Positions 1-64,000 of a stretch of 64,000 bases of DNA are shown here, in pieces. Within the stretch, counting starts at the first letter, position 1; each line of letters starts with the position of its first letter. A program made the position numbers and the translations under genes. This DNA is from Convolutriloba macropyga (lineage: Eukaryota), in contig NC_134479.1 in assembly GCF_964194025.1 (NCBI RefSeq), positions 38,874,001 through 38,938,000 on the forward strand, given 5' to 3'. The notes under the pieces were generated by a model. That model saw only the letters and a program-made list of their open reading frames with translations, was not told the DNA's origin and made no database searches.

Positions 1-462
1 GTCAGATAAAACTGAAGCTCAACAAAAAAACATTTACTTCACTAGATATGATATGGAACCAGTCCATAATTAGGCTCGCCCACAATTAGAAAAAAAGAGC
101 AAAAAACAGTAAAGATAAGAAATTCTCTTATTTTAATAAAGAATTAATATCAAAGTAATGCAAAACCATTAGAAATCAACTGAAAACATCCCAAAGGTTT
201 ATGATTACCTATGGTTTATGCTTCGATAGGAAAGCATTAGGACTGGTCTTTGTTCAATTGTTTATGTGGTTACAAAAGAACAACAAATAGGCAACAAACA
301 AGAATTCAATTAAAATTGACCAGAAAACCCTGTGGAAGCGGTAAAGCCATAATCTGCCCCTCAAATATTTTCAGTTGCCCCTTCTTCGAACACCGAAAAT
401 TGTGTATGTGACCTCTCATTGAAAAGACTGGGTAACAAGTATAAAAAACAAAAAAACTCATA
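1..462. repeat. Dispersed direct repeat, copy 1 (truncated by window start and by telomeric array); copy 2 at 1987-2473
   Basis: 1-462 aligns with high identity to 1987-2473 (gtcagataaaactgaagct...aactcata). Confidence 0.9.
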
Positions 463-492
463 TAACCCTAACCCTAACCCTAACCCTAACCC
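463..492. repeat. Interstitial telomeric repeat (TAACCC)5
   Basis: Five perfect TAACCC units read directly. Confidence 0.95.
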
Positions 493-661
493 AAAACATA
501 TCAATATCTGGTTTCACTCTTTGAGACACATTATACTCTCATTATCTGTTTCAGTGCACAAGATATAAATATTTAATGTGAGTGCTGTTAGTTGGAAAAA
601 ATTCATTGCAATAATTAAAAGAAAGAATGCGAAATATCAATAAATCGCAATCCAACAAAAA

Positions 662-1066
662 CTAACAGCCTTTCATGTAAGTGTAAGTCTGCAGGGGTTT
701 CGTAGAGCAAGTATGGATATAACAATGCAGAATATTTGCCAGAACATTGTAACCAGCTCTGGATAAATGAATTCGATCTCGAGCAAAAAATGCGTCAAAG
801 AACATCTGATCATGACAAAGAGCCGTATTTATATTGGGGCACAGAACTGATTGACCATAAAATGAGTTAAAGGGACACAGAGCTTCTCGAAGTGCAAGGT
901 TTATTGCATTAATTTTTATTGAAATGTTTAGAGGCACTATAAATTTCGTCAGCTGAAACTTTTCTAACAAAATTGAGATCAATTTTATCCATTTTTTTTG
1001 ATATCGCTCTCTATTTTGTTGCTGTCGTTGACGCCGGCCACAAGTATAACAGTGTACCCAAAACAA
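662..1066 (-). pseudogene. SGNH/GDSL hydrolase-like fragment (C-terminal half), probably transposon-derived
   Basis: ORF contains FARDRIHLSRAGYNVLA, matching SGNH block V (DxxHLxxxGY). No N-terminal GDS block is visible in frame. Confidence 0.55.
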
Positions 1067-1986
1067 AATTTTCTGACTCAGTTTTGATAATTTTTGTCCT
1101 AAATCGAGGGTTTTTAGCTCAACTTCAGTTTTTTAGGTATCATAACCATTTGCTCCTGGTTCGATGGTAGGTGTTGCACTTGCTGAAGTCATCTCACTTC
1201 CACATTCATCATCTGTTGATTGATGTACATCAAGTTTAATTGCCCTCCTCGGTCGATAATTTGCAAGATGATAAATTATTTTGTTTAATAATAACTTCAA
1301 AGAATGTGTCTAAGCAATTTTGGTAATGTTTTAGGCTTAGAAAGCTCCTGAGGCATTGTGCATTTAACATTTTATTTCGAGGTCAAAGAGAGCGACTGTT
1401 TCACAGCGTCTCTTTCGTGATTAATTGTTCCGTGGTTAAAAAGTGATTAATAGAAGATGGCAGCTTATCAGAGCTCTGAAGTCAGATAACTGGAGAATTA
1501 ATAGACTGTGTTCTGGTTAAAGATTAGGACAAGCAATGAGTAAGCAAGGTTTCTTTGCTCACTACCGCTATGGTAGGGAGAAATTGTTGCCACCATTTTT
1601 GTTGTCAGGGTCGTGACAAAAAGAAATGGAAAAAACAATTACAAACATGCATGTAATATGGAGGCTCGGTAATTAATGTGCGATCGCACATAAGGTTCCG
1701 ACACTGTTCATTAACAATTTCTGCATAAATGTCTACCAAATGAGGAAAAGATAGAAAATCTCAATTTCAAGCATTTTTTCAAATAAAATTTGTGTAGGAA
1801 CAAAAAGATAGCCTCCAAAGGAAATAACTAAGTGGAGTAAAAAATGACGCAGTAGATTGATGAGGTCTGCCATTATTAAGCAAGCGAGTCAAGGTGAACA
1901 GCAAAATCAAACAACAACAACAAACATAAATTACATTCAAAACCTTATGTTCATTAAAAAAAACTTAGTAACAAAGTCAAAATGGT

Positions 1987-2473
1987 GTCAGATAAAACTG
2001 AAGCTAAACAAATTAACATGTACTTCACTAGAAATGATATGGAACCAGTCCATAATAAGGCTCGGCCACAATTAGACAAAAAGAGCAAATAATAGTAAAG
2101 ATAAGAAATTCTCTTATTTTTATAAACAATTAATGTCAAAGTAATGCAAAACCATTAGAAACCAACTGAAAACATCCCAAAGGTTTATGATTACCTATGG
2201 TTTATGCTTCTATAGGAAAGCATTAAGACCTTTAATTATTCAATTTTTTATGCGGTTACAAAAGAACGACAAATAGGCAACAAACGAGAATTCAATTAAA
2301 ATTTACCAGAAAACGCTGTGGAAGCCTTAAAGCCATAATCTGCCCCTCAAATATGTTCGCCCCTTCTTGCCCCTTCTTCCCCTTCTTCTGCCCCTTCTTC
2401 GAACACCCAAAATTGTGTATGTAACCTCTCATTTATAAGACTGGATAAAAAGTATAAAAAACAAAACAACTCA
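1987..2473. repeat. Dispersed direct repeat, copy 2
   Basis: Aligns with 1-462 and has an extra cccttctt micro-expansion at ~2360-2400. Confidence 0.9.
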
Positions 2474-3174
2474 TAAAAGCCATCAGCTACGAAATGAAAT
2501 AATTAAATAGCTTCATTTAATTGTCCAAAGGAAGCCCTTGAGACTGTAATATGTATTACGTTTACAAAGGAACGTCAAATTTGACAAAAATCAAAAAATT
2601 ATTATACTTTTTTGGGAAAAACCTGTGTCGAAGCCACTAAAGTCATAACGAGTCCTTTTAAAACATTGGATTTCGTGACAACAAACCCTTGTGACACCTT
2701 CACTTCACACCAATGGTGTCATAGTTGACATGGAATTAACGAGACTAGGTAACAAAGAGTCAATAGTCAATAATGGAACAACATTTCGAAGTTAAAAAAA
2801 AGATTTTTTTTTATTTTTGAAAAGAATTGTTTTCAAAGTCACGAAAGCCATCAGCTATCTACTAAAATCAAAAAATCGGCTCATCTATTCTTCAACAAAA
2901 AGTTTCAACCAATGAAACCTGTTATTATGAAAGCCAGAAAAACCATAAATTAAATGTTAAAACCACAAAAAAAATAAATTTTAATTCAATAGAAAGCTGA
3001 AGCATTCTTCCTTTACTGACACTGAGCTATTTGTTGACGAAATTAAGAAAAAAATAGAGGCAAAGTTCAATAAGCCGTCGTTTTTATAAACAGAAAATAT
3101 TTTTGAAAGTCAAAACCTTCATAAGCTTTCATGAAAAAAATTTAATAAAATAATTTGGAGCTGCTTAGGAAGCC

Positions 3175-3572
3175 AATTGGACCTATGACCAGTGAGTTCT
3201 GATTTGAAATGTTCTGTTTTTTAATTAATATAAAAAGGATCGATTTTTTTTGAAAAAAAACCGACTAATTACAATCCGAATATTTTGGATTGAAACAGTC
3301 TAAAGATTGGTCCAAAACTAGCCCTGCTAACGCTTTTCATCCATTAGAACACTTAATTGTTGCGAGTGTTCTTAATTGGAGCCATTAACAGTGAGCTTTG
3401 ATTTGAATAGTTCTGTTCTTTAATTAACATTAAAAGGACCTAAATTTTTTTTTAAAAAAAGACCCACTGATTAAAATCCAAATTATTCTTGGATTGTAGT
3501 GGTCCAAGAGTGGACCAGCCCTCTTATTGCTGTTCGCGAATCAAGAACACACACTCCTTTGCTTCGAGTGTT
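3175..3572. repeat. Degenerate ~200 bp tandem duplication
   Basis: aattgga...cagtgag..tgatttgaa..gttctgtt..ttaattaa...cgagtgtt occurs at 3175-3372 and again at 3374-3572. Confidence 0.75.
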
Positions 3573-4314
3573 ATATATCTAGATAATTCGTTAGTTAAAA
3601 AATTAAAAATTTATGCTGCGTTTTTATAATCAACGAGTATAGTTAGCAAAAAACGGCCAAAATTTTAATTATAGAGCACTCGCAATAAAATTGGAAGCAG
3701 GACTAGCCCACTTTTGAGTGTAGAAAGATTTTCTTAGTGGTTTGCACTTCCAGTAAATTTAATCAAAGTGGACTAAAGCAGCTTAGTTCGTTTCAATTTT
3801 TGATGAAAAAGGCTGAATTTTGAACTATTTAGTCAAAGTTTTTGCCAAAAAAATTAAATTAAAATAATCAAGAATACTTTTTTGATAATCAAGAATCAAC
3901 AACAAAATTTTTATAACTTTTAAACTAATTTCAGCAAACTTGACGAAATCGTAGGGAAAATATGAATAGAAATAAGGCAAATTGGTCTAATTTTCACAAA
4001 AATTTAAACATCGATAACTCACTCTAGAAGACGAAATTCAAGAAAATCTTTTAATTCCACATTCTACGCTGGATGTGCTTTTTAATGATACCATGCACAA
4101 CTCTGTAAGATGAATATATCGTTCGGTCAAAATTGACTGAACAAAAAACCATTTGTGTATATAGTTCCTCGCCCCTCAAGAGGGCTCAGAACAATCAAAT
4201 GATTGAAAATGGATCGATAGATACAGAAAGTTGGTTATAATCCAGAGTGTATGTCCACCAAGTATTCAGAAAGAAATGGATCCAGCAACTACAAAAAAAA
4301 ATGATTCCGTAAAC

Positions 4315-4504
4315 NNNNNNNNNNNNNNNNNNNNNNNNNNNNNNNNNNNNNNNNNNNNNNNNNNNNNNNNNNNNNNNNNNNNNNNNNNNNNNNNNNNNNN
4401 NNNNNNNNNNNNNNNNNNNNNNNNNNNNNNNNNNNNNNNNNNNNNNNNNNNNNNNNNNNNNNNNNNNNNNNNNNNNNNNNNNNNNNNNNNNNNNNNNNNN
4501 NNNN
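4315..4504. other. Assembly gap (N run)
   Basis: Run of n. Confidence 1.
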
Positions 4505-5088
4505 TTACAACCAGCTTGGTAGTCCCCAGATTAGGGGAGAAGTCAAGTTTCAATAATTAAAATTAAAGTTGAGACAAAGAATTATTGAATCGGGCTACTT
4601 TATTAAAATAATTATCTTCAGAACGTTTCCGAAATGTTTTTCTGGCTTCAATTAAAAACTTTTCTTTTGATCAGGTTTTTGGACAACCAAAAGTTATTGA
4701 CCAGTGGCTCATAACTGTCCTACAATTTGGGGGTCGCTAAGGTTGTCCCTTCCAATCATTTCGATATGTGAACTTATTTGCCAGTTAATAATAAATAATA
4801 ATAAATTGTTCATTTTCTGTTATCGAGCAAAACAAAAGAAGTTTATTTTACTGTGCACAAAATATATGTACAATGAAGTTCAACAGAATAAGAGCACACC
4901 ATTAGATCATCAGTTGATCCGTTTTCAGGTGCCTCACAATATAGGAATATCAAAGAACTGTTGATTAAGAACCGAAAGAAAATTACTATAGTAATTGAAC
5001 TAAATCATGGTTGGTTAAAACAAAAAGAAATTTTAAAAAAATATAAATAAACCGATAATTGAGTGCAGGGGGCTACAATTAGACGTAC

Positions 5089-7984
5089 TCAAAAAAAATA
5101 ACTTGAGAAGTCTTGGTTGTCAATTATGTAATTTCTTAAAAACATATGGCAAAAATGTTTTATTTTTTGATTTGTCATTTTTAAAACCGTATTTACAAAG
5201 GAAGGTTCCAGAAAAACCAACAAATTCAACATTTTTCGGACCTTAAACCTCAATCGGTTTGTCACATTTTTTCGATCACCGCAATCAAGACACATTGTTG
5301 TTTTTCTTTTTTTTTACTCTGTTTAATTCGTTATCATTCAAGTAAGATTTGACGTGACTAACAACACATTCGTCTCTTAGCATTTTTATTAACAGTTTAA
5401 GTACTTCGTACAAGTGTAGTTCTTTTGCTAAAAACAGTTTAAATTTTCTCCTTAGATCACTCACTGAGTTGAACTTTCTTTTATTGAAAATTATCCTAAT
5501 GAGTTTTTTTAATTTTGAGTCTATCAATGAAATATCTGACAAAACAGAATTTCCATAAATCAGTATACCATATTGCACTACCGGCTCAACATAACTTTTA
5601 AAAACCTGAATCATTTGACTTTTACTAAGAAATTTTCTCAGTCTATAGAACAGTCCAATGAACTTTATTAATTTTTGGTTAACCACATCAATATGATTTT
5701 TGAAAGACAATTTATTATCTATTATTATTCCAAGATAACGTATTGAGTCAACGTTTTCAATTCTCTCTTTATCGATGTTAATCTGTTCTTTTTTGGAGTA
5801 AGTTTTAATTTTCCCAAAAAACATTGATTTTGTTTTTTCAGTATTGATTGTCAATTTATTATTAGTTAACCACTGATTACATTTTTGTAATTGAGTTTTG
5901 TGTTTCATCACAACCTCTTCGGCGGTGGCTGAAGTTTCAATAACTGTGTCATCTGCAAAAAGTATGATATTAGATTCAAGATTAGTTAAATTGTCAACAT
6001 CTTGCGTATTGCTCAAATCATTCACGTATATTATGAAAAGCAGAGGACCGAGAACCGATCCCTGGGGAACTCCAATATCAACAAAAGCAGTACTTGAAAC
6101 AACTTCTGCAATTTGAACAAGCTGAGAGCGGTTAGTTAGGTATGATTTAAGTATATTGAAAACATGACCTCTCAAACCAATATTACAACATTTGTCTAAT
6201 AGTATTGTATGGTCTACCGTATCAAAAGCTTTTTTGAGATCCAGGAATGTGCAAACAGACATAACGGATTTCTCAGATAATTTTTGTCGCAAGAGTTCAA
6301 TCAGAACCAAAACAGCGTCAACTGTACTTCTTTTGGCTCTGAAACCAAACTGGGAGCTTGAGAGCAGATTAAATTTCACTAAAAAAGAGATAATTCTTCC
6401 CTGAAGTAATTTCTCGAAGATCTTTGCTATCGTTGGTAATAAGGAAATAGGCCTAAAATTTGATGGCATACTCTTATCTCCAGATTTGTGAAGTGGGAAA
6501 ACTTTTGCAATTTTCAGACAATCAGGGAACACGCCAAGATTGAAACATTCATTGAGCCATTTTGAGAGAAAAGGACTCAGGACATTAGAAAATTACTTGA
6601 TGCAGTAGTAATTGAGGTCATAACAGTCCTCACTGTACTTATTCGGAGCATTATTAATGATATCAAAAACTTCCTTGTCTGTAATATCGGCAAGAAACAT
6701 AGATTGTTCTGCTTTATCGGTTGTTTTTAGAAACAATTTCGTTGGTAAATGTGTGTTCATTTTCCTTCCGATTAATGTAAAAAAATCATTTATATGGTTG
6801 ACTTCATCTTGAGATGGTATTTTTCCACTATTTTCAATTTTTTGCCTGTTATGTCACCATAAACTTTCAAAAAAGTTTTGGTTTGTGTTTGCTGCACCTT
6901 TTTCAATTTGATTTTGATAAAAAGTCTTCATTTTGTTTTTTATCAAAGTTTTTACCTTCCTGCACTGTTGTTTGTATTCGTTATTGGCCGATATTGATTG
7001 AGATTTGAGTGCATTCTTCCACAACCTTTTTTTCTTTGCGGCAGCGTTTTTGACTTCGTTGTCAATCCAGATCTTTTGCACATGTTTTCTTGTTGTCTTA
7101 GGTAAATAGTGATCTAATGCTTCTTGCACAGTTCTTTGTGAACATTTGAATTTATCATTAATTTCTTTTTCGGTAGAATCAATTTGTTTTAATCGCTGCC
7201 ACAGAACGAAACTAATTTTTTCCTGAAGAAGAGGATTTTCAAGTTTTGCCCAATTTCTCGATTGAAAAAAATTATTTTCTGTTTCTAAGTTGGTTTTAAT
7301 CTTCAATTTAAATAAAAGTGAATAGTGATCAGTTATTTTTGTTCTTTGGCTGGTAACCTCTGATTCAAAATTTGTAAAGAACAGGTCAATATAAGAACTT
7401 GAATTTTTTGTTTCGCGTGTAATGAGGTTCTCACTTATCAATTTTAGGTCAAATGTTTGGGTCAATTCCCTTAAATATGATTGTTTGTTCCCTTTAGATA
7501 GAAAATTTACATTAAAGGCACCGCACAGCACATGCAGGCTTTGCGGATCGCTAATATGTTGTTCCAAGTAGGTACTAAGAACGTCAAAAGTAGCAATCGT
7601 GGTGGCATTAGGTGGTATATAAACACAAGTCATTGATAACTTTTTTGTTCCAATACTGAAGTAAACACTAACCGCCTGTATATTATTCAGGTTTAGAGAC
7701 CCGCGTATTTTAACATTAAATTTATTTTGTACAAAAATTGCAACACCTCCACCTCTTTTTTCCCTATTGCTTGTAACCAGTTCATCATAACCATCTTTGT
7801 GAAAAATATTTGATGAGAACTTATCTTTAAGCCATGTCTCTGTTAGGCAGATTGCTATAGGTTTTTCTTTCAGAGACGCAATTTCCAAAGTGAGTTCATC
7901 AAAGTTTCTTGTTAGTGAACGTATGTTCTGTAGCATGATAACCTGCTTGGTTTCGCCCAGTAACATTTTGTCTATGACGACCAT
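5089..7984 (-). pseudogene. LINE ORF2 (apurinic endonuclease + reverse transcriptase), inactivated
   Basis: APE motifs NIRSL, CLTETWL, GAFN (degenerate GDFN), IDLFF, TDHY. RT motifs FRPISLLP, QFGFR, FLDLKKAFDTVDH, GVPQGSVLGPLLF, LFADDT. Track ORFs 6854-7999 and 5285-6532 are one frame broken by TGA at 6856-6854 and TAA at 6595-6593. A frameshift in the A-run at ~5301-5315 continues into ORF 5089-5295. Confidence 0.92.
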
Positions 7985-8728
7985 GAGAGAATAGTTCAAC
8001 TACACAATCTGAGCAATCAACTTTGACTAATGAAATCATTAGCAATTTGAGATAAAAAAAATAATAAAAAAAATGTATTTGAAAAAAAAAATAAAAAAAA
8101 AGTTCATGTTTTGTTTTCAAGCATTTTGAAAAATTTGAAGCAAAGAATGTTAAAATTTAACTTAGAGGACGTCCAGTGACATTTTTTCCTTCTTTTTTTT
8201 CATTTTTTTAAAAAAATTGCACTCCATTATGTAAGAATGACTTTGATCACTGGGTGAAAGTTTGTTTATTTTAGGTGCTATCTTTAATATGCAGTATAAA
8301 TAATAATGTTCCGCGGAACTATTTTTCATCTCAATACTTTTGTTTCAGACTAGATGACTGCGGAAATCACAGTCAGCTTGAAACTTGCTCGCGGAAATCA
8401 CGAGCAGAGTATCAAAATGAATTTTTTTCTTTCTTTTTTTTTCTTGTTTATGTTATACTTCTTCCCCCATTTTGTTTCTTCATGAAGCAAAGTTTCAAAA
8501 AAAACAAGAAAAGCTTAAGAAGGAACGATTCACCAAATATAGTGCATTTCCCCCTATTATTTTGTTGGCAGGAAACAGCTCTCAGTTATTCCCAATACAT
8601 CAACAAAGTATAACATTTGTTTTAACAATGATTATAACAAGTTAGCAAGTAAATACGAAACAAAAAAAATAATTGAGTTCATGTTCAAATATCAGTTATA
8701 ATCTAGTCTTGCGCCAGACCGTTTCTTT

Positions 8729-9526
8729 TTAGTTTTGCGATTGTTTGTTTTGTTTCTTTGCAGCAGGGCAAAATTCGTCTTCGTCGTCACAATTGTTTCT
8801 TTTTCGTTTGATAACGTTAAGATTATCTAACTCGTCAATTTCCGTAACTCTGACAAATTCGTTTTTTCCTCTACCATTGTCTACTAACACTGAAACCACG
8901 CAGTTGTTTGTGCTGGTTATTAAGTCGCGTCGTTTAGCTTCGGCATTGATAGCTGCCTCGCATTCCGGTAAGGGCTCGTTCAAATAGATATTTTTGCTAT
9001 TTGTTTGATTTTTTTTGTTTCTCAGTGCTCTGCGTTTTTTGTAGATCATTGTTCTGTCCTCAAAATACAGAAACTTGCATATGACAGTCGGCATTATGTT
9101 GTTAACAGTACTTGGCACAACATGGCATGCTTTAATAGCATCGTATTGAATTTTCACACCCAGATAATTTTGAAAAAATTTGAGCGTTTCGCTGGTAACG
9201 TTCTGAACCCTGTTAGCATCGAAGGGAGGGTTAACTATCAGTAAACTGTCCTTCCTAGAGTACCTCTTCTGTGCACGTAAGCAATTATTTATGTTTTGCT
9301 GTTGGTTTTTTAAATTAGCAATAATTTTTTCTTGTTGTCCGACTCGGATTTTTAGATCCCTAACTTCATTGGACAGACTTCTTACCTCTTCTTCGGCATT
9401 ACTAACGACATTTGCAGAACCTGCAGAAGGACTCGTTCCAGAGCACTCCATTACACAACTCGATCCAGTACACAACTCACAGTATAAGAAACTAAGTAAT
9501 ATAATGATAAGTAAAAAAAAACTCAA
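8729..9526 (-). CDS. LINE ORF1 (coiled coil + RRM, L1-ORF1/Transposase_22-like)
   Basis: Heptad-like EEEVRSLSNEVRDLKIRV, then RYSRKDSLLIVNPP, IKACHVV, PTVICKF and NIYLNEPL, the typical type-II ORF1 layout. It lies upstream of ORF2. The true start is probably the internal ATG (MECSG). Confidence 0.8.
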   Translation of the reverse strand: MSFFLLIIILLSFLYCELCTGSSCVMECSGTSPSAGSANVVSNAEEEVRSLSNEVRDLKIRVGQQEKIIANLKNQQQNINNCLRAQKRYSRKDSLLIVNPPFDANRVQNVTSETLKFFQNYLGVKIQYDAIKACHVVPSTVNNIMPTVICKFLYFEDRTMIYKKRRALRNKKNQTNSKNIYLNEPLPECEAAINAEAKRRDLITSTNNCVVSVLVDNGRGKNEFVRVTEIDELDNLNVIKRKRNNCDDEDEFCPAAKKQNKQSQN

Positions 9527-9646
9527 AGTAAATTTGAAATAAGCTCAATTGTCAAGTCAAAAATCAATCTCGGATGAAACTCAGATTGCGCAGTTTAGAA
9601 CGTTTCAAAAAGTCATTCTTCTAAAGGTCAACCGACTGTTCACTTC

Positions 9647-9740
9647 GAACACTTTCTCTCTTTTGAGAACACTTTCTCTCTTTTGAAAGTTACAATTTCT
9701 CTTTTGAGAACACTTTCTCTCTTTTGAAAATTACAATTTC
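9647..9740. repeat. Minisatellite of 20/21-bp units in order A-A-B-A-B(partial)
   Basis: A=gaacactttctctcttttga (9647, 9667, 9708); B=aa(g/a)ttacaatttc(tcttttga) (9687, 9728). Confidence 0.9.
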
Positions 9741-11240
9741 AGTTGTAATTCAACTCCAATCCAGACAAACTGTGGAGGAAATTTCAGTCCAACAGTGGTG
9801 GATACTGTGGACGGCTGCGGGATTCCAGGAACAGTCCATGAAAAATAAGAATCGCGTGAATCCATCTTGCAACAACATCGCATAAGTTTTCAAATCTACA
9901 TCACAAATTGGGAAAAATAGAACACAAATAGCCACATAATGCCCTAGTCGTGTTTCGCAAAAGGCCCCTGCGGCAAAATTGTAACTTTCTCGCAGGAAAC
10001 ACTTCTAACGATCTGAGCACAGAAAAATCAATTTGAGAAGATTGACGAAATTGTCCATAAATTATCCCGTTACCGACGTTGCACGCCCGTTGTATTTGCT
10101 AAAACAAAATCAGCTTCTCGAAGCCAATGGAAGAAAAAACGTACTGCCCTCATAAAGGACGCCATTGCTAACGACAAAATGCAAATTTAAATGTAAGAAA
10201 CCAAAACTTCAAAAAAGAGACACTCCTCGCGTTATTTGAAGATTCACGTAAAGTTGTTGGACTGACATAACAAGATTTTCGTAACTCTTTTTGCATGCGG
10301 TACTATTTAAAGCAAAAACTAAATCCATCGATTGTCATTGCGGGAGAAAATTTGCGGGAGACACCACCGCATTCAGTGCAATGTGTAAGAGGCGTACGGT
10401 AAACGAGACTTCAAACTCTGTCACAAAATTAATGCATGGCGTACGATATGAGCCATCGCTTCAGTTGTCTGAAGTTGAAAACTTAACAAAAAATCACCAA
10501 CAGAAACGCTCGTTTGACATGGAAGCAAATGGCTCATGGGGGTTCAAATTTGGCTGACATTTTTTGTTGAATCATGATCAAATGATGCCAAAGTACCCTA
10601 CAAAGATAACGAGGACTTGAAAAAGGCCAACTAAAATAACAACAATAAGTATTGACAGAAAAGAAACCTATAAGTGCGGGACAGTCCGCGACAAGAAATA
10701 TTAGGCAGCTAGCCAGACCATTTTCATTAAAGAAGGGCAACAATTTCCTGGACGCGAAGAAAATTAAAACGCACTAAGGTAAGTTTTGGAATCTTACGCA
10801 TCCCAATTATCTGTCTCCGGGGCTTCTATGTTTCCAAAAAAGGGTGATTGGAATTTATAAAACAAGTTCGGTCTTTTGGCAGGTCGGGATAACGCCTGGA
10901 CACCTGTTTAGAGTTGTATTTTTACAGTTTTATATATCTTGCTGTGATAGTTGATGATTAAGGCTAGTTTATCTGTCCATTGGCTGTAGCATACACTATT
11001 TTACGTCGTTTAGTCATTTCAGATACAGAAACTAAATTATATGGATCGCTTTTTATAGCTGGGCACTTCAGGAAGCTAGCAAAGCCGACGATGGAAGGGA
11101 ACTTGAAATCGGTAAAAATAGAGGAAAGCACAATGAACTATATGAACCGATATGCTCATTGTATTGTAGGCGTCATCACTACGATCGAACTATAATACTC
11201 AATGTCGGTAGTTTTCACAGTCTCATAAAACGCAGAGAAA

Positions 11241-11917
11241 TCATATCAAACAACAAAGCTAAAATTAGGAATGAATCGATATATCTTTAGACAAGACAAA
11301 CCTTTACGTGACAACGCTTTCTATGTGAAAACACTATATAATTCATAGCTGCCTGTGTTTGTCAAAAAACTTCTGACGTACGGACAAAAGCGCAAAGTTC
11401 AGTATAAGGTGAAATTAATGAAATCCATTTTATAACTAATATTGACAAGTTTGGGAGAATTTTAAGTGAAAAACGTGAGGAAGAATCTGTGAGAATCTGG
11501 AAGACGGCAGCACAACGGTATAAAAGGATCTTAAGAGGGAATCAGGTCAATTGCTGTTCAGATCAATCGCTAAACTGGCAAAAACATCAAAAACATAACA
11601 AGCTTTTGGCGGCACCATATCATAAACGGAATGGTTTTGGTGAATTAAAAAAAATGGGTACAAAGAAAAATTAAACGATATCTTTAGCTGTGATAGAAAA
11701 TTGTATTGACTCAATCGTGCTTAAAATAGAAAAAGATATCGACGGTAGTTTTGTATATCATATCAAACAACAAAGCAAAAATGAGGAATAAATCGAAAAA
11801 TCTATAGACAAGAAAAACGTTTACGTGACAACACTTTCTATTTTGAAACACTAGAAATTTCAGAGCTTCCAGTGTTTGTCAAAATACTTCTATCGTACAG
11901 ACAAAAGCGAAAAATTC
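11241..11917. repeat. ~160 bp diverged direct repeat (11241-11400 / 11758-11917)
   Basis: tcatatcaaacaacaaagc...tttacgtgacaac...tgtttgtcaaaa...cgtac.gacaaaagcg occurs twice. Confidence 0.85.
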
Positions 11918-11959
11918 AATGAAGACACGTTGAAGAAATTTTTTTGGATTGAGCGTTCA

Positions 11960-13015
11960 AAAATTTGCATTTTAAGTGCAACCAAAAGTGGTGTTCTAAT
12001 CTACAGTTTGTCGCTGTGGAGTTTAAAGTTTGCAATTTGAAAATTGGTTTCGTGGAAAAGTGTCAAAACATGAAGAAATGCATGCATGAAAAAATTCAAG
12101 ATCTCGTATGGAGCTGCTTTCATTGTGTAAAGGAGACAAAAAGCGACGGTCAATTTCCTTGACACTAGTGTGAATGTGGACAAGGCGATCAAAATAACTT
12201 GAAAACGGTACAGGCAGAGAACTTATACCGGAAACTTTTCAGACTATCGCTGCTGTGCTCCAATCCAATACAAGAAAAACACTGCTAAAGGGACAATAGA
12301 CAGAATGTTCTGATGCACCAACAGTTGTCAAATGTTTCATTGTTCATCACAGGCCTGTCTAAAAAGTTGACAGCAGAACCTATAACCATAGATATAATAG
12401 GGAATGGTTTTTAACAGAACTCTGGAAACGTTGCTCTCAGTTCTCATGAAACAAGGGACGTTTTGATTCAACCAAAAACAGTAAAAACACAGGAAGCCGA
12501 CAAAAATTGAGAGAAGAGAATGTTTTTTGCAGTATCGCGGCAACCTGAGTCCAAAGCTGGCTAAAACACAACACCTTATCCTGTTATGATTGTTTTAAAA
12601 CATAAAAAACTGAATAGTCCAACATGGTTCAAAAGATTAAGTGAATTGATTTGAAGTTATATATGTCGGGCGGACCTGCAGACATTTAGCCACTAGGATG
12701 ACTGAACGCCAAACTTCAGATTCACCTATCGGACAGAATGTAATTGAAAGCCGCTGATCATCAAAAGCAATCCATTGGAAAATAATTAATCAGTGCAGCG
12801 ATTAACTAAAAGTAATGACATATGAATCCGCCAAGAAAGCCCGTTTTCAAAACAAGCGACAATATTAAGGGATCTGACTAGCTACCTACCCTGCCGTTGT
12901 ACCAGAAACTAAATGTCGTCCTAAAACATATCGATATCGTGGAAGTTGTAACGATCGAATTGCAACGCTACGTTAACGAGAAATGCTCTGAAATAGCAGT
13001 TAAAACTGCCAATAA
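11960..13015 (+). mobile_element. Degenerate Penelope-like retroelement (RT C-terminus/thumb + GIY-YIG endonuclease)
   Basis: Manual translation gives FLDTSVNVD (~12155), YRCCAPIQYKKNTAKGTIDRMF (~12245), QYRGNLS (~12530) and YVGRTCRHLATRMTE...SPIG (12662 onward), in PLE order, with many stops. Confidence 0.75.
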
Positions 13016-14329
13016 ACCAATCTTCGTTACAAAAAAGCTCTCTAAACAAGGGCAATGAAATGATTAATGGACAAAAGTTTTGTGTTTGACCCATATGTTT
13101 GCGTATTTGTTAGAATACAATCAGAGAACAACGAATCTCGAAAAAAAAAATAAATGAAGCATACACCAGTACATCCGCTAATTTGAACACCACTTCAGCA
13201 AACGTCAGGTTTCGAAAAGCTGCAGAAATGTCGAAATGGTGGGTTTTTTAACAAAAGCCTTGTGTTCTTTGAAAAAATATATTCATACGGAAGCTGCAAT
13301 ATCCGCGGAAAACTTTTTTTTAACTAAAATCATTAATCTCTGAACATTTAAAGTCAGGAGTGCTACTATATCTACTACTACTAATTTGAAGATATCTGAA
13401 AAAATTCTCGGTCCTAAGACCTCGCTCTAAAATGTGCAAATGAATCAATCGTATTGATGGAAACCAAAAACAATTTTTTTTGGTCCTGAGAGTCGATTTT
13501 TCGCACGCGTCAATCGTAATACTGGTTAGCCTAATTTTTGCGACAAACTTATTGAATAGGTAGCTTCATTAGTAACAAGCAATCTTTTCAGATCCTGGAC
13601 GAAACTGGACTAGAAATCCACTGCGGCAGACAAATACATCGTGCTATCTCTGGACCATCTCTCTCAAACCAATTTCGATAACCTGATACACATACCATTT
13701 TTATGATTCGAAGGAATTAACCCATGTGAAGAAATAGTTACCTGGCATGACATCATAGGAATTCAATCAGTGAACACAAGAGTAGCAAATTTACGAAAAC
13801 TACACACAGTTAGCTTAAACAAAACATCAAAATCATTAAAAGTTGAACAGAATGCGATATTATGTTGTTTCCCAGAAAGCTACCTAGATGTATCATTTGA
13901 AGTCAGCAGGATTTCTGTTTATGGAAAGTCAATTTATGGAAAGTTATATCCTATAGAAAAGATGAACAGGCTTCCAAAATCACAATCGCCTGAGAAACTA
14001 GTGACAACCAACAAGGCACGAAAGACGAAAAGAAACCGAGACAATTAGAATATGGAGACAGAAAGACAAAAAGAAGACATTATATACAATTTTTCAGCAA
14101 AAGTTTTGTTTGTTTATACCGTGTTCCGTTCTTTTTGTGCGCTGTAGCAGAGATGAGAGTGTTTTCTCACTCGTGGTGCTCTACAAAGTAGTTCAGTGAG
14201 CAGAATCTCCTTTGAATTTTGTACCATTCATTTTTATGTTTCCTTATATCAATTTTGCTGTCTGCTTGTTCGCGGAGATTCGAGTAGGTTCTTTGTCGGG
14301 CAAAATTATGGCAGCCGCTAATCCCCAAA

Positions 14330-15768
14330 AATTATTTTCCATATCACCCGACGCTATTGTAAAGAATAAAGACCGCTGCTGTTCACAGAGCTAAAAAGGA
14401 AACCAATGGAGCCATGAGCCATCATGACTTGACACTCAAGAACGGCACATACTCTTGACATCTTTAAAAACATCATCCAGCGATCTCTGCAAAACAACAT
14501 CCGAATTATCAAAAACAGCTGAAAGAAAAGTGACCTGATATCTATCTTTCTTTGAGCCCTATAACCCATGCAGACTCATCGCCCTTGATAAATGCCCTAG
14601 TGTACGGCCTATCGGTGTTGTTGTAGTGCTATGAAGAATTATAGGGCAAAGCAAAATGAAGTGCCTTAAAGCAGATCACATGTATCTTGGCTAAAATGTA
14701 CAGTTGCGCTTATAGGAAGAATGCGGCATAGTGTTTTAATTATTGCATTCTATATGAGAAAGTCCAAACACAGAAACGAGCATATGATGTATAAAAGGGT
14801 TTCAACAGTCTGAACACCAGACTTGCCCATAAAAATATATATACATAAACTAAGAGCTTCTCTGTACGTAATTCTCTTCATGTACTCAAAAAACGCCATC
14901 TATTTTTTTAATTAGGTATTGACATTAAAACCATCAGAAGGCAGCACTCAGGGTGACCAGCCTGCTATGGCCTTCTGCGGAATAAGATTTTTTCCCCGTC
15001 CTCTAAATGGATGACCCAAGAGTCCTGAAACTATACATAGACCATGGGAGATACAAATGGCCAAAAAAAATTGCTGATACTTTTGTAAAGAAAGTAGGTG
15101 ATTTTGGTAATAATTTTAAATACAATGATTTAAAATGCTACCACATGCTGAAAACAAAACGCAAAAGCTAAAAAAAATCATTTTATAAATGCGACTTCGA
15201 ACTATTACTGGGCCATGAAGTCATAAGCTTCGGTATAGGAACCACTAATTCTTGTTTTCAGTTTCATCATTTTGCTGAACTCTTTCAAAAAATTATCATC
15301 AAATTACCCCAAAAATTAACTGTGAGCTGACATTTTTAACAAGAGCATCATTCAGCGATTTTTAAGAAAAGTCATAAAGGGGAATTAGCAGCAAAATCAT
15401 ACCAACGATAATGGTTCCTCCAAAATACAAAATAAACAACGAAAGCTACTCTTATAGCTGACCCAAGAGGGTGTACTCGAAATCATGCTAACAAATGATA
15501 GAAGTTCTGAATAACAGAGATCTATTCGAAATGCCGCCCAATTAAGCGATAATAAAGCAGAAATAGAATTTGAACAATTACGCATACATAATATCATAAA
15601 ACGATCAAAAAATGAAGTTCTGGAGTTCTAGGAGCAAAACAGATTTAAATCAAATACAACTAAGAATTCTCAGAGCTACATGCAATTGATTTTGTCATGG
15701 AAAAAAACATCATGCTGGCTACATGCATTACCAGTGAAGAAAATATTTTCGATCTTTCATTATCTGCG
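14330..15768 (+). mobile_element. Degenerate CRE-clade (restriction-like endonuclease group) non-LTR retrotransposon RT region
   Basis: Manual translation gives LDTQERHILLTSLKTSSSDLCKT, CRLIALDKCPSVRPIGV..VL*RIIG (~14570), EGSTQGDQPAMA (~14940) and SCWLHALP (~15710). These match CRE-type motifs RLIALDKxPGVRPIG, GTTQGDPLAM and ASxWLxALP. Confidence 0.8.
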
Positions 15769-18515
15769 NNNNNNNNNNNNNNNNNNNNNNNNNNNNNNNN
15801 NNNNNNNNNNNNNNNNNNNNNNNNNNNNNNNNNNNNNNNNNNNNNNNNNNNNNNNNNNNNNNNNNNNNNNNNNNNNNNNNNNNNNNNNNNNNNNNNNNTT
15901 TGTCGCATGTTCATAGTCCCAGTCATCACGTTTTAAAATATTGTCCACCTATTTCATCAGAGATGGCAATCACAGAAGAGTTGCCATGCGCAGACGTTCT
16001 TTTCAGAGTAACTTTCGTTGATGAAACGGCACATTATTGCTATTATTCTTCTTTCAATCCTGCTTCTATCTCAAGTTTGTCCGATATATTCACAAGTTGA
16101 CAATTTTTGCAAACAAACTCTCTTCGAGCTCTTTCAGTACGTTTTTCATCGAGCATAAGAATGTAAGTTTTCTTCTTTTTTATTGCATAGTTTCCGGCAG
16201 CCCGAATCTTCTTTCATCATCTTTGACAGAAACAATAGTCTGTTTAGTTGCAGAAACATCGGCAGTAGAAGATAACTGAGATCTATGAGTCCAGTGCTCC
16301 AATTGACAAAATTCTTCTGGAAATTTTCAAGTTGTTTCAGCTCAGTTCTTGATGCCCTCATGCAAACTAAGCCACATAACAGCACTCGAAAGATCTGTCA
16401 CCTGCATCGTATGAGTTTGATCCTCGTTTGTACTCCCATTGCAACTTTTCTGCAAGGTAAGAAGAGCACTTTGTTCGCTCTCACTCATCCTTCTTCGACG
16501 GGCGCCTTTCAAGTAACATTACTCGACACATCTATCCCTAGTTCTTTCACCGTCGCTGAGTTTTGAAGTTGCAGATCCATTGTTTTGATTGATTTGTTTT
16601 TCCCCTGAACGTAACCTTTGTGCGTTTTTCCGTGGCATGGTCAGTTTTTTTCGTTTCCACACGCTTTTCGATATAGTGTTCCCAATTGGAAAGATTTTTG
16701 AATCTCAGACACATAATTCTAACTTGCATTTTATCTAAGGCCTTTACTCTAATGCCAATCATTTTTGTGACTTATGATTTTTTGCAAATATTGAAAATTC
16801 TGTTCAGGTTTAGCAAGGTGAAATTTTTTCCAGTCAAAGGACAACAAGTAGCGCTGCACTTGACATAAGAGCAGACCGACTATGAAAAAATAGAGAAATC
16901 TTCAACCCGTATGCAAAAAAGCTGCAAAAATCTACACTGAGTTTTAAAAATATCACGATCAGATAAAAAACAGTGAAACATAATCAATAGATCTGCGTCG
17001 TAGAACAAACTATCTTCAACCGAAAGCAATCCCCCGATAACAGAACAAGACACCAATACGAGAATCGTAAAAAATTCTAACACGCTACCTATCTAATTCT
17101 GTTTGTTTACAACCACTGATATCGAAGACGTGCGAAGAGGATATTCGAGGTGATAGTGTACAGGAAAATGTTTTCGCCAGAAAAAGAAAGAAAGAAGATG
17201 CTGGCACTTAATATCACTGATACTTTGAATAGAATACTCTTGAAAATAATTCGTTATTTCATGCCGTGTCTGACCTTCCCACGAAACAATGAAACAACAA
17301 TTGGTCACTGGTTCAAAAAGAATGAGCAGACGATTTGATCTTTGGGTCTTCGGTCAAATTAATGAAGTGTTCAATGAATCAAAAACGATGCAAACTATCA
17401 AAATTAGCTGAAAGAACAGCAAACTGATATCTATCTTTCTTTGAGACCTATAACCTATGCAGTCTCATCGCCCTTGATAAATGCCCTGGCCTATTGGCGT
17501 TGGCCATGTGCTATCAAGAATTATAGGGCGAAGCATTTTGAAGTGCTTTAAAGCAGATTACTACATGTATCTTGGTGAAAATGTATAGTTGTGCTTATGA
17601 GAAGAATGCTGCAGAGTGTTTTAATTATTGCATTCTACATGAGAAAATCCATACAGGGAAACCACCATATGATGCTTAAAAAACTTTCAACAGTCTGAAC
17701 ACCAGACTTGCCAATAAAATTATATAAAAAACTGAGAGCTTCTCTGTAGGTAGTTCTCTTCATGTACTCACAAAAAGCCTTCTAATTTTTTTTAGTAGGT
17801 AATGACATTAAAACCCCACATTTCGCTCTCACTAATCTTTCTTCGACGGGCGCCTTTCAAGTAACATTACTGGACACATCTATCACTAGTTCTTTCACTG
17901 TCGCTGAAATGCGACTTCGAACTATTACAGGGCTAAGAGGTGAAAAGCTTGGGAATAAGAACCACTAATTCTTGTTTTCAGTTTCAACATTTTGCTGCAT
18001 TCTTTCAAAAAGTTATCATCAAATGGCTCAAAAAAGCGATTGTGAGCTGAAATTTTTAACAAGAACCACTTCTAACTCTCCTAATTTGTCGGAAAAGACA
18101 TAAAAGTTTATTAGCAGCAAAATCTTGCCAGCAATCCTGGTTCTTCCAAAATACAAGAAAAACACCAAAACCTACTCTTATATCTCGCACAAGAGGGTGT
18201 ATTTAAAATCGTGCTGATATCTGATAGGAGTTCTGAATAACAGAGATTTATGCGAAATGCCGTCCAGTTGAGCGATAATAAAGCAAAAAAAGAATTTGAA
18301 CAATTACACATACCTAATATCATAAGACGAGCAACAAAACGTTCTGGAATTCTAGGAGCAAAGCAGATTTAAATCAAAGGCAACCAATACAGCTCAGAGC
18401 TACATGCCATTGATTTTTCATGGAAAAAAAAGCATCATGCTGGCTGCATGCTTTACCACTGAAGAAATACATTTTCGATCTCTCATTATTTGAGAGAAGA
18501 AATTTTGTTTAGGTC

Positions 18516-18555
<40 letters not shown>

Positions 18556-21500
18556 GGTTTAGGGATTTTCGTCGCAGGTTCATAGTCCCAGTCATCACAT
18601 TTTAAAATATTGTCCACCTATTTCGTCAGAGATGGCGATCACAGAAGAGTTGCCATGCGCAGAGGTTCTTTTCGGAGTAATTTTTCTTGATGAAACGCCA
18701 CATTATTGCTATTATTCTTTTTTCAATCCGGCTTCTATCTCAAATTTGTCCGATCTGTTCACAAGTTAACAATGTTTGCAAACAAACACTCTTCGAACTC
18801 TTTCAGTAAGTTTTTTATCGAGCATAAAAATGTCAATTTTCTTCTTTTTTAATGCATAGTTTCCGGCAGCCCGAATCCTCTTTCATCATCTTTGAGAGAA
18901 GCAATGGTTTGTTTAGTTGCAGAAACATTGGCAGTAGAAGATAACTGAGATCTATGAGTCCAGTGATCCAATTGACAATACTCTTCTTGAAAATTTCAAG
19001 TTGTTTCAGCTCAGTTCTTGATGCCCTCATGCAAACAAAGCCACACAACAACACTCAAAAAACCTGTCACCTGCATCGTAGGAGTTTGATCCTCGTTTGT
19101 ACTCCCATAGCAACTTGTCTGCAAAGTAAGTAGAGCACTTTGTTCGCTCTCACTAATCTTTCTTCGACGGGCGCCTTTCAAGTAACATTACTCCACACAT
19201 CTATCACTAGTTCTTTCACTGTCGCTGAGTTTTGAAGTTGCAGATCCATTGATTTGATTGATTTGTCTTTCCCCTGAACGTAACTTTTGTGCGTTTTTCC
19301 ATGGCATGATCAGTTTATTTCGTTTCCACACGCTTTTCGATATAGTGTTCCCAATTGGAAAGATTTTTGAATACCAGACACATAATTCTAACTTGCAATT
19401 TATCTAAGGCTTTACTCTAATGCCAATCATTTTTGTGACTCATGAGTTTATGCAAATATTGAAAATGATTTTCAGGTTTAGCAAGGTGAAATTTCTGCAA
19501 GTCAAAGGACAACAAGTAGCGCTGCGCTTGACATAAGAGCAAACCGACTATGAAAAAATAGAGAAATCTTCAACCCGTATGCAAAAAAGCTGCAAACATC
19601 TACACTGAGTTTTAAAAATATCACGATCACATAAAAAACAGTGAAATATTATCAATAGATCTGCGTCGTAGAACAAACTATCTTCAACCGAAAGCAATCC
19701 CCCGATAACAGAACAAGACACCAATACGAGAATCGTAAAAAATCCTAACACGCTACCTAGTTAATTCTGTTTGTTTACAACCACTGATATCGAAGACGTG
19801 CGAAGAGAATATTCGAGGTGATAGTGTACAGGAAAAGTGTTTTCGCCAGAAAAAGAAAGAGAGAAGATGCTGGCACTTAATATCACTGATACTTTGAATA
19901 GAATACTCTTGAAAATAATTCGTTATTTCATGCCGTGTCTGACCTTCCCACGAAACAATGAAACAACAATTGGTCACTGGTCAAAAAAGAATGAGCAGAA
20001 CATTTGATCTTTGGGTCTTCGGTCAAATTAATGAAGTGTTCAATGAATCAAAAACGATGCAAACTATCAAAATTAGCTGAAAGAACAGCAAACTGATATC
20101 TATCTTTCTTTGAGACCTATAACCTATGCAGTCTCATCGCCCTTGATAAATGCCCTGGTCTACGGCCTATTGGCGTTGGCCATGTGCTATCAAGAATAAT
20201 AGGGTGAAGCATTTTGAAGTGCTTTAAAGCAGATTACATGTATCTTGGTGAAAATGTATAGTTGTGCTTATGAGAAGAATGCTGCAGAGTGTTTTAATTA
20301 TTGCATTCTACATGAGAAAGTCCATACAGGGAAACCACCATATGATGCTTAAAAAACTTTCAACAGTCTGAACACCAGACTTGCCAATAAAATTATATAA
20401 AAAACTGAGAGCTTCTCTGTAGGTAGTTCTCTTCATGTACTCACAAAAAGCCTTCTAATTTTTTTTAGTAGGTAATGACATTAAAACCCCACATTTCGCT
20501 CTCACTAATCTTTCTTCGACGGGCGCCTTTCAAGTAACATTACTCGACACATCTATCACTAGTTCTTTCACTGTCGCTGAATTTTGAAGTTGCAGATCCA
20601 TTGATTTGATTGATTTGTCTTTCCCCTGAACGTAACCTTTGTTCGTTTTTCCATGGCATGATCAGTTTATTTCGTTTCCAAACGCTTTTCGATATAGTGT
20701 TCCCAATTGGAAAGATTTTTGAATACCAGACACATAATTCTAACTTGCAATTTATCTAAGGCCTTTACTCTAATGCCAATCATTTTTGTGACTCATGAGT
20801 TTATGCAAATATTGAAAATGTTTTTCAGGTTTAGCAAGGTGAAATTTCTGCAAGTCAAAGGACAACAAGTAGCGCTGCGCTTGACATAAGAGCAAACCGA
20901 CTATGAAAAAATAGAGAAATCTTCAACCCGTATGCAAAAAAGCTGCAAACATCTACATTGAGTTTTAAAAAAATCACGATCACATAAAAAACAGTGAAAC
21001 ATTATCAATAGATCTCCGTCGTAGAACAAACTATCTTCAACCGAAAGCAATCCCCCGATAACAGAACAAGACACCAATACGAGAATCGTAAAAAATCCTA
21101 ACACGCTACCTATTTAATTCTGTTTGTTTACAACCACTGATATCGAAGACGTGCGAAGAGAATATTCGAGGTGATAGTGTACAGGAAAAGTGTTTTCGCC
21201 AGAAAAAGAAAGAAACAAGATGCTGGCACTTAATATCACTGATACTTTGAATAGAATACTCTTGAAAATAATTCGTTTTTTCATGCCGTGTCTGACCTTC
21301 CCACGAAACAATGAAACAACAATTGGTCACTGGTTAAAAAAGAATGAGCAGACGATTTGATCTTTGGGTCTTCGGTTAAATTAATGAAGTGTTCAATGAA
21401 GCAAAAACGATGCAAACTATCAAAATTAGCTGAAAGAACAGCAAACTGATATCTATCTTTCTTTGAGCCCTATAACCCATGCAGTCTCATCGCCCTTGAT

Positions 21501-24500
21501 AAATGCCTTGGTGTACGGCCTATCGGCGTTGGCCATGTGCTATCAAGAATTATAGGGCGAAGCATTTTGAAGTGCTTTAAAGCAGGTTACATGTATCTTT
21601 GTGAAAATGTATAGTTGTGCTTAGGAGACGAAAGTGGCAGAAAGTTTTAATTATTGCATTCTACATGAGAAAGTCCAAACAGGGAAACCACCATATGATG
21701 CTTAAAAAGCTTTCAACAGTCTGAACACCAGACTTGCCCATAAAAATATATAAATAAACTAAGAGCTTCTCTGTAGGTAGTTCTCTTCATGTACTCACAA
21801 AAAGCCTTCTAATTTTTTTAGTAGGTAATGACATTAAAACCCTCAAAAAGCAGCACTCAGTTTGGCCAGCTTGCTATGGCCATCTGATGAACAAGATTTT
21901 CCTCTAAATGGATGACCCAAGAGTCCTGAAAAAAATACAAAGACTATAGGAGATACAAATAGCCAAAATATTTGCTGATATTTTTTTAAAGGAAAGTAGG
22001 TGATTTTGGTAAAGATTTTAAAGAAAAAGATTTAAAATGCCACCACATGCTGAAAACAAAACACAAAATCTGATAAATAATTTTCTAAATGCGACTTCGA
22101 ACTATTACAGGGCTAAGAGGTGAAAAGCTTGGGAATAGGAACCACTAATTCTTGTTTTCAGTTTCAACATTTTGCTGCACTCTTTCAAAAAGTTATCATC
22201 AAATGGCTCAAAAAAGTGATTGTGAGCTGAAATTTTTAACAGGAACCACTTCTAACTCTCCTAATTTGTCGGAAAAGACATAAAAGTTTATTAGCAGCAA
22301 AATCTTGCCAGCAATCCTGGTTCTTCCAAAATACAACAAAACCACCGAAACCTACTCTTATATCTCGCACAAGAGGGTGTACTTAAAATCGTGCTGATAT
22401 CTGATAGGAGTTCTGAATAACAGAGATTTATGCGAAATGCCGTCCAGTTGAGCAATAATGAAGCAAAAAAAGAATTTGAACAATTACACATACCTAATAT
22501 CATTAGACGAGCAACAAAACGTTCTGGAATTCTAGGAGCAAAGCAGATTTAAATCAAAGGCAACCAATATAGCTCAGAGCTACATGCAATTGATTTTTCA
22601 TGGGAAAAAAGCATCATGCTGGCTGCATGCATTACCACTGAAGAAATAAATTTTCGATCTCTCAATATTTGAGAGAAGAAATTTTGTTTAGGTGTTGTTG
22701 TTGTTGTTGTTTCTGTTGTTGTTTAGGGCTTTTCGTCACAGGTTCATAGTCCCAGTGTCACATTTTAAAATATTGTCCACCTATTTCGTCAGATATAACG
22801 ATCACAGAGGAGTTGCCATGCGCAGAGGTTCTTTTCGGAGTAATTTTTCTTGATGAAACGCCACATTATTGCTATTATTCTTTTTTCAGTCTTGCTTTTA
22901 TCTCAAATTTGTCCAATCTATTCACAAGTTGACAATTGTTGCAAACAAACTCTCTTCGAGCTCTTTCAGTACGTTTTTCATCGAGCATAAAAATGTCAAT
23001 TTTCTTCTTTTTTAATGCATAGTTTCCGGCAGCCCGAATCCTCTTTCATCATCTTTGAGAGAAGCAATGGTTTGTTTAGTTGCAGAAACATTGGCAGTAG
23101 AAGATAACTGAGATCTATGAGTCCAGTGATCCAATTGACAATACTCTTCTTGAAAATTTCAAGTTGTTTCAGCTCAGTTCTTGATGCCCTCATGCAAACA
23201 AAGCCACACAACAACACTCAAAAAACCTGTCACCTGCATCGTAGGAGTTTGATCCTCGTTTGTACTCCCATAGCAACTTGTCTGCAAAGTAAGTAGAGCA
23301 CTTTGTTCGCTCTCACTAATCTTTCTTCGACGGGCGCCTTTCAAGTAACATTACTCCACACATCTATCACTAGTTCTTTCACTGTCGCTGAGTTTTGAAG
23401 TTGCAGATCCATTGATTTGATTGATTTGTCTTTCCCCTGAACGTAACCTTTGTTCGTTTTTCCATGGCATGATCAGTTTATTTCGTTTCCAAACGCTTTT
23501 CGATATAGTGTTCCCAATTGGAAAGATTTTTGAATACCAGACACATAATTCTAACTTGCAATTTATCTAAGGCTTTACTCTAATGCCAATCATTTTTGTG
23601 ACTCATGAGTTTATGCAAATATTGAAAATGATTTTCAGGTTTAGCAAGGTGAAATTTCTGCAAGTCAAAGGACAACAAGTAGCGCTGCGCTTGACATAAG
23701 AGCAAACCGACTATGAAAAAATAGAGAAATCTTCAACCCGTATGCAAAAAAGCTGCAAACATCTACACTGAGTTTTAAAAATATCACGATCACATAAAAA
23801 ACAGTGAAACATTATCAATAGATCTGCGTCGTAGAACAAACTATCTTCAACCGAAAGCAATCCCCCGATAACAGAACAAGACACCAATACGAGAATCGTA
23901 AAAAATCCTAACACGCTACCTAGTTAATTCTGTTTGTTTACAACCACTGATATCGAAGACGTGCCAAGAGAATATTCGAGGTGATAGTGTACAGGAAAAG
24001 TGTTTTCGCCAGAAAAAGAAAGAAAGAAGATGCTGGCACTTAATATCACTGATACTTTGAATAGAATACTCTTGAAAATAATTCGTTATTTCATGCCGTG
24101 TCTGACCTTCCCACGAAACAATGAAACAACAATTGTTCACTGGTTAAAAAAGAATGAGCAGACGATTTGATCTTTGGGTCTTCGGTTAAATTAATGAAGT
24201 GTTCAATGAAGCAAAAACGATGCAAACTATCAAAATTAGCTGAAAGAACAGCAAACTGATATCTATCTTTCTTTGAGCCCTATAACCCATGCAGTCTCAT
24301 CGCCCTTGATAAATGCCTTGGTGTACGGCCTATCGGCGTTGGCCATGTGCTATCAAGAATTATAGGGCGAAGCATTATGAAGTGCCTTAAAGCAGATTAC
24401 ATGTATCTTGATGAAAATGTATAATTATGCTTATGAGAAGAAGGCGGCAGAGTGTTTTAATTATTGCATTCTACATGAGAAAGGGAAACCACCATATGAT

Positions 24501-25507
24501 GCTTAAAAAACTTTCAACAGTCTGAACACCAGACTTGCATAAACATATATAAAAAATTAAGAGCTTCTCTGTAGGTAGTTCTCTTCATGTACTCACAAAA
24601 AGCCTTCTAATTTTTTTAGTAGATAATGACATTAAAACCCTCAGAAAGCAGCACTCAGTCTGGCCAGCTTGCTATGGCCATCTGGGGAACAAGTTTTTTT
24701 CCCCGTCCTCTAAATGGATGACCCAAGAGTCCTGAAAAAAATACACAGACTATAGGAGATACAAATAGCCAAAAAAATTGCTGATATTTTTTTAAAGGAA
24801 AGTAGGTGATTTTGGTAAAGATTTTAAAAAAATGATTTAAAATGCCACCACATGCTGAAAACAAAACACAAAATCTCATGAATAATTTTCTAATTGCGAC
24901 TTCGAACTTTTACAGGGCTAATAGGTGAAAAGCTTGGCAATAGGAACCACTAATTCTTGTTTACAGTTTCATCAATTTGCTGCACTCTTTCAAAAAATTA
25001 TCATCAAATGGCTCAAAAAAGTGATTGTGAGCTGACATTTTTAACAAGAACCACTTCTAACTCTCTTAATTTGTCGGAAAAGACATAAAGTTTATTAGCA
25101 GCAAAATCTTGCCAGCAATCCTGGTTCTTCCAAAATACAACAAAAACACCGAAACCTACTCTTATATCACGCACAAGAGGGTATAATTAAAATCGTGCTG
25201 ATATCTGATAGGAGTTCTGAATAACGGAGATTTATGCGAAATGCCGTCCAGTTTGTCGATAATAAAGCAAAAAAAGAATTTGAACAATTACACATACCTA
25301 ATATCATAAGACGAGCAACAAAACGTTCTGGAATTCTAGGAGCAAAACAGATTTAAATCAAAGGCAACCAAGATAGCTCAGAGCTACATGCAATTGATTT
25401 TTCATGGAAAAAAAGCATCATGCTGGTTGCATGCATTACCACTGACGAAGTACATTTTCGATCTCTCATTATTTGAGAGATGAAATTTTGTTTAGGTGTT
25501 GTTGTTC

Positions 25508-25547
<40 letters not shown>

Positions 25548-26295
25548 GGTTTAGGGATTTTCGTCGCTGATTCATAGTCCCAGTCATCACATTTTAAAAT
25601 ATTGTCCACCTATTTCATCAGAGATGGCGATCACAGAAGAGTTGCCATGCGCAGAAATTCTTTTCGGAGTAATTTTTCTTGATGAAACGCCACATTATTG
25701 CTATAATTCTTTTTTCAATCCTGCTTCTATCTCAAATTTGTCCGATCTATTCATAAGTTGACAAATTTTGCAAACAAACTCTCTTCGAGCTCTTTCAGAA
25801 CGTTTTTCATCGAGCATAAGAATGTAAGTTTTCTTCTTTTTTATTGCATAGTTTCCGGCAGCCCGAATCCTCTTTCATCATCTTTGACAGAAGCAATGGT
25901 TTGTTTAGTTGCAGAAACATCGGCAGTAGAAGATAACTGAGATCTATGAGTCCAGTGCTCCAATTGACAAAATTCTTCTGAAAATTTTCAAGTTGTTTCA
26001 GCTCAGTTCTTGATGCCCTTATGCAAACGAAACCACACAACAGCACTCGAAGGTTCAAGGAATTGTGTCGTTTGAGTTTGATCCTCAATTGTATTCCCAT
26101 TGCAGCTTTTCTGCAAGGTAAGTAGAGCACTTTGTTCGCTCTCACTATTTTTTTTTCGACGTGCGCCTTTCAAGTAAGGTTACTCGACACGTGTATCCCT
26201 ATTTCTCTCACTGTCGTTGAGTTTTGAAGTTGCACATCCATTGTTTTGATTGATTTGTCTTTCCCCTGAATGTAACCTTTGTGCGTTTTTCCATG
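14505..26295. repeat. Tandem array of ~2.8 kb chimeric retrotransposon-derived units (~4.5 copies)
   Basis: Marker ttcatagtcccagt recurs at ~15910, 18579, 22743, 25571. The CRE block recurs at ~14510, 17401, 20070, 21421, 24232. (GTT)n occurs at 18516-18555, 22693-22722 and 25495-25546. Near-identical short ORFs repeat in the ORF track. Confidence 0.95.
15769..15898. other. Assembly gap (N run) at the position occupied by (GTT)n in sister units
   Basis: Run of n; flanks match those of the (GTT)n tracts in other units. Confidence 0.95.
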
Positions 26296-29200
26296 GCAAA
26301 CATTTTCCGAGCATCAGCAAAGATTAATGTATCCGAGGACATAAGGGTGTCGGCGGGTCATTTATAAAGATTCAGAAGAGAATTCGGGTCCAAGAGGATT
26401 CTTGAGCTACACCACTTGTCACTGTTAATGTTCGTGATCTTGTGTTGTCGACACGTTCTTCTCTTTAAGTAGTGGAAAAGGATCTCCTGTGAACAACCTC
26501 CTAAGCCTATGCATGCAATATTCTTCAGGAGTTCATATTGAAGTACTCTGATGCCTTAGAGAAATCTGTGTAGAACGCCAAAATTTCAGAGTCGGGATCT
26601 TCATCAAGGGCTTCATGTTTTTTTTCAGGAAGGATAGCATTTTCGTTGTGACCGATTGATTGCTTACAAAGCCGTGCTGGTGGGTTGTCAGGAAGCAATA
26701 GAAGTGGTTGTAAAGTTTTATGTTTTTCGAAAATTATGATCTCTATATCCAACAGTGAAACAGGTCTGTAGTTGTTCACACACTTCCTGTCACCCTTGTT
26801 ATAAATCGTTGGAACTGCAGCAACTCTCCAGCGTTCTGGAATTTTGGGCACACGCTTCACATTCTTGAATAAAGTGTTCGGGATTTTGCTCATGCATTGA
26901 ATGTTTTTTCGGAGGAAGGCGTCCATTTTGTCCCGGAAATTTTGATATGTCCAGGGATGAAACTATGGATTTGATGATTCTCTCGGATATGTCAAAGTTT
27001 ATCAACTTTGATTGCTCTGTTTTGATGGCGGTTACCCTGAACTCAGGTTTCGGAGGGACAGGGGAATGAAAGAATTCGTGTACCATTTTTACTTGCTCTT
27101 CGGTGTTCGTTGATTGTTTACTGCCATAGATCAGGCGTTTGGGTAGACTTTGAGACTAGCTTAATTGTTTCAGATGTTTGGAGATTACATCCCCGTTTCT
27201 TGAGCCCAGCTGTTTTTCCTGATGCTATGGGTGGTATTTTTTGAGGACTATGTTACCAGTGTTTGTAGTTCTGTTACGGTTATTTTCCTGTAACTGGCTC
27301 GCCTGTCAGTCAACATTTCGTCGCAAAATTAGTTTTATGATAGGTTTAGAAATAGTTTTAGGATCAAGTTGGTCGTTGAATTGTTGATCCAGGGTGGAAT
27401 ACCATGGCAATGTCTTGTTCGTCGTGGGACACAGAGATTGATCATATTGTCTAAGTGCTCAAAATTTGTCTACCATAATGTTGGTGTTAAAAAAGCATTT
27501 TAAACAAATTTTCATCAGATATTCGTCCATGCCGTCGTAATCGTCACTCCCAAAGCTTCTGAAATTTTCCGCTACTGGTTTGCATTCTCGGTTTGGGAAC
27601 TCAAGTGTTAGATGGGTTGCCTTGTGATCCAAACAGTCATCTATCTTGGAGAACGAGTGGTCTTTTTCCAGCTGACAAATTACAATGGCGATAGAAGTCT
27701 TCACCTAGTATATTTTGCGCTCATGTGGGGCAATCTATGGCTGGCCTGTCAGGTTTTTCTTCAAAAACTTCTATCACTTCTTCTTCAGGTTCATTTGAAA
27801 TTGTTAGTGTCGTCCAGCTCTTCATTGAGGTTGCAGGAGATTAAGGCTGGTAGGTTATTGGGAATGTTTTCCAGGAGCATATTTAAGTCGATTATGCTGT
27901 AGCGGCTGGAGCTGCCTTTGGGGAGATTTAGAACTATAGTGTGGTGATTTCAGTGTAATAGAGTTTGATTTTGCATGCAACACTACAACCAGTGTAGACG
28001 TCAGTTCTAAGAAAACAATTTAGTTTTTGACAGCTATCAGGATGCAGCCGTGTTGGTTTTGCCGTTCACAGTATCTCTATCCCATCTAGAGACATTTTAT
28101 TCGACGAGAAGTTCCAACGTACTGATATTATAGTCTAACCAGGTTTCGCGTTGGCATATTATTGAGCAGCTAGATAATGGTACCCCATTTTTCAACCTTA
28201 ATTTTCTCTCTTCATTCACCAGCCTCCCCGGGTTTAGCTGCAGAATGTTTAGGACTCCTAGCCACTAGCCCGTTTCAGTGAGACATCTCCATATCTCGGT
28301 CGTTGAACAATCCAAGCTCCTGATCTTGAGTTTTTCGGGTGGCACTCTCTGATTTAACAGCTCTCGTCTTCTCTTTAGAATGGCATTTTCTTGCTCAGCA
28401 ATCACTTTTGAGAGTGCAGAGCAGGAAGTATATAGTCATTTCTCTCTGAGGTTGTTTCTCCGTTTTTGATTATTCAAAATTGTTAGTCCAGCTGCATATT
28501 CATTTGATACCGTTAACAGTATTGTTGTAGCTTTGCTCCGCTCAGTGTCAAGTTTTCCAAGTTGTTTGAATTCATTGATTTCTGTTCTTGATCCTATCAG
28601 GTGCTGTATTCTACTCAGCTCTTCATGTTTTGGGAGAAGATTTTTGGCTGTGCTTTTGTATGGATTTTCCCTAATCACTTGTATTAGAAAAGATTTCCTG
28701 TTGTAATTTCCGTTATCTTTGCTTTGACGGTTCTGCTCCGAGGTTCTGTCTACGAAGGCAACAGCAGCAAAAATCTGTTCTGCTTTTTCACAGATTGATT
28801 TCAGAGCAATTTCCACTTTCTGATCCACTAGCTCGCTTATGCGCTCCTCCCATGATTTCTTGTTTTGGTGATATTAAGTTTCTCTGTCATTTCAAGCGAG
28901 TTAGCCATGCTTCAACATCGGTTGAAATTCTCTCGTCCATTCTTTTCCACATAAAAGTTGCAGAGAAGCATTGCAGTAAAACTAAGCGCCGTCATTGCAT
29001 ATATATATATATATGGATACACTCGACAAAGCCATACATTCCGGCTTGAGGTGCATAAGAGTGTTGCCTGACACACAAAAGAAGACCTTTCACTCGTATG
29101 AATAATGTTCTTACAGGTTTTACACGTTTTCCCATGCATTTAGATTTCTTTTTGACTTGTAGATGAATTTGTATTTAGTTTTTAGGGACATCAATCTTGA

Positions 29201-29800
29201 AGATGACTTGAAGATGAAATCAATAGTTTTGATCAGTTACCAGGGACATCAATCTCTAGGTACTTCACATAAATATTTTCCGCGTTTCATCGATATTCTG
29301 TTCTTTATTTCGCTTTTTTTGGGAAGGACTCTACCTTTTTTGATGATCACTTTGAGGTTACCACCATACTTCAGCACAAGTCAGAGTCTTGATTTCCAGA
29401 AAAGAGTCGAGGTGTAGCTTTCTATACTGCTTCAGGATTTCTGGATCTTTGTCTTTTCTTTCTGACTGTAGAAGGTAAAGGATGTGGAGTACTGGGACAC
29501 CTGTCTCCTTTAGCTTTTTAAAGACGTCGCGTGTACCGCTTCTGACACAATAAATATTTATGACGTCGTGCCAGGGAATGATTTTTCCCAACGCGGGAAT
29601 CTTTTTGCTTGTTGTACGATTTTCTCTTTGGCGTTGGTATGAAGGTTGAAACCAGACTTCGTAACCATTTGCTTAGACCGACGCAATCGTTCTTCAATGT
29701 TACTCCACTTCTTGTTCTCAAGAGAGTGATTTGAAGTTGCGCCAATAACATTTACCATAAGGAAAGCGCAACACCGACTCTAATTTTGACGTACGCGTTT
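25495..29800 (-). mobile_element. Old, degenerate full-length CR1/L2-group LINE with (CAA)n tail
   Basis: From the 5' end: SGNH-like ORF (29758-~29300), PHD-like CKTCK...C...WLCRV (29139-29020), RRM-like ORF1 (28828-28436), APE remnants (ETWLD ~28145), RT remnants (YNKGDRKCVNNYRPVSLL, AFYTDFSKA at 26525-26926), thumb RASRTELKQLENFQK..NW, and a (CAA)n tail at 25546-25495. Confidence 0.8.
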
Positions 29801-30320
29801 ATGTAAAAATCGATCAATCTGTTCAGACTTCGCAAAATGAAACCTTCGCAAATCAAAAGAGCAACCAAAGATAGTGCTGGACTCGACAGCAGAGCAAACC
29901 GACTATGGGAAAATAGAAAAACCTTCAACCCGTATGCCAAAAGCTACCAAATATCTACCACATAATTTTTAATTATCATGAGCAGATAAAAAACACTGAA
30001 GTAAGAACAACGGATCCGGTTCGTATAGAAAGCAAACATCAACCCACGGAGCTGGCCCTTTTGCCTCCAAAGTCATCAAAAGGATGGCATGTAAGCTTAG
30101 TGAGAATAAAGAGGACTACTACGGAGACGTTGTAATTTACATAAGAACGAAAACAGGCTTGGTCTGGTGCGAAGCTCTGTAATCTGATACGCGGATTTCG
30201 CTCTCTCCGGTGTCACGCAATCGTCAGAGAATCGATAGCAACCGTTGTTGAAAAAGAAGAGTACTACTATAAGACATTTATACTGCACTGGGGAATACAA
30301 GAACCCATATTTTAATTTTT

Positions 30321-31152
30321 AATAGCCATACAGCGATAGCTGGGGCTATTATTAGCCTTCTCTTTTTTATTTCGTCGTCACAATTTTTTTACGACCATAT
30401 GACGTCACAGCCACTTCACATCTGCTTTTTAGTCATTTGTTCATGCAATTTCAACTGAAGTGCGTTCTTGACGTCATTTTTCGCTCTTTTTGAAGCGAGT
30501 TTTTTTGTTCATTTGTGTGATTAAATTTTTGGTCACACTTGACTTACCTCACTCTCAAAAACGACTTCCTCCCTTTGAAATTGACTTTTCTTTACTTTAA
30601 ATCAAAGAAATAAGGTCAAATGTATGTGCGTCACTCTAAATGAAGACTTGAGAGCAGCTAATAGAGGCAGAAAAAACTTATATATTGGCCTTCTCTTGGT
30701 TTTTTTTATTTCGTCGTCATGATTTTTGTTACGACCATATGACGTCACAGCCACTTTTTGTTCATTCGTTCATTCAATTTCAACTGAATTGCATGCGTGA
30801 CGTCATTTTTCGCTCTTTGTGGAGCGAGTTTTTTTGTTCATTCGCGTGATTAAATTTTTGGTCACACTTGACTTACCTCGCTCTAAAAAATGACTTCCTG
30901 ACTTTGAAATTGAGCTTTATTCACTCTAATTCAAAGAGATAAGGTCAAATGGGCGTGTGTCACTCTAAATGAAGGTTATTTGAGAGCAATTAATAGATGC
31001 AGCAAAATTTTATACTGATTTTTAATCAGAATATAACATATCAGCCTTTAATGAAAAGACGAGTTTCTTTGGTCTGTCGTTTTTACTGTTTTTTGAGAGT
31101 ACAGATCTAGGAAGCTATTGCGGCTATTTTCCGGCAATCTGCCAGCTAAGTT
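30321..31152 (+). mobile_element. Helentron-type non-autonomous element (HINE/DINE-like), family A, with internal ~340 bp tandem duplication
   Basis: 5' T-run + aatagcc...ggctatt inverted repeat. 3' sub-terminal gcggctatt + hairpin (ccggca atc tgccag) + T-run. Related ends at 54805, 56759 and 61482. Confidence 0.75.
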
Positions 31153-31719
31153 TCTATTTGCATATCCTACGTAGCTATTGTAAATGTCCTATCGGAGCTA
31201 GCTGTCTGGATAACATAGAATTCTCTATCCTATCGCGATAGACAAAATCTATCTGGATGACTCTATTGCATTTGAGGGCTCAGTTTCAAGTCCGCAAATG
31301 TGGAGCTGAGGAAATGAGAAGAATTCAAAGATCTCAATCACATCCTGACAAAATGAAAATTGAAGACAGCGAACAACTTTGTTCTGTGGCTAGATATTGT
31401 AAGGAACTCTATTAACGGTCGCAAGTTTAACAGAAATATTCATTGTCACATCGACGAAATGAAAAGAATCTTGAACGGATTTGGTTAACGAATATCTGCT
31501 GTGGTTTACGCTAGAAGGTATGGTGACCCAGATTACTTCAAGCAGCTGACGAACAAGAAGTATTGGGTTATTGATGTGAAAACTCTTCTCTCAAATCGTA
31601 AGCAATAGTGTGCCGACACTGTCAGTGAGTTGCGAAAGGTTCACCCCTGCGTGAAACTAGAGTTTCACTTTTTTGACATTCTCTACCGTCATCGAAAAAA
31701 TCTCAAACATCTTATATAC

Positions 31720-32450
31720 CAAAAGAAGAAAAAAACAAACAAAAGTTGTTTCCGATCGCTCAGTAACGCTTCAAATCGACGCGGCTAGGCTGTGGAAGTG
31801 GAGTAAAGAGAATTTTATTCAACTCAATCTTTCCAAATGTAGCCTAATGTTCTTCAAGGGTGACGCGTGAGTGCGCATAGGGGTTGTTGAAGTAGAAGAT
31901 TGTCCGACTCAGAAAGATTTAGTCTCATATTTCACAGTTGGTTAACATGGACTTCATAGGCCGAATTTCGTTGCGGTAAAGCCGTCAAAGCGTTCCATTT
32001 GATCAGACGTAATATCTATGACTCAGCAGACAGTTATACACGCTTGAGTCTCTACAAAGGCTACATCGTACCAATTTTGTCCTATGGAGCAATTTTGTGG
32101 AAAGCCTCGAAAAACGACTTGAAAATTATTTAGTGTACAAAAAAACCTCGAACTGGATTTTAAGATACTGATAAAGTGGAAATTGTAAAGATTGATAAGA
32201 GAATGTCATCAGTACAATACAGGTGCAAAGAAATGAAAATTAAGAGGAACAAGCAAGAAGGAGACTTTTGGCTGCCAGCCACGACTTTGGCTAACCGCTT
32301 TGGACAGTATTTCGGTGTGGATGTGGCCAAGCTTTGCAATTACAAGACGAAACTTTCGACGGCGTATCAACTATTTCAACTGCAGTTTCAACGAGATGTG
32401 TTCATGGCGATTGACATGCAACTGCGCTGATTGTAGAAACATCAAAAAAC
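31720..32450 (+). mobile_element. Degenerate LINE RT 3' fragment
   Basis: LQIDAARLWKWSKENFIQLNLSKC and LYKGYIVPILSYGAILWKASKNDLKI (~32050), typical of CR1/L2 RT domain 6-7 and thumb. Confidence 0.65.
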
Positions 32451-32738
32451 TCGAACTGAATGACTGTTAAATCTGATTTGGGAACTTAAAAATTTCCCTT
32501 GGTTATTCCCTAAATCTTGTTTCGATTCAATAGTTGAAATTCTTTGAAGCAGGATGTTATAAACGTTCGGTATGCCTCGTCAAATGTAAATTATCGTTTG
32601 ATGACTGAGATTTTATCTCCTCATTATGAATTCTTTTTTAGATAAATGAAAAAATGAAAAGCTGGGTTGATAATGTTGATGTTTTTTTCCAGATTCAAAA
32701 ATAAAAATGTAAATTGGAATTTAAACTGGAGAACAAAG

Positions 32739-34533
32739 ATGGCCGCCAGTACCTCTACATTTCGGCTGAGGCAAGACTATCTCCGTCTCATGAGAGATCC
32801 AGTACCGTTTATCACGGCTGCGCCTCTTCCTACAAATATTTTAGAATGGTAATAACGTTGATCTTTCGTAAATATTGGCGTCTAAGAGCTCTTTGAAATT
32901 GAACTGTGACTATGATGCTTGTAAATATTACAGGCACTATGTTGTGGAGGGTCCTTCGGACAGCGTATATGCAGGTACGGAAGTCCAAATTTGTTTAAGG
33001 CTTGAACAGTATAATCATATGCGAATGGTGATGTAGAAATAACGAATTTTCTAATGATAGATCTAAACCAAGCCGCCTCTGATGAATTAGGCTACATCTG
33101 GAAATTATGAATTAGGCTACATCTGGAAATTAAAATGAAGCGTTTTTTTTAAATCCGTGAAATGTAAATTCAAAATTTTTGTAACCATAAAATTTTGGTT
33201 AAACTTTTACATTTAACAATCACTTTAAAGGCATATGAAAAGTTTAGGCCTTAAAATACCAGCAAACATAATTTCTAAAACCTTGTACTTGTCAATCTAT
33301 TGGAACACGTTCATGTAATTTTATAATTTGTTACGGCTAAGGCAACAATATGAAAATTTGATTGGTTGCAAGCGTTATCACCTAACTGCACGTGTTTGTA
33401 GCGATATCAGTTACGTCATAATTCAACGTGTTTGCAGTGGTTGGTCCGCCTCAGAATAGATCCAATCTGGAATGCGTCTGTTTTCAGGAGGATTCTATCA
33501 TGGGAAATTGATATTTCCTAAAGAGTACCCATTCAAGCCTCCTTCTATTATGATGTTAACGCCAAACGGCAGATTCAAGACGAACACCAGATTGTGTTTA
33601 TCTATCAGTGATTTCCACCCGGACACTTGGAACCCAGCGTGGTGTGTATCTACCATTCTGACAGGACTTCTAAGTTTCATGCTTGAGACATCGCCTACTT
33701 TAGGGAGCATTGAAACATCTGTGCAAACGGTATGAACGAGCTGTGGCTTTCAGAAGAGTGCATTGATACTTTTCTGCATATTTGGATATAAAATAATTGA
33801 ATCTGTCAGGCTATTACGGCTAATTCGCGAGAATCTAATGATGCTTCATTTATTATTTTTGACAGAAAATTCGATGTTGACTTTGGAATATATAACTTTG
33901 GGGTCAAATATATAAATTTGAATCATTATTTTTTTCTCAATGTTTTGTCTATTTTTTAGAAACGACAGCTTGCGTTGCAGAGTATAGAACACAACATCAA
34001 AGATTCAATATTCCAAGAAGTGTTTCCGGAGCTCTTCAAGGTAAATCAGAATTATTGATAGTTGGCCTTCTAATTGACTGAACAGTGAGCGCCCACTAAC
34101 CAACATCACAGCAGCGTATACAAATTTAACCGCAAAAACGTATTGTATTTTAAACGTACAGCAATATGCGGGGCTCTAGGAGCCGCGTCAAAACATTGAA
34201 TTACCACTCACTAATTAGGTGTCAAGCCTTCCCTCCCACTACAACACTATTTTTTCCCTTGAAGGAAACATTTGCGTGTCATTTTAGAAACTGCAGGACC
34301 TAACGAAACAACGGGAAGCAGAAATGAGTCGAGCCATCACATCGCAAAATATGACCTCACCTAATTCGACTAATAGCAGGTCGAGCGACGTCAACAGGCG
34401 TAATGGAACTGACTATATGAATGATGGTAGTTGGACTGGAACCTTGATGAATTTGGGTGTTATTTTTGGGTTTGCGGCTTTCTCTTTTGTCGTTAAATAT
34501 ATTTGGAAATTGGTCGTCAATGAGCAATTATAA
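32739..34533 (+). CDS. UBE2J2: Ubiquitin-conjugating enzyme E2 J2 (Ubc6-like, tail-anchored), 5 exons
   Basis: Exons 32739-32848, 32934-32974, 33488-33729, 33960-34040, 34288-34533, all GT-AG with consistent phase. RLRQDYLRL..DPVP, NILEWHYV, GGFYHGKLIFPKEYPFKPP, TPNGRF..NTRLCLSISDFHPDTWNPAW and a C-terminal TM segment. Confidence 0.95.
33082..33131. repeat. Perfect 25-bp tandem duplication in UBE2J2 intron 2
   Basis: atgaattaggctacatctggaaatt x2. Confidence 0.95.
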
Positions 34534-35316
34534 TGAGTCGATAGCACAGAAGGCAGAAAAAAGTCGCGTTTAGAATTTGATAGATAGGCATTGCATAATT
34601 TCAAGGATTTAAAAAAACCTTGTTCCCATTGTTTTCTGATTATGAAAAATCGACACTGTTTGGTATTCGCATGAAACTTTGATGAAAATCAGTGATGATT
34701 CTCAACATTCGTGCTTTCTGAATAGCAAATGTTGAAATGGTTTATTGGTTTCAATTTAAGTTTTCTGAAATATTTGATCTCATAAAATATAGATTTAAAA
34801 ATAGTCCACCAGAATGGGAATAATTCACATTTCTGCTTTCTAACTATCGCTCGATGCCGTAGAAACTTTGTTAGATGTGCAATTCTAGATGAATATTGCT
34901 TGTCGATTTGATTAATATTCTTCCCTGTACATCCCACGCTGTTTGATGTATGAATTAGAAATAAGAATATGCGCAGTTAAAATGTTATGAATGTTTATAT
35001 TTAACCAAATTCACTCAAGTTTAGAGACGATTTTTTCAAGAATCCTTCAAAGTCAAAGCAGAAACTGGATACAGAAGCGGAGATTTTAATGTGTGTTGTT
35101 GAAACAGCATTACTCCTCGAGGTTGTAAGCAATACATATCTCACATCTTCAAATGAAGGGGGTTGGATAGCTCTAAGCAGGCTGTAATTTTAGCGGAATA
35201 AAGCAATGATGCTTTTTTGTGCCAAGATCGCGATAGGATCCTATAACATGTGCCTTTACCGCATTGTTTCAAATGATTGCTGTTTTTCAGGTCTCAATGT
35301 GTTAACTATTTTGAAA

Positions 35317-36699
35317 ATGGAGCCGGAATCTCGCAGTGCAAGTGCGATCAGTAAAGTTGCAGATGCAAAACCCGAACCAGAAAGTTCTGGAATTGTACCC
35401 GTATTAGGACAAGCAAATTATGATCCGGAAACAGCTGTTGAATCTGCGAAAATGAAAGAAGTTAGAATCCAGGGTGAACCTCAAGCGTACATTGATAGTT
35501 ATGACGAAATGTACCCCAATTGGCAGCAAAACGAAGAACCAATACAAGTTCTAGACATTCCGTTAGTTATGAAAAGAACCCTGTTAGCAAATAGCAAAGC
35601 CAAGGAAGAGAAAATGACAGCTGAAGAGAAAGCTGATTGGCTAACTCAAGGAATGAGCCATTTACGTTTAGACCGCGAAAACATCGCTGTAATAGAAAAC
35701 CTCGAATGTTTCAGTGCAAAACTAACTCATCTTTATTTGCAACATAACAGAATTGAAGTTATATCTGGTCTAACTTGTTTGGAGAAGCTGAAGTTCTTGT
35801 GCCTATCTCACAATAAAATCAAAGTTTTGGATACAGAAGAGTTACCCAAAGATATATTGGTTATTTATATGGACGGCAACCCTTGTGCAGATAATTCAGA
35901 CTACCCTATGAATTTAATTTCAGCTTTGCCCAAACTGAAGTCAGTCGATTTTCAAAGTGTAACAGAAGCTCAAAAACGAAGAGCTCGTGCATTTCTTGAT
36001 CCAAACTTACAGGAACCGGGAGATGATTCAGAAAATTCTTCCTCTGAAAATGAAGAGAGTAGTGGCGACGAATCAGGTCCAGAAGATATAAGTTCGATTC
36101 TTGTGAAAGGATTCGACAAACTGGATCCTGCTAAACAGCAAATGCTGAATGAATTGGATATTGATATAGCTCAGGTTGAGAACATAGAGGAACTGTTGAC
36201 CACTGACCAGTTGCAAATTTGGCGGACATCGTATGAACAAGTTAAGATATTAAGTTCAAGTGAAGAGGGTGAAACGTCGAGTGGTGAAGAAAACGCTCAA
36301 CCAAACCCAGAAAATCAGCCATCGTCAAGTTCAGAACCAATCGCTAACACTGAAATCAAAGTTGTCAAGAAAGGTGGCAAAAAGAAACGAAAAACTAAGA
36401 AAAAGTCAGATGGCTTAAAAATCAAAACTGAGAAAGAGAAAAAGAATTTGAAAAAATTGGGAATCAATCCAGCTCATTTCAGAGATCTGACTGTTAAGCT
36501 TTTGGGACGGTCAAGAGCTCGGCAACTTGAAGATGTTCAAAAACACAACAAGAAACAAAGCAAACTGGACACTTTTCGAGAGCAGGAAAGCGAGAGATTA
36601 TCTAACAGGAAGTTACCCGTTTCTGACAGGGTTGTGTATGACAGAACAAATAAAGTAACGGTCGAGGTTTTGTCTGAAAGAGGAGGTCAATCGCATTAA
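35317..36699 (+). CDS. LRRC46: Leucine-rich repeat protein, LRRC46-like (single coding exon)
   Basis: HLRLDRENIAVIENLE, LTHLYLQHNRI, LKFLCLSHNKI..LDTEELPKDILVIYMDGNPC..Y..LISALPKLKSVD (SDS22-type LRRs + LRRcap, as in LRRC46), then an acidic linker. ATG 35317 follows the acceptor at 35290. Confidence 0.75.
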   Translation: MEPESRSASAISKVADAKPEPESSGIVPVLGQANYDPETAVESAKMKEVRIQGEPQAYIDSYDEMYPNWQQNEEPIQVLDIPLVMKRTLLANSKAKEEKMTAEEKADWLTQGMSHLRLDRENIAVIENLECFSAKLTHLYLQHNRIEVISGLTCLEKLKFLCLSHNKIKVLDTEELPKDILVIYMDGNPCADNSDYPMNLISALPKLKSVDFQSVTEAQKRRARAFLDPNLQEPGDDSENSSSENEESSGDESGPEDISSILVKGFDKLDPAKQQMLNELDIDIAQVENIEELLTTDQLQIWRTSYEQVKILSSSEEGETSSGEENAQPNPENQPSSSSEPIANTEIKVVKKGGKKKRKTKKKSDGLKIKTEKEKKNLKKLGINPAHFRDLTVKLLGRSRARQLEDVQKHNKKQSKLDTFREQESERLSNRKLPVSDRVVYDRTNKVTVEVLSERGGQSH

Positions 36700-37420
36700 A
36701 TTGATCACAGATTTCATGAGATCAACTTGACTAGTTTCTGATTTTTCTATTTAACAAAATTTACTAAATGCTAGATGTACAGGATTAGTGTTTTATTGTA
36801 TAAGTATGTACATACTTGTAAAAAGTTCGATTAAAGAAAAAAAAAGTCCGGTTATTTTGTTTTCCTACTAAATTGTTTTTCGGTTTTTATAACAATTACA
36901 AATGTATGCGATGTTACATTAGATGTGGCTTCTTCCTTGTGACACCGGATTGCATTGAGTGTCTTCTTGAATTGGATGAAATGATGTCAGATCAAATTAG
37001 CCACTGTGACAGATTACCCGGTTCAAAATATCCCAGAATTTTCATGCGATTTCAAATTATCAGACAATAACCGCCATTTTTCTTCGCTTGCTAAAAAAGA
37101 TCTTTCTAAACTCGTGCTGTGATAAAATCAGCAGCATAAGTGGTCGATGAAGTCTTGCGCAATGACGGAAAACTGATTTTGCGGTTAGAGGTCGAAGTTC
37201 AGAATCGCTTTTTAGTTACTCTCGAGCGAATTTTGAATTAATTATTGTAAACTGGTGTATTTTTTAATGCAAAAGTTTTGCTTGGATGTTTACTGCGCTT
37301 TTCGTCCAGAACTTTCTTTCAATATCATTGCTCGAGTAACTTTTCAGGCACGACTTCTTGGTTTTTGTGTGATCTAAATTGATAAATGATAATACATTGG
37401 AAGATGATACGATGCGAATG

Positions 37421-37465
37421 CCTGATGCCCGAGTGGTTAATGCGCTAGGGTTCGAACCCCTCTCT
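37421..37465 (+). mobile_element. tRNA-derived (SINE-head-like) fragment
   Basis: A-box-like tgcccgagtggttaa (37426-37440) and B-box ggttcgaaccc (37449-37459) with the anticodon region missing. Confidence 0.5.
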
Positions 37466-38170
37466 AATTGGAAATTTTTTGCACACAAAAATTTATCTAT
37501 GCTACAGCCACCTCTGAATCAAATTGGCCCGCCTGTCGTTTGAGAGCAACTTTTCCAAAGTTAGTCGGTTTTTGTTCTCGTTATTGTTGCTATACAAAGA
37601 GTGGAGAACTCTGTAATCTTATCGGCAGAACGAAGGCGTTGGTTATGCACGGTAACAGTCTGGTCATTGTCATTCAAAAGCAATATTTGAAGCATCTAGA
37701 CGAATGGTAAACAAAAGATACATTACAATGACATTCGTCGAAATGTTTTTTATTGCGAATTATCATGTTTTTCATTTGGAACGTTTAAATTGTCAATTTT
37801 AGATATATTTTTTAAGTGTGTGCTTTTTCAAACTCTAACGAGAAGAAATGGATATTAAGATATGCTTGTTATCGCCATCAAGAATTTTTGATAATTCGGG
37901 AGGGCGATGTCAATCGGGTCGTTGTGTTTTTATTCAACTCTTGTTGGGATTACAACAGTTGCATAAGTAACACCCCACTGGAGTTGATTAGACTGTCTTT
38001 TTCTGGTTGATCTTCACTCACCATTCTTCAGATACCAACAGTGGCTTGAAAAAAATGACGGAAAAAGATGGTCTAGTCTCATTGGTGGGTTACGTAAATG
38101 TTGTTATCGGAAGGAGAGATTCTAGAACAGACTAGAAACGACTAGAACAGATTCTGTTAAATTTTTTGCT

Positions 38171-38304
38171 GGATCTTCTTCAGTTTGCAAACCCCCCCCC
38201 CCCCGCTCCAGTATGTTATGCAACCCCCAGTTACAGGGCACGTGTCATTGCATAGTCAATCACATGGAACGTGCATCTGAGGGGGAACAAACGGAAAGGA
38301 TTCC
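38171..38304. mobile_element. MITE (GGATC... terminal inverted repeats), copy 1
   Basis: Homologous to 55417-55565; flanked by ttttgct on both sides. Confidence 0.7.
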
Positions 38305-38613
38305 TTTTGCTAAAGGTTGTAAATTAAGAGTATAGAATCGTACTTAACCGACAATTTCTTACGTTTCAGTAAAGAAAACGAAATACAGTTTTTCTGAGAA
38401 CCTGTCTTTCAGATATATTTGTGTTGTGCCGTTACCGGCCGTGTTTGATTGACTTTATTGCGAAACGTGACTTATGAGTGATTTCTACTGATGCTGCCTT
38501 CGCGGAACGGTGCTCAAAAAGTGGCTGAATTTTGATTGCATGTCCGCTACAATTCTACTGCTGAAATTTTACCCAGAATTAATTTGTTTTCACCGAGAAA
38601 ATATCGAAACTTG

Positions 38614-39210
38614 ATGGCAGCTGGAATTCGAAAGAATGCACAAAAACGGCGAAAACGAAGGTCCAAGTCAGTATCGTTTTCAGACTTCAAGGAATCTTCA
38701 TCCAAAAGTTGTGAACAAAAGCAATTGCACACTGAAAGGAAAATGACCAAATGCTATCTTTGTAACGTCGACATTGAAGTTAGTACAAGTGTGTCGCAAA
38801 TCATACGTCATGAAAAAGGCAAACTTCATCAGTCCAAATCGGGAGTAAATGTTCACGAGACATTGTACAAGTGTTATTGTTGTAATAAATTGTTTTCGAA
38901 AACAAACGATTTGATGCGTCATCTCGAATTTGAACCTGATGAAATACTGGATCAAGGCACTTTGCTCTCAAGAAATGACGGTAAAAAGAATCCTAATCGA
39001 ACAAACGATCGCTTGTTGCCCAAAAGTGTTATAGTGGTCAGTGATCGTGAGCCAAAACATAGTAGAATTGATAAAAGGCAACGAAATGAAAGCATATGGT
39101 CAAAGAAGAGTGGTAAAAGTTTTTCGAACAATCAATATTGGAAGCAAGAGCGGTTTGTCCATCCAAATCTGAAAGGTGTGACAAAAAGAAATAGGAGATT
39201 TGGGCACTAA
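38614..39210 (+). CDS. Basic protein with two C2H2-type zinc fingers, the first U1/matrin-like; single exon
   Basis: CYLC-x15-HEKGKLH and CYCCNKLFSKTNDLMRHL, an NLS-like KRRKRR, first in-frame ATG at 38614, AATAAA at ~39327. Confidence 0.6.
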   Translation: MAAGIRKNAQKRRKRRSKSVSFSDFKESSSKSCEQKQLHTERKMTKCYLCNVDIEVSTSVSQIIRHEKGKLHQSKSGVNVHETLYKCYCCNKLFSKTNDLMRHLEFEPDEILDQGTLLSRNDGKKNPNRTNDRLLPKSVIVVSDREPKHSRIDKRQRNESIWSKKSGKSFSNNQYWKQERFVHPNLKGVTKRNRRFGH

Positions 39211-40752
39211 ATTAATTCCCGTTGTTGAAGAGAGCTGAACTGTTAGGATGTCAAGATTTTTGTTTGTTTTGTAATTTTGATGATGCTATTTTTTGTGATG
39301 CTAATCAACACATTTAAATCAAGAACAATAAACGAGAGCATGCTTACGCTCATTAGTGCCTTTTTTTAGTTTTTTAGTGCCTTTTTTGTTGAGTGTGTTA
39401 AAACAGCGAAAACTAAGAAAAGGTATTCAAGATTGATCCAGGGGTGTATTTTCTATAACCTTGATGGCTTGATGTCATCTTTTGTCAATTTTATTGTCTA
39501 TTTTTGTTTGGGTTAATAAGTAGTTAAATAATTTAACCAATTTAATATATTATTCATTTTCAAGTTGGAAGTAGTGTTAATGTTCAAACCCTCCGGGCAG
39601 GCATGTGCGTCGTTGCTGGCATCGCCTATTCCTGCCTTTGGCCTTCATGTTCCACAAGTTGAGCTCACAATGCACTTAGTATGCTCGTTTTTGATGTTAA
39701 AAACGTTCATGAAGCGATATCATTTGCCATATTCGTCGTATACGAGCTAAAATGTTTTTTACTTGCTCTGCAGTCAACTGTGTGTTAATAGAAGCTTTTG
39801 TTCATCAATGACAATGCTCTGCCCAGAAAATGAACCAGATAATTGTGAATGATTTGCTTTCTGAGAGTTTCATCAAAAGAAACTGCTTCTAATTGCTTTA
39901 GGATAATTGGACGAAAACTGTGATAGCAAATAATATTTTCTGACAAGGTTGAGAAACATGTGGCACAGGGTGCTACACGCAGACTGGCACGAGCCGTCTT
40001 GTTATTATTAATTGCTCTTGAACGAAGTGCATAGCAATTATTGTAAACGTGTGTGTGTCTTTTTTTATGCAAAATTTTCAACAATTTTCGAGTGACTTTT
40101 ACGCCCTTGACTTTTTGCGTTTCGCGTGATCTAAAATTCTCTCTCAATCACAATTTCAAGCAGCTGAACTCAATTGGCGGCAATTTAATAGTAAAAGTCA
40201 AATGAAAAGTGCGCCGAAACTGGTGCCATTTTTTACTTTAAATCTTACTAGTGGTATATGTTAACCTCTAATGTGGTTATTTGAAGCCCACTATTCAACT
40301 TCTTAGTCCCATTTAGGCCCCCCCCCCCCCCCGACTGAAGCAGGCTGCGATTGATTAGAGCTCCCACTAGTCGTTTGAGAGCAATTCTTCCGACGTTTAG
40401 TCGGTTATGTTATGAATTTTTCCTTTCAATTAAGTATCACTGTTCTGCACGTCGTTATTGTCCATACAAGAGTGGCAAAGCCAGAACCCATTTGTCAGCA
40501 TAGAAAGCCTCAAAAGAACGTAATTGTCGATCAACAACTTTTTCAATTAGTCTTTCCGTTATTGATTGAAGTAAATCTCTTGCCTTGCTCGATTGGTCTG
40601 AAAGATATATCCTAAAGAGATCAAACTGACTATACTACTTAGCAAATCCTCAGTTGTCCTCATTCAGTCCCCTAAAGTCTTGAAGAAATTGAGAATGAAT
40701 TTTAGTTTCCTCTAATTAAATTGGTCTTCATTTCAGAAAGTATTTGATTTGT

Positions 40753-42204
40753 ATGTTGCGGCAACGTCTGGTTGCTTCCTTGGTCGCTCACAGTTGCGCT
40801 TTGAGGTCACAATTACAATCCTCGAGTCAAAGGCCAAATGTCAGCCAGAATCTACCTGTGACGAGTGTTCAAAAACGAAATGCGAGTCGCTTGGAACCTT
40901 CGTATCATTGCGATTTCGCAATTATCGGTGGCGGGGCCATCGGATCAAGTATCGCCTATCACATAAAAACTCACAAGGCCAACAAAGATTTTGATGTAAT
41001 TGTTTTTGACCGTGATTTGAATTATTCAAGATCGTCGACAGTGCTGAGCGTTGGCTCTATCAGACAACAATTTTCAATACCAGAAAATATTCAGCTTTCT
41101 AAAGATAGCTTTCAGTTTTTGGAAAATGCGAAGAGCAATTTAACAGTTTTCAGCGAAGATCCTGTTGATATTAGCTTTAAAAAATCTGGGTATTTATTTC
41201 TTGCAACTAAAAGTGGAATGGACCGGCTACACCAAAACAATGCAACACAAATTGCGTCAGGAGCAAAGTTAAAACTTTATTCATCAGATTCTCTGAAAGA
41301 AGTGTATCCGTGGATGAACGTTGATGACATTGCGGGAGGCTCCTTGGGAATAGAAAATGAGGGATGGTTTGATCCGTGGAGTTTTCTAAGCGCTCTGAGA
41401 AAGAAAAATGAAAGTATGGGAGTGCAATATGTTCAAGCAAATATTGTTAGTTTTCCTGATATCATCGATAGAGGCGAACAGCTAAATGTCGTTAGAGCCG
41501 CTATCGGCGACCCTGCTTTCCCTTCTGCGTCGCCCCTTTCAGTTATCTACGCTGGCGAGTACGTGAACGCTTGTGGTGCCTGGGCGGGACAATTAGGGCG
41601 TTTGATTGGAATCGGTGGGAAGTCCGAAGATGGTTCTTGTTACGACTTCTTGACAGATGGGTGGCGAATGGATCCCAGAATGCAATTCCCGATTCCCATA
41701 ATGCCGAGAAAACGGTATGTGTACGTTTTTCACTGTCCTAACGGACCCGGAATAAAGTGCCCGATGGTTGTGGACCCGAGCGGGGTTTACTTCCGAAGTG
41801 AAGGTCCGGCCGGGTACTATATCTGCGGAAAATGTCCATCGCCAGAACAAGAGCCAGATACCCATAACTTGGAAGTTGATTACGATTTTTTTGACGAGGA
41901 AATCTGGCCTATTTTAGCTGCCAGAGTTCCAGCATTTGAGAGCTTGAAAGTAACACATGCGTGGGCTGGATTCTACGATTACAATTTTATGGATAGAAAT
42001 GGGATTATAGGTTATCACCCTGTTTTTGATAATTACCTGATTGCTGCTGGATTCAGTGGTCACGGAATTCAAATGTCGCCTGCTGTTGGAAGAGCTGCCG
42101 CTGAACTTCTTTTGAAAGATAAATTTGAGACCTTGGATATGACACGATTTGGCTTTGATAGATTTCTTAGTAATCAGTTGATATATGAGCAGAACGTTGT
42201 CTAA
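40753..42204 (+). CDS. FOXRED1: FAD-dependent oxidoreductase domain-containing protein 1 (complex I assembly factor), single coding exon
   Basis: Arg/Ser-rich presequence, IIGGGAIGSSIAY, STVLSVGSIRQQFSIPENIQLS, GYLFLA, ENEGWFDPW, PRKRYVYVFHCP, WAGFYDYN..D.NGIIGYHP, GFSGHGIQMSPAVG. Confidence 0.95.
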   Translation: MLRQRLVASLVAHSCALRSQLQSSSQRPNVSQNLPVTSVQKRNASRLEPSYHCDFAIIGGGAIGSSIAYHIKTHKANKDFDVIVFDRDLNYSRSSTVLSVGSIRQQFSIPENIQLSKDSFQFLENAKSNLTVFSEDPVDISFKKSGYLFLATKSGMDRLHQNNATQIASGAKLKLYSSDSLKEVYPWMNVDDIAGGSLGIENEGWFDPWSFLSALRKKNESMGVQYVQANIVSFPDIIDRGEQLNVVRAAIGDPAFPSASPLSVIYAGEYVNACGAWAGQLGRLIGIGGKSEDGSCYDFLTDGWRMDPRMQFPIPIMPRKRYVYVFHCPNGPGIKCPMVVDPSGVYFRSEGPAGYYICGKCPSPEQEPDTHNLEVDYDFFDEEIWPILAARVPAFESLKVTHAWAGFYDYNFMDRNGIIGYHPVFDNYLIAAGFSGHGIQMSPAVGRAAAELLLKDKFETLDMTRFGFDRFLSNQLIYEQNVV

Positions 42205-42909
42205 TACCCAAGGAGGAGTCCAAAAAACTTCTTTCAATCTATTTTTCAACCAGAAGTTTGAATGATAATTGTATGTGGGAAAAGATTTGAATTGATGGTA
42301 AATAAAACCAAACATTTGAATGTTGCAATAGCAGTAATAGACAGTGCAATAAACATCAAAAAATGTTCCATTAATGGCATTATCTATGTTCGGGATTAAT
42401 GGGCAATGATTTTCAGGTCATCATACCGCCATCAACTTGTTTTTTCCAAGTTTTAGAATTGAAATAATTTAGTGCATTTTTTGAATAGTTTGACTTATAT
42501 TGATAATTTACCTGACATGAGTATGTCAAAGCTCAGTGAGAAGATGAGTTTGAATCATAGCATTTTGATCAAATTTTAGGTCCCTATTTTTTCGGAAAAT
42601 GACTGGACAGGAGCATCCGTTAGTTCCAGTGTGTTAAGAATGTAAATTTATGTCAGCGTCGGCAAGATAGTGTCAAAAATTTAAGCTGATGAAATCCATT
42701 ATCTTCAGCGCTCCGAGAACATATTTAATGTCACAGAAAGGACGATTGTTGTTCTAATTGATTTGAACCACATGCAAGTTTTGAAATTGAATTGAGATAT
42801 GTTAGTTTGAGTTTGAGATTTCAATGTAATTTTTTGAAAGTGAATACGGACCATAATCCCGTGAGTTCTATATAATTTGAAAATTCTGTTACCATTTCAG
42901 GTCCATGTA

Positions 42910-45900
42910 ATGAGACAGCAGTCTAGTGGTAATGCTATGACATTCACTGCCGGTGGACAAGGAGATGGTGGGGAATCGGATTCTTCTTCCTCTTACGAAG
43001 ACGGATCCAGAGATTCAGACGACGATGGTGTTATTTATGATGACGATGATGATGACGCTGAGGGTTCGGGTTGTGACCACTCAAATTGAACGTAATTAAC
43101 CATAGAGTTCTAGGCTGTCATTTTTTAAATTTTTTTTCAAAATCATACAAAGGTACTCAAGGGGATACACTTAACGGAGGGAAAACTTGAAAAGATATTT
43201 TCTTCAGCTGAAAATCTCTATCCTATGCTATCCATTTTATACAAGAATATTTTCCACTTAGACGTTTTTTTTTTCCTTTTGATTCCTAACTTAATGGCCT
43301 AAATTGATTATAGTGCACATATCTATGGCTGGCATGAAAATGAACTCTGCCACAAAGGGAGAGGGGAGGGTTAGAAACAATTATATTAAACTGCTTACTG
43401 ATGTAAATTGGTTCGTCCAAAAATAATTTACAAATCTTGCAGAAGTATGTAAATCAGAGCACTTATAGATCAAATGATGAAACCAAATTAAATTCTAGGA
43501 TGCGAAAAACTTGTTCGAGTGAAATTGCTAGAATGGGAAACTTTGAATAAACATATGAATATTCTGTCACAAGCCCCTTGTTAACCATATACAGCAGATG
43601 ACAGTGATTCAGAAATTGACGACGATGACGAGGATTCTGCCAATGAGGATGACGTCATAGTGCCTAATATGGACCAGCAGGTCAATGTGGAGTTTGAAGC
43701 ATTCCCGCCATCTGACACTGATTTCCAAGTAGAGCATGTTTTTGTATTAAAGAACACTTCCTTATTCGTATAAACCTGAAGAAAGAAATTGCGACGTTGA
43801 TGGCTGAGAGTGTTTGATCGTTGAGAGTAAATCACAATCATCAGTGGTCGTTTTGATGAATGAGGAGCTTTTAAAAATTTTCTTGTTATTATTAACAGCG
43901 AGCACTCATTCATAAAGTAGAAAAAAGCTAGCTTTTTGGCGATTTAAACGAATACTGAAGTATTGCCATTGATTCATAACAACTTTTGAGTTGCAGTTAT
44001 TCAAGAATATTTAACAGGGAGAACAAAGTGTTTTCAGATTATTCGTTAATTTGGTACATATTTGGAGGTCTGATGATCCTACTAGCGCATGGTTTGAATT
44101 GGAAGATTGAAAAATTATCAAACTGTTGAGTGCTTTATTGTGTTTAGAGTCTTGTGGCTTTATTGGGAAGGCTCTTCTACAAAAGTGAACCCCAAATAGA
44201 TCTGGCTCAGCTAGCGAACTGGATCATAGGTACGTGCTTTGGCGTTCAATCATAAATTTGCGATAAATAGTAAATTATTAATCGCTCTCAAGCGATGTAG
44301 CAATTATATTAGTCCTGCGGGTCTTTTTTAATGCCATTTTTCGTTGTAACAATTTTTCGTCTTTGAGCCTTACGGCTTACCAGTCTCTAAGTAGTTGACT
44401 CATCATAACTATTTAAGAAACTTAATTTCATTTGAAGGAGGGTTCTTCGAGTTTGACCCCCTCTCACGTAGCCCTCCCCCACAACTTCACATATGCCCCT
44501 CTCCTCTACCTCATTCCGCCTATAACCCCGCACGCTCGCCCCCACGCGCGCTCAACACCCTCCCCCTTGCTCACCCATCACACTCAATCAATCTCAAGCT
44601 ATCGTACCGAAGCCGCAAGTATTGCTACTGACGAATCCAAACGCGTGCCATAGTTTGAGAGCAATTTGCCCGCCGTTAGTCAGTTATGGTTTTTATGATA
44701 GATTCTAATAGCAAAGACGACGACTCGTTTTGGTTGTGTCCGTTGCATAGGAAGTGATAACATTGTCAGTTAGAAAAAGTAAAGTGGTTTAACAGATATT
44801 TTGTTGGCAGTCGAATGAAGAAAACAAGTTGTGAGGCTGTTGTTTTCTGAAGATTAAACTTACTCTTAATTTTTCGCAATTTAACATAGACTGCTACTGG
44901 TTTGTATAAACTTTTTACACGCTGCAAATTCTTTGCTACAGATGAGGAAAAAACAATGAACAAAAATACTGAAACTGTGTTATTTTTTTTGAAAAAATAT
45001 TAATTCATATCCTTCAAACAAAATTTTTTTGACGATCACGACGAAAAATGTGGATTAGTTGAAAGCTGGATAGAGTTCCTGTAAGTCTTATTTTGAAAAA
45101 GAATGGTTTGGTATCTGTTTTCCATCAACTTTTTCAAGAAACTGGCAGTGAAAAAGTTCTTTAAATAACTAAGACGAAGGGAGACAAAATTTGTGAACGG
45201 TTTCACGAAAATTAGTTTAACTAATTTCTCAAAAATTAATAGCTTCAAACTTGAAAAGTGCGCACCAAAAGGAAATAAGACCGCATGACAGAAAAGGAAT
45301 AAGACCCGCATGGCAGAAAAGACAAAGCAACTGAGCAATGATTGCCAAACAAGAAAAATACACTTTAACCGAAACAATCCTTGATCCGCTGAGTTGAACA
45401 CAGGCTCAAGAACTAGAAGTTTCCGAAAAATTTAAATTCTCGAAGCTTTTGAGCAAACGCTTAATTTCTTTCTTAATTTGTGAAGTTTAACAAGTTTCTT
45501 TTGCTTTGACAGCGGCCAACCTAATCTTATAGAAGTCCAACTGGTGTTTGAAATAGACGGTGATCGTTTAAAATTGAATTGTTCAATCCTTTAAAATTGA
45601 CGGTGATCGTTCAATCCTTTAAAATTGAATTGAAACGGGAGAAAAAATGTTTATAAAATCGAATTACAAAAATTGAAAAATATAGTTTCAGTTCTAATGT
45701 CATCAAAATCAATTAGACAAACTGGACACCTAGTGAAACTGTTGTTGATCCCCGTAGGAAATTACAGTCAAATAATACAGAAAAGTAAAATGTGACATTT
45801 TTGTTACCATTCTATCAAAAATTTTCTCTGTTTTATGAGATCAATAACTGCGTAAGATCAAACTATAACAAAAACTGCTCTTTCTCAATCCCCGTACTAA

Positions 45901-48146
45901 AATGATGATGGGGAGGTTTTTTATACCTTTTATGATCTCAATAGTGCCTGAGGAACTTATAGGCTTTACAGAATAAATATTTTTTAGTGGTTTTTTAAGA
46001 CTTTGTATTTCACTTCTGATCTCAGATAATCCGGCAGTGTGTTCCAGAACTTGGCACCGACTTGAGACAAATCTCTAACTAAAAACTTGTCAAGTAGCGA
46101 GAACTGTTGTTATTACTGACTTGTTTTGAGCAGACAGTTTTGAACTCCATCCTCTGTTTAACGGGCAACCAGTGCATGCTTTCCAAAAGACTCCTCTACT
46201 TTCCTTGGAAGGATCGAATATTATCCGAGTAGTAGCATTCATGCGTGCCAATTGAACCAAGTATCGAAGAGCGTTGTCAATTGACAGAATGTTGCTTTTT
46301 AAAAACACAGGAAAAACTTGATTGTAAATTTTGAGTGTGCTATGATAATAGGTCACAATTATGTGGGCAGTGTGCTGAAGACGAACAGTGCTGAAGTAGA
46401 TGATGAAGATGATGAATCAGAGAGTGATGACGTCATGGATGAAGATGACACTGTTTATGGAATCACTACTGTAGTCAATCTAAGACAGACTCCGTCTGGT
46501 TAGAGTTGTAATTTCGTTGCAAATAATTTGTCATCGATTCTGTTACGGCCCCGCCTTGCGGATGTTTAAATGGGTCTTTCCCATTATAGCCCCAGCTAGT
46601 TTTTTTTCTCGCTACGAAGTAACGGTCACGTTTTATAAGGCCACAAAGTTTGTCTGGGGGATAATGAACGACACAAGTGCGAGAGAATAGTTCCATAACT
46701 TATTGATTTACTAATGCCTTACAGATCGAAATGCTTGCTTTTTTCTTTGAAAACTGAAATACGCTCATGCAAGCTTTAAAAGACTTGCAATGCCAGATTT
46801 CAGAATTCTCAATACCAAATTTTCCCATATACAGTAGCAGATTTCAAACTTGCGAGCAATGTTACGTGACTCCGGCTTAAGTCACATGAGAATTCTGGCT
46901 TGCATATTGAGCCGAGCCGTGACTCCGCTTGATTTCACTCAGAAGTTCTCGGGTTAATCGGAAACCGCGTAAAGTTTGAGATGTTGATTTTTTAAAGTCG
47001 CGAAATCTTACTTAAAACAGACAACGCGCAAGTTTACAAATACCGAAATTTAATGGAAGTCAACTTCTGGCTGTGTATATCAGAACTTCTGGCATTGCAC
47101 ACTCACGCCATTTTAAAACTTGGATGTGCGTGTTTTGATATGTTTGTGTTTTGTGTAGGCAAAGAGGAGGGTTTTAAGCAGTCCATAATCAACTACATTA
47201 ACCACAAGTGCAACAGTCCTGAAATACAAACAGTCCTCAACAACAGTTCAAAAACAGTCGGCCTTTTAATCACAGAACGCTTTGTCAATATTCCGCCCCT
47301 ATTGGCGCCTCCCATGCTCAAGTGCCTCAGCAAAGAGATCGAATCTGCCAAACAGAAAAAGATGCCCTATAATTTTTCACACCTAATTCTTGTGTCTAAG
47401 AGTTATGACGTATCAAGTCAGGGTCCAAACACCACAGATGGGCTGCCACCTTGTTTGGAGTTCATAAATCCAGAAGATGAAATTTTCCAGGGATATTTTT
47501 GCAAATTTTGTCTATTTTTTGTTTCTTAGTCTGAGGTGCTTTTCGATTTGTCTAGGTCTTCTAAGGTGAACTGTAATTCTTTTTAGCTGTGAATCTGTGA
47601 ACTAAGTTGGACGGCAATATTGGAGTCTTTTGGAGTTATAATTGGGGCCCAGTCTTTTGAAAGGATTTGAATTGTATTGTGGCCCCACCATTGACTAAAA
47701 AGTCATTGTGATCTATGTTTTTAAAGAAAAAATGGTTTGATTTTTTGTGAAACTGTTTTTTGCGAATTTCAAGAGCAATAAACTACGAATAGTTTTCGTA
47801 TTCTGTTTCCTAGGGTTGACGTGTTTTGGAGTATCCTTTTAAACATAATTTGTCTCCAGGTCATAATAAACTTATTTTATTCGCATCATCTGTTCACGCA
47901 AAAACTCTGAAAATATCCCTGTTTATTATACTGCAGCAATATGCTCAATGTGTAGCAAGTTTCCCAGTTCCAGAAGCCGAAGACTTGGTCGGAGGTTCGT
48001 GGGGTCCCAAGGACAAAGCGATGCCCCAGTACCGAACTGTGTGTTTACTGCCCATGGACAAATTCAAAGCTGCCGTTACTCAAATTTCACAGACTTTTAC
48101 TGTTGAAAATATGATGTCACTTTTAAATGCTCAAAATAGTCAGTAA
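42910..48146 (+). CDS. BCCIP: BCCIP/Bcp1 homologue, 6 exons
   Basis: Exons 42910-43063, 43595(or 43598)-43728, 44148-44229, 46352-46498, 47159-47490, 47937-48146. Acidic N-terminus, VNVEFEAF..SDTDF, NYVGSVLK, VYGITTVVNL, VGLLITERFVNIPP.LAPPM, FINPEDEIF, GGSW, RTVCLLP. The last donor is non-canonical (see findings). Confidence 0.88.
45960..46310 (-). mobile_element. Possible LINE 3' fragment in BCCIP intron 3
   Basis: Minus strand reads SQVGAKFWNTLPDYL (~46068-46022), resembling the GxxxWNxLP C-terminal motif of L2/CR1 ORF2. Confidence 0.45.
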
Positions 48147-48455
48147 ATATTAATAAATTTATTCGCAAATAGAAGTATGTGTTTTTGTGTGTTTAAGAAG
48201 AACAGCTTTCTGATTGTTTTTAGAATATTCGAGCTTTCATGTCGATTTTTCATTTAAACAGGGAACAGATTTCTGATAAAATTTATTCTTAGTTTTTGAA
48301 GCTGGAATTTTTTGTTTGTTTGAGAGTGTATTGTTAGTGTAAACGTTCTTCCAGATAAGATGCGATCATTTTTATTAAAATTACGTAAACTGAACTGTCA
48401 CGTAATTGGGATGGTCTTTTGAAACTCAAATACTCTTTCAGATTAATATGTAGTT

Positions 48456-51400
48456 ATGGACGAAACCCCCAAGTACACAGACTTAGACGCAGAACCTTCT
48501 AGAAAGTACACGAATCTTGACTCGTTCCAAGGACCCGCGGCTGCCCCTTCCGCGGCACCCTCATTAGCCCCGACAAACCCAGCTGGCTACCCAAGCATGG
48601 ATCCCAACAGTCCTCAGGCAGGCTCAGCTTATAATGGCTACTATCAGCAGTCGCCAGGGGGTTCCAATGGGTACTATAACGGGATGATGCCTGGACAACC
48701 GCAGCCAAGGTTCGGAACAGGTGTTTTTATGGAACTTTTTTTAGCTGTCTTTTATTGTAACGATCATTCGCATAGAATCTGCATATCCATGAAAAGTTTC
48801 TTCATCCCCATAGTATGTGACTTTGGATTTGATAATCTTTCAATAAAATATAAATTAGTTAGTTGTTAAAATCAGATAAAGCTTAGTGTATAATTATATG
48901 GAGATTATGCACATTTCCTTCGTGGTTTTTGTGAAATGTTAATTTTTGTATGTAAAATTGATGGAATCTGGGGAAAGAGTTTTGATAATAATGTAATATT
49001 TGGTTGTCTAAGCTGTGATTGGGTTTCTGTTCAAGGTATCCAATGGGTCCGCAGGCAGCATACGGATACCCTGCACCTTCTGTTGATCAGCAAAATCCTG
49101 CCGGTTACGTGCAACAACCCCCACATCCTCAGCAGCCCAGTTACCCAATGACGTCACAACAGGGACCCGTGAATCCTCAGTACTTGGCACAGCTTCACAG
49201 TGAGATAGAATACTACAAAGCAGAAGTTGCTAGGATGTATGTGATGCCGCCCTCCACAGATTTAGCGGCAAAGATCCGTGATTTCCAGACTCGGATATCG
49301 TATCTCGAGGGTAAAAAGGAATACCTTGCGATGGGTTCCCAGCCTGGCCAGGTTGCCCCTGGTTATCCTCAATCACCAGCACGTTACCCGAATCCTTCAG
49401 ATCCAAATTACATGCGAATGGGTTACCCAAGAACGCCGGTTGGATATCCGAATCGTCCTGCTATGCCACAACAAGTACCACAGACACCTCCAGGTGGGCA
49501 TTACTATCAGAACCCTAATCAACCTGCCGGGTATAATGTATACGATAACAAGCAGCAACCAGGTGGTGCCCAAACTATGGGATATCCTTACTACGCACAA
49601 AACTATCAAATGGATCCCAATCAAGTTCAAGGAACTCCGGGATCTCATAACGGGTACCCTCAAGCTCCCCAGTACCCTGCTCAGCATCCGAGTGCAAGCG
49701 CGGGAGGGTACCAAATGCCGCAACCACAATCAGGATACCAACCTCAAACTCAACACAGTGCAATGAATCAAGCGTCCCAGCAACCTCACACTCCACAGCA
49801 ACAGCAAATAGTCAGACCTCAATCTAGTGTAGCGCTTCCGGTCTCACAGGTTCAGCCCCCACAACCAGTAGTTCAGACTCCAGTTCGACCAGCCTTTAGC
49901 ACTCCGTCATCAGTAGCTCCCAGAGCCTCCCCTGATCAGATCCAAAGTATAAGACCGGCATCTCCAAGAAGCGCGTCGAATAGCAAACTTGAATCGCCAA
50001 AACAACCAGTAGCAAAAAGCAGTGATTTAGATGTTACTCAAGTTAACTCAAGTATTGACGCTGCTCTAGATAATGCGAAACCTATAACTTATTCACCACA
50101 AGCTACATCCTTAGTTTCCAGTTTTGTACAAAGCGCTTTCAAATCAAAAGACGAAAATAGCCCTGATTCGGGTGTAACAGGCGCTACAGCTAGTGTAGCC
50201 ACCTCCGTTCAACATAATGAACAGACGTTGCAGCCTCCCATGCCACCGATTGTTGACAACAAACAAATGGTCAACGTTCATGGGAATTCTAACCCGCTAC
50301 CTCCGATATCGGTATATCAACCTGTAGTTTCTAGTCAACTAAGTTCACCGTCTCCACAACAATCGTCAACAGCTCGAGAACAATTGTCACCTATCGCCAG
50401 GAAAGAGGAGGTTCCAGTACCGCAAGCGCCCAGTTTTGAACCCTGTGAAAGTTTGATTCAGAAGCACGTAACAGCAACCTCAGAAATGCACCCCGCTAGT
50501 GCTGAAAGTCAGTCAAAATTGGGTTTCGAAATGCCATCGACATCCGTAACCTCTCCTAAGCTTCAGCAACAAGAAAGTGCAAGTCCTTCAGGCAGTTCAG
50601 TTGACAATGCTTCGCAACCGAGTGAAAGCGAAGATGAACCAAAAGTGTTCTCAACGTTGACGTCGCATTCCATTACCAGCAAATCCGAGAAAACGGAAAT
50701 GGCGTTACCATCTTTCAGTCAGCAATCTGCAGTACCAACTAGTGGTCCAGCGCATTACGCACCGATGCAAGGACCCCAACCTTATCCTGTCCGCCCTCAT
50801 GCTATTCCGCCGCCAGGTATGTCATCAATTCGTCCAGGGATGCACCCACAGCCCATGCCAGTTCCAGGGCATCATATGCCGGGGCAGTACAGACCCGAAT
50901 ATCCGATGAACCCAGGCCAGAACCCTTACATGCAGCCAATTCCTCCGGGCACTCAACATATGCCGCCGACTACTGGGCAGCCTGGCATGTATCCTCAAAT
51001 GCACTGGGGTATGCCAGGTGGAGCTCCAGCGGGGATGCAACCAATGAATGGCGCACCCGCACCGTTGCCGCAACAGGCACAGTGGCCAGCACAGCATGCA
51101 ACTCCACCGGGATACCCGCCTTTGGCGCCAGCTGGTCCACTGCCGCCACCGCGTCATCAAACACCCTCGCCTCGAGGGGGTAAAAAATCCGCAAACGGTA
51201 AAAACAGTTCTTCAGCCGAAGGCAAACGTGTGAAGAAACGCCGTAAAGACACAGAAAAGGCCATTCCCGATTCGACAACGTCGGAACTCGGAGAACCAGT
51301 TAGCAGTTCTAATGAAATTCTATCGTGCAATGAATTTAACGCCTCTAACGTTGACAGCCCTGCGGAAGAGCCATCGAGTTCTCAATGTGACAGTGCTGTT

Positions 51401-54400
51401 CCGACTACCAAGAGAGGCAAAAAGCGAGGCGAAAGTCCCAAGAAACCGAGAAGAGTGGGTAAAAAGGCCAAAGATAAAGATCACAACGAAGCAGAGGGAA
51501 TTGATGTGAGTAGCGTTGAGTTAGCCTCACTTGAAATGATCGCAACGTCGGTAGATACCTCAACTAACAATAGCAATGCAGAAACTACAGTAGAATTGCC
51601 AAGTCCCTCTGATGTTTCTCAGTCAGTTAAAAAACCGAGAAGACTTACTACAAAGATTGGCAATAGCAAGAAGAAGCGAAAGAGGTTCAACTCGAGTGAT
51701 GACGAAATTATGTTACCTCCTGAGGAGTTGAATCTACCCCCGGAAGAATTTATGGAAAAGCGGAGATCCGAAAGAAGTAGCGGTTAGTTTCCGGTTCAGT
51801 TTTTAGGAAATCTCAGCGTAAACCTTAGTCAATAAACACTTGCATATACGCGTGCAACGGTTCTGAATCTGAACTAATTTTTTGCTACATCAATAAGTTA
51901 CTCAGCAATCGGTGTATCTTTTGATAAATGACATGAACTTATGAATGATTCTCAAAACAAAAAAAAATATTTCGTTTTAATAAATTAAAACTATTGCAAA
52001 GTTTTTATCTAAATTTTTTTTAGCATTGACCAGTTAATGACCAATATATTTTTTATAAAAATATTTTTGTAAGTGTTGCATTTTGATGAGGACTGTAAAT
52101 AGATTCCAATGCTCAACAATTTTTAGCCCGTGCAAGGAAGAATTACATTGCTGATGACTTGATCGACTACGCGCTGGGAGCGGGAAGTGATGATGATGAT
52201 GAGACGCTGCCTGCAGACATTCTAGAAAGTTCTATCAATAGTGCAATAATTGAGCAGTCAACCAACACAGCCTCAACTGAGGGTTAGTGATTTCAATATT
52301 TTTATTTACTCCATAAGGTATGTAACGATCAAGGGATAAGTAGACGGTTTCCATTTCTTCACTGTGAGATATTCGTAGAAACGTACATATATGTATTACG
52401 AGTTAATGCATTACTAAGCCATGTCTATGCCTTGAAATGAAAATTTTCGAGGTGTGGTAGGTTCTATCAGAATTATCTAAAGATGTTCTCAGCCACATGA
52501 TAGCGGATAGCTGTGCTTATGAAAATAGGCATGCTTGAACAAAAATTGAAAATTGACCAAGAGAATGGAGAAATTTAAAATTTTATTTTAATTTACATTC
52601 TAGGATCAGCAGCTGACCTTGTAGAATCAAGCAGCTGCTCAACTGTGGCTGGAACCGAAGACAGTTCCAGTCAGGGTACCTCGGCAGGAACTAGTTCCAA
52701 CTTCATGTCACCCAGCTCTGCGTCTAAGAGCAAACAACAAGCGGAAGCTCAATTGTTGATTCCGGCTCAGGTGGAAACTGACACTTGTGTGGTGGAAAAG
52801 ATTTTGATCTCTCGAGTTAGGACAATCACAAAAGAACAGAACGTGAGTATTTTCCATGTTTCATTAATTGGCTATATATGATAATTTTTAATATTAGAAG
52901 CTTCTTAAGTTCGAGCTTGTTTTTGATTGCTATAGACAATTTTTACAGCTGAATTTTTGTGTTCTGCTTTAGTCACCGGCTGAAGCAGTGAAAGTGAAAA
53001 CTGACCTGCCAGTTGAACGAAGTGCACCTAGCAGTACAGATAAAGCTGAACCAACAATGGATTTGCCAAAAGATGAAACGAAATCAGATCAAGTAGCCAC
53101 TGAAGAGAAACCAGAAACGACAGTCACGACTGAGACGTCGCCAACAATTACGTCATTGAACGAACCGTTGTGCAAGACCTCATCAACTGAAGAACCAACA
53201 ACGACGGAAGCACTCACATCGTCTGCAGACAATCAAGAACCTACCGAGACCTCAAAGGATACTTCGGAAAACAGTTCTGCGAAACAATCAGCTCAACTTG
53301 CAATCGAGATGCCGAGTCCAACATCAAAATCAACTATTACCACACTTGGAAGTCCAACAAAATCGGAGAAAGGTTCTCACAAATCGTCGTCTCATACAAG
53401 TCCACCCATAATAGTCACAGAATATTTTGTGAAATTTAAAGGACTCTCGCATTTGCATTGTGAATGGGCAACTGAAGAAGCATTGACTATGAAAGATAAA
53501 AGATTTCCCCTCAAGCTGAAGAGATTCAAGCTGGTAAGTGTGCCAAATGTTCATGAATAGCTGTGGTAATGGTAGCTGATCCAAGCTGTTACAGGGTTGA
53601 TCTTATTTTATATCCGCGTCAGCTATTCGGCATATGATTACGCATTTTTGTGACTTCGCCTATTGATATCGCGACTTGGCAAAATTTTTCTTGAAAATGT
53701 TTTGAGTGTCTCGGGCAAATTTCTCCTATGATTCTGATCAAATATCATTTAAAGAGCAAGTGCTCAGCGAAGTGATATTATTAATGTAATAGCAGTTAAA
53801 GCCGCAAATGAATTCGAAGACCAAATACCCGTAAGGACCGGTCATTAACGCTCATTACTTAGATTAGCTTAATTCGTTAGCTACGAAATGACATCCGAAT
53901 GTTGTTGACGTTCAAAACGGTATTTGGCAACTTCTTCCTGGTGTTGAATACTATCTACTCTGTATTTTGCTTGTCCACCATTAACTGTGACTTAGAAATC
54001 AATAATTTTGTAGATTTTATGATTAGGTTTTGTTTTTGACGAAATTTCTTTAATGTTGGATGTAAAAAAGAAAAGTGTCGAGTGCATACTGGAGCACCGT
54101 ACAATCTTCATCTACAATCTTTGCTAAATTGTTAATGTAAATGTTAAATAACAGAGGACCTAAATAGTACCTTGTGGAATCCTCATTTCAATGTTATCCA
54201 ATCTGATTGAATTCCGATTAGGAAATCCTTTTGCGTTCTTTTACTCAAATAATTCTCAAATATTAAATTGGTAGCATGTACGTCAAAACCTGTATTTGCA
54301 AGTCTTAGTGAAAAGATTTCGTCGTTTATACGTTGGTTTATAAAATTTCCGGTTGGTTTCATCAAATATTTTGGTAAGAAAAAATTGCAGATGTTAAACA

Positions 54401-57400
54401 ATTAATCTATCGGACAATCAAAGAATTCTAGATGCAGGCGAAAAATTCAATTTTAACTGTATCCGTTGTATCTGTTCTTTGTAAATCTGAATTTGATTGA
54501 ACTGGTTCTTTTATGGTTGATCTTGAACAATTTTTTTTGGCAATTATTGTGGTTTTTCCGCATTCCGGCATAGGTTTTCGGTCTTAGTTGCTGAAATGAG
54601 AGGAAAGTTTTGTCTGCAGTTTCTTAATATCTTGAATTGTAATGTAATTCAGCGGACTTGATTTGGTGCTATTTTTCGACTTCGTTGCACGCGTGACGTC
54701 AACTTATTGGAGCAATTTTCTTGCTAATTCGGTTAAATAATTGCTTGTCACTGGCTTGCCTCTCTCAAATTGAATTTCGCTCTCCAACAAAGTGAATTTT
54801 GTTTAATAGCCGCGTAGCGATAGCGGCTATAATTGGGACATCGTGGTTTTTTTTAATTCGTCGTCTCCGTCGATGGTTCTTGCGACCTGACTTCTTGCAA
54901 TTGACTTTTTCATTTTCAGTGATTTCTACTGCTTTGCATTTAAAATTTGTGTGCATGACGTCATTTGTTCTGCTTTTAGGTCAATTGCGTGACTTACCTC
55001 ACTCAAAAAATGACTTCTGAACTGGCCTTATGAACTTTAAATTTTTTGATAGTTTACTAGTTAAATGTCAATAGTGTGCATCTAAGTAGTGCCAAACGTA
55101 TATGCCTCAGTTCTTGGGTATTATTTTTGATTTTGATTATGAATTTCGAAAAAGCTCCTTTAGGACTTTTTCCATATAGAACGTATGTGTCTCATAAAAA
55201 CATTTCGAATCTAACCAAGTGGTCTATTAAAGGTCTGGTGTTCAATCTGTCTATCTTATTTTTTTAGTTGAACTCTTTTTTGAACATTTTATGAAAAGTT
55301 TTGATGAACATTTACTTGTTAAAGGTCAATAGTGTGCATCTAAGTAGTGCCAAACATGTATGCCCTAATTCTTGATTATTAGAGTCTTGAGTTTTTGATT
55401 TCGAATATTAATTTTGGGATCTTCTCCGTTTGTGCCCTCAATACGTTATGCGCCTCCCAGTTACAGAGCACGTGCCATTACATAGTAAGTCATTATGTAA
55501 AAACTATTGCACGTGCATAATAATATGCGCCCACTAAGCTGAGGGGGCACAAACGGAAAAGATCCTAATTTTGAAAAAACTTTTAGGGCTTTCTCCTTAT
55601 AGAGCTTATGTGTCTCATAAAAATGACAGTCCACAGCTAACCCAAAAAGTCTAGTAGTCTATTAAAGGACTGGTGATCGATCTGTCTATCTAATCTCTTT
55701 AGTTGTTTCAATTCATGGAAGGCCCCAAGCGTCTATCGCGGCTATTTTCCGGCAATCTGCCGGCTATGTTATTGAGTGGTAACTATTTTTCTATTTTAAG
55801 CTCGGTTTTTCAGAATATTTTGTCTTTGGTTTGTTTCATCCTGAATTTTGAATGAGCAAGGCGCTTTTGAAGTAATGGTTGTTGATGTAAATTTTTCGCT
55901 TAACCGATTTAAATGCTTGTATGCTTTTTGTACGGTCACCATTTGTTAATTAATAGATCAAAGCGATAATAGAGACAATTATTGGTTTCATTGTTTGATC
56001 ACACTTCATAAACTCATAGTCTGGCTTCTGAATTTATTTGACGTCATTTGTTACTGCTTTGTGTATATAAGGTCTCGTGTTTTTTGAGGATGCTTGAGTT
56101 ACTTCATTGAGTAAATTGACTGCTTGAAAGCATGACTATTGCGTTCACTTATAAAATCGAAATCGAGAATGAAACTGCTAGATCATTTCAAGGCTATTTC
56201 ACTTGTAAGGCATTTTGATTATTTTCAGATTTATTTAATTTTGTTGTCAATTTGGTTATTTTAAAGGTTGATCTCAGTTTATATGGCTATAACGTTGTGT
56301 GAAATGTCTTTTTTATGATCATGTATTTGGTTTTTTTGTGTTGTTTATGCCAACTTTTGCACTAGAGTCAACGCAGTTTTGATAATTTTTCCTAACTTTT
56401 AGAAATTGTCCTTTTTCCGTTTTTTTTCAATTCTTTAGGCCAAAGAAACCTTTTAATATTTGTTCAAGATTTAAAATTTTTAAGTTTTTTTCGTGTTTTT
56501 TTTTCACTTTAAGTGAGCAAGAAAACATTTTTCAGGCTGAAAGTGTGGTTGGTGATTAATTGTTTGATGACCCAGATAGAATTTTGAACATGTTTGAAAA
56601 TTCAAGTTCTTTTAGTGTAAGGTGACAACTTATTTTAAAACTTTTTAACTCAGATCTGTGGTAATGAATAGATGTCGGCTTTACGGAAGTTATTTTGAAA
56701 GTATTTTCTAAGATTTTAAGCACCTTTTTGTAGTTCTGCATTTTTCCTGTCCTTTTTTATAGCTGCGAAGCTGTAAGCTGAGCGGAGCTATATTGCTGTG
56801 CTCTTGGTTTTTTTTACATATCAAAGAATTTGAATTGTATTGGGGCGCTGTCTTTTCAAGATCTGTTCACACATTTTCATGATTTCTGAAGTCAAATCGA
56901 AGTAGTGATTTTGGTCGCGCCGAAACAGGAAGTGGAGCGAAAAAGTGAGTGATTTTGCGGCATGAATTTTTTGCTCTATTTTTAAAGTAGAGTGAGAATA
57001 CGGTGTTTGAACAAAAATTCGCTTTCTCGGTAGTGTTTTTTGTTCACATGCGGCAATTTCACTGATTTTTACTGTTTTTTCGATGTTTTGGATCGGATTT
57101 TTTTCTAAAGCGTTTCCACTATCCGTTGATAGCTCATTCCAGGCCTAGTTTTTTGTTTGAACCAAATTTCCATTTCTCGCTAATGGTTTTTTGTACACAT
57201 GCTGCATTTTTACATTGATTTTCTGCTTTTTTAAAAATTTTTGATCTGATTTTGTAGAAATGGTTTTTCCAAGTCACTCATAGTCCTTTCTAGGTCTAGT
57301 TTTTTGTTTAGTCAATGAAAATTCTTTGAATTGTACGTCAGGACTTGTCCTGCTATGTTTTTGTTTCGTCGTCTGACGCTCTTTTTCGTTTTACATTTGT

Positions 57401-60400
57401 TCATACATCAAAGCTGAAAAAGTCAAATTTTTTGAATGAGTTTTTCCTCTCACTAACAGCGTTTGCGCGCGTGACGTCATTTCTCACTCGCTTTAGCGAA
57501 AGTTTTTGGGTTATTTGCGTTATTAGATTTTGATCATACGTGACTTACCTCACTCAATAAGATGAATTTTGCACTTTAAAGCTTAAGTTTAATTTGAATT
57601 AGTTTAGGCTTCTAATAATAGGCTTCTGTGGAATGTATTTCAACAAGCTTTATTAATTTATCGCTGAATGTTTTTTACATAGCTTTTTGAACGGCGTCGA
57701 CGTCGATTTTTTTTTTCAATTTAGATCTGTATCTGTTTCTATCTGTATTATACAGCACGCAAGTCTATTCTTTCGCAGCGATTCCGGCAATCTGCCGGCT
57801 ATGTTAGCTCATGCTTATGTTTTCGCTTATGCTTGTCGTTTGTGTCCGAAAAGATATTCGTGAATTGCCCATTTTGTGTTTTGTTTTTTTTTCGACTATT
57901 TGTGTTTTAGTTATTCGTTTTCTTTACCTTAACAACCGGTGAATTTACAGTTCAAATTCTGTTTTGATAATTCTGAAACTATGTAAAAATAGTTTTCTGT
58001 TTGTCAATTTTTTTCTGTTTGTCAATTTTATGTTTGTCATTTTTTTCTGTTTGGTTTAATCACTGGTAAACATGCTCGATTTTTGAAGCTGGTCAAAAGT
58101 TAGATTTCAAGCAAAAGTTATCCAGTGCTTGCCTTGTTATTTCGGAGTTGCTCTTGATTAGTTAGCTCAAGCCAAAATTAGGTTAGTTTCGATTTTTAGC
58201 CCCTCAATATAGGATTTGACTGAACGATTTTTTTATACTGACTTGACGCGTTTTAAGTAAGCAATATCCTTTTTTATCAGAAACAGCTGGAAAACAGTGG
58301 GTCTGGCAGAGTCGAAGATTGTACGGAGGAGGAACCGTTCAATCCAGACTTCACAGAAGTTGACCGAGTTCTCGATTGCATGCTGGCACCTCAAGAGGAT
58401 GGCGATTCAGTTGACAGCGTTACGGGACAGCCTAAGAGGCATTTCTTGGTGAAGTGGTGCTCGTTACCGTACGAGGAAAGTACGTGGGAGTTGGAGGAAG
58501 ACATAGATGTGCAGAAGATCCAACATTTCTTCAAGGTCAATGATCCCAAACAGGTATGTGTGATCTTGCTTGTCATTTGAAAAGCACGAGCAATTTTGAA
58601 AACAGAAACTTGAGATAATTGTTCGAGCTGTGTTCTTGACTGAATTGGCTCTTATGATGTGCGACAAGTTTGTCTTTGAGAACCACTTAGATTAGTAATA
58701 GGAGCAATTGGAGATGACGGCTTCCATTTTATTTTTGTAATTGTTTTATTTTGTTTTATTGCATTAATTTCTTGTTTAGATTGAGGTACAACGGCAAGCA
58801 TCTCGCAAAACGCGTCCGACATTCAAGGAGTGGAAGAAACTCGAAGAAATGCCAGTTTTCAAGAACAACAACGAGCTTCGAGACTACCAACTGGAGGGCA
58901 TTAATTGGCTGCTTTACTGCTACTATAAACATCAAAACTGTATCTTGGCAGACGAGATGGGATTGGGTAAAACTGTTCAATCAGCGACCTTTCTTGAAAT
59001 GGTCTTCAGAACTGGTATCCATGGTCCATTTTTGGTTATCGCTCCGCTTTCGACCATTTGTAACTGGCAGAGAGAGTTCGAAGGTTGGACAGATCAAAAT
59101 TGTATCGTCTATCATGGTTCACAAACTAGCAGAAATATGATTCAGCAGTATGAAATGTTCCACAAGGATCCCAAAACTGGTAACTTGAACAAGAAGAAAT
59201 ACAAATTTACGGCTTTGATTACTACTTATGAAGTACTGTTAGCTGATTGTATGGACATGTTTAAAGATATAGAGTGGCAGGTATGTATTATTGACGAAGC
59301 TCATCGACTGAAAAACAAGAAGTGCAAACTCATGGACGGTCTGAATATGTTGTACTTGGATCATATAGTTCTACTCACTGGAACCCCCTTGCAAAATAAC
59401 GTTGATGAACTCTTTTCCTTACTTAACTTCCTTGACCCGAATAAGTTCTGCAATAACCAGGAGTTCCTTAAAGAATTCGGGACATTGCAAAGTGAAGAAC
59501 AGGTGAACAAACTACAAGCAATTTTGAAACCTTTAATGTTAAGAAGGTTGAAAGAAGATGTAGAACGAAGTATTGCTCCTAAAGAAGAGACAATTATTGA
59601 GGTCGAATTGACAAACGTGCAGAAATCCTGGTACCGTGCAATAATTGAAAAGAACTTTTCTCACATAGCCAAAAGCACCTCGTCAGGTGCTAAAGCATTG
59701 CCAAATTTAATGAACACAATGATGGAACTTAGAAAATGTTGCAACCATCCATTTTTACTTAATGGCGTCGAAGAGCAAATTTTGCACGAGTTCGCGACCA
59801 ACCCGGAAGGTGTGGACAATCGATACCTAGACGCGTTGATTCAAAGTTGTGGTAAAATTGTCCTTATTGACAAATTACTTCCGAAACTGAAAGAGAGCAA
59901 CCACCGAGTTTTGATCTTCAGCCAAATGGTTAAATGTTTGGATATAATTGAAGATTACATAACTCAGAGGAATTACTCATTCGAAAGAATTGATGGAGGT
60001 GTTCGGGGGTTACAAAGGCAAGCTGCGATCGACAGATACAGCAAGCCTGGCTCTGACAAGTTTATATTCCTTTTGTGTACAAAAGCTGGTGGCTTAGGGA
60101 TCAATTTGACAGCAGCGGATACTGTTATTATTTATGATTCGGACTGGAATCCTCAAAATGATCTGCAAGCACAAGCTAGGTGTCACAGAATTGGACAGAG
60201 GAAACATGTTCAGGTGTACAGGTTGATCACAAGGTATGTTTTTGATAGGCTTCTCTTCCGATAGTCTAAACCTAATTGAGCACCCACATTTTTTTCAGAA
60301 ACACCTACGAGCGTGAAATGTTTGACCGAGCTAGTCAGAAATTGGGTCTGGACAAAGCAGTTCTTCAGACTATGAGTGGCAGAAAAGCTGCGATTGGGGC

Positions 60401-63400
60401 GGATGGTGCACCTTCTGGGAACCCAAATAACCCCATGTCCAAAAAGGAGGCAAGTGTTCTTTTCACTCGAATACTTTAAGTCATTGAAATCGAAAGTACG
60501 TTGGCTTTACACTCTTAGATATGTTATCAACTAATGTGCCAGCTAGCGTTTTTTAAGAAAATATTGGGTTATGACGAATGAAATTACTGATACGTCTAGG
60601 TGTGTACCAGATATCAGTTAATGTCATGAGTTACTTAGTCAATAGCAACATATGACGTTGCATCTGATCACTACGAAGAGTGAATAAAGATTGTTTGTTG
60701 TTTCTTCTGATTTTTTTCACTCATTGAACTCAATGTGAAGCTTTTCTGTTTACTCGCAGTGATTTTAACGACTCGATAGGACTCAGCTTTTTTTCTGATC
60801 AGGTTGAAGATCTGCTGAAGAAAGGTGCATACGGCGCAGTTATGGACGACGAGGATGCGGCTCAGAAGTTCTGCGAGGAAGATATTGATCAAATTCTCAA
60901 AAAACGAACTCAGGTATTTTTCATTCTTGAATACATCAAATCACCTCATTTTCTAAGATACATGCCTTGATATTGGTAGAACATTGATCGAGAATACTTG
61001 TATGGTTTGATGCACGATGCGAATGAATTGGATAGGAATCTGAACACTTACGATTGGAATGTTAACCACTCTTTTAGGTGATCAAAATCGAAAGCGAAGA
61101 GATAGGATCAACGTTCAGCAAAGCCTCTTTCACCTCAAATGATGCTAACAATGACATCGACTTAAATGACCCGAACTTCTGGGAGAAATGGGCTCAGAAG
61201 GCTAACGTGGATTACGACCAAGCCCTGAAGGATGACCGAATCATTGAGGAACCGAGGACAAGAAGACAAACGAGAAGGTTTGTCGTTTATTCTGATAAAA
61301 GTAAACTGACAAATTTTGTTTCTTTCGAAACGCTCATGTTGCAGCGAAGCATAGCAAAAATACTGTAATGTTAAAATACAGAAATTATGCCATTTTTGTA
61401 CAAGTTCGGGCTATATTTTACACCGGGGCTCAACTTACTGTTTTCTTGAGTTTTGTCATTCTGTTTTTTGTCCAGGTTGTTAATAGCCGCCCTCATCTTC
61501 TCAGCCGGCTATTATAGCGCTCCTATTTTTTTACAATTCAAAGAATTTGAATTGTATTGGGGCGCTGTCTTTTTTATTACGACTCGAAGAGGAGTATTGG
61601 AGAAGTCCTTTTTTTAATCAATTTTATTGGAGTGATTTTTGAAGCGGGAAATGAAACGCGTGAAAAAATTTAGAGTGATTTTGGTGCTGAACAAAAGTGA
61701 AGAGCGGAGCGAAAAGAGAGTGGTTTTTGTTCACACCGCTCTTTTTGAGATTTTCGGGCTAATTTTTGCGTTTTTTTGACGAATATTTTGTTTTACTGGC
61801 TCAAATGGGTATTGAAGAAACCCCTTCTACGTGAGCAACATTATGATAACAATTGGTTACAGTTTTGTGGGTAAGAATCATTTTTTTCTTCAAATATGAC
61901 AAAAAAAATGGCGAAAATCGGAACTATTTTTCTTAATTTTTTGCAGTTTTTCGTTTTTCTGTTTTTTCGATGACTTGCCTATTGTTTTGCGAGCATCTGG
62001 ATACCCTATTGGCTGAAGGGAATTTTTCTTTGGATTCATATGTTTTTGAAATATAAAAAAAAATTAGTAACTTTTTCCAGTTTTCAGTGAAAGTTGTTTT
62101 TTTTTCATATTTTCTTATGAAATATGAGATAGGAAATATTTTTCATATTTTTTTTCATATTTTTAGCCTAAAGTTTTTTTCAAAATTCACATGAGTGGTT
62201 TATGTAAGTTCTATTTGTTTTGATGAAGTTATTTTGGCAGAGATAGTTTTTTCGGGATCTCAATTTATAACAAAATTTGATCAGATTTTTTATCATATTT
62301 TAACAGATTTGATTTTATTGTTTTTACTTTTTTGTTTCATGACTTTGTTTCAAAATAATCATAAATTAGTGAGGGCACGTTTTGTTTGATGAGTAGTTGG
62401 ATGGCGTTTAAATGGATTTTCACTTCGAGTCGTTTGCGGAATTCTTCCGGCTATGTTTTTTTTAAGATCTGTTCACACATTTTCATGATTTTTGAAGTCA
62501 AATTGGAGTAGTGATTTTTGGTCACGCCGAAACAGGAAGTGGAGCGAAAAGCGAGTGGTTTTGCGGCGTGAAATTTTTTCGCTCTAAATTTAAAGTAGAG
62601 TGAGAAAACGGTGTTTGAACAAAAATTCGCTTTCTCGCTAGTGGTTTTTTGTTCACATGCGGCATTTTCGCTTTGATTTTTTCTGTTTTTTCGATTTTTT
62701 GGATCGGATTATTTTTCTAAAGGGTTTTTCCAATCCATTCATAGTCCTTTCTAGGTCTAGTTTTTTGTTTAGTCAATGAAAATTCTTTGAATTGTACGTC
62801 AGGACTTGTCCTGCTATGTTTTTTTACTTCGTCGAATAAAAAAATGTTTCGCTTTACCTCATTTTGCCGCTTTTTGAACATTTTGCGTGAAGTGTTTTTG
62901 ACTTCTCGAGGCTAGTTTCTCTCTTCTCTCATTCTGCTAAAAGTGATTTTGAACATCAGTTGCTCAGCAAAGCAATTCAAAATGAACATAGTCAGTATAA
63001 AAAATTGAAGTCAGAAGTAGAAACGGGATAAACCCATAAAGCCCAATTTTTTTGATGCCCGCTATTTGAACATCGTTCCTATAAGTCTTAGTTACCATCT
63101 CTAATGCTTATTGGTATTGATAGTAGCCCCTGTAGCCTCTCTCTAAGAAACAGAAGTATACAGAAGTATAAGACTTAAAAATGTTTTTGTACAAAAAATC
63201 TTTTTTTCCAAAATCCTCGATTCTTTCAATCCCAATCATGCTTATTGGAATCAACGGTGGCTATTTTCCGGCAATCTGCCGGGTATGTTTTTGTATGAAG
63301 TAAAATCAGCATAATGAGTGTTAATGTTGAAGATTTCTTTTATAGAAGAGAATCATTCAATTGAGTGACAATGATGAAATTTATACCTACCAAAAAAGAA

Positions 63401-64000
63401 ATCGGCTTATTTCATGCTTTTGTATTTAGATTCGAGTACAGTCACGTCAACGATGACATGTATGGACTGTCCGACAGTGACTCAGATGCTAGTGGCTCTG
63501 CTGAGAGTGGTAATGGTAAAACCGAACGAGGCGCTCCTAGGAAGCACAAGAAAAAGGGCGCTGGTAACGCGGACGATAACAGCTCCGATGGTGGTCAAGA
63601 GTTTGTTAGATCCGATCTCTACCAATGCGAGAAGGGTCTGTTAACGTACGGCTGGGGCAATTGGTTGAGAATTATTGAAGGGTGCAAGTTCAGGCGTGAT
63701 ATGACAACAAAGTTAGTCGAAGACTTGTGTCGGTGTATCTTGGCCTATGCATTGCAGTGGTACCAAGGGGATGAGAAGATCCAGCGGTTTATAAGAGAAC
63801 TGATAACTCCTGATAATGACAATATTGAATTCCTAAAATCTCATGCTGCTCAGTCAAGCGTTGCTCCACGAGGTCGGAAATCAGCGCGTGGAAATAAATC
63901 GGATCGATCAAACTCCGAAGCTAAAACGGAAGAGCAAACTCATTGGTCAAACACTGAGAACCTTGAAGCTGTTTTGTGTGATCCAACGTTTCGAAAACAT
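48456..64000 (+). CDS. Chromodomain-helicase-DNA-binding protein of the CHD6-9/kismet subfamily (3' end outside window)
   Basis: Exons 48456-48709, 49036-51782, 52127-52282, 52604-52842, 52973-53533, 58281-58553, 58780-60233, 60299-60449, 60803-60913, 61078-61277, 63430->64000. P/Q/Y-rich N-terminus, two chromodomains ([16 protein letters not shown]; [27 protein letters not shown]), SNF2 ATPase ([34 protein letters not shown]), [15 protein letters not shown] and [10 protein letters not shown]. Confidence 0.95.
54000..54560 (-). mobile_element. Degenerate LINE RT fragment in CHD intron
   Basis: [10 protein letters not shown]...SDWITLK followed by a frameshifted GIPQGTI-like sequence (plus strand gtaccttgtggaatcc, ~54167-54182). 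Confidence 0.55.
54805..55770 (+). mobile_element. HINE/DINE-like element, family A, with internal tandem duplication and nested MITE
   Basis: 5' aatagccgc..gcggctat; 3' gcggctatt tt ccggca atc tgccgg ctatg tt. Internal repeat at ~55053-55310 / 55311-55705. Confidence 0.8.
55417..55565. mobile_element. MITE with 21-bp TIRs and 8-bp TSD, copy 2
   Basis: GGATCTTCTCCGTTTGTGCCC / GGGCACAAACGGAAAAGATCC (1 mismatch). TSD taattttg at 55409-55416 and 55566-55573. The MITE is absent from the sister tandem unit near 55140. Confidence 0.9.
56759..57805 (+). mobile_element. HINE/DINE-like element, family A variant
   Basis: T-run + atagctgcg..gagctat 5' end and 3' hairpin ccggcaatctgccggctatgtt. Internal sequence is shared with 62465-62820. 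Confidence 0.75.
61482..63290 (+). mobile_element. HINE/DINE-like element, family A, interrupted by a family B element
   Basis: 5' aatagccgc..cggctatt; 3' ggctattttccggcaatctgccgggtatgttt. Colinear with the 56759 copy once 61576-62455 is removed. Confidence 0.78.
61576..62455 (+). mobile_element. Nested HINE/DINE-like element, family B
   Basis: 11-bp sub-terminal inverted repeat acgactcgaag (61579-61589) / cttcgagtcgt (62423-62433), 3' hairpin cggaa ttc ttccg + ctatg, T-runs on both sides. Confidence 0.78.

Follow-up and report, generated by a model that had tools for sequence, protein, structure and literature searches.

Spliced leader (SL) trans-splicing has been published for the acoel Symsagittifera roscoffensis, where 30.2% of genes were reported as trans-spliced and one predominant leader was described (Martinez et al. 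2022, G3, PMC9911081). The leader was shown on RNA genome-wide in that study, which lists no sites for the genes considered here and does not mention operons. For Convolutriloba macropyga, no published report of trans-splicing was found, and the genome note of this species (PMC13650328) makes no mention of it. In the chaetognath Paraspadella gotoi, operons were called from short same-strand spacing (<250 bp) combined with SL evidence (PMC12460157). The distribution of SL trans-splicing and of operons among animals is patchy and how they arose is disputed, and acoels hold a key position in bilaterian phylogeny.

We analysed a window of 64,000 nt from the C. macropyga genome, in which UBE2J2, an LRR (LRRC46-like) gene, a ZnF ORF, FOXRED1, BCCIP and a CHD6-9-type gene all lie on the + strand. 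Base 40753 of the window corresponds to base 38,914,753 of record OZ077310.1. An earlier note on this DNA had described these genes as co-oriented and each headed by an apparently unpaired acceptor. The gene identities it had given were borne out by the UQ_con, LRR, DAO/FOXRED1, BCCIP and Chromo/SNF2/HTH_CHD6-9 domains, and all six hexamers were found to end where it had placed them, the coordinate of an acceptor being the G of its AG. Upstream of UBE2J2, the acceptor TTCCAG (32687..32692, +) is located 46 nt 5' of ATG 32739, and the CDS runs to a stop at 34533. The other five genes are headed by TTTCAG on the same strand: at 35285..35290, 26 nt 5' of the LRR ATG 35317 (single-exon CDS to 36699); at 38407..38412, 201 nt 5' of the ZnF ORF (38614-39210); at 40731..40736, 16 nt 5' of the FOXRED1 ATG 40753 (single-exon CDS to 42204); at 42895..42900, 9 nt 5' of the BCCIP ATG 42910 (CDS 42910-48146, about six exons); and at 48436..48441, 14 nt 5' of the CHD ATG 48456, in a gene that extends past 59153. 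The AG is 9-46 nt from the ATG in every gene except the ZnF ORF, where the distance is 201 nt. All five upstream genes stop with TAA, and the stop-to-AG gaps came to 757, 1713, 1526, 696 and 295 nt, in agreement with the distances claimed before. As far as DNA alone can tell, none of the six hexamers appears to have a paired donor within its gene. The deposited CDS starts matched ours for LRR, FOXRED1, BCCIP and CHD, and the deposited UBE2J2 CDS begins at ATG 32673, which is in frame and lies 5' of AG 32692.

The earlier note conceded that its acceptors had been picked by looking near the ATGs, so the background frequency of these motifs matters. As counted over 32-64 kb of the window, TTTCAG occurred within 27 nt upstream of 1.8% of + strand ATGs, and TT[TC]CAG within 50 nt upstream of 5.5%. 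The probability of the observed placement was about 1.5e-6 for at least four of the six sites and 5e-7 for five of five, and chance placement of the hexamers was rejected at P ~1e-6, which answers that caveat. The hexamer also differed between 5' and internal sites. TTTCAG was present at 5/6 of the 5' acceptors and at about 1/12 of the internal acceptors in a partial remapping (Fisher p = 0.004), which is consistent with the 2 in 19 internal acceptors counted previously.

TCAG resembles the initiator motifs of insects and vertebrates, and the hexamers might in principle be initiator-like core promoter elements (TCA+1G), with transcription beginning at the A and giving very short 5'UTRs. A TATATAA located 30 nt upstream of the BCCIP site fits such a promoter, but the TATA-like block lies 10 nt closer in S. 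roscoffensis, so that the spacing is not kept, and there is no TATA at the other sites. Moreover, the three T of the hexamer are no less constant than its CAG, and TTTCAG coincides with the strong version of the acceptor motif of local introns. Together with the trans-splicing demonstrated in the sister species (PMC9911081), these features make an initiator very improbable, and this candidate was disfavoured on the variable TATA spacing and on the identity of TTTCAG with the strong intron acceptor form.

The locus was then compared with its counterpart in S. roscoffensis, which spans 19,180,683-19,202,116 of OY783236.1, is collinear with the window and has the same gene order; FOXRED1 is 82% identical between the two species. 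TTTCAG was found 9-46 nt 5' of the ATG in 5/5 S. roscoffensis orthologues, including UBE2J2 (46 nt 5' of its own ATG), LRR (17 nt) and FOXRED1 (19 nt). The acceptors and short 5'UTRs of BCCIP and CHD are near-identical in the two species, while the gaps around them cannot be aligned. At BCCIP, the acceptor with its 9-nt 5'UTR matched at 8/9 positions and the remaining gap was unalignable. At CHD, the acceptor is positioned 14-18 nt 5' of the ATG in five acoel sources, again next to an otherwise unalignable gap. What the sequences show directly is that the motifs exist, that they are placed non-randomly, and that both they and the order of the genes are conserved.

Acceptors near the ATG can also be placed there by cis-spliced 5'UTR introns, and the AGs could accordingly end ordinary introns whose non-coding first exons lie further upstream. 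Variants of such cis-splicing would nest BCCIP on the same strand within the first intron of CHD, which would also account for the kept adjacency of these two genes, or would have one leader exon common to several genes. An in-frame TAA separates AG 48441 from ATG 48456 in CHD. As read from the sequence, in-frame stops are missing from four of the six short 5'UTRs, and an upstream exon joined in cis would be compatible with the letters there. The 70% of S. roscoffensis genes not reported as trans-spliced (PMC9911081) also speak for cis-splicing. On the other hand, aligning the BCCIP>CHD gap from five acoel sources revealed no further conserved block such as a donor or first exon, and two pairwise alignments of C. 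macropyga with S. roscoffensis showed no conserved donor or exon block upstream. Cis-splicing would further need such an intron in all the robust genes of two species, each ending in the same strong hexamer that is rare internally. In S. roscoffensis and in the acoel source L010, the acceptor follows the upstream stop after just 150-203 nt, a space too tight to take a 3' end and a promoter together with a first exon and its intron. Taken together, these results suggested that cis-splicing is an unlikely source of the acceptors.

The reading that we favour, with a probability of roughly 0.65, is that the acceptors before the ATGs are SL addition sites for the leader published for the sister acoel. 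The AGs would act as 3' splice acceptors receiving the acoel spliced leader in trans. This leader, about 32 nt long, would come from SL RNA genes located in other parts of the genome, and the mature mRNA would consist of the leader followed by a gene-specific 5'UTR of 9-46 nt. The strong TTTCAG form may be needed at trans sites because no paired donor helps to define them, and most of the gaps would be long enough for a 3' end, a separate promoter and an outron. We infer leader use at these particular sites, as well as the whole layout of the transcription units. Since only 30% of S. roscoffensis genes were reported as trans-spliced, the prior for any single gene is modest. The claim that this lineage trans-splices gained indirect support from the conserved acceptors, from the distinctness of TTTCAG from internal sites and from a leader-like copy in the window; it is not new, as an earlier publication had described trans-splicing in the sister genus Symsagittifera (PMC9911081). 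Four read runs from one sample on 38200-44199 proved to be DNA, with even depth over exons, introns and spacers and with allelic SNP bubbles, and they had no joint at the BCCIP intron. Transcript contigs were sought in the protein clusters of the window genes, whose members were all genome-derived.

The published leader had no match in the window with up to 3 mismatches. A looser scan brought up a leader-like stretch of 32 nt at 13529..13560 on the + strand, which matches the S. roscoffensis SL at 27/32 positions and has a GT after base 31. No significant fold (z = +1.2) and no canonical Sm site were found at this copy, so no functional SL RNA gene is established for C. macropyga. Downstream of the copy neither a LINE nor any other protein domain was found, an Rfam scan of the whole window gave no family and no SL RNA model match, and no leader copies were present in ten further loci. 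We read the stretch as a retro-copied leader or else as an SL RNA gene that has decayed.

The ZnF ORF is the weakest of the six cluster members. It is absent from the deposited annotation and has no counterpart in S. roscoffensis, and a second acceptor-like site, TTTTACCCAG, lies 40 nt 5' of its ATG. In two other acoels LRR is followed by a ZnF gene, to which the ORF shows only weak similarity (E = 0.007). The gap between ZnF and FOXRED1 contains a heterozygous high-copy insertion.

The earlier note had further suggested that the cluster is operon-like. A promoter at the head of the cluster would then drive a joint precursor of two or more genes, from which 3' end formation and the SL trans-splicing coupled with it would release monocistronic mRNAs. 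This extends the trans-splicing reading and is compatible with it. Such an operon would include at least BCCIP>CHD and perhaps FOXRED1>BCCIP>CHD. In its favour, all the genes share a single strand, BCCIP and CHD are adjacent and co-oriented in 5/5 acoel sources, and the adjacency of UBE2J2 and LRR is kept in 4/4 species. The deposited S. roscoffensis model merges UBE2J2 and LRR into one 699-aa product, a fusion for which the obvious donor does not fit the arithmetic. The stop-to-AG gap between BCCIP and CHD, 295 nt in the window, is shorter in S. roscoffensis (170 nt) and L010 (150 nt) and longer in L008 (527 nt) and L009 (about 485 nt). An AATAAA at +72 in L010 leaves only about 55-80 nt to the acceptor, and in S. 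roscoffensis the FOXRED1>BCCIP and BCCIP>CHD gaps are about 203 and 170 nt.

Several observations argue against operons at this locus. The first gene, UBE2J2, also carries an acceptor, so the acceptor alone is no sign of an operon and does not mark a downstream position. Only C. macropyga and S. roscoffensis have FOXRED1 linked; in two other acoels it is unlinked from BCCIP, and an SMC gene is the preceding neighbour there. The insertion between ZnF and FOXRED1 is evidently tolerated, and kept adjacency may be ordinary microsynteny. Nematode operons have an intercistronic spacing of about 100 nt, which the gaps of the window (295-1713 nt) exceed. They also exceed the chaetognath limit of <250 bp (PMC12460157), although S. 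roscoffensis, with gaps of about 203 and 170 nt, and L010, with 150 nt, stay below it. Furthermore, no report of acoel operons was found in the searchable literature. A true operon at this locus is thus possible but doubtful, and the six genes probably do not form a single one. The spacer between BCCIP and CHD (48147..48435, +), with an AATAAA 6 nt 3' of the BCCIP stop, is the only operon-like gap of the window, and this pair may be its sole credible dicistron. BCCIP and CHD may share a primary transcript that polyadenylation and trans-splicing then resolve.

A genomic signature at conserved sites in a second family adds little to the acoel trans-splicing already published. Operons in acoels would be new if true, and would be the first report in the searchable literature for this early-branching bilaterian group (Xenacoelomorpha). 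It would likewise be new if acoel trans-splice acceptors were under a stricter motif than cis acceptors. As a tentative proposal from the sequence comparison, acoels might have genuine SL-resolved operons, with a BCCIP>CHD dicistron in at least five acoel lineages and trans acceptors that follow a stricter TTTCAG code than cis introns. Gene models can be distorted by unrecognised trans-splice sites, as in the fused UBE2J2-LRR model of S. roscoffensis and the C. macropyga CDS start placed upstream of its acceptor.

Among known systems, the closest is that of S. roscoffensis, which belongs to the same acoel clade and shares with the window a collinear locus, TTTCAG in all five orthologues and a leader matched at 27/32 positions by the copy described above. 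The leader was seen on RNA in that species and the operons of Paraspadella gotoi rest on SL evidence, whereas the C. macropyga sites and their cluster were read from DNA. Caenorhabditis elegans (SL1/SL2) likewise has a UUUUCAG-type acceptor a few to tens of nt 5' of the AUG and same-strand clusters of unrelated housekeeping genes, in which the first gene is also trans-spliced. Its cistrons are about 100 nt apart and have SL2 dedicated to them, against gaps of 295-1713 nt in the window and 150-203 nt in relatives, and a single predominant leader is reported for the sister species. In nematodes a single consensus covers both cis and trans acceptors, whereas in the window the 5' sites show an enrichment of TTTCAG. 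Under the <250 bp rule applied to Paraspadella gotoi (PMC12460157), 0 pairs of the window qualify and only the orthologous pairs of S. roscoffensis and L010 do. As in the single-SL operons of chaetognaths such as Paraspadella gotoi, tunicates and flatworms, the same leader would be added to monocistronic and operonic genes alike.

Six genes on the + strand, namely UBE2J2, LRR (LRRC46-like), a zinc-finger ORF (ZnF), FOXRED1, BCCIP and CHD, were each preceded by a TTTCAG-type acceptor, which confirmed the pattern described in the earlier note. The hexamers matched the coordinates reported there exactly, each giving the position of the hexamer's final G: TTCCAG at 32692 for UBE2J2 (ATG 46 nt downstream), and TTTCAG at 35290 for LRR (26 nt), 38412 for ZnF (201 nt), 40736 for FOXRED1 (16 nt), 42900 for BCCIP (9 nt) and 48441 for CHD (14 nt). 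The distances from each stop to the next AG were likewise reproduced, measuring 757, 1713, 1526, 696 and 295 nt, and the stop codon was TAA in every upstream gene of the cluster. As background, 616 + strand ATGs in 32-64 kb of the window were used. TTTCAG lay within 27 nt 5' of 1.8% of them and TT[TC]CAG within 50 nt of 5.5%, and the random-placement probability was ~1.5e-6 for at least four of six genes with an acceptor and 5e-7 for five of five, so these background rates excluded chance placement of hexamers before ATGs.

Internal splice sites were remapped from conserved exon blocks, giving ~12 internal acceptors. TTTCAG made up ~1/12 of these compared with 5/6 of the 5' sites (Fisher p = 0.004), in agreement with the 2 of 19 counted before, and the remaining internal acceptors were TTTTAG, TTACAG, TTCTAG, GTGTAG and similar. 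The sequence pattern suggests that the AGs before the ATGs are spliced leader (SL) trans-splice acceptors, with a probability of roughly 0.65. The SL RNA donor would attack a pre-mRNA in which the 5' part (outron) ends at TTTCAG, the AUG of the mature mRNA would then be preceded by the leader and 9-46 nt of gene-specific sequence, and the strict hexamer would make up for the absent paired donor. That the hexamer marks an initiator-type transcription start site is very improbable.

Five of the six gene identities proposed earlier were borne out by Pfam and homology, as a tail-anchored UBE2J-type E2, an LRR protein, FOXRED1, BCCIP and a CHD6-9-type remodeller. The ZnF ORF (198 aa) is a weak and the least secure member of the cluster; it was not in the deposited annotation, had an additional acceptor-like site 40 nt 5' of its ATG, and no counterpart was found in the orthologous Symsagittifera roscoffensis interval. 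It showed faint likeness (E = 0.007) to zinc-finger genes 3' of LRR in two other acoels. The ATGs chosen for LRR, FOXRED1, BCCIP and CHD agreed with the deposited CDS starts, but that of UBE2J2 did not: its deposited CDS opens 66 nt upstream of ATG 32739 with an in-frame ATG (32673) and spans the polypyrimidine tract and AG (32673-32738). No conservation with S. roscoffensis was found upstream of 32736.

The window is part of OZ077310.1 in assembly GCA_964194025.3 (Convolutriloba macropyga), and the S. roscoffensis locus (L002, OY783236.1) was collinear with it, carrying UBE2J2, LRR, FOXRED1, BCCIP and CHD on a single strand. FOXRED1 was 82% identical between the two species, and TTTCAG stood 9-46 nt before the ATG in all five S. 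roscoffensis orthologues. Acceptor plus short 5'UTR were near-identical for BCCIP (8/9 positions) and CHD (14/15 columns), and the rest of both upstream spacers was unalignable between the two species. The deposited S. roscoffensis model at L002 2363-6245 joins UBE2J2 and LRR into a 699-aa product with UQ_con and LRR domains. The fusion is probably artefactual, produced when two closely spaced, trans-spliced genes on one strand were annotated.

BCCIP was directly followed by co-oriented CHD in all five acoel sources compared (the window, L002, loci L008 and L009 of other acoels, and the metagenome scaffold L010), with the CHD acceptor 14-18 nt 5' of the ATG in each (TTTCAG in four, CTTCAG in one). 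The five-way spacer alignment was conserved only from the acceptor onward and contained no conserved donor-like or exon-like block. Cis-spliced 5'UTR introns, which would include BCCIP nested same-strand within the first CHD intron, appear unlikely. Tiny upstream ORFs were observed between acceptor and main ATG at 42901-42909 (BCCIP) and 48442-48455 (CHD). The CHD one (ATG..TAG) ended 2-3 nt 5' of the main ATG in all five sources, and in C. macropyga and S. roscoffensis alike the BCCIP one (ATGTAATG / ATGTTATGA) overlapped the main start codon; both short 5'UTRs were more conserved than coding sequence.

An operon, with at least one gene pair co-transcribed, is a tentative proposal, weaker than trans-splicing. 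It would fit BCCIP and CHD best, whose stop-to-AG gap of 150-170 nt in two sources is an exception to the long gaps; in L010, where AATAAA sits at +72, the ~55-80 nt remaining up to the acceptor are too short a stretch to accommodate a separate promoter. However, the window gaps exceed usual operon spacings, a heterozygous insertion of a high-copy element is tolerated in one of them, an acceptor precedes even the head gene, and the cluster is broken up in other acoels. UBE2J2 and LRR were neighbours in four species; zinc-finger genes lay 3' of LRR in three (the window, and acoel loci L005 and L007), S. roscoffensis being the exception; and only C. macropyga and S. roscoffensis had FOXRED1 between both sub-clusters, with an SMC gene before BCCIP elsewhere. 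In another acoel assembly (L005 11584-17209 and L006 3730-9470), three tandem same-strand paralogues of zf-C2H2_jaz / zf-met type followed LRR, only the first with TTTCAG near its ATG (28 nt).

The four sequencing runs were DNA, with word depth flat over exons, introns and spacers and with half-depth allelic variants, and no joint of the BCCIP intron was present in them. A MITE-like element (~406 nt), whose terminal inverted repeats (AATTGCTCTTGAACGA / TCGTTTGAGAGCAATT) are imperfect, occupied 40005-40411, 325 nt 5' of the FOXRED1 acceptor, at a word depth ~10,000x the single-copy level; the insertion is heterozygous, because a half-depth contig joint skips it. The region ~14490-25500 is a tandemly duplicated repeat, with blocks 83-85% identical (e.g. 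14489-15766 versus 21401-22671 and 24211-25475), ORF sets repeating with a ~4.16 kb period and two assembly gaps nearby.

The earlier note had also proposed looking for an SL RNA gene. A relaxed scan of the window gave a single match of 27/32 to the published S. roscoffensis leader, at 13529-13560 (+), with GTAGCT directly after base 31 (chance ~1e-6 by rough hand arithmetic), but no canonical Sm site. Since this site, a significant fold (z = +1.2) and a downstream protein domain were all lacking, this leader-derived copy is of doubtful status; it may have come from retro-copying of the leader or be the remnant of an SL RNA gene that has decayed. A LINE retrotransposon at 5285-9526 (-) encoded ORF1, an endonuclease (Exo_endo_phos) and a reverse transcriptase (RVT_1), with no leader-like sequence seen on its 5' side.

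The interpretation of the cluster in the earlier note was partly supported. The C. macropyga genome note is silent on splicing and states that poly(A) RNA-seq exists (PMC13650328). The word operon is absent from the S. roscoffensis genome paper (PMC9911081), and no report of operons in acoels was found in the literature searched. The main inference, that this lineage trans-splices, was right in kind but not new, since the S. roscoffensis SL is published: a 32-nt leader with multiple SL RNA genes (PMC9911081 and its preprint), trans-spliced to 10,433 genes (30.2%) (PMC9911081). The probable SL trans-splice signature in C. macropyga is of a kind already known from its sister genus.

Follow-up and report, generated by a model that had tools for sequence, protein, structure and literature searches.

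How does the mRNA of a very large chromatin regulator acquire its 5' end when its start codon closely follows another gene on the same strand? The question is raised by the junction between BCCIP and a CHD gene on chromosome 12 of the acoel Convolutriloba macropyga (OZ077310.1), which we analysed within a 64,000-nt stretch of DNA (the window). An earlier note on this DNA had listed, in close succession, the BCCIP stop, an AATAAA, a G/T tract, a tttcag acceptor and the CHD ATG, and had proposed coupled 3'-end formation and trans-splicing as in C. elegans operons. Re-reading the sequence recovered each of these elements at its assigned position (Table 1). As to the proposal itself, we regard the addition of a spliced leader (SL) to CHD at position 48442, which is 38,922,442 of the record, as highly probable, whereas we are evenly divided on whether the two genes are co-transcribed as a true operon.

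Gene content of the locus

Pfam matches identify the upstream gene as BCCIP (PF13862) and the downstream gene as a chromo/SNF2 CHD protein. NCBI annotates the CHD coding sequence from 48456, with a 3604-aa product of CHD6-9 type in which Pfam recognizes tandem chromodomains, an SNF2 helicase, a CHD6-9 HTH and BRK; the chromo and helicase ORFs lie within the window. The gene is a member of CHD subfamily III (CHD6-9/kismet), spans >15 kb, and has an orthologue in Symsagittifera roscoffensis that bears the RefSeq name CHD7-like. The sequencing runs found to contain the locus were four, all of DNA; their assembly yielded a single unbroken 8-kb contig across 46750-50200, with zero joints. Runs of N occupy 4315-4504 and 15769-15898 of the window, and an Rfam scan of the whole window returned no matches. 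An ORF at 38614-39210, considered as a further gene of the cluster, was rejected: it is unannotated, matches no Pfam family and has no relative among four acoel loci.

Table 1 Features of the BCCIP-CHD junction and neighbouring sites (window positions)
Feature	Position	Strand	Remarks
Second junction, LRR gene	35197..35290	+	AATAAA 35197-202; acceptor G 35290; ATG 35317
BCCIP leader acceptor region (predicted)	42890..42912	+	tttcag ending 42900; 9-nt 5'UTR
BCCIP CDS	42910-48146	+	NCBI annotation of record
BCCIP exon	44148-44231	+	
BCCIP last coding exon	47937..48146	+	stop TAA 48144-48146; tblastn of RefSeq model P0040
Spacer, candidate intercistronic region	48147..48441	+	295 nt from BCCIP stop to CHD acceptor; 29% GC
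Putative poly(A) signal AATAAA	48152..48157	+	6 nt past BCCIP stop
GU-rich downstream element	48175..48194	+	contains gtatgt, a possible donor in the earlier note
Further PAS-like hexamers in spacer	GATAAA 48275; ATTAAA 48374-79	+	ATTAAA 62 nt ahead of acceptor
Weaker acceptor-like ttcttccag in spacer	ending 48354	+	
Pyrimidine tract and CAG acceptor of CHD	48430..48441	+	ctctttcag; tttcag 48436-48441, AG 48440-41; predicted SL trans-splice site, mRNA body from 48442
CHD genomic 5'UTR, 14 nt	48442..48455	+	start-stop uORF: ATG 48448-50, TAG 48451-53
CHD7-like first coding exon, 89 codons	48456..48722	+	ATG 48456-48458; intron 1 = 48723-49054

A predicted poly(A) site and a predicted acceptor within the spacer

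Judged by its sequence, the AATAAA behind the BCCIP stop and the GU-rich element that follows constitute a canonical poly(A) site. The probability that an AATAAA falls by chance within 30 nt of a chosen position is ~0.02, and a GU-rich tract 10-45 nt downstream accompanies only two of the 47 plus-strand AATAAA in the window, 48152 among them. Within the spacer, RNA folding revealed nothing special (z = +0.2) and TRF detected no tandem repeats; the internal repeats present are short and weak, giving only a hint that the spacer may have grown by duplicating a PAS-bearing unit. Haplotig L011 is identical to the window across 47973-48520, which says nothing about constraint on the spacer because diversity is low throughout the 5' part of CHD. 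A palindromic TTACGTAA with a nearby CACGTAAT (the ACGTAA pair) lies 35-60 nt ahead of the CHD acceptor in C. macropyga; as a promoter element it was rejected, the pair not being conserved in the spacers of relatives.

On the far side of the acceptor, direct reading shows every frame to shut soon, except for the ORF that begins at ATG 48456: the CHD frame runs into TAA 48444-46, a further frame into the TAG of the start-stop uORF, and the third closes after ~20 codons. Because the frames close between the acceptor and ATG 48456, any exon upstream of 48442 must be non-coding. CHD hence displays a hallmark of SL trans-spliced mRNAs, namely a 3' splice acceptor ahead of the start codon without an upstream coding exon. 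Lack of a good GT donor is nevertheless no proof that the acceptor is unpaired, since non-GT donors occur in this genome, as attested by a GG-AG intron in BCCIP.

Neither the protein collections nor the JGI contigs yielded a transcript of the CHD 5' end. The window's own ORF was the sole match in a word search with CHD exon 1, and a profile search with the CHD N-terminus among 1.84 billion representatives gave only three matches, all of them genome ORFs. Exact look-ups and 90% clusters for the CHD N-terminal ORFs and the single-exon genes of the cluster led solely to NCBI or ENA genomes. In JGI contigs, the CHD N-terminal motif had 0 matches and the BCCIP C-terminal motif re-found a single contig, L013, described below.

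Gene order and CHD acceptor are conserved among acoels

We compared five loci, namely those of C. macropyga and S. roscoffensis (L006/L010) and the acoel contigs L007, L008 and L009. In S. roscoffensis the junction lies on OY783236.1, around L010 12172-12358. In all five, CHD comes directly after BCCIP and shares its strand, while the gene upstream of BCCIP varies: two species have DAO there and two an SMC-like gene. The distance between the BCCIP stop and the CHD acceptor is 295 (C. macropyga), 170, 150, 485 and 527 nt, the shortest spacers (150-170 nt) being those of L007 and S. roscoffensis; those of 485-527 nt are roomy enough for a promoter. The spacer is short in every species, in contrast to the BCCIP introns, which tolerate large TE insertions: haplotig L011 differs from the window upstream of 46141 and bears an rve ORF. 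Tightly spaced genes are seldom split by random breakage, and the conserved adjacency therefore provides weak evidence for co-transcription.

Although the spacers are otherwise unalignable, YTTCAG occurs 14-18 nt ahead of the CHD ATG in five of five loci; by chance, TTCAG would be found ≤25 nt ahead of an ATG with a probability of ~0.04-0.06 per species, and YTTCAG at the observed distance with one of 0.03-0.06. Likewise kept in all five species is an AUG…UAG uORF ending 2-3 nt ahead of the main CHD AUG, with one extra codon in two of them (AUG AUG UAG, AUG AGG UAG). The CHD N-terminus that follows, M-x-x-x-P-x-YTDLDAE-x-S-x-KYTNLD, is invariant across the five species. Poly(A) signals are less regular. 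The L007 spacer has an AATAAA 73 nt ahead of the CHD acceptor; those of S. roscoffensis, L008 and L009 contain neither AATAAA nor ATTAAA, just TTTAAA 70-97 nt ahead of the acceptor, and a uniform PAS-to-acceptor geometry is for this reason not supported. No conserved promoter-like block was found in the spacers of the five loci, and 8-mers common to C. macropyga and its relatives showed no excess over shuffle expectation.

A spliced leader on BCCIP mRNAs of related acoels

In S. roscoffensis, 30.2% of genes undergo SL trans-splicing, and the leader sequence has been published (Martinez et al., G3 2022/23, PMC9911081). This acoel belongs to the same family as C. macropyga, the Convolutidae. Three acoel BCCIP mRNA contigs open with the 3' end of the leader and reach the start codon 9-11 nt later; the bases that match the published leader 3' end number 19 in L013, 8 in L012 and 9 in L014. 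One leader type was seen, on BCCIP mRNAs only. The exon start of L012 corresponds to the genomic cag^ATGTTATGAGATCAGG of L009 (^, splice junction), that is, to the conserved BCCIP acceptor position, this being the one contig whose leader junction was matched to a genomic acceptor. The L014 junction reads …AAATAG^G, and the leader may there end one base short of the published 32-mer. The layout of the BCCIP start, cag^(gtcc)ATGT[T/A]ATGA, is common to C. macropyga, S. roscoffensis and L009, and a start-stop ATG-TAA in the BCCIP 5'UTR (42905-42910) overlaps the BCCIP ATG (42910-12).

The clade adds SL RNA to its mRNAs, and by close kinship the same would hold for C. macropyga. A search of the window with the published leader, allowing ≤3 mismatches, gave no match; the window therefore holds neither an SL RNA gene nor an SL-headed copy. 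Together, the published S. roscoffensis SL, the leader on the BCCIP mRNAs of three relatives and the retention of the CHD acceptor in five genomes lend strong, though for CHD itself indirect, support to the part of the earlier proposal that concerns leader addition at 48442.

A model for the junction and its alternatives

In the model that we place first, the tttcag at 48436-41 would serve as the SL trans-splice acceptor of the CHD7-like gene. A single precursor comprising BCCIP and CHD would arise from the BCCIP promoter; the BCCIP mRNA would be cut free and polyadenylated at the AAUAAA/GU-rich site, ~20-30 nt past its stop, and the CHD RNA would be capped by trans-splicing ~270 nt beyond the BCCIP cleavage site, as in SL-resolved operons. 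With the leader 3' end …CTTATTAAATAG joined at 48442, the mature CHD mRNA would consist of an acoel leader of ~31 nt (…CUUAUUAAAUAG), the 14 nt of genomic 5'UTR with its AUG-UAG, and the CHD AUG. Operons characteristically join neighbouring genes on one strand across a short spacer, in an order kept among related species, and this is what we find in the five acoel loci; coupled 3'-end formation and a shared transcript are also consistent with the putative poly(A) site, the conserved tight pairing and the lack of a conserved promoter-like block in the spacers. We rank this operon above a CHD promoter with an outron of its own, and the latter above a distant non-coding exon.

CHD might be trans-spliced and still monocistronic, with a separate promoter that lies within the spacer or in the 3' portion of BCCIP. 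A short outron would then be discarded when the leader is joined at 48442, and the pairing with BCCIP would be historical rather than functional. In favour of this reading, SL trans-splicing reaches about 30% of genes in S. roscoffensis, and the report on that species does not mention operons (PMC9911081). Room for a core promoter exists in the 295-527 nt spacers of three species, the TTACGTAA palindrome and CACGTAAT would be at hand in C. macropyga, and rearrangement is unlikely to strike so short a spacer by chance. However, the spacers of the relatives keep no motif, the ACGTAA pair included, the C. macropyga spacer (29% GC) lacks TATAAA, and L007 and S. roscoffensis would have to fit a BCCIP 3'UTR, poly(A) signals, a promoter and an outron into 150-170 nt. 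On balance we consider a separate CHD promoter unlikely.

Ordinary cis-splicing would instead pair the 48441 acceptor with a non-coding first exon, either in the spacer (with gtatgt at 48176, gtaaac or gtaatt as donor, as the earlier note had allowed) or far upstream, with BCCIP inside the first CHD intron or sharing a 5' exon. Every spacer has GT dinucleotides in a fair donor context, non-GT donors are in use in C. macropyga as well, and a nested arrangement would likewise hold the two genes together. Yet the candidate donors are conserved among the relatives neither in position nor in sequence; gtatgt sits within the GU-rich element of the predicted BCCIP poly(A) site, and donors at 48386 and 48403 would leave introns of just 55 and 38 nt. 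For an upstream CHD exon there is scant room in S. roscoffensis, where DAO and BCCIP are ~200 nt apart. Moreover, BCCIP mRNAs from three related acoels carry the SL right ahead of the start codon, in L012 at the homologue of the genomic BCCIP acceptor, which is of the same design. These observations make cis-splicing improbable. That the acceptor-like motif goes unused altogether, with transcription beginning in the spacer and the 5'UTR left unspliced, strikes us as very improbable indeed: nothing specific speaks for it save the abundance of TTTCAG in AT-rich sequence (0.0013-0.0018 per nt), and the recurrence of YTTCAG at the same short distance from the ATG in all five species, amid saturated sequence, is hard to reconcile with the chance expectation given above.

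Taken as a whole, the operon reading would make BCCIP-CHD7-like an SL-resolved dicistronic operon kept across several acoel lineages, the first documented in Xenacoelomorpha, in which a dosage-sensitive remodeller stands under a housekeeping promoter and its output is set post-transcriptionally by the start-stop uORF. We put forward this full combination tentatively, its chances being slightly below even.

Relation to known systems

SL-resolved operons occur in nematodes, tunicates, flatworms and chaetognaths. In the literature searched we found no report of operons in acoels or other xenacoelomorphs; a conserved acoel operon, if confirmed, would add another lineage in which SL trans-splicing and operons are linked. 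The nearest precedent is S. roscoffensis, whose published leader matches the leader bases on the BCCIP contigs and whose genome has the same gene cluster; the paper on its SL (PMC9911081) gives the trans-spliced share of genes, without data on operons, BCCIP or CHD7.

The acoel locus shares with SL2-type operons of C. elegans the same-strand genes, a predicted trans-splice acceptor near the downstream AUG and the absence of promoter-like conservation in the spacer; an AAUAAA behind the upstream gene, as in C. elegans, is present in the spacers of C. macropyga and L007. It differs in the length of the spacers, 150-527 nt versus the ~100 nt typical of C. elegans, and in its downstream gene, a very large regulator. 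We know of neither a specialised second leader (SL2) nor a Ur element in acoels. The simplest reading of BCCIP-CHD resembles the single-leader operons of Ciona, Oikopleura, Schistosoma and chaetognaths, where one leader serves solo and downstream genes alike. Tunicate operons have almost no spacer, whereas that of BCCIP-CHD bears what appears to be its own poly(A) site.

If the operon is real, it raises the question of how a developmental regulator such as CHD7 is controlled when it has no separate promoter. One candidate control element is the conserved AUG-UAG before the CHD start. It recalls the minimal AUGUAA uORF of plant NIP5;1 in that an AUG-stop lies right before the main AUG and is conserved across species; unlike in NIP5;1, one extra codon is present in two acoel species.

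Genome annotation in acoels would be affected too, an example being the gene fusion in the S. roscoffensis cluster, where RefSeq merges two adjacent genes of the BCCIP-CHD cluster, UBE2J and LRR, into one model. Finally, a second junction in the window, at the LRR gene, has the arrangement ascribed to it before, with its AATAAA (35197-35202) 88 nt ahead of the acceptor.

The BCCIP-CHD pair is retained across acoel genomes

The window (OZ077310.1:38,874,001-38,938,000; C. macropyga chromosome 12, assembly GCA_964194025.3) holds five annotated CDSs, all on the same strand. We doubt that an additional ORF lying between LRR and DAO is a gene: it has no Pfam match, none of four acoel loci contains a relative, and NCBI does not annotate it. 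We therefore count five supported genes in the co-oriented cluster rather than six or seven.

Features of the co-oriented cluster and the BCCIP-CHD junction, in window coordinates
Feature	Position	Remark
UBE2J-like CDS	32673-34533	deposited annotation
UBE2J upstream ORF	32707-32712	ATGTAA
AATAAA ahead of LRR	35197-35202	88 nt 5' of LRR acceptor
LRR upstream ORF	35297-35305	ATGTGTTAA
LRR protein CDS	35317-36699	deposited annotation
ORF between LRR and DAO	38614-39210	198 aa; doubtful
DAO-family oxidoreductase CDS	40753-42204	deposited annotation
BCCIP acceptor	end at 42900	tttcag; counterpart of leader acceptor in relatives
BCCIP upstream ORF	42905-42910	ATGTAA; overlaps BCCIP ATG
BCCIP CDS	42910-48146	deposited annotation
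BCCIP stop codon	48144-48146	TAA
AATAAA 3' of BCCIP	48152-48157	
G/T-rich tract	48175-48194	
GATAAA in spacer	48275	
Acceptor-like ttcttccag	48346-48354	
ATTAAA in spacer	48374	
CHD acceptor	end at 48441	tttcag
CHD upstream ORF	48448-48453	ATGTAG
CHD CDS	from 48456	3604 aa; chromo, SNF2, helicase-C, CHD6-9 HTH and BRK domains

Four more acoel loci came from a word search seeded with the BCCIP exon ORF and subsequent contig look-ups: Symsagittifera roscoffensis (L006/L010, recognised by its RefSeq names), a 5-kb metagenome scaffold whose introns are short (L007) and two ENA assemblies (L008, L009). CHD lies directly 3' of BCCIP on the same strand in all four. From BCCIP stop to CHD acceptor, the spacer measures 295 nt in C. 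macropyga, 170 nt in S. roscoffensis (L006), 150 nt in L007, 485 nt in L008 and 527 nt in L009. The order UBE2J-LRR-DAO-BCCIP-CHD is complete in both C. macropyga and S. roscoffensis; in L008 and L009, an SMC-like gene instead of DAO precedes BCCIP while CHD is kept, making the BCCIP-CHD pair the always-retained part of the cluster.

NCBI annotates the UBE2J-like and LRR genes of S. roscoffensis as a single fused product of 699 aa (L010 717-4599; OY783236.1), for which splicing would have to run from within the last exon of UBE2J to an acceptor ahead of the LRR start. Should RNA support this splice, it would mean a common precursor at this junction, the second one raised by the earlier note.

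A probable bipartite poly(A) site is followed by a drifting spacer

The elements that the earlier note had placed at the BCCIP-CHD junction all lie where it put them, and the AATAAA it reported ahead of the LRR acceptor was likewise confirmed. Only two of the 47 plus-strand AATAAA hexamers in the window, the one 3' of BCCIP among them, have a GU-rich tract within 10-45 nt downstream, arguing against a chance hexamer. Hexamer and tract together resemble the bipartite poly(A) site usual in animals, leaving BCCIP a 3' UTR of roughly 20-30 nt. The gtatgt previously suggested as a possible splice donor is part of this GU-rich element.

Across the five loci, the spacers do not align and have no more 8-mers in common than shuffled sequence. 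L007 has an AATAAA 73 nt ahead of its CHD acceptor; three of the spacers lack both AATAAA and ATTAAA. The three hexamers resembling poly(A) signals in the C. macropyga spacer lie about 100-125 nt apart, alongside similarly spaced short direct repeats and a second acceptor-like sequence. The spacer may have grown by duplication of such a unit, judging from this pattern; TRF detected no repeat unit of ~100-125 nt in it.

Conservation begins at the CHD acceptor

All five loci share YTTCAG, 14-18 nt and an ATG, the chance of TTCAG in such a 25-nt window being 4-6% per species. On this comparison, selection acts on the CHD acceptor in five species, with the sequence upstream drifting freely. The N-terminus M-x-x-x-P-x-YTDLDAE-x-S-x-KYTNLD is invariant across the loci, marking the annotated ATG as the true start. 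Between acceptor and ATG, stops occur in all three frames, so any exon joined onto 48442 must be non-coding.

The CHD 5' UTR of all five loci also contains an upstream AUG and an in-frame UAG, the latter ending 2-3 nt ahead of the main AUG (AUG-UAG in three species, AUG-AUG-UAG and AUG-AGG-UAG in one each). Of the five annotated genes in the cluster, four have a start-stop or three-codon upstream ORF between leader acceptor and main ATG; those of BCCIP and CHD are kept in relatives, with ATGTTATGA in S. roscoffensis and L009.

BCCIP mRNAs of related acoels carry the spliced leader

In S. roscoffensis, 30.2% of genes are reported to be trans-spliced to a spliced leader (SL) of published sequence, in a paper that makes no mention of operons (PMC9911081). 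A search with the complete BCCIP protein of S. roscoffensis recovered transcript-sized contigs from other acoels, three of which have leader sequence at the 5' end. In L013, a JGI metatranscriptome contig, the last 19 leader nt come first, then 11 nt, then the start codon of BCCIP. L012, which stems from Logan RNA and shares 89% identity with L008 in BCCIP, has the last 8 leader nt and then an exon start homologous to sequence directly 3' of the L009 genomic acceptor. L014 (JGI), at 78% the contig nearest to C. macropyga, has 9 leader nt, 9 nt and ATG. BCCIP mRNAs of three related acoels thus bear the leader directly ahead of the start codon. The L013 and L014 junctions we infer, from their distance to the start codon, to be homologous to a genomic acceptor. 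For BCCIP, one gene of the cluster, this supports the rule that a conserved acceptor just ahead of the ATG is a leader site.

The junctions read AAATAG followed by A in L012 (1-8) and L013 (1-19) and by G in L014 (1-9); the leader may accordingly be 31 nt long and close with AAAUAG, a base less than the published 32-mer. It neither contains an AUG nor ends in one, so the upstream-ORF AUGs would be the first AUGs on these mRNAs.

The four sequencing runs found to contain the C. macropyga locus are all DNA, with no RNA run among them, and their contigs confirm the assembly there. A CHD 5'-end transcript was not found by word search with exon 1, in 90% clusters of N-terminal ORFs, by profile search of all representatives, or by a JGI DNA scan with a degenerate N-terminal motif.

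Probable leader addition and a possible shared transcript

SL addition at 48442 is very likely: the leader is widely used in the clade, the acceptor of the neighbouring BCCIP has the same design and receives the leader in a relative, selection holds the CHD acceptor in five species while its upstream sequence drifts, and coding continuation upstream is impossible. That the acceptor goes unused, the last-ranked rival, is hard to reconcile with its selection in five species and is most improbable. Ordinary cis-splicing would need a non-coding exon, either within the spacer or at a distance upstream; with the suggested gtatgt donor assigned to the GU-rich element, we consider it improbable, second among the rivals.

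The case for a transcript shared by BCCIP and CHD is evenly balanced. In favour are the canonical poly(A) site with an unconstrained spacer behind it, two spacers of only 150-170 nt that would already have to hold the BCCIP 3' UTR and its signals, the lack of a conserved promoter-like block, the persistence of the pair despite a changed upstream neighbour, and the shortness of the spacer in genomes whose introns absorb kilobases of transposons. Against it, some conserved adjacency of tightly packed genes is to be expected even without a function, three spacers lack AATAAA and ATTAAA, and SL trans-splicing alone does not imply operons. Spacers of 300-500 nt also have room for a promoter, and CHD transcription from its own promoter with a short outron, the foremost rival, is a possibility we regard as doubtful.

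SL-resolved operons are known from nematodes, tunicates, flatworms and chaetognaths. The BCCIP-CHD layout is the same, although its spacer is rather long by comparison and only one leader type was seen, on the BCCIP mRNAs. Our literature search found no paper combining operons with acoels or xenacoelomorphs; added here are the conservation of the BCCIP-CHD7 pair across five genomes, leader-bearing BCCIP transcripts from three relatives and a conserved start-stop element ahead of CHD7.

BCCIP introns and haplotypes

The BCCIP intron 47491-47936 starts with GG, ends with AG and has CAG on both flanks; RefSeq model P0040 reads EIFQ-QYAQ straight across. S. roscoffensis, L007, L008 and L009 lack an intron at this position. 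The intron appears to be a recent gain with non-canonical GG-AG ends.

The alternate haplotype contig L011 matches the window over 46141-57530 at 99.6%. Its positions 1-9087 differ from the window sequence upstream of 46141 and contain minus-strand ORFs, one of which encodes an rve integrase. The difference is a transposon insertion, specific to one haplotype, within a BCCIP intron. Logan DNA yielded a single unbroken contig of about 8 kb from 46750, covering at least 46750-50200. The haplotypes differ at 31 sites in about 1 kb (46141-47105) versus 10 in about 10 kb (47106-57530), a low diversity after 47105 for a genome with a reported heterozygosity of 3.65%.
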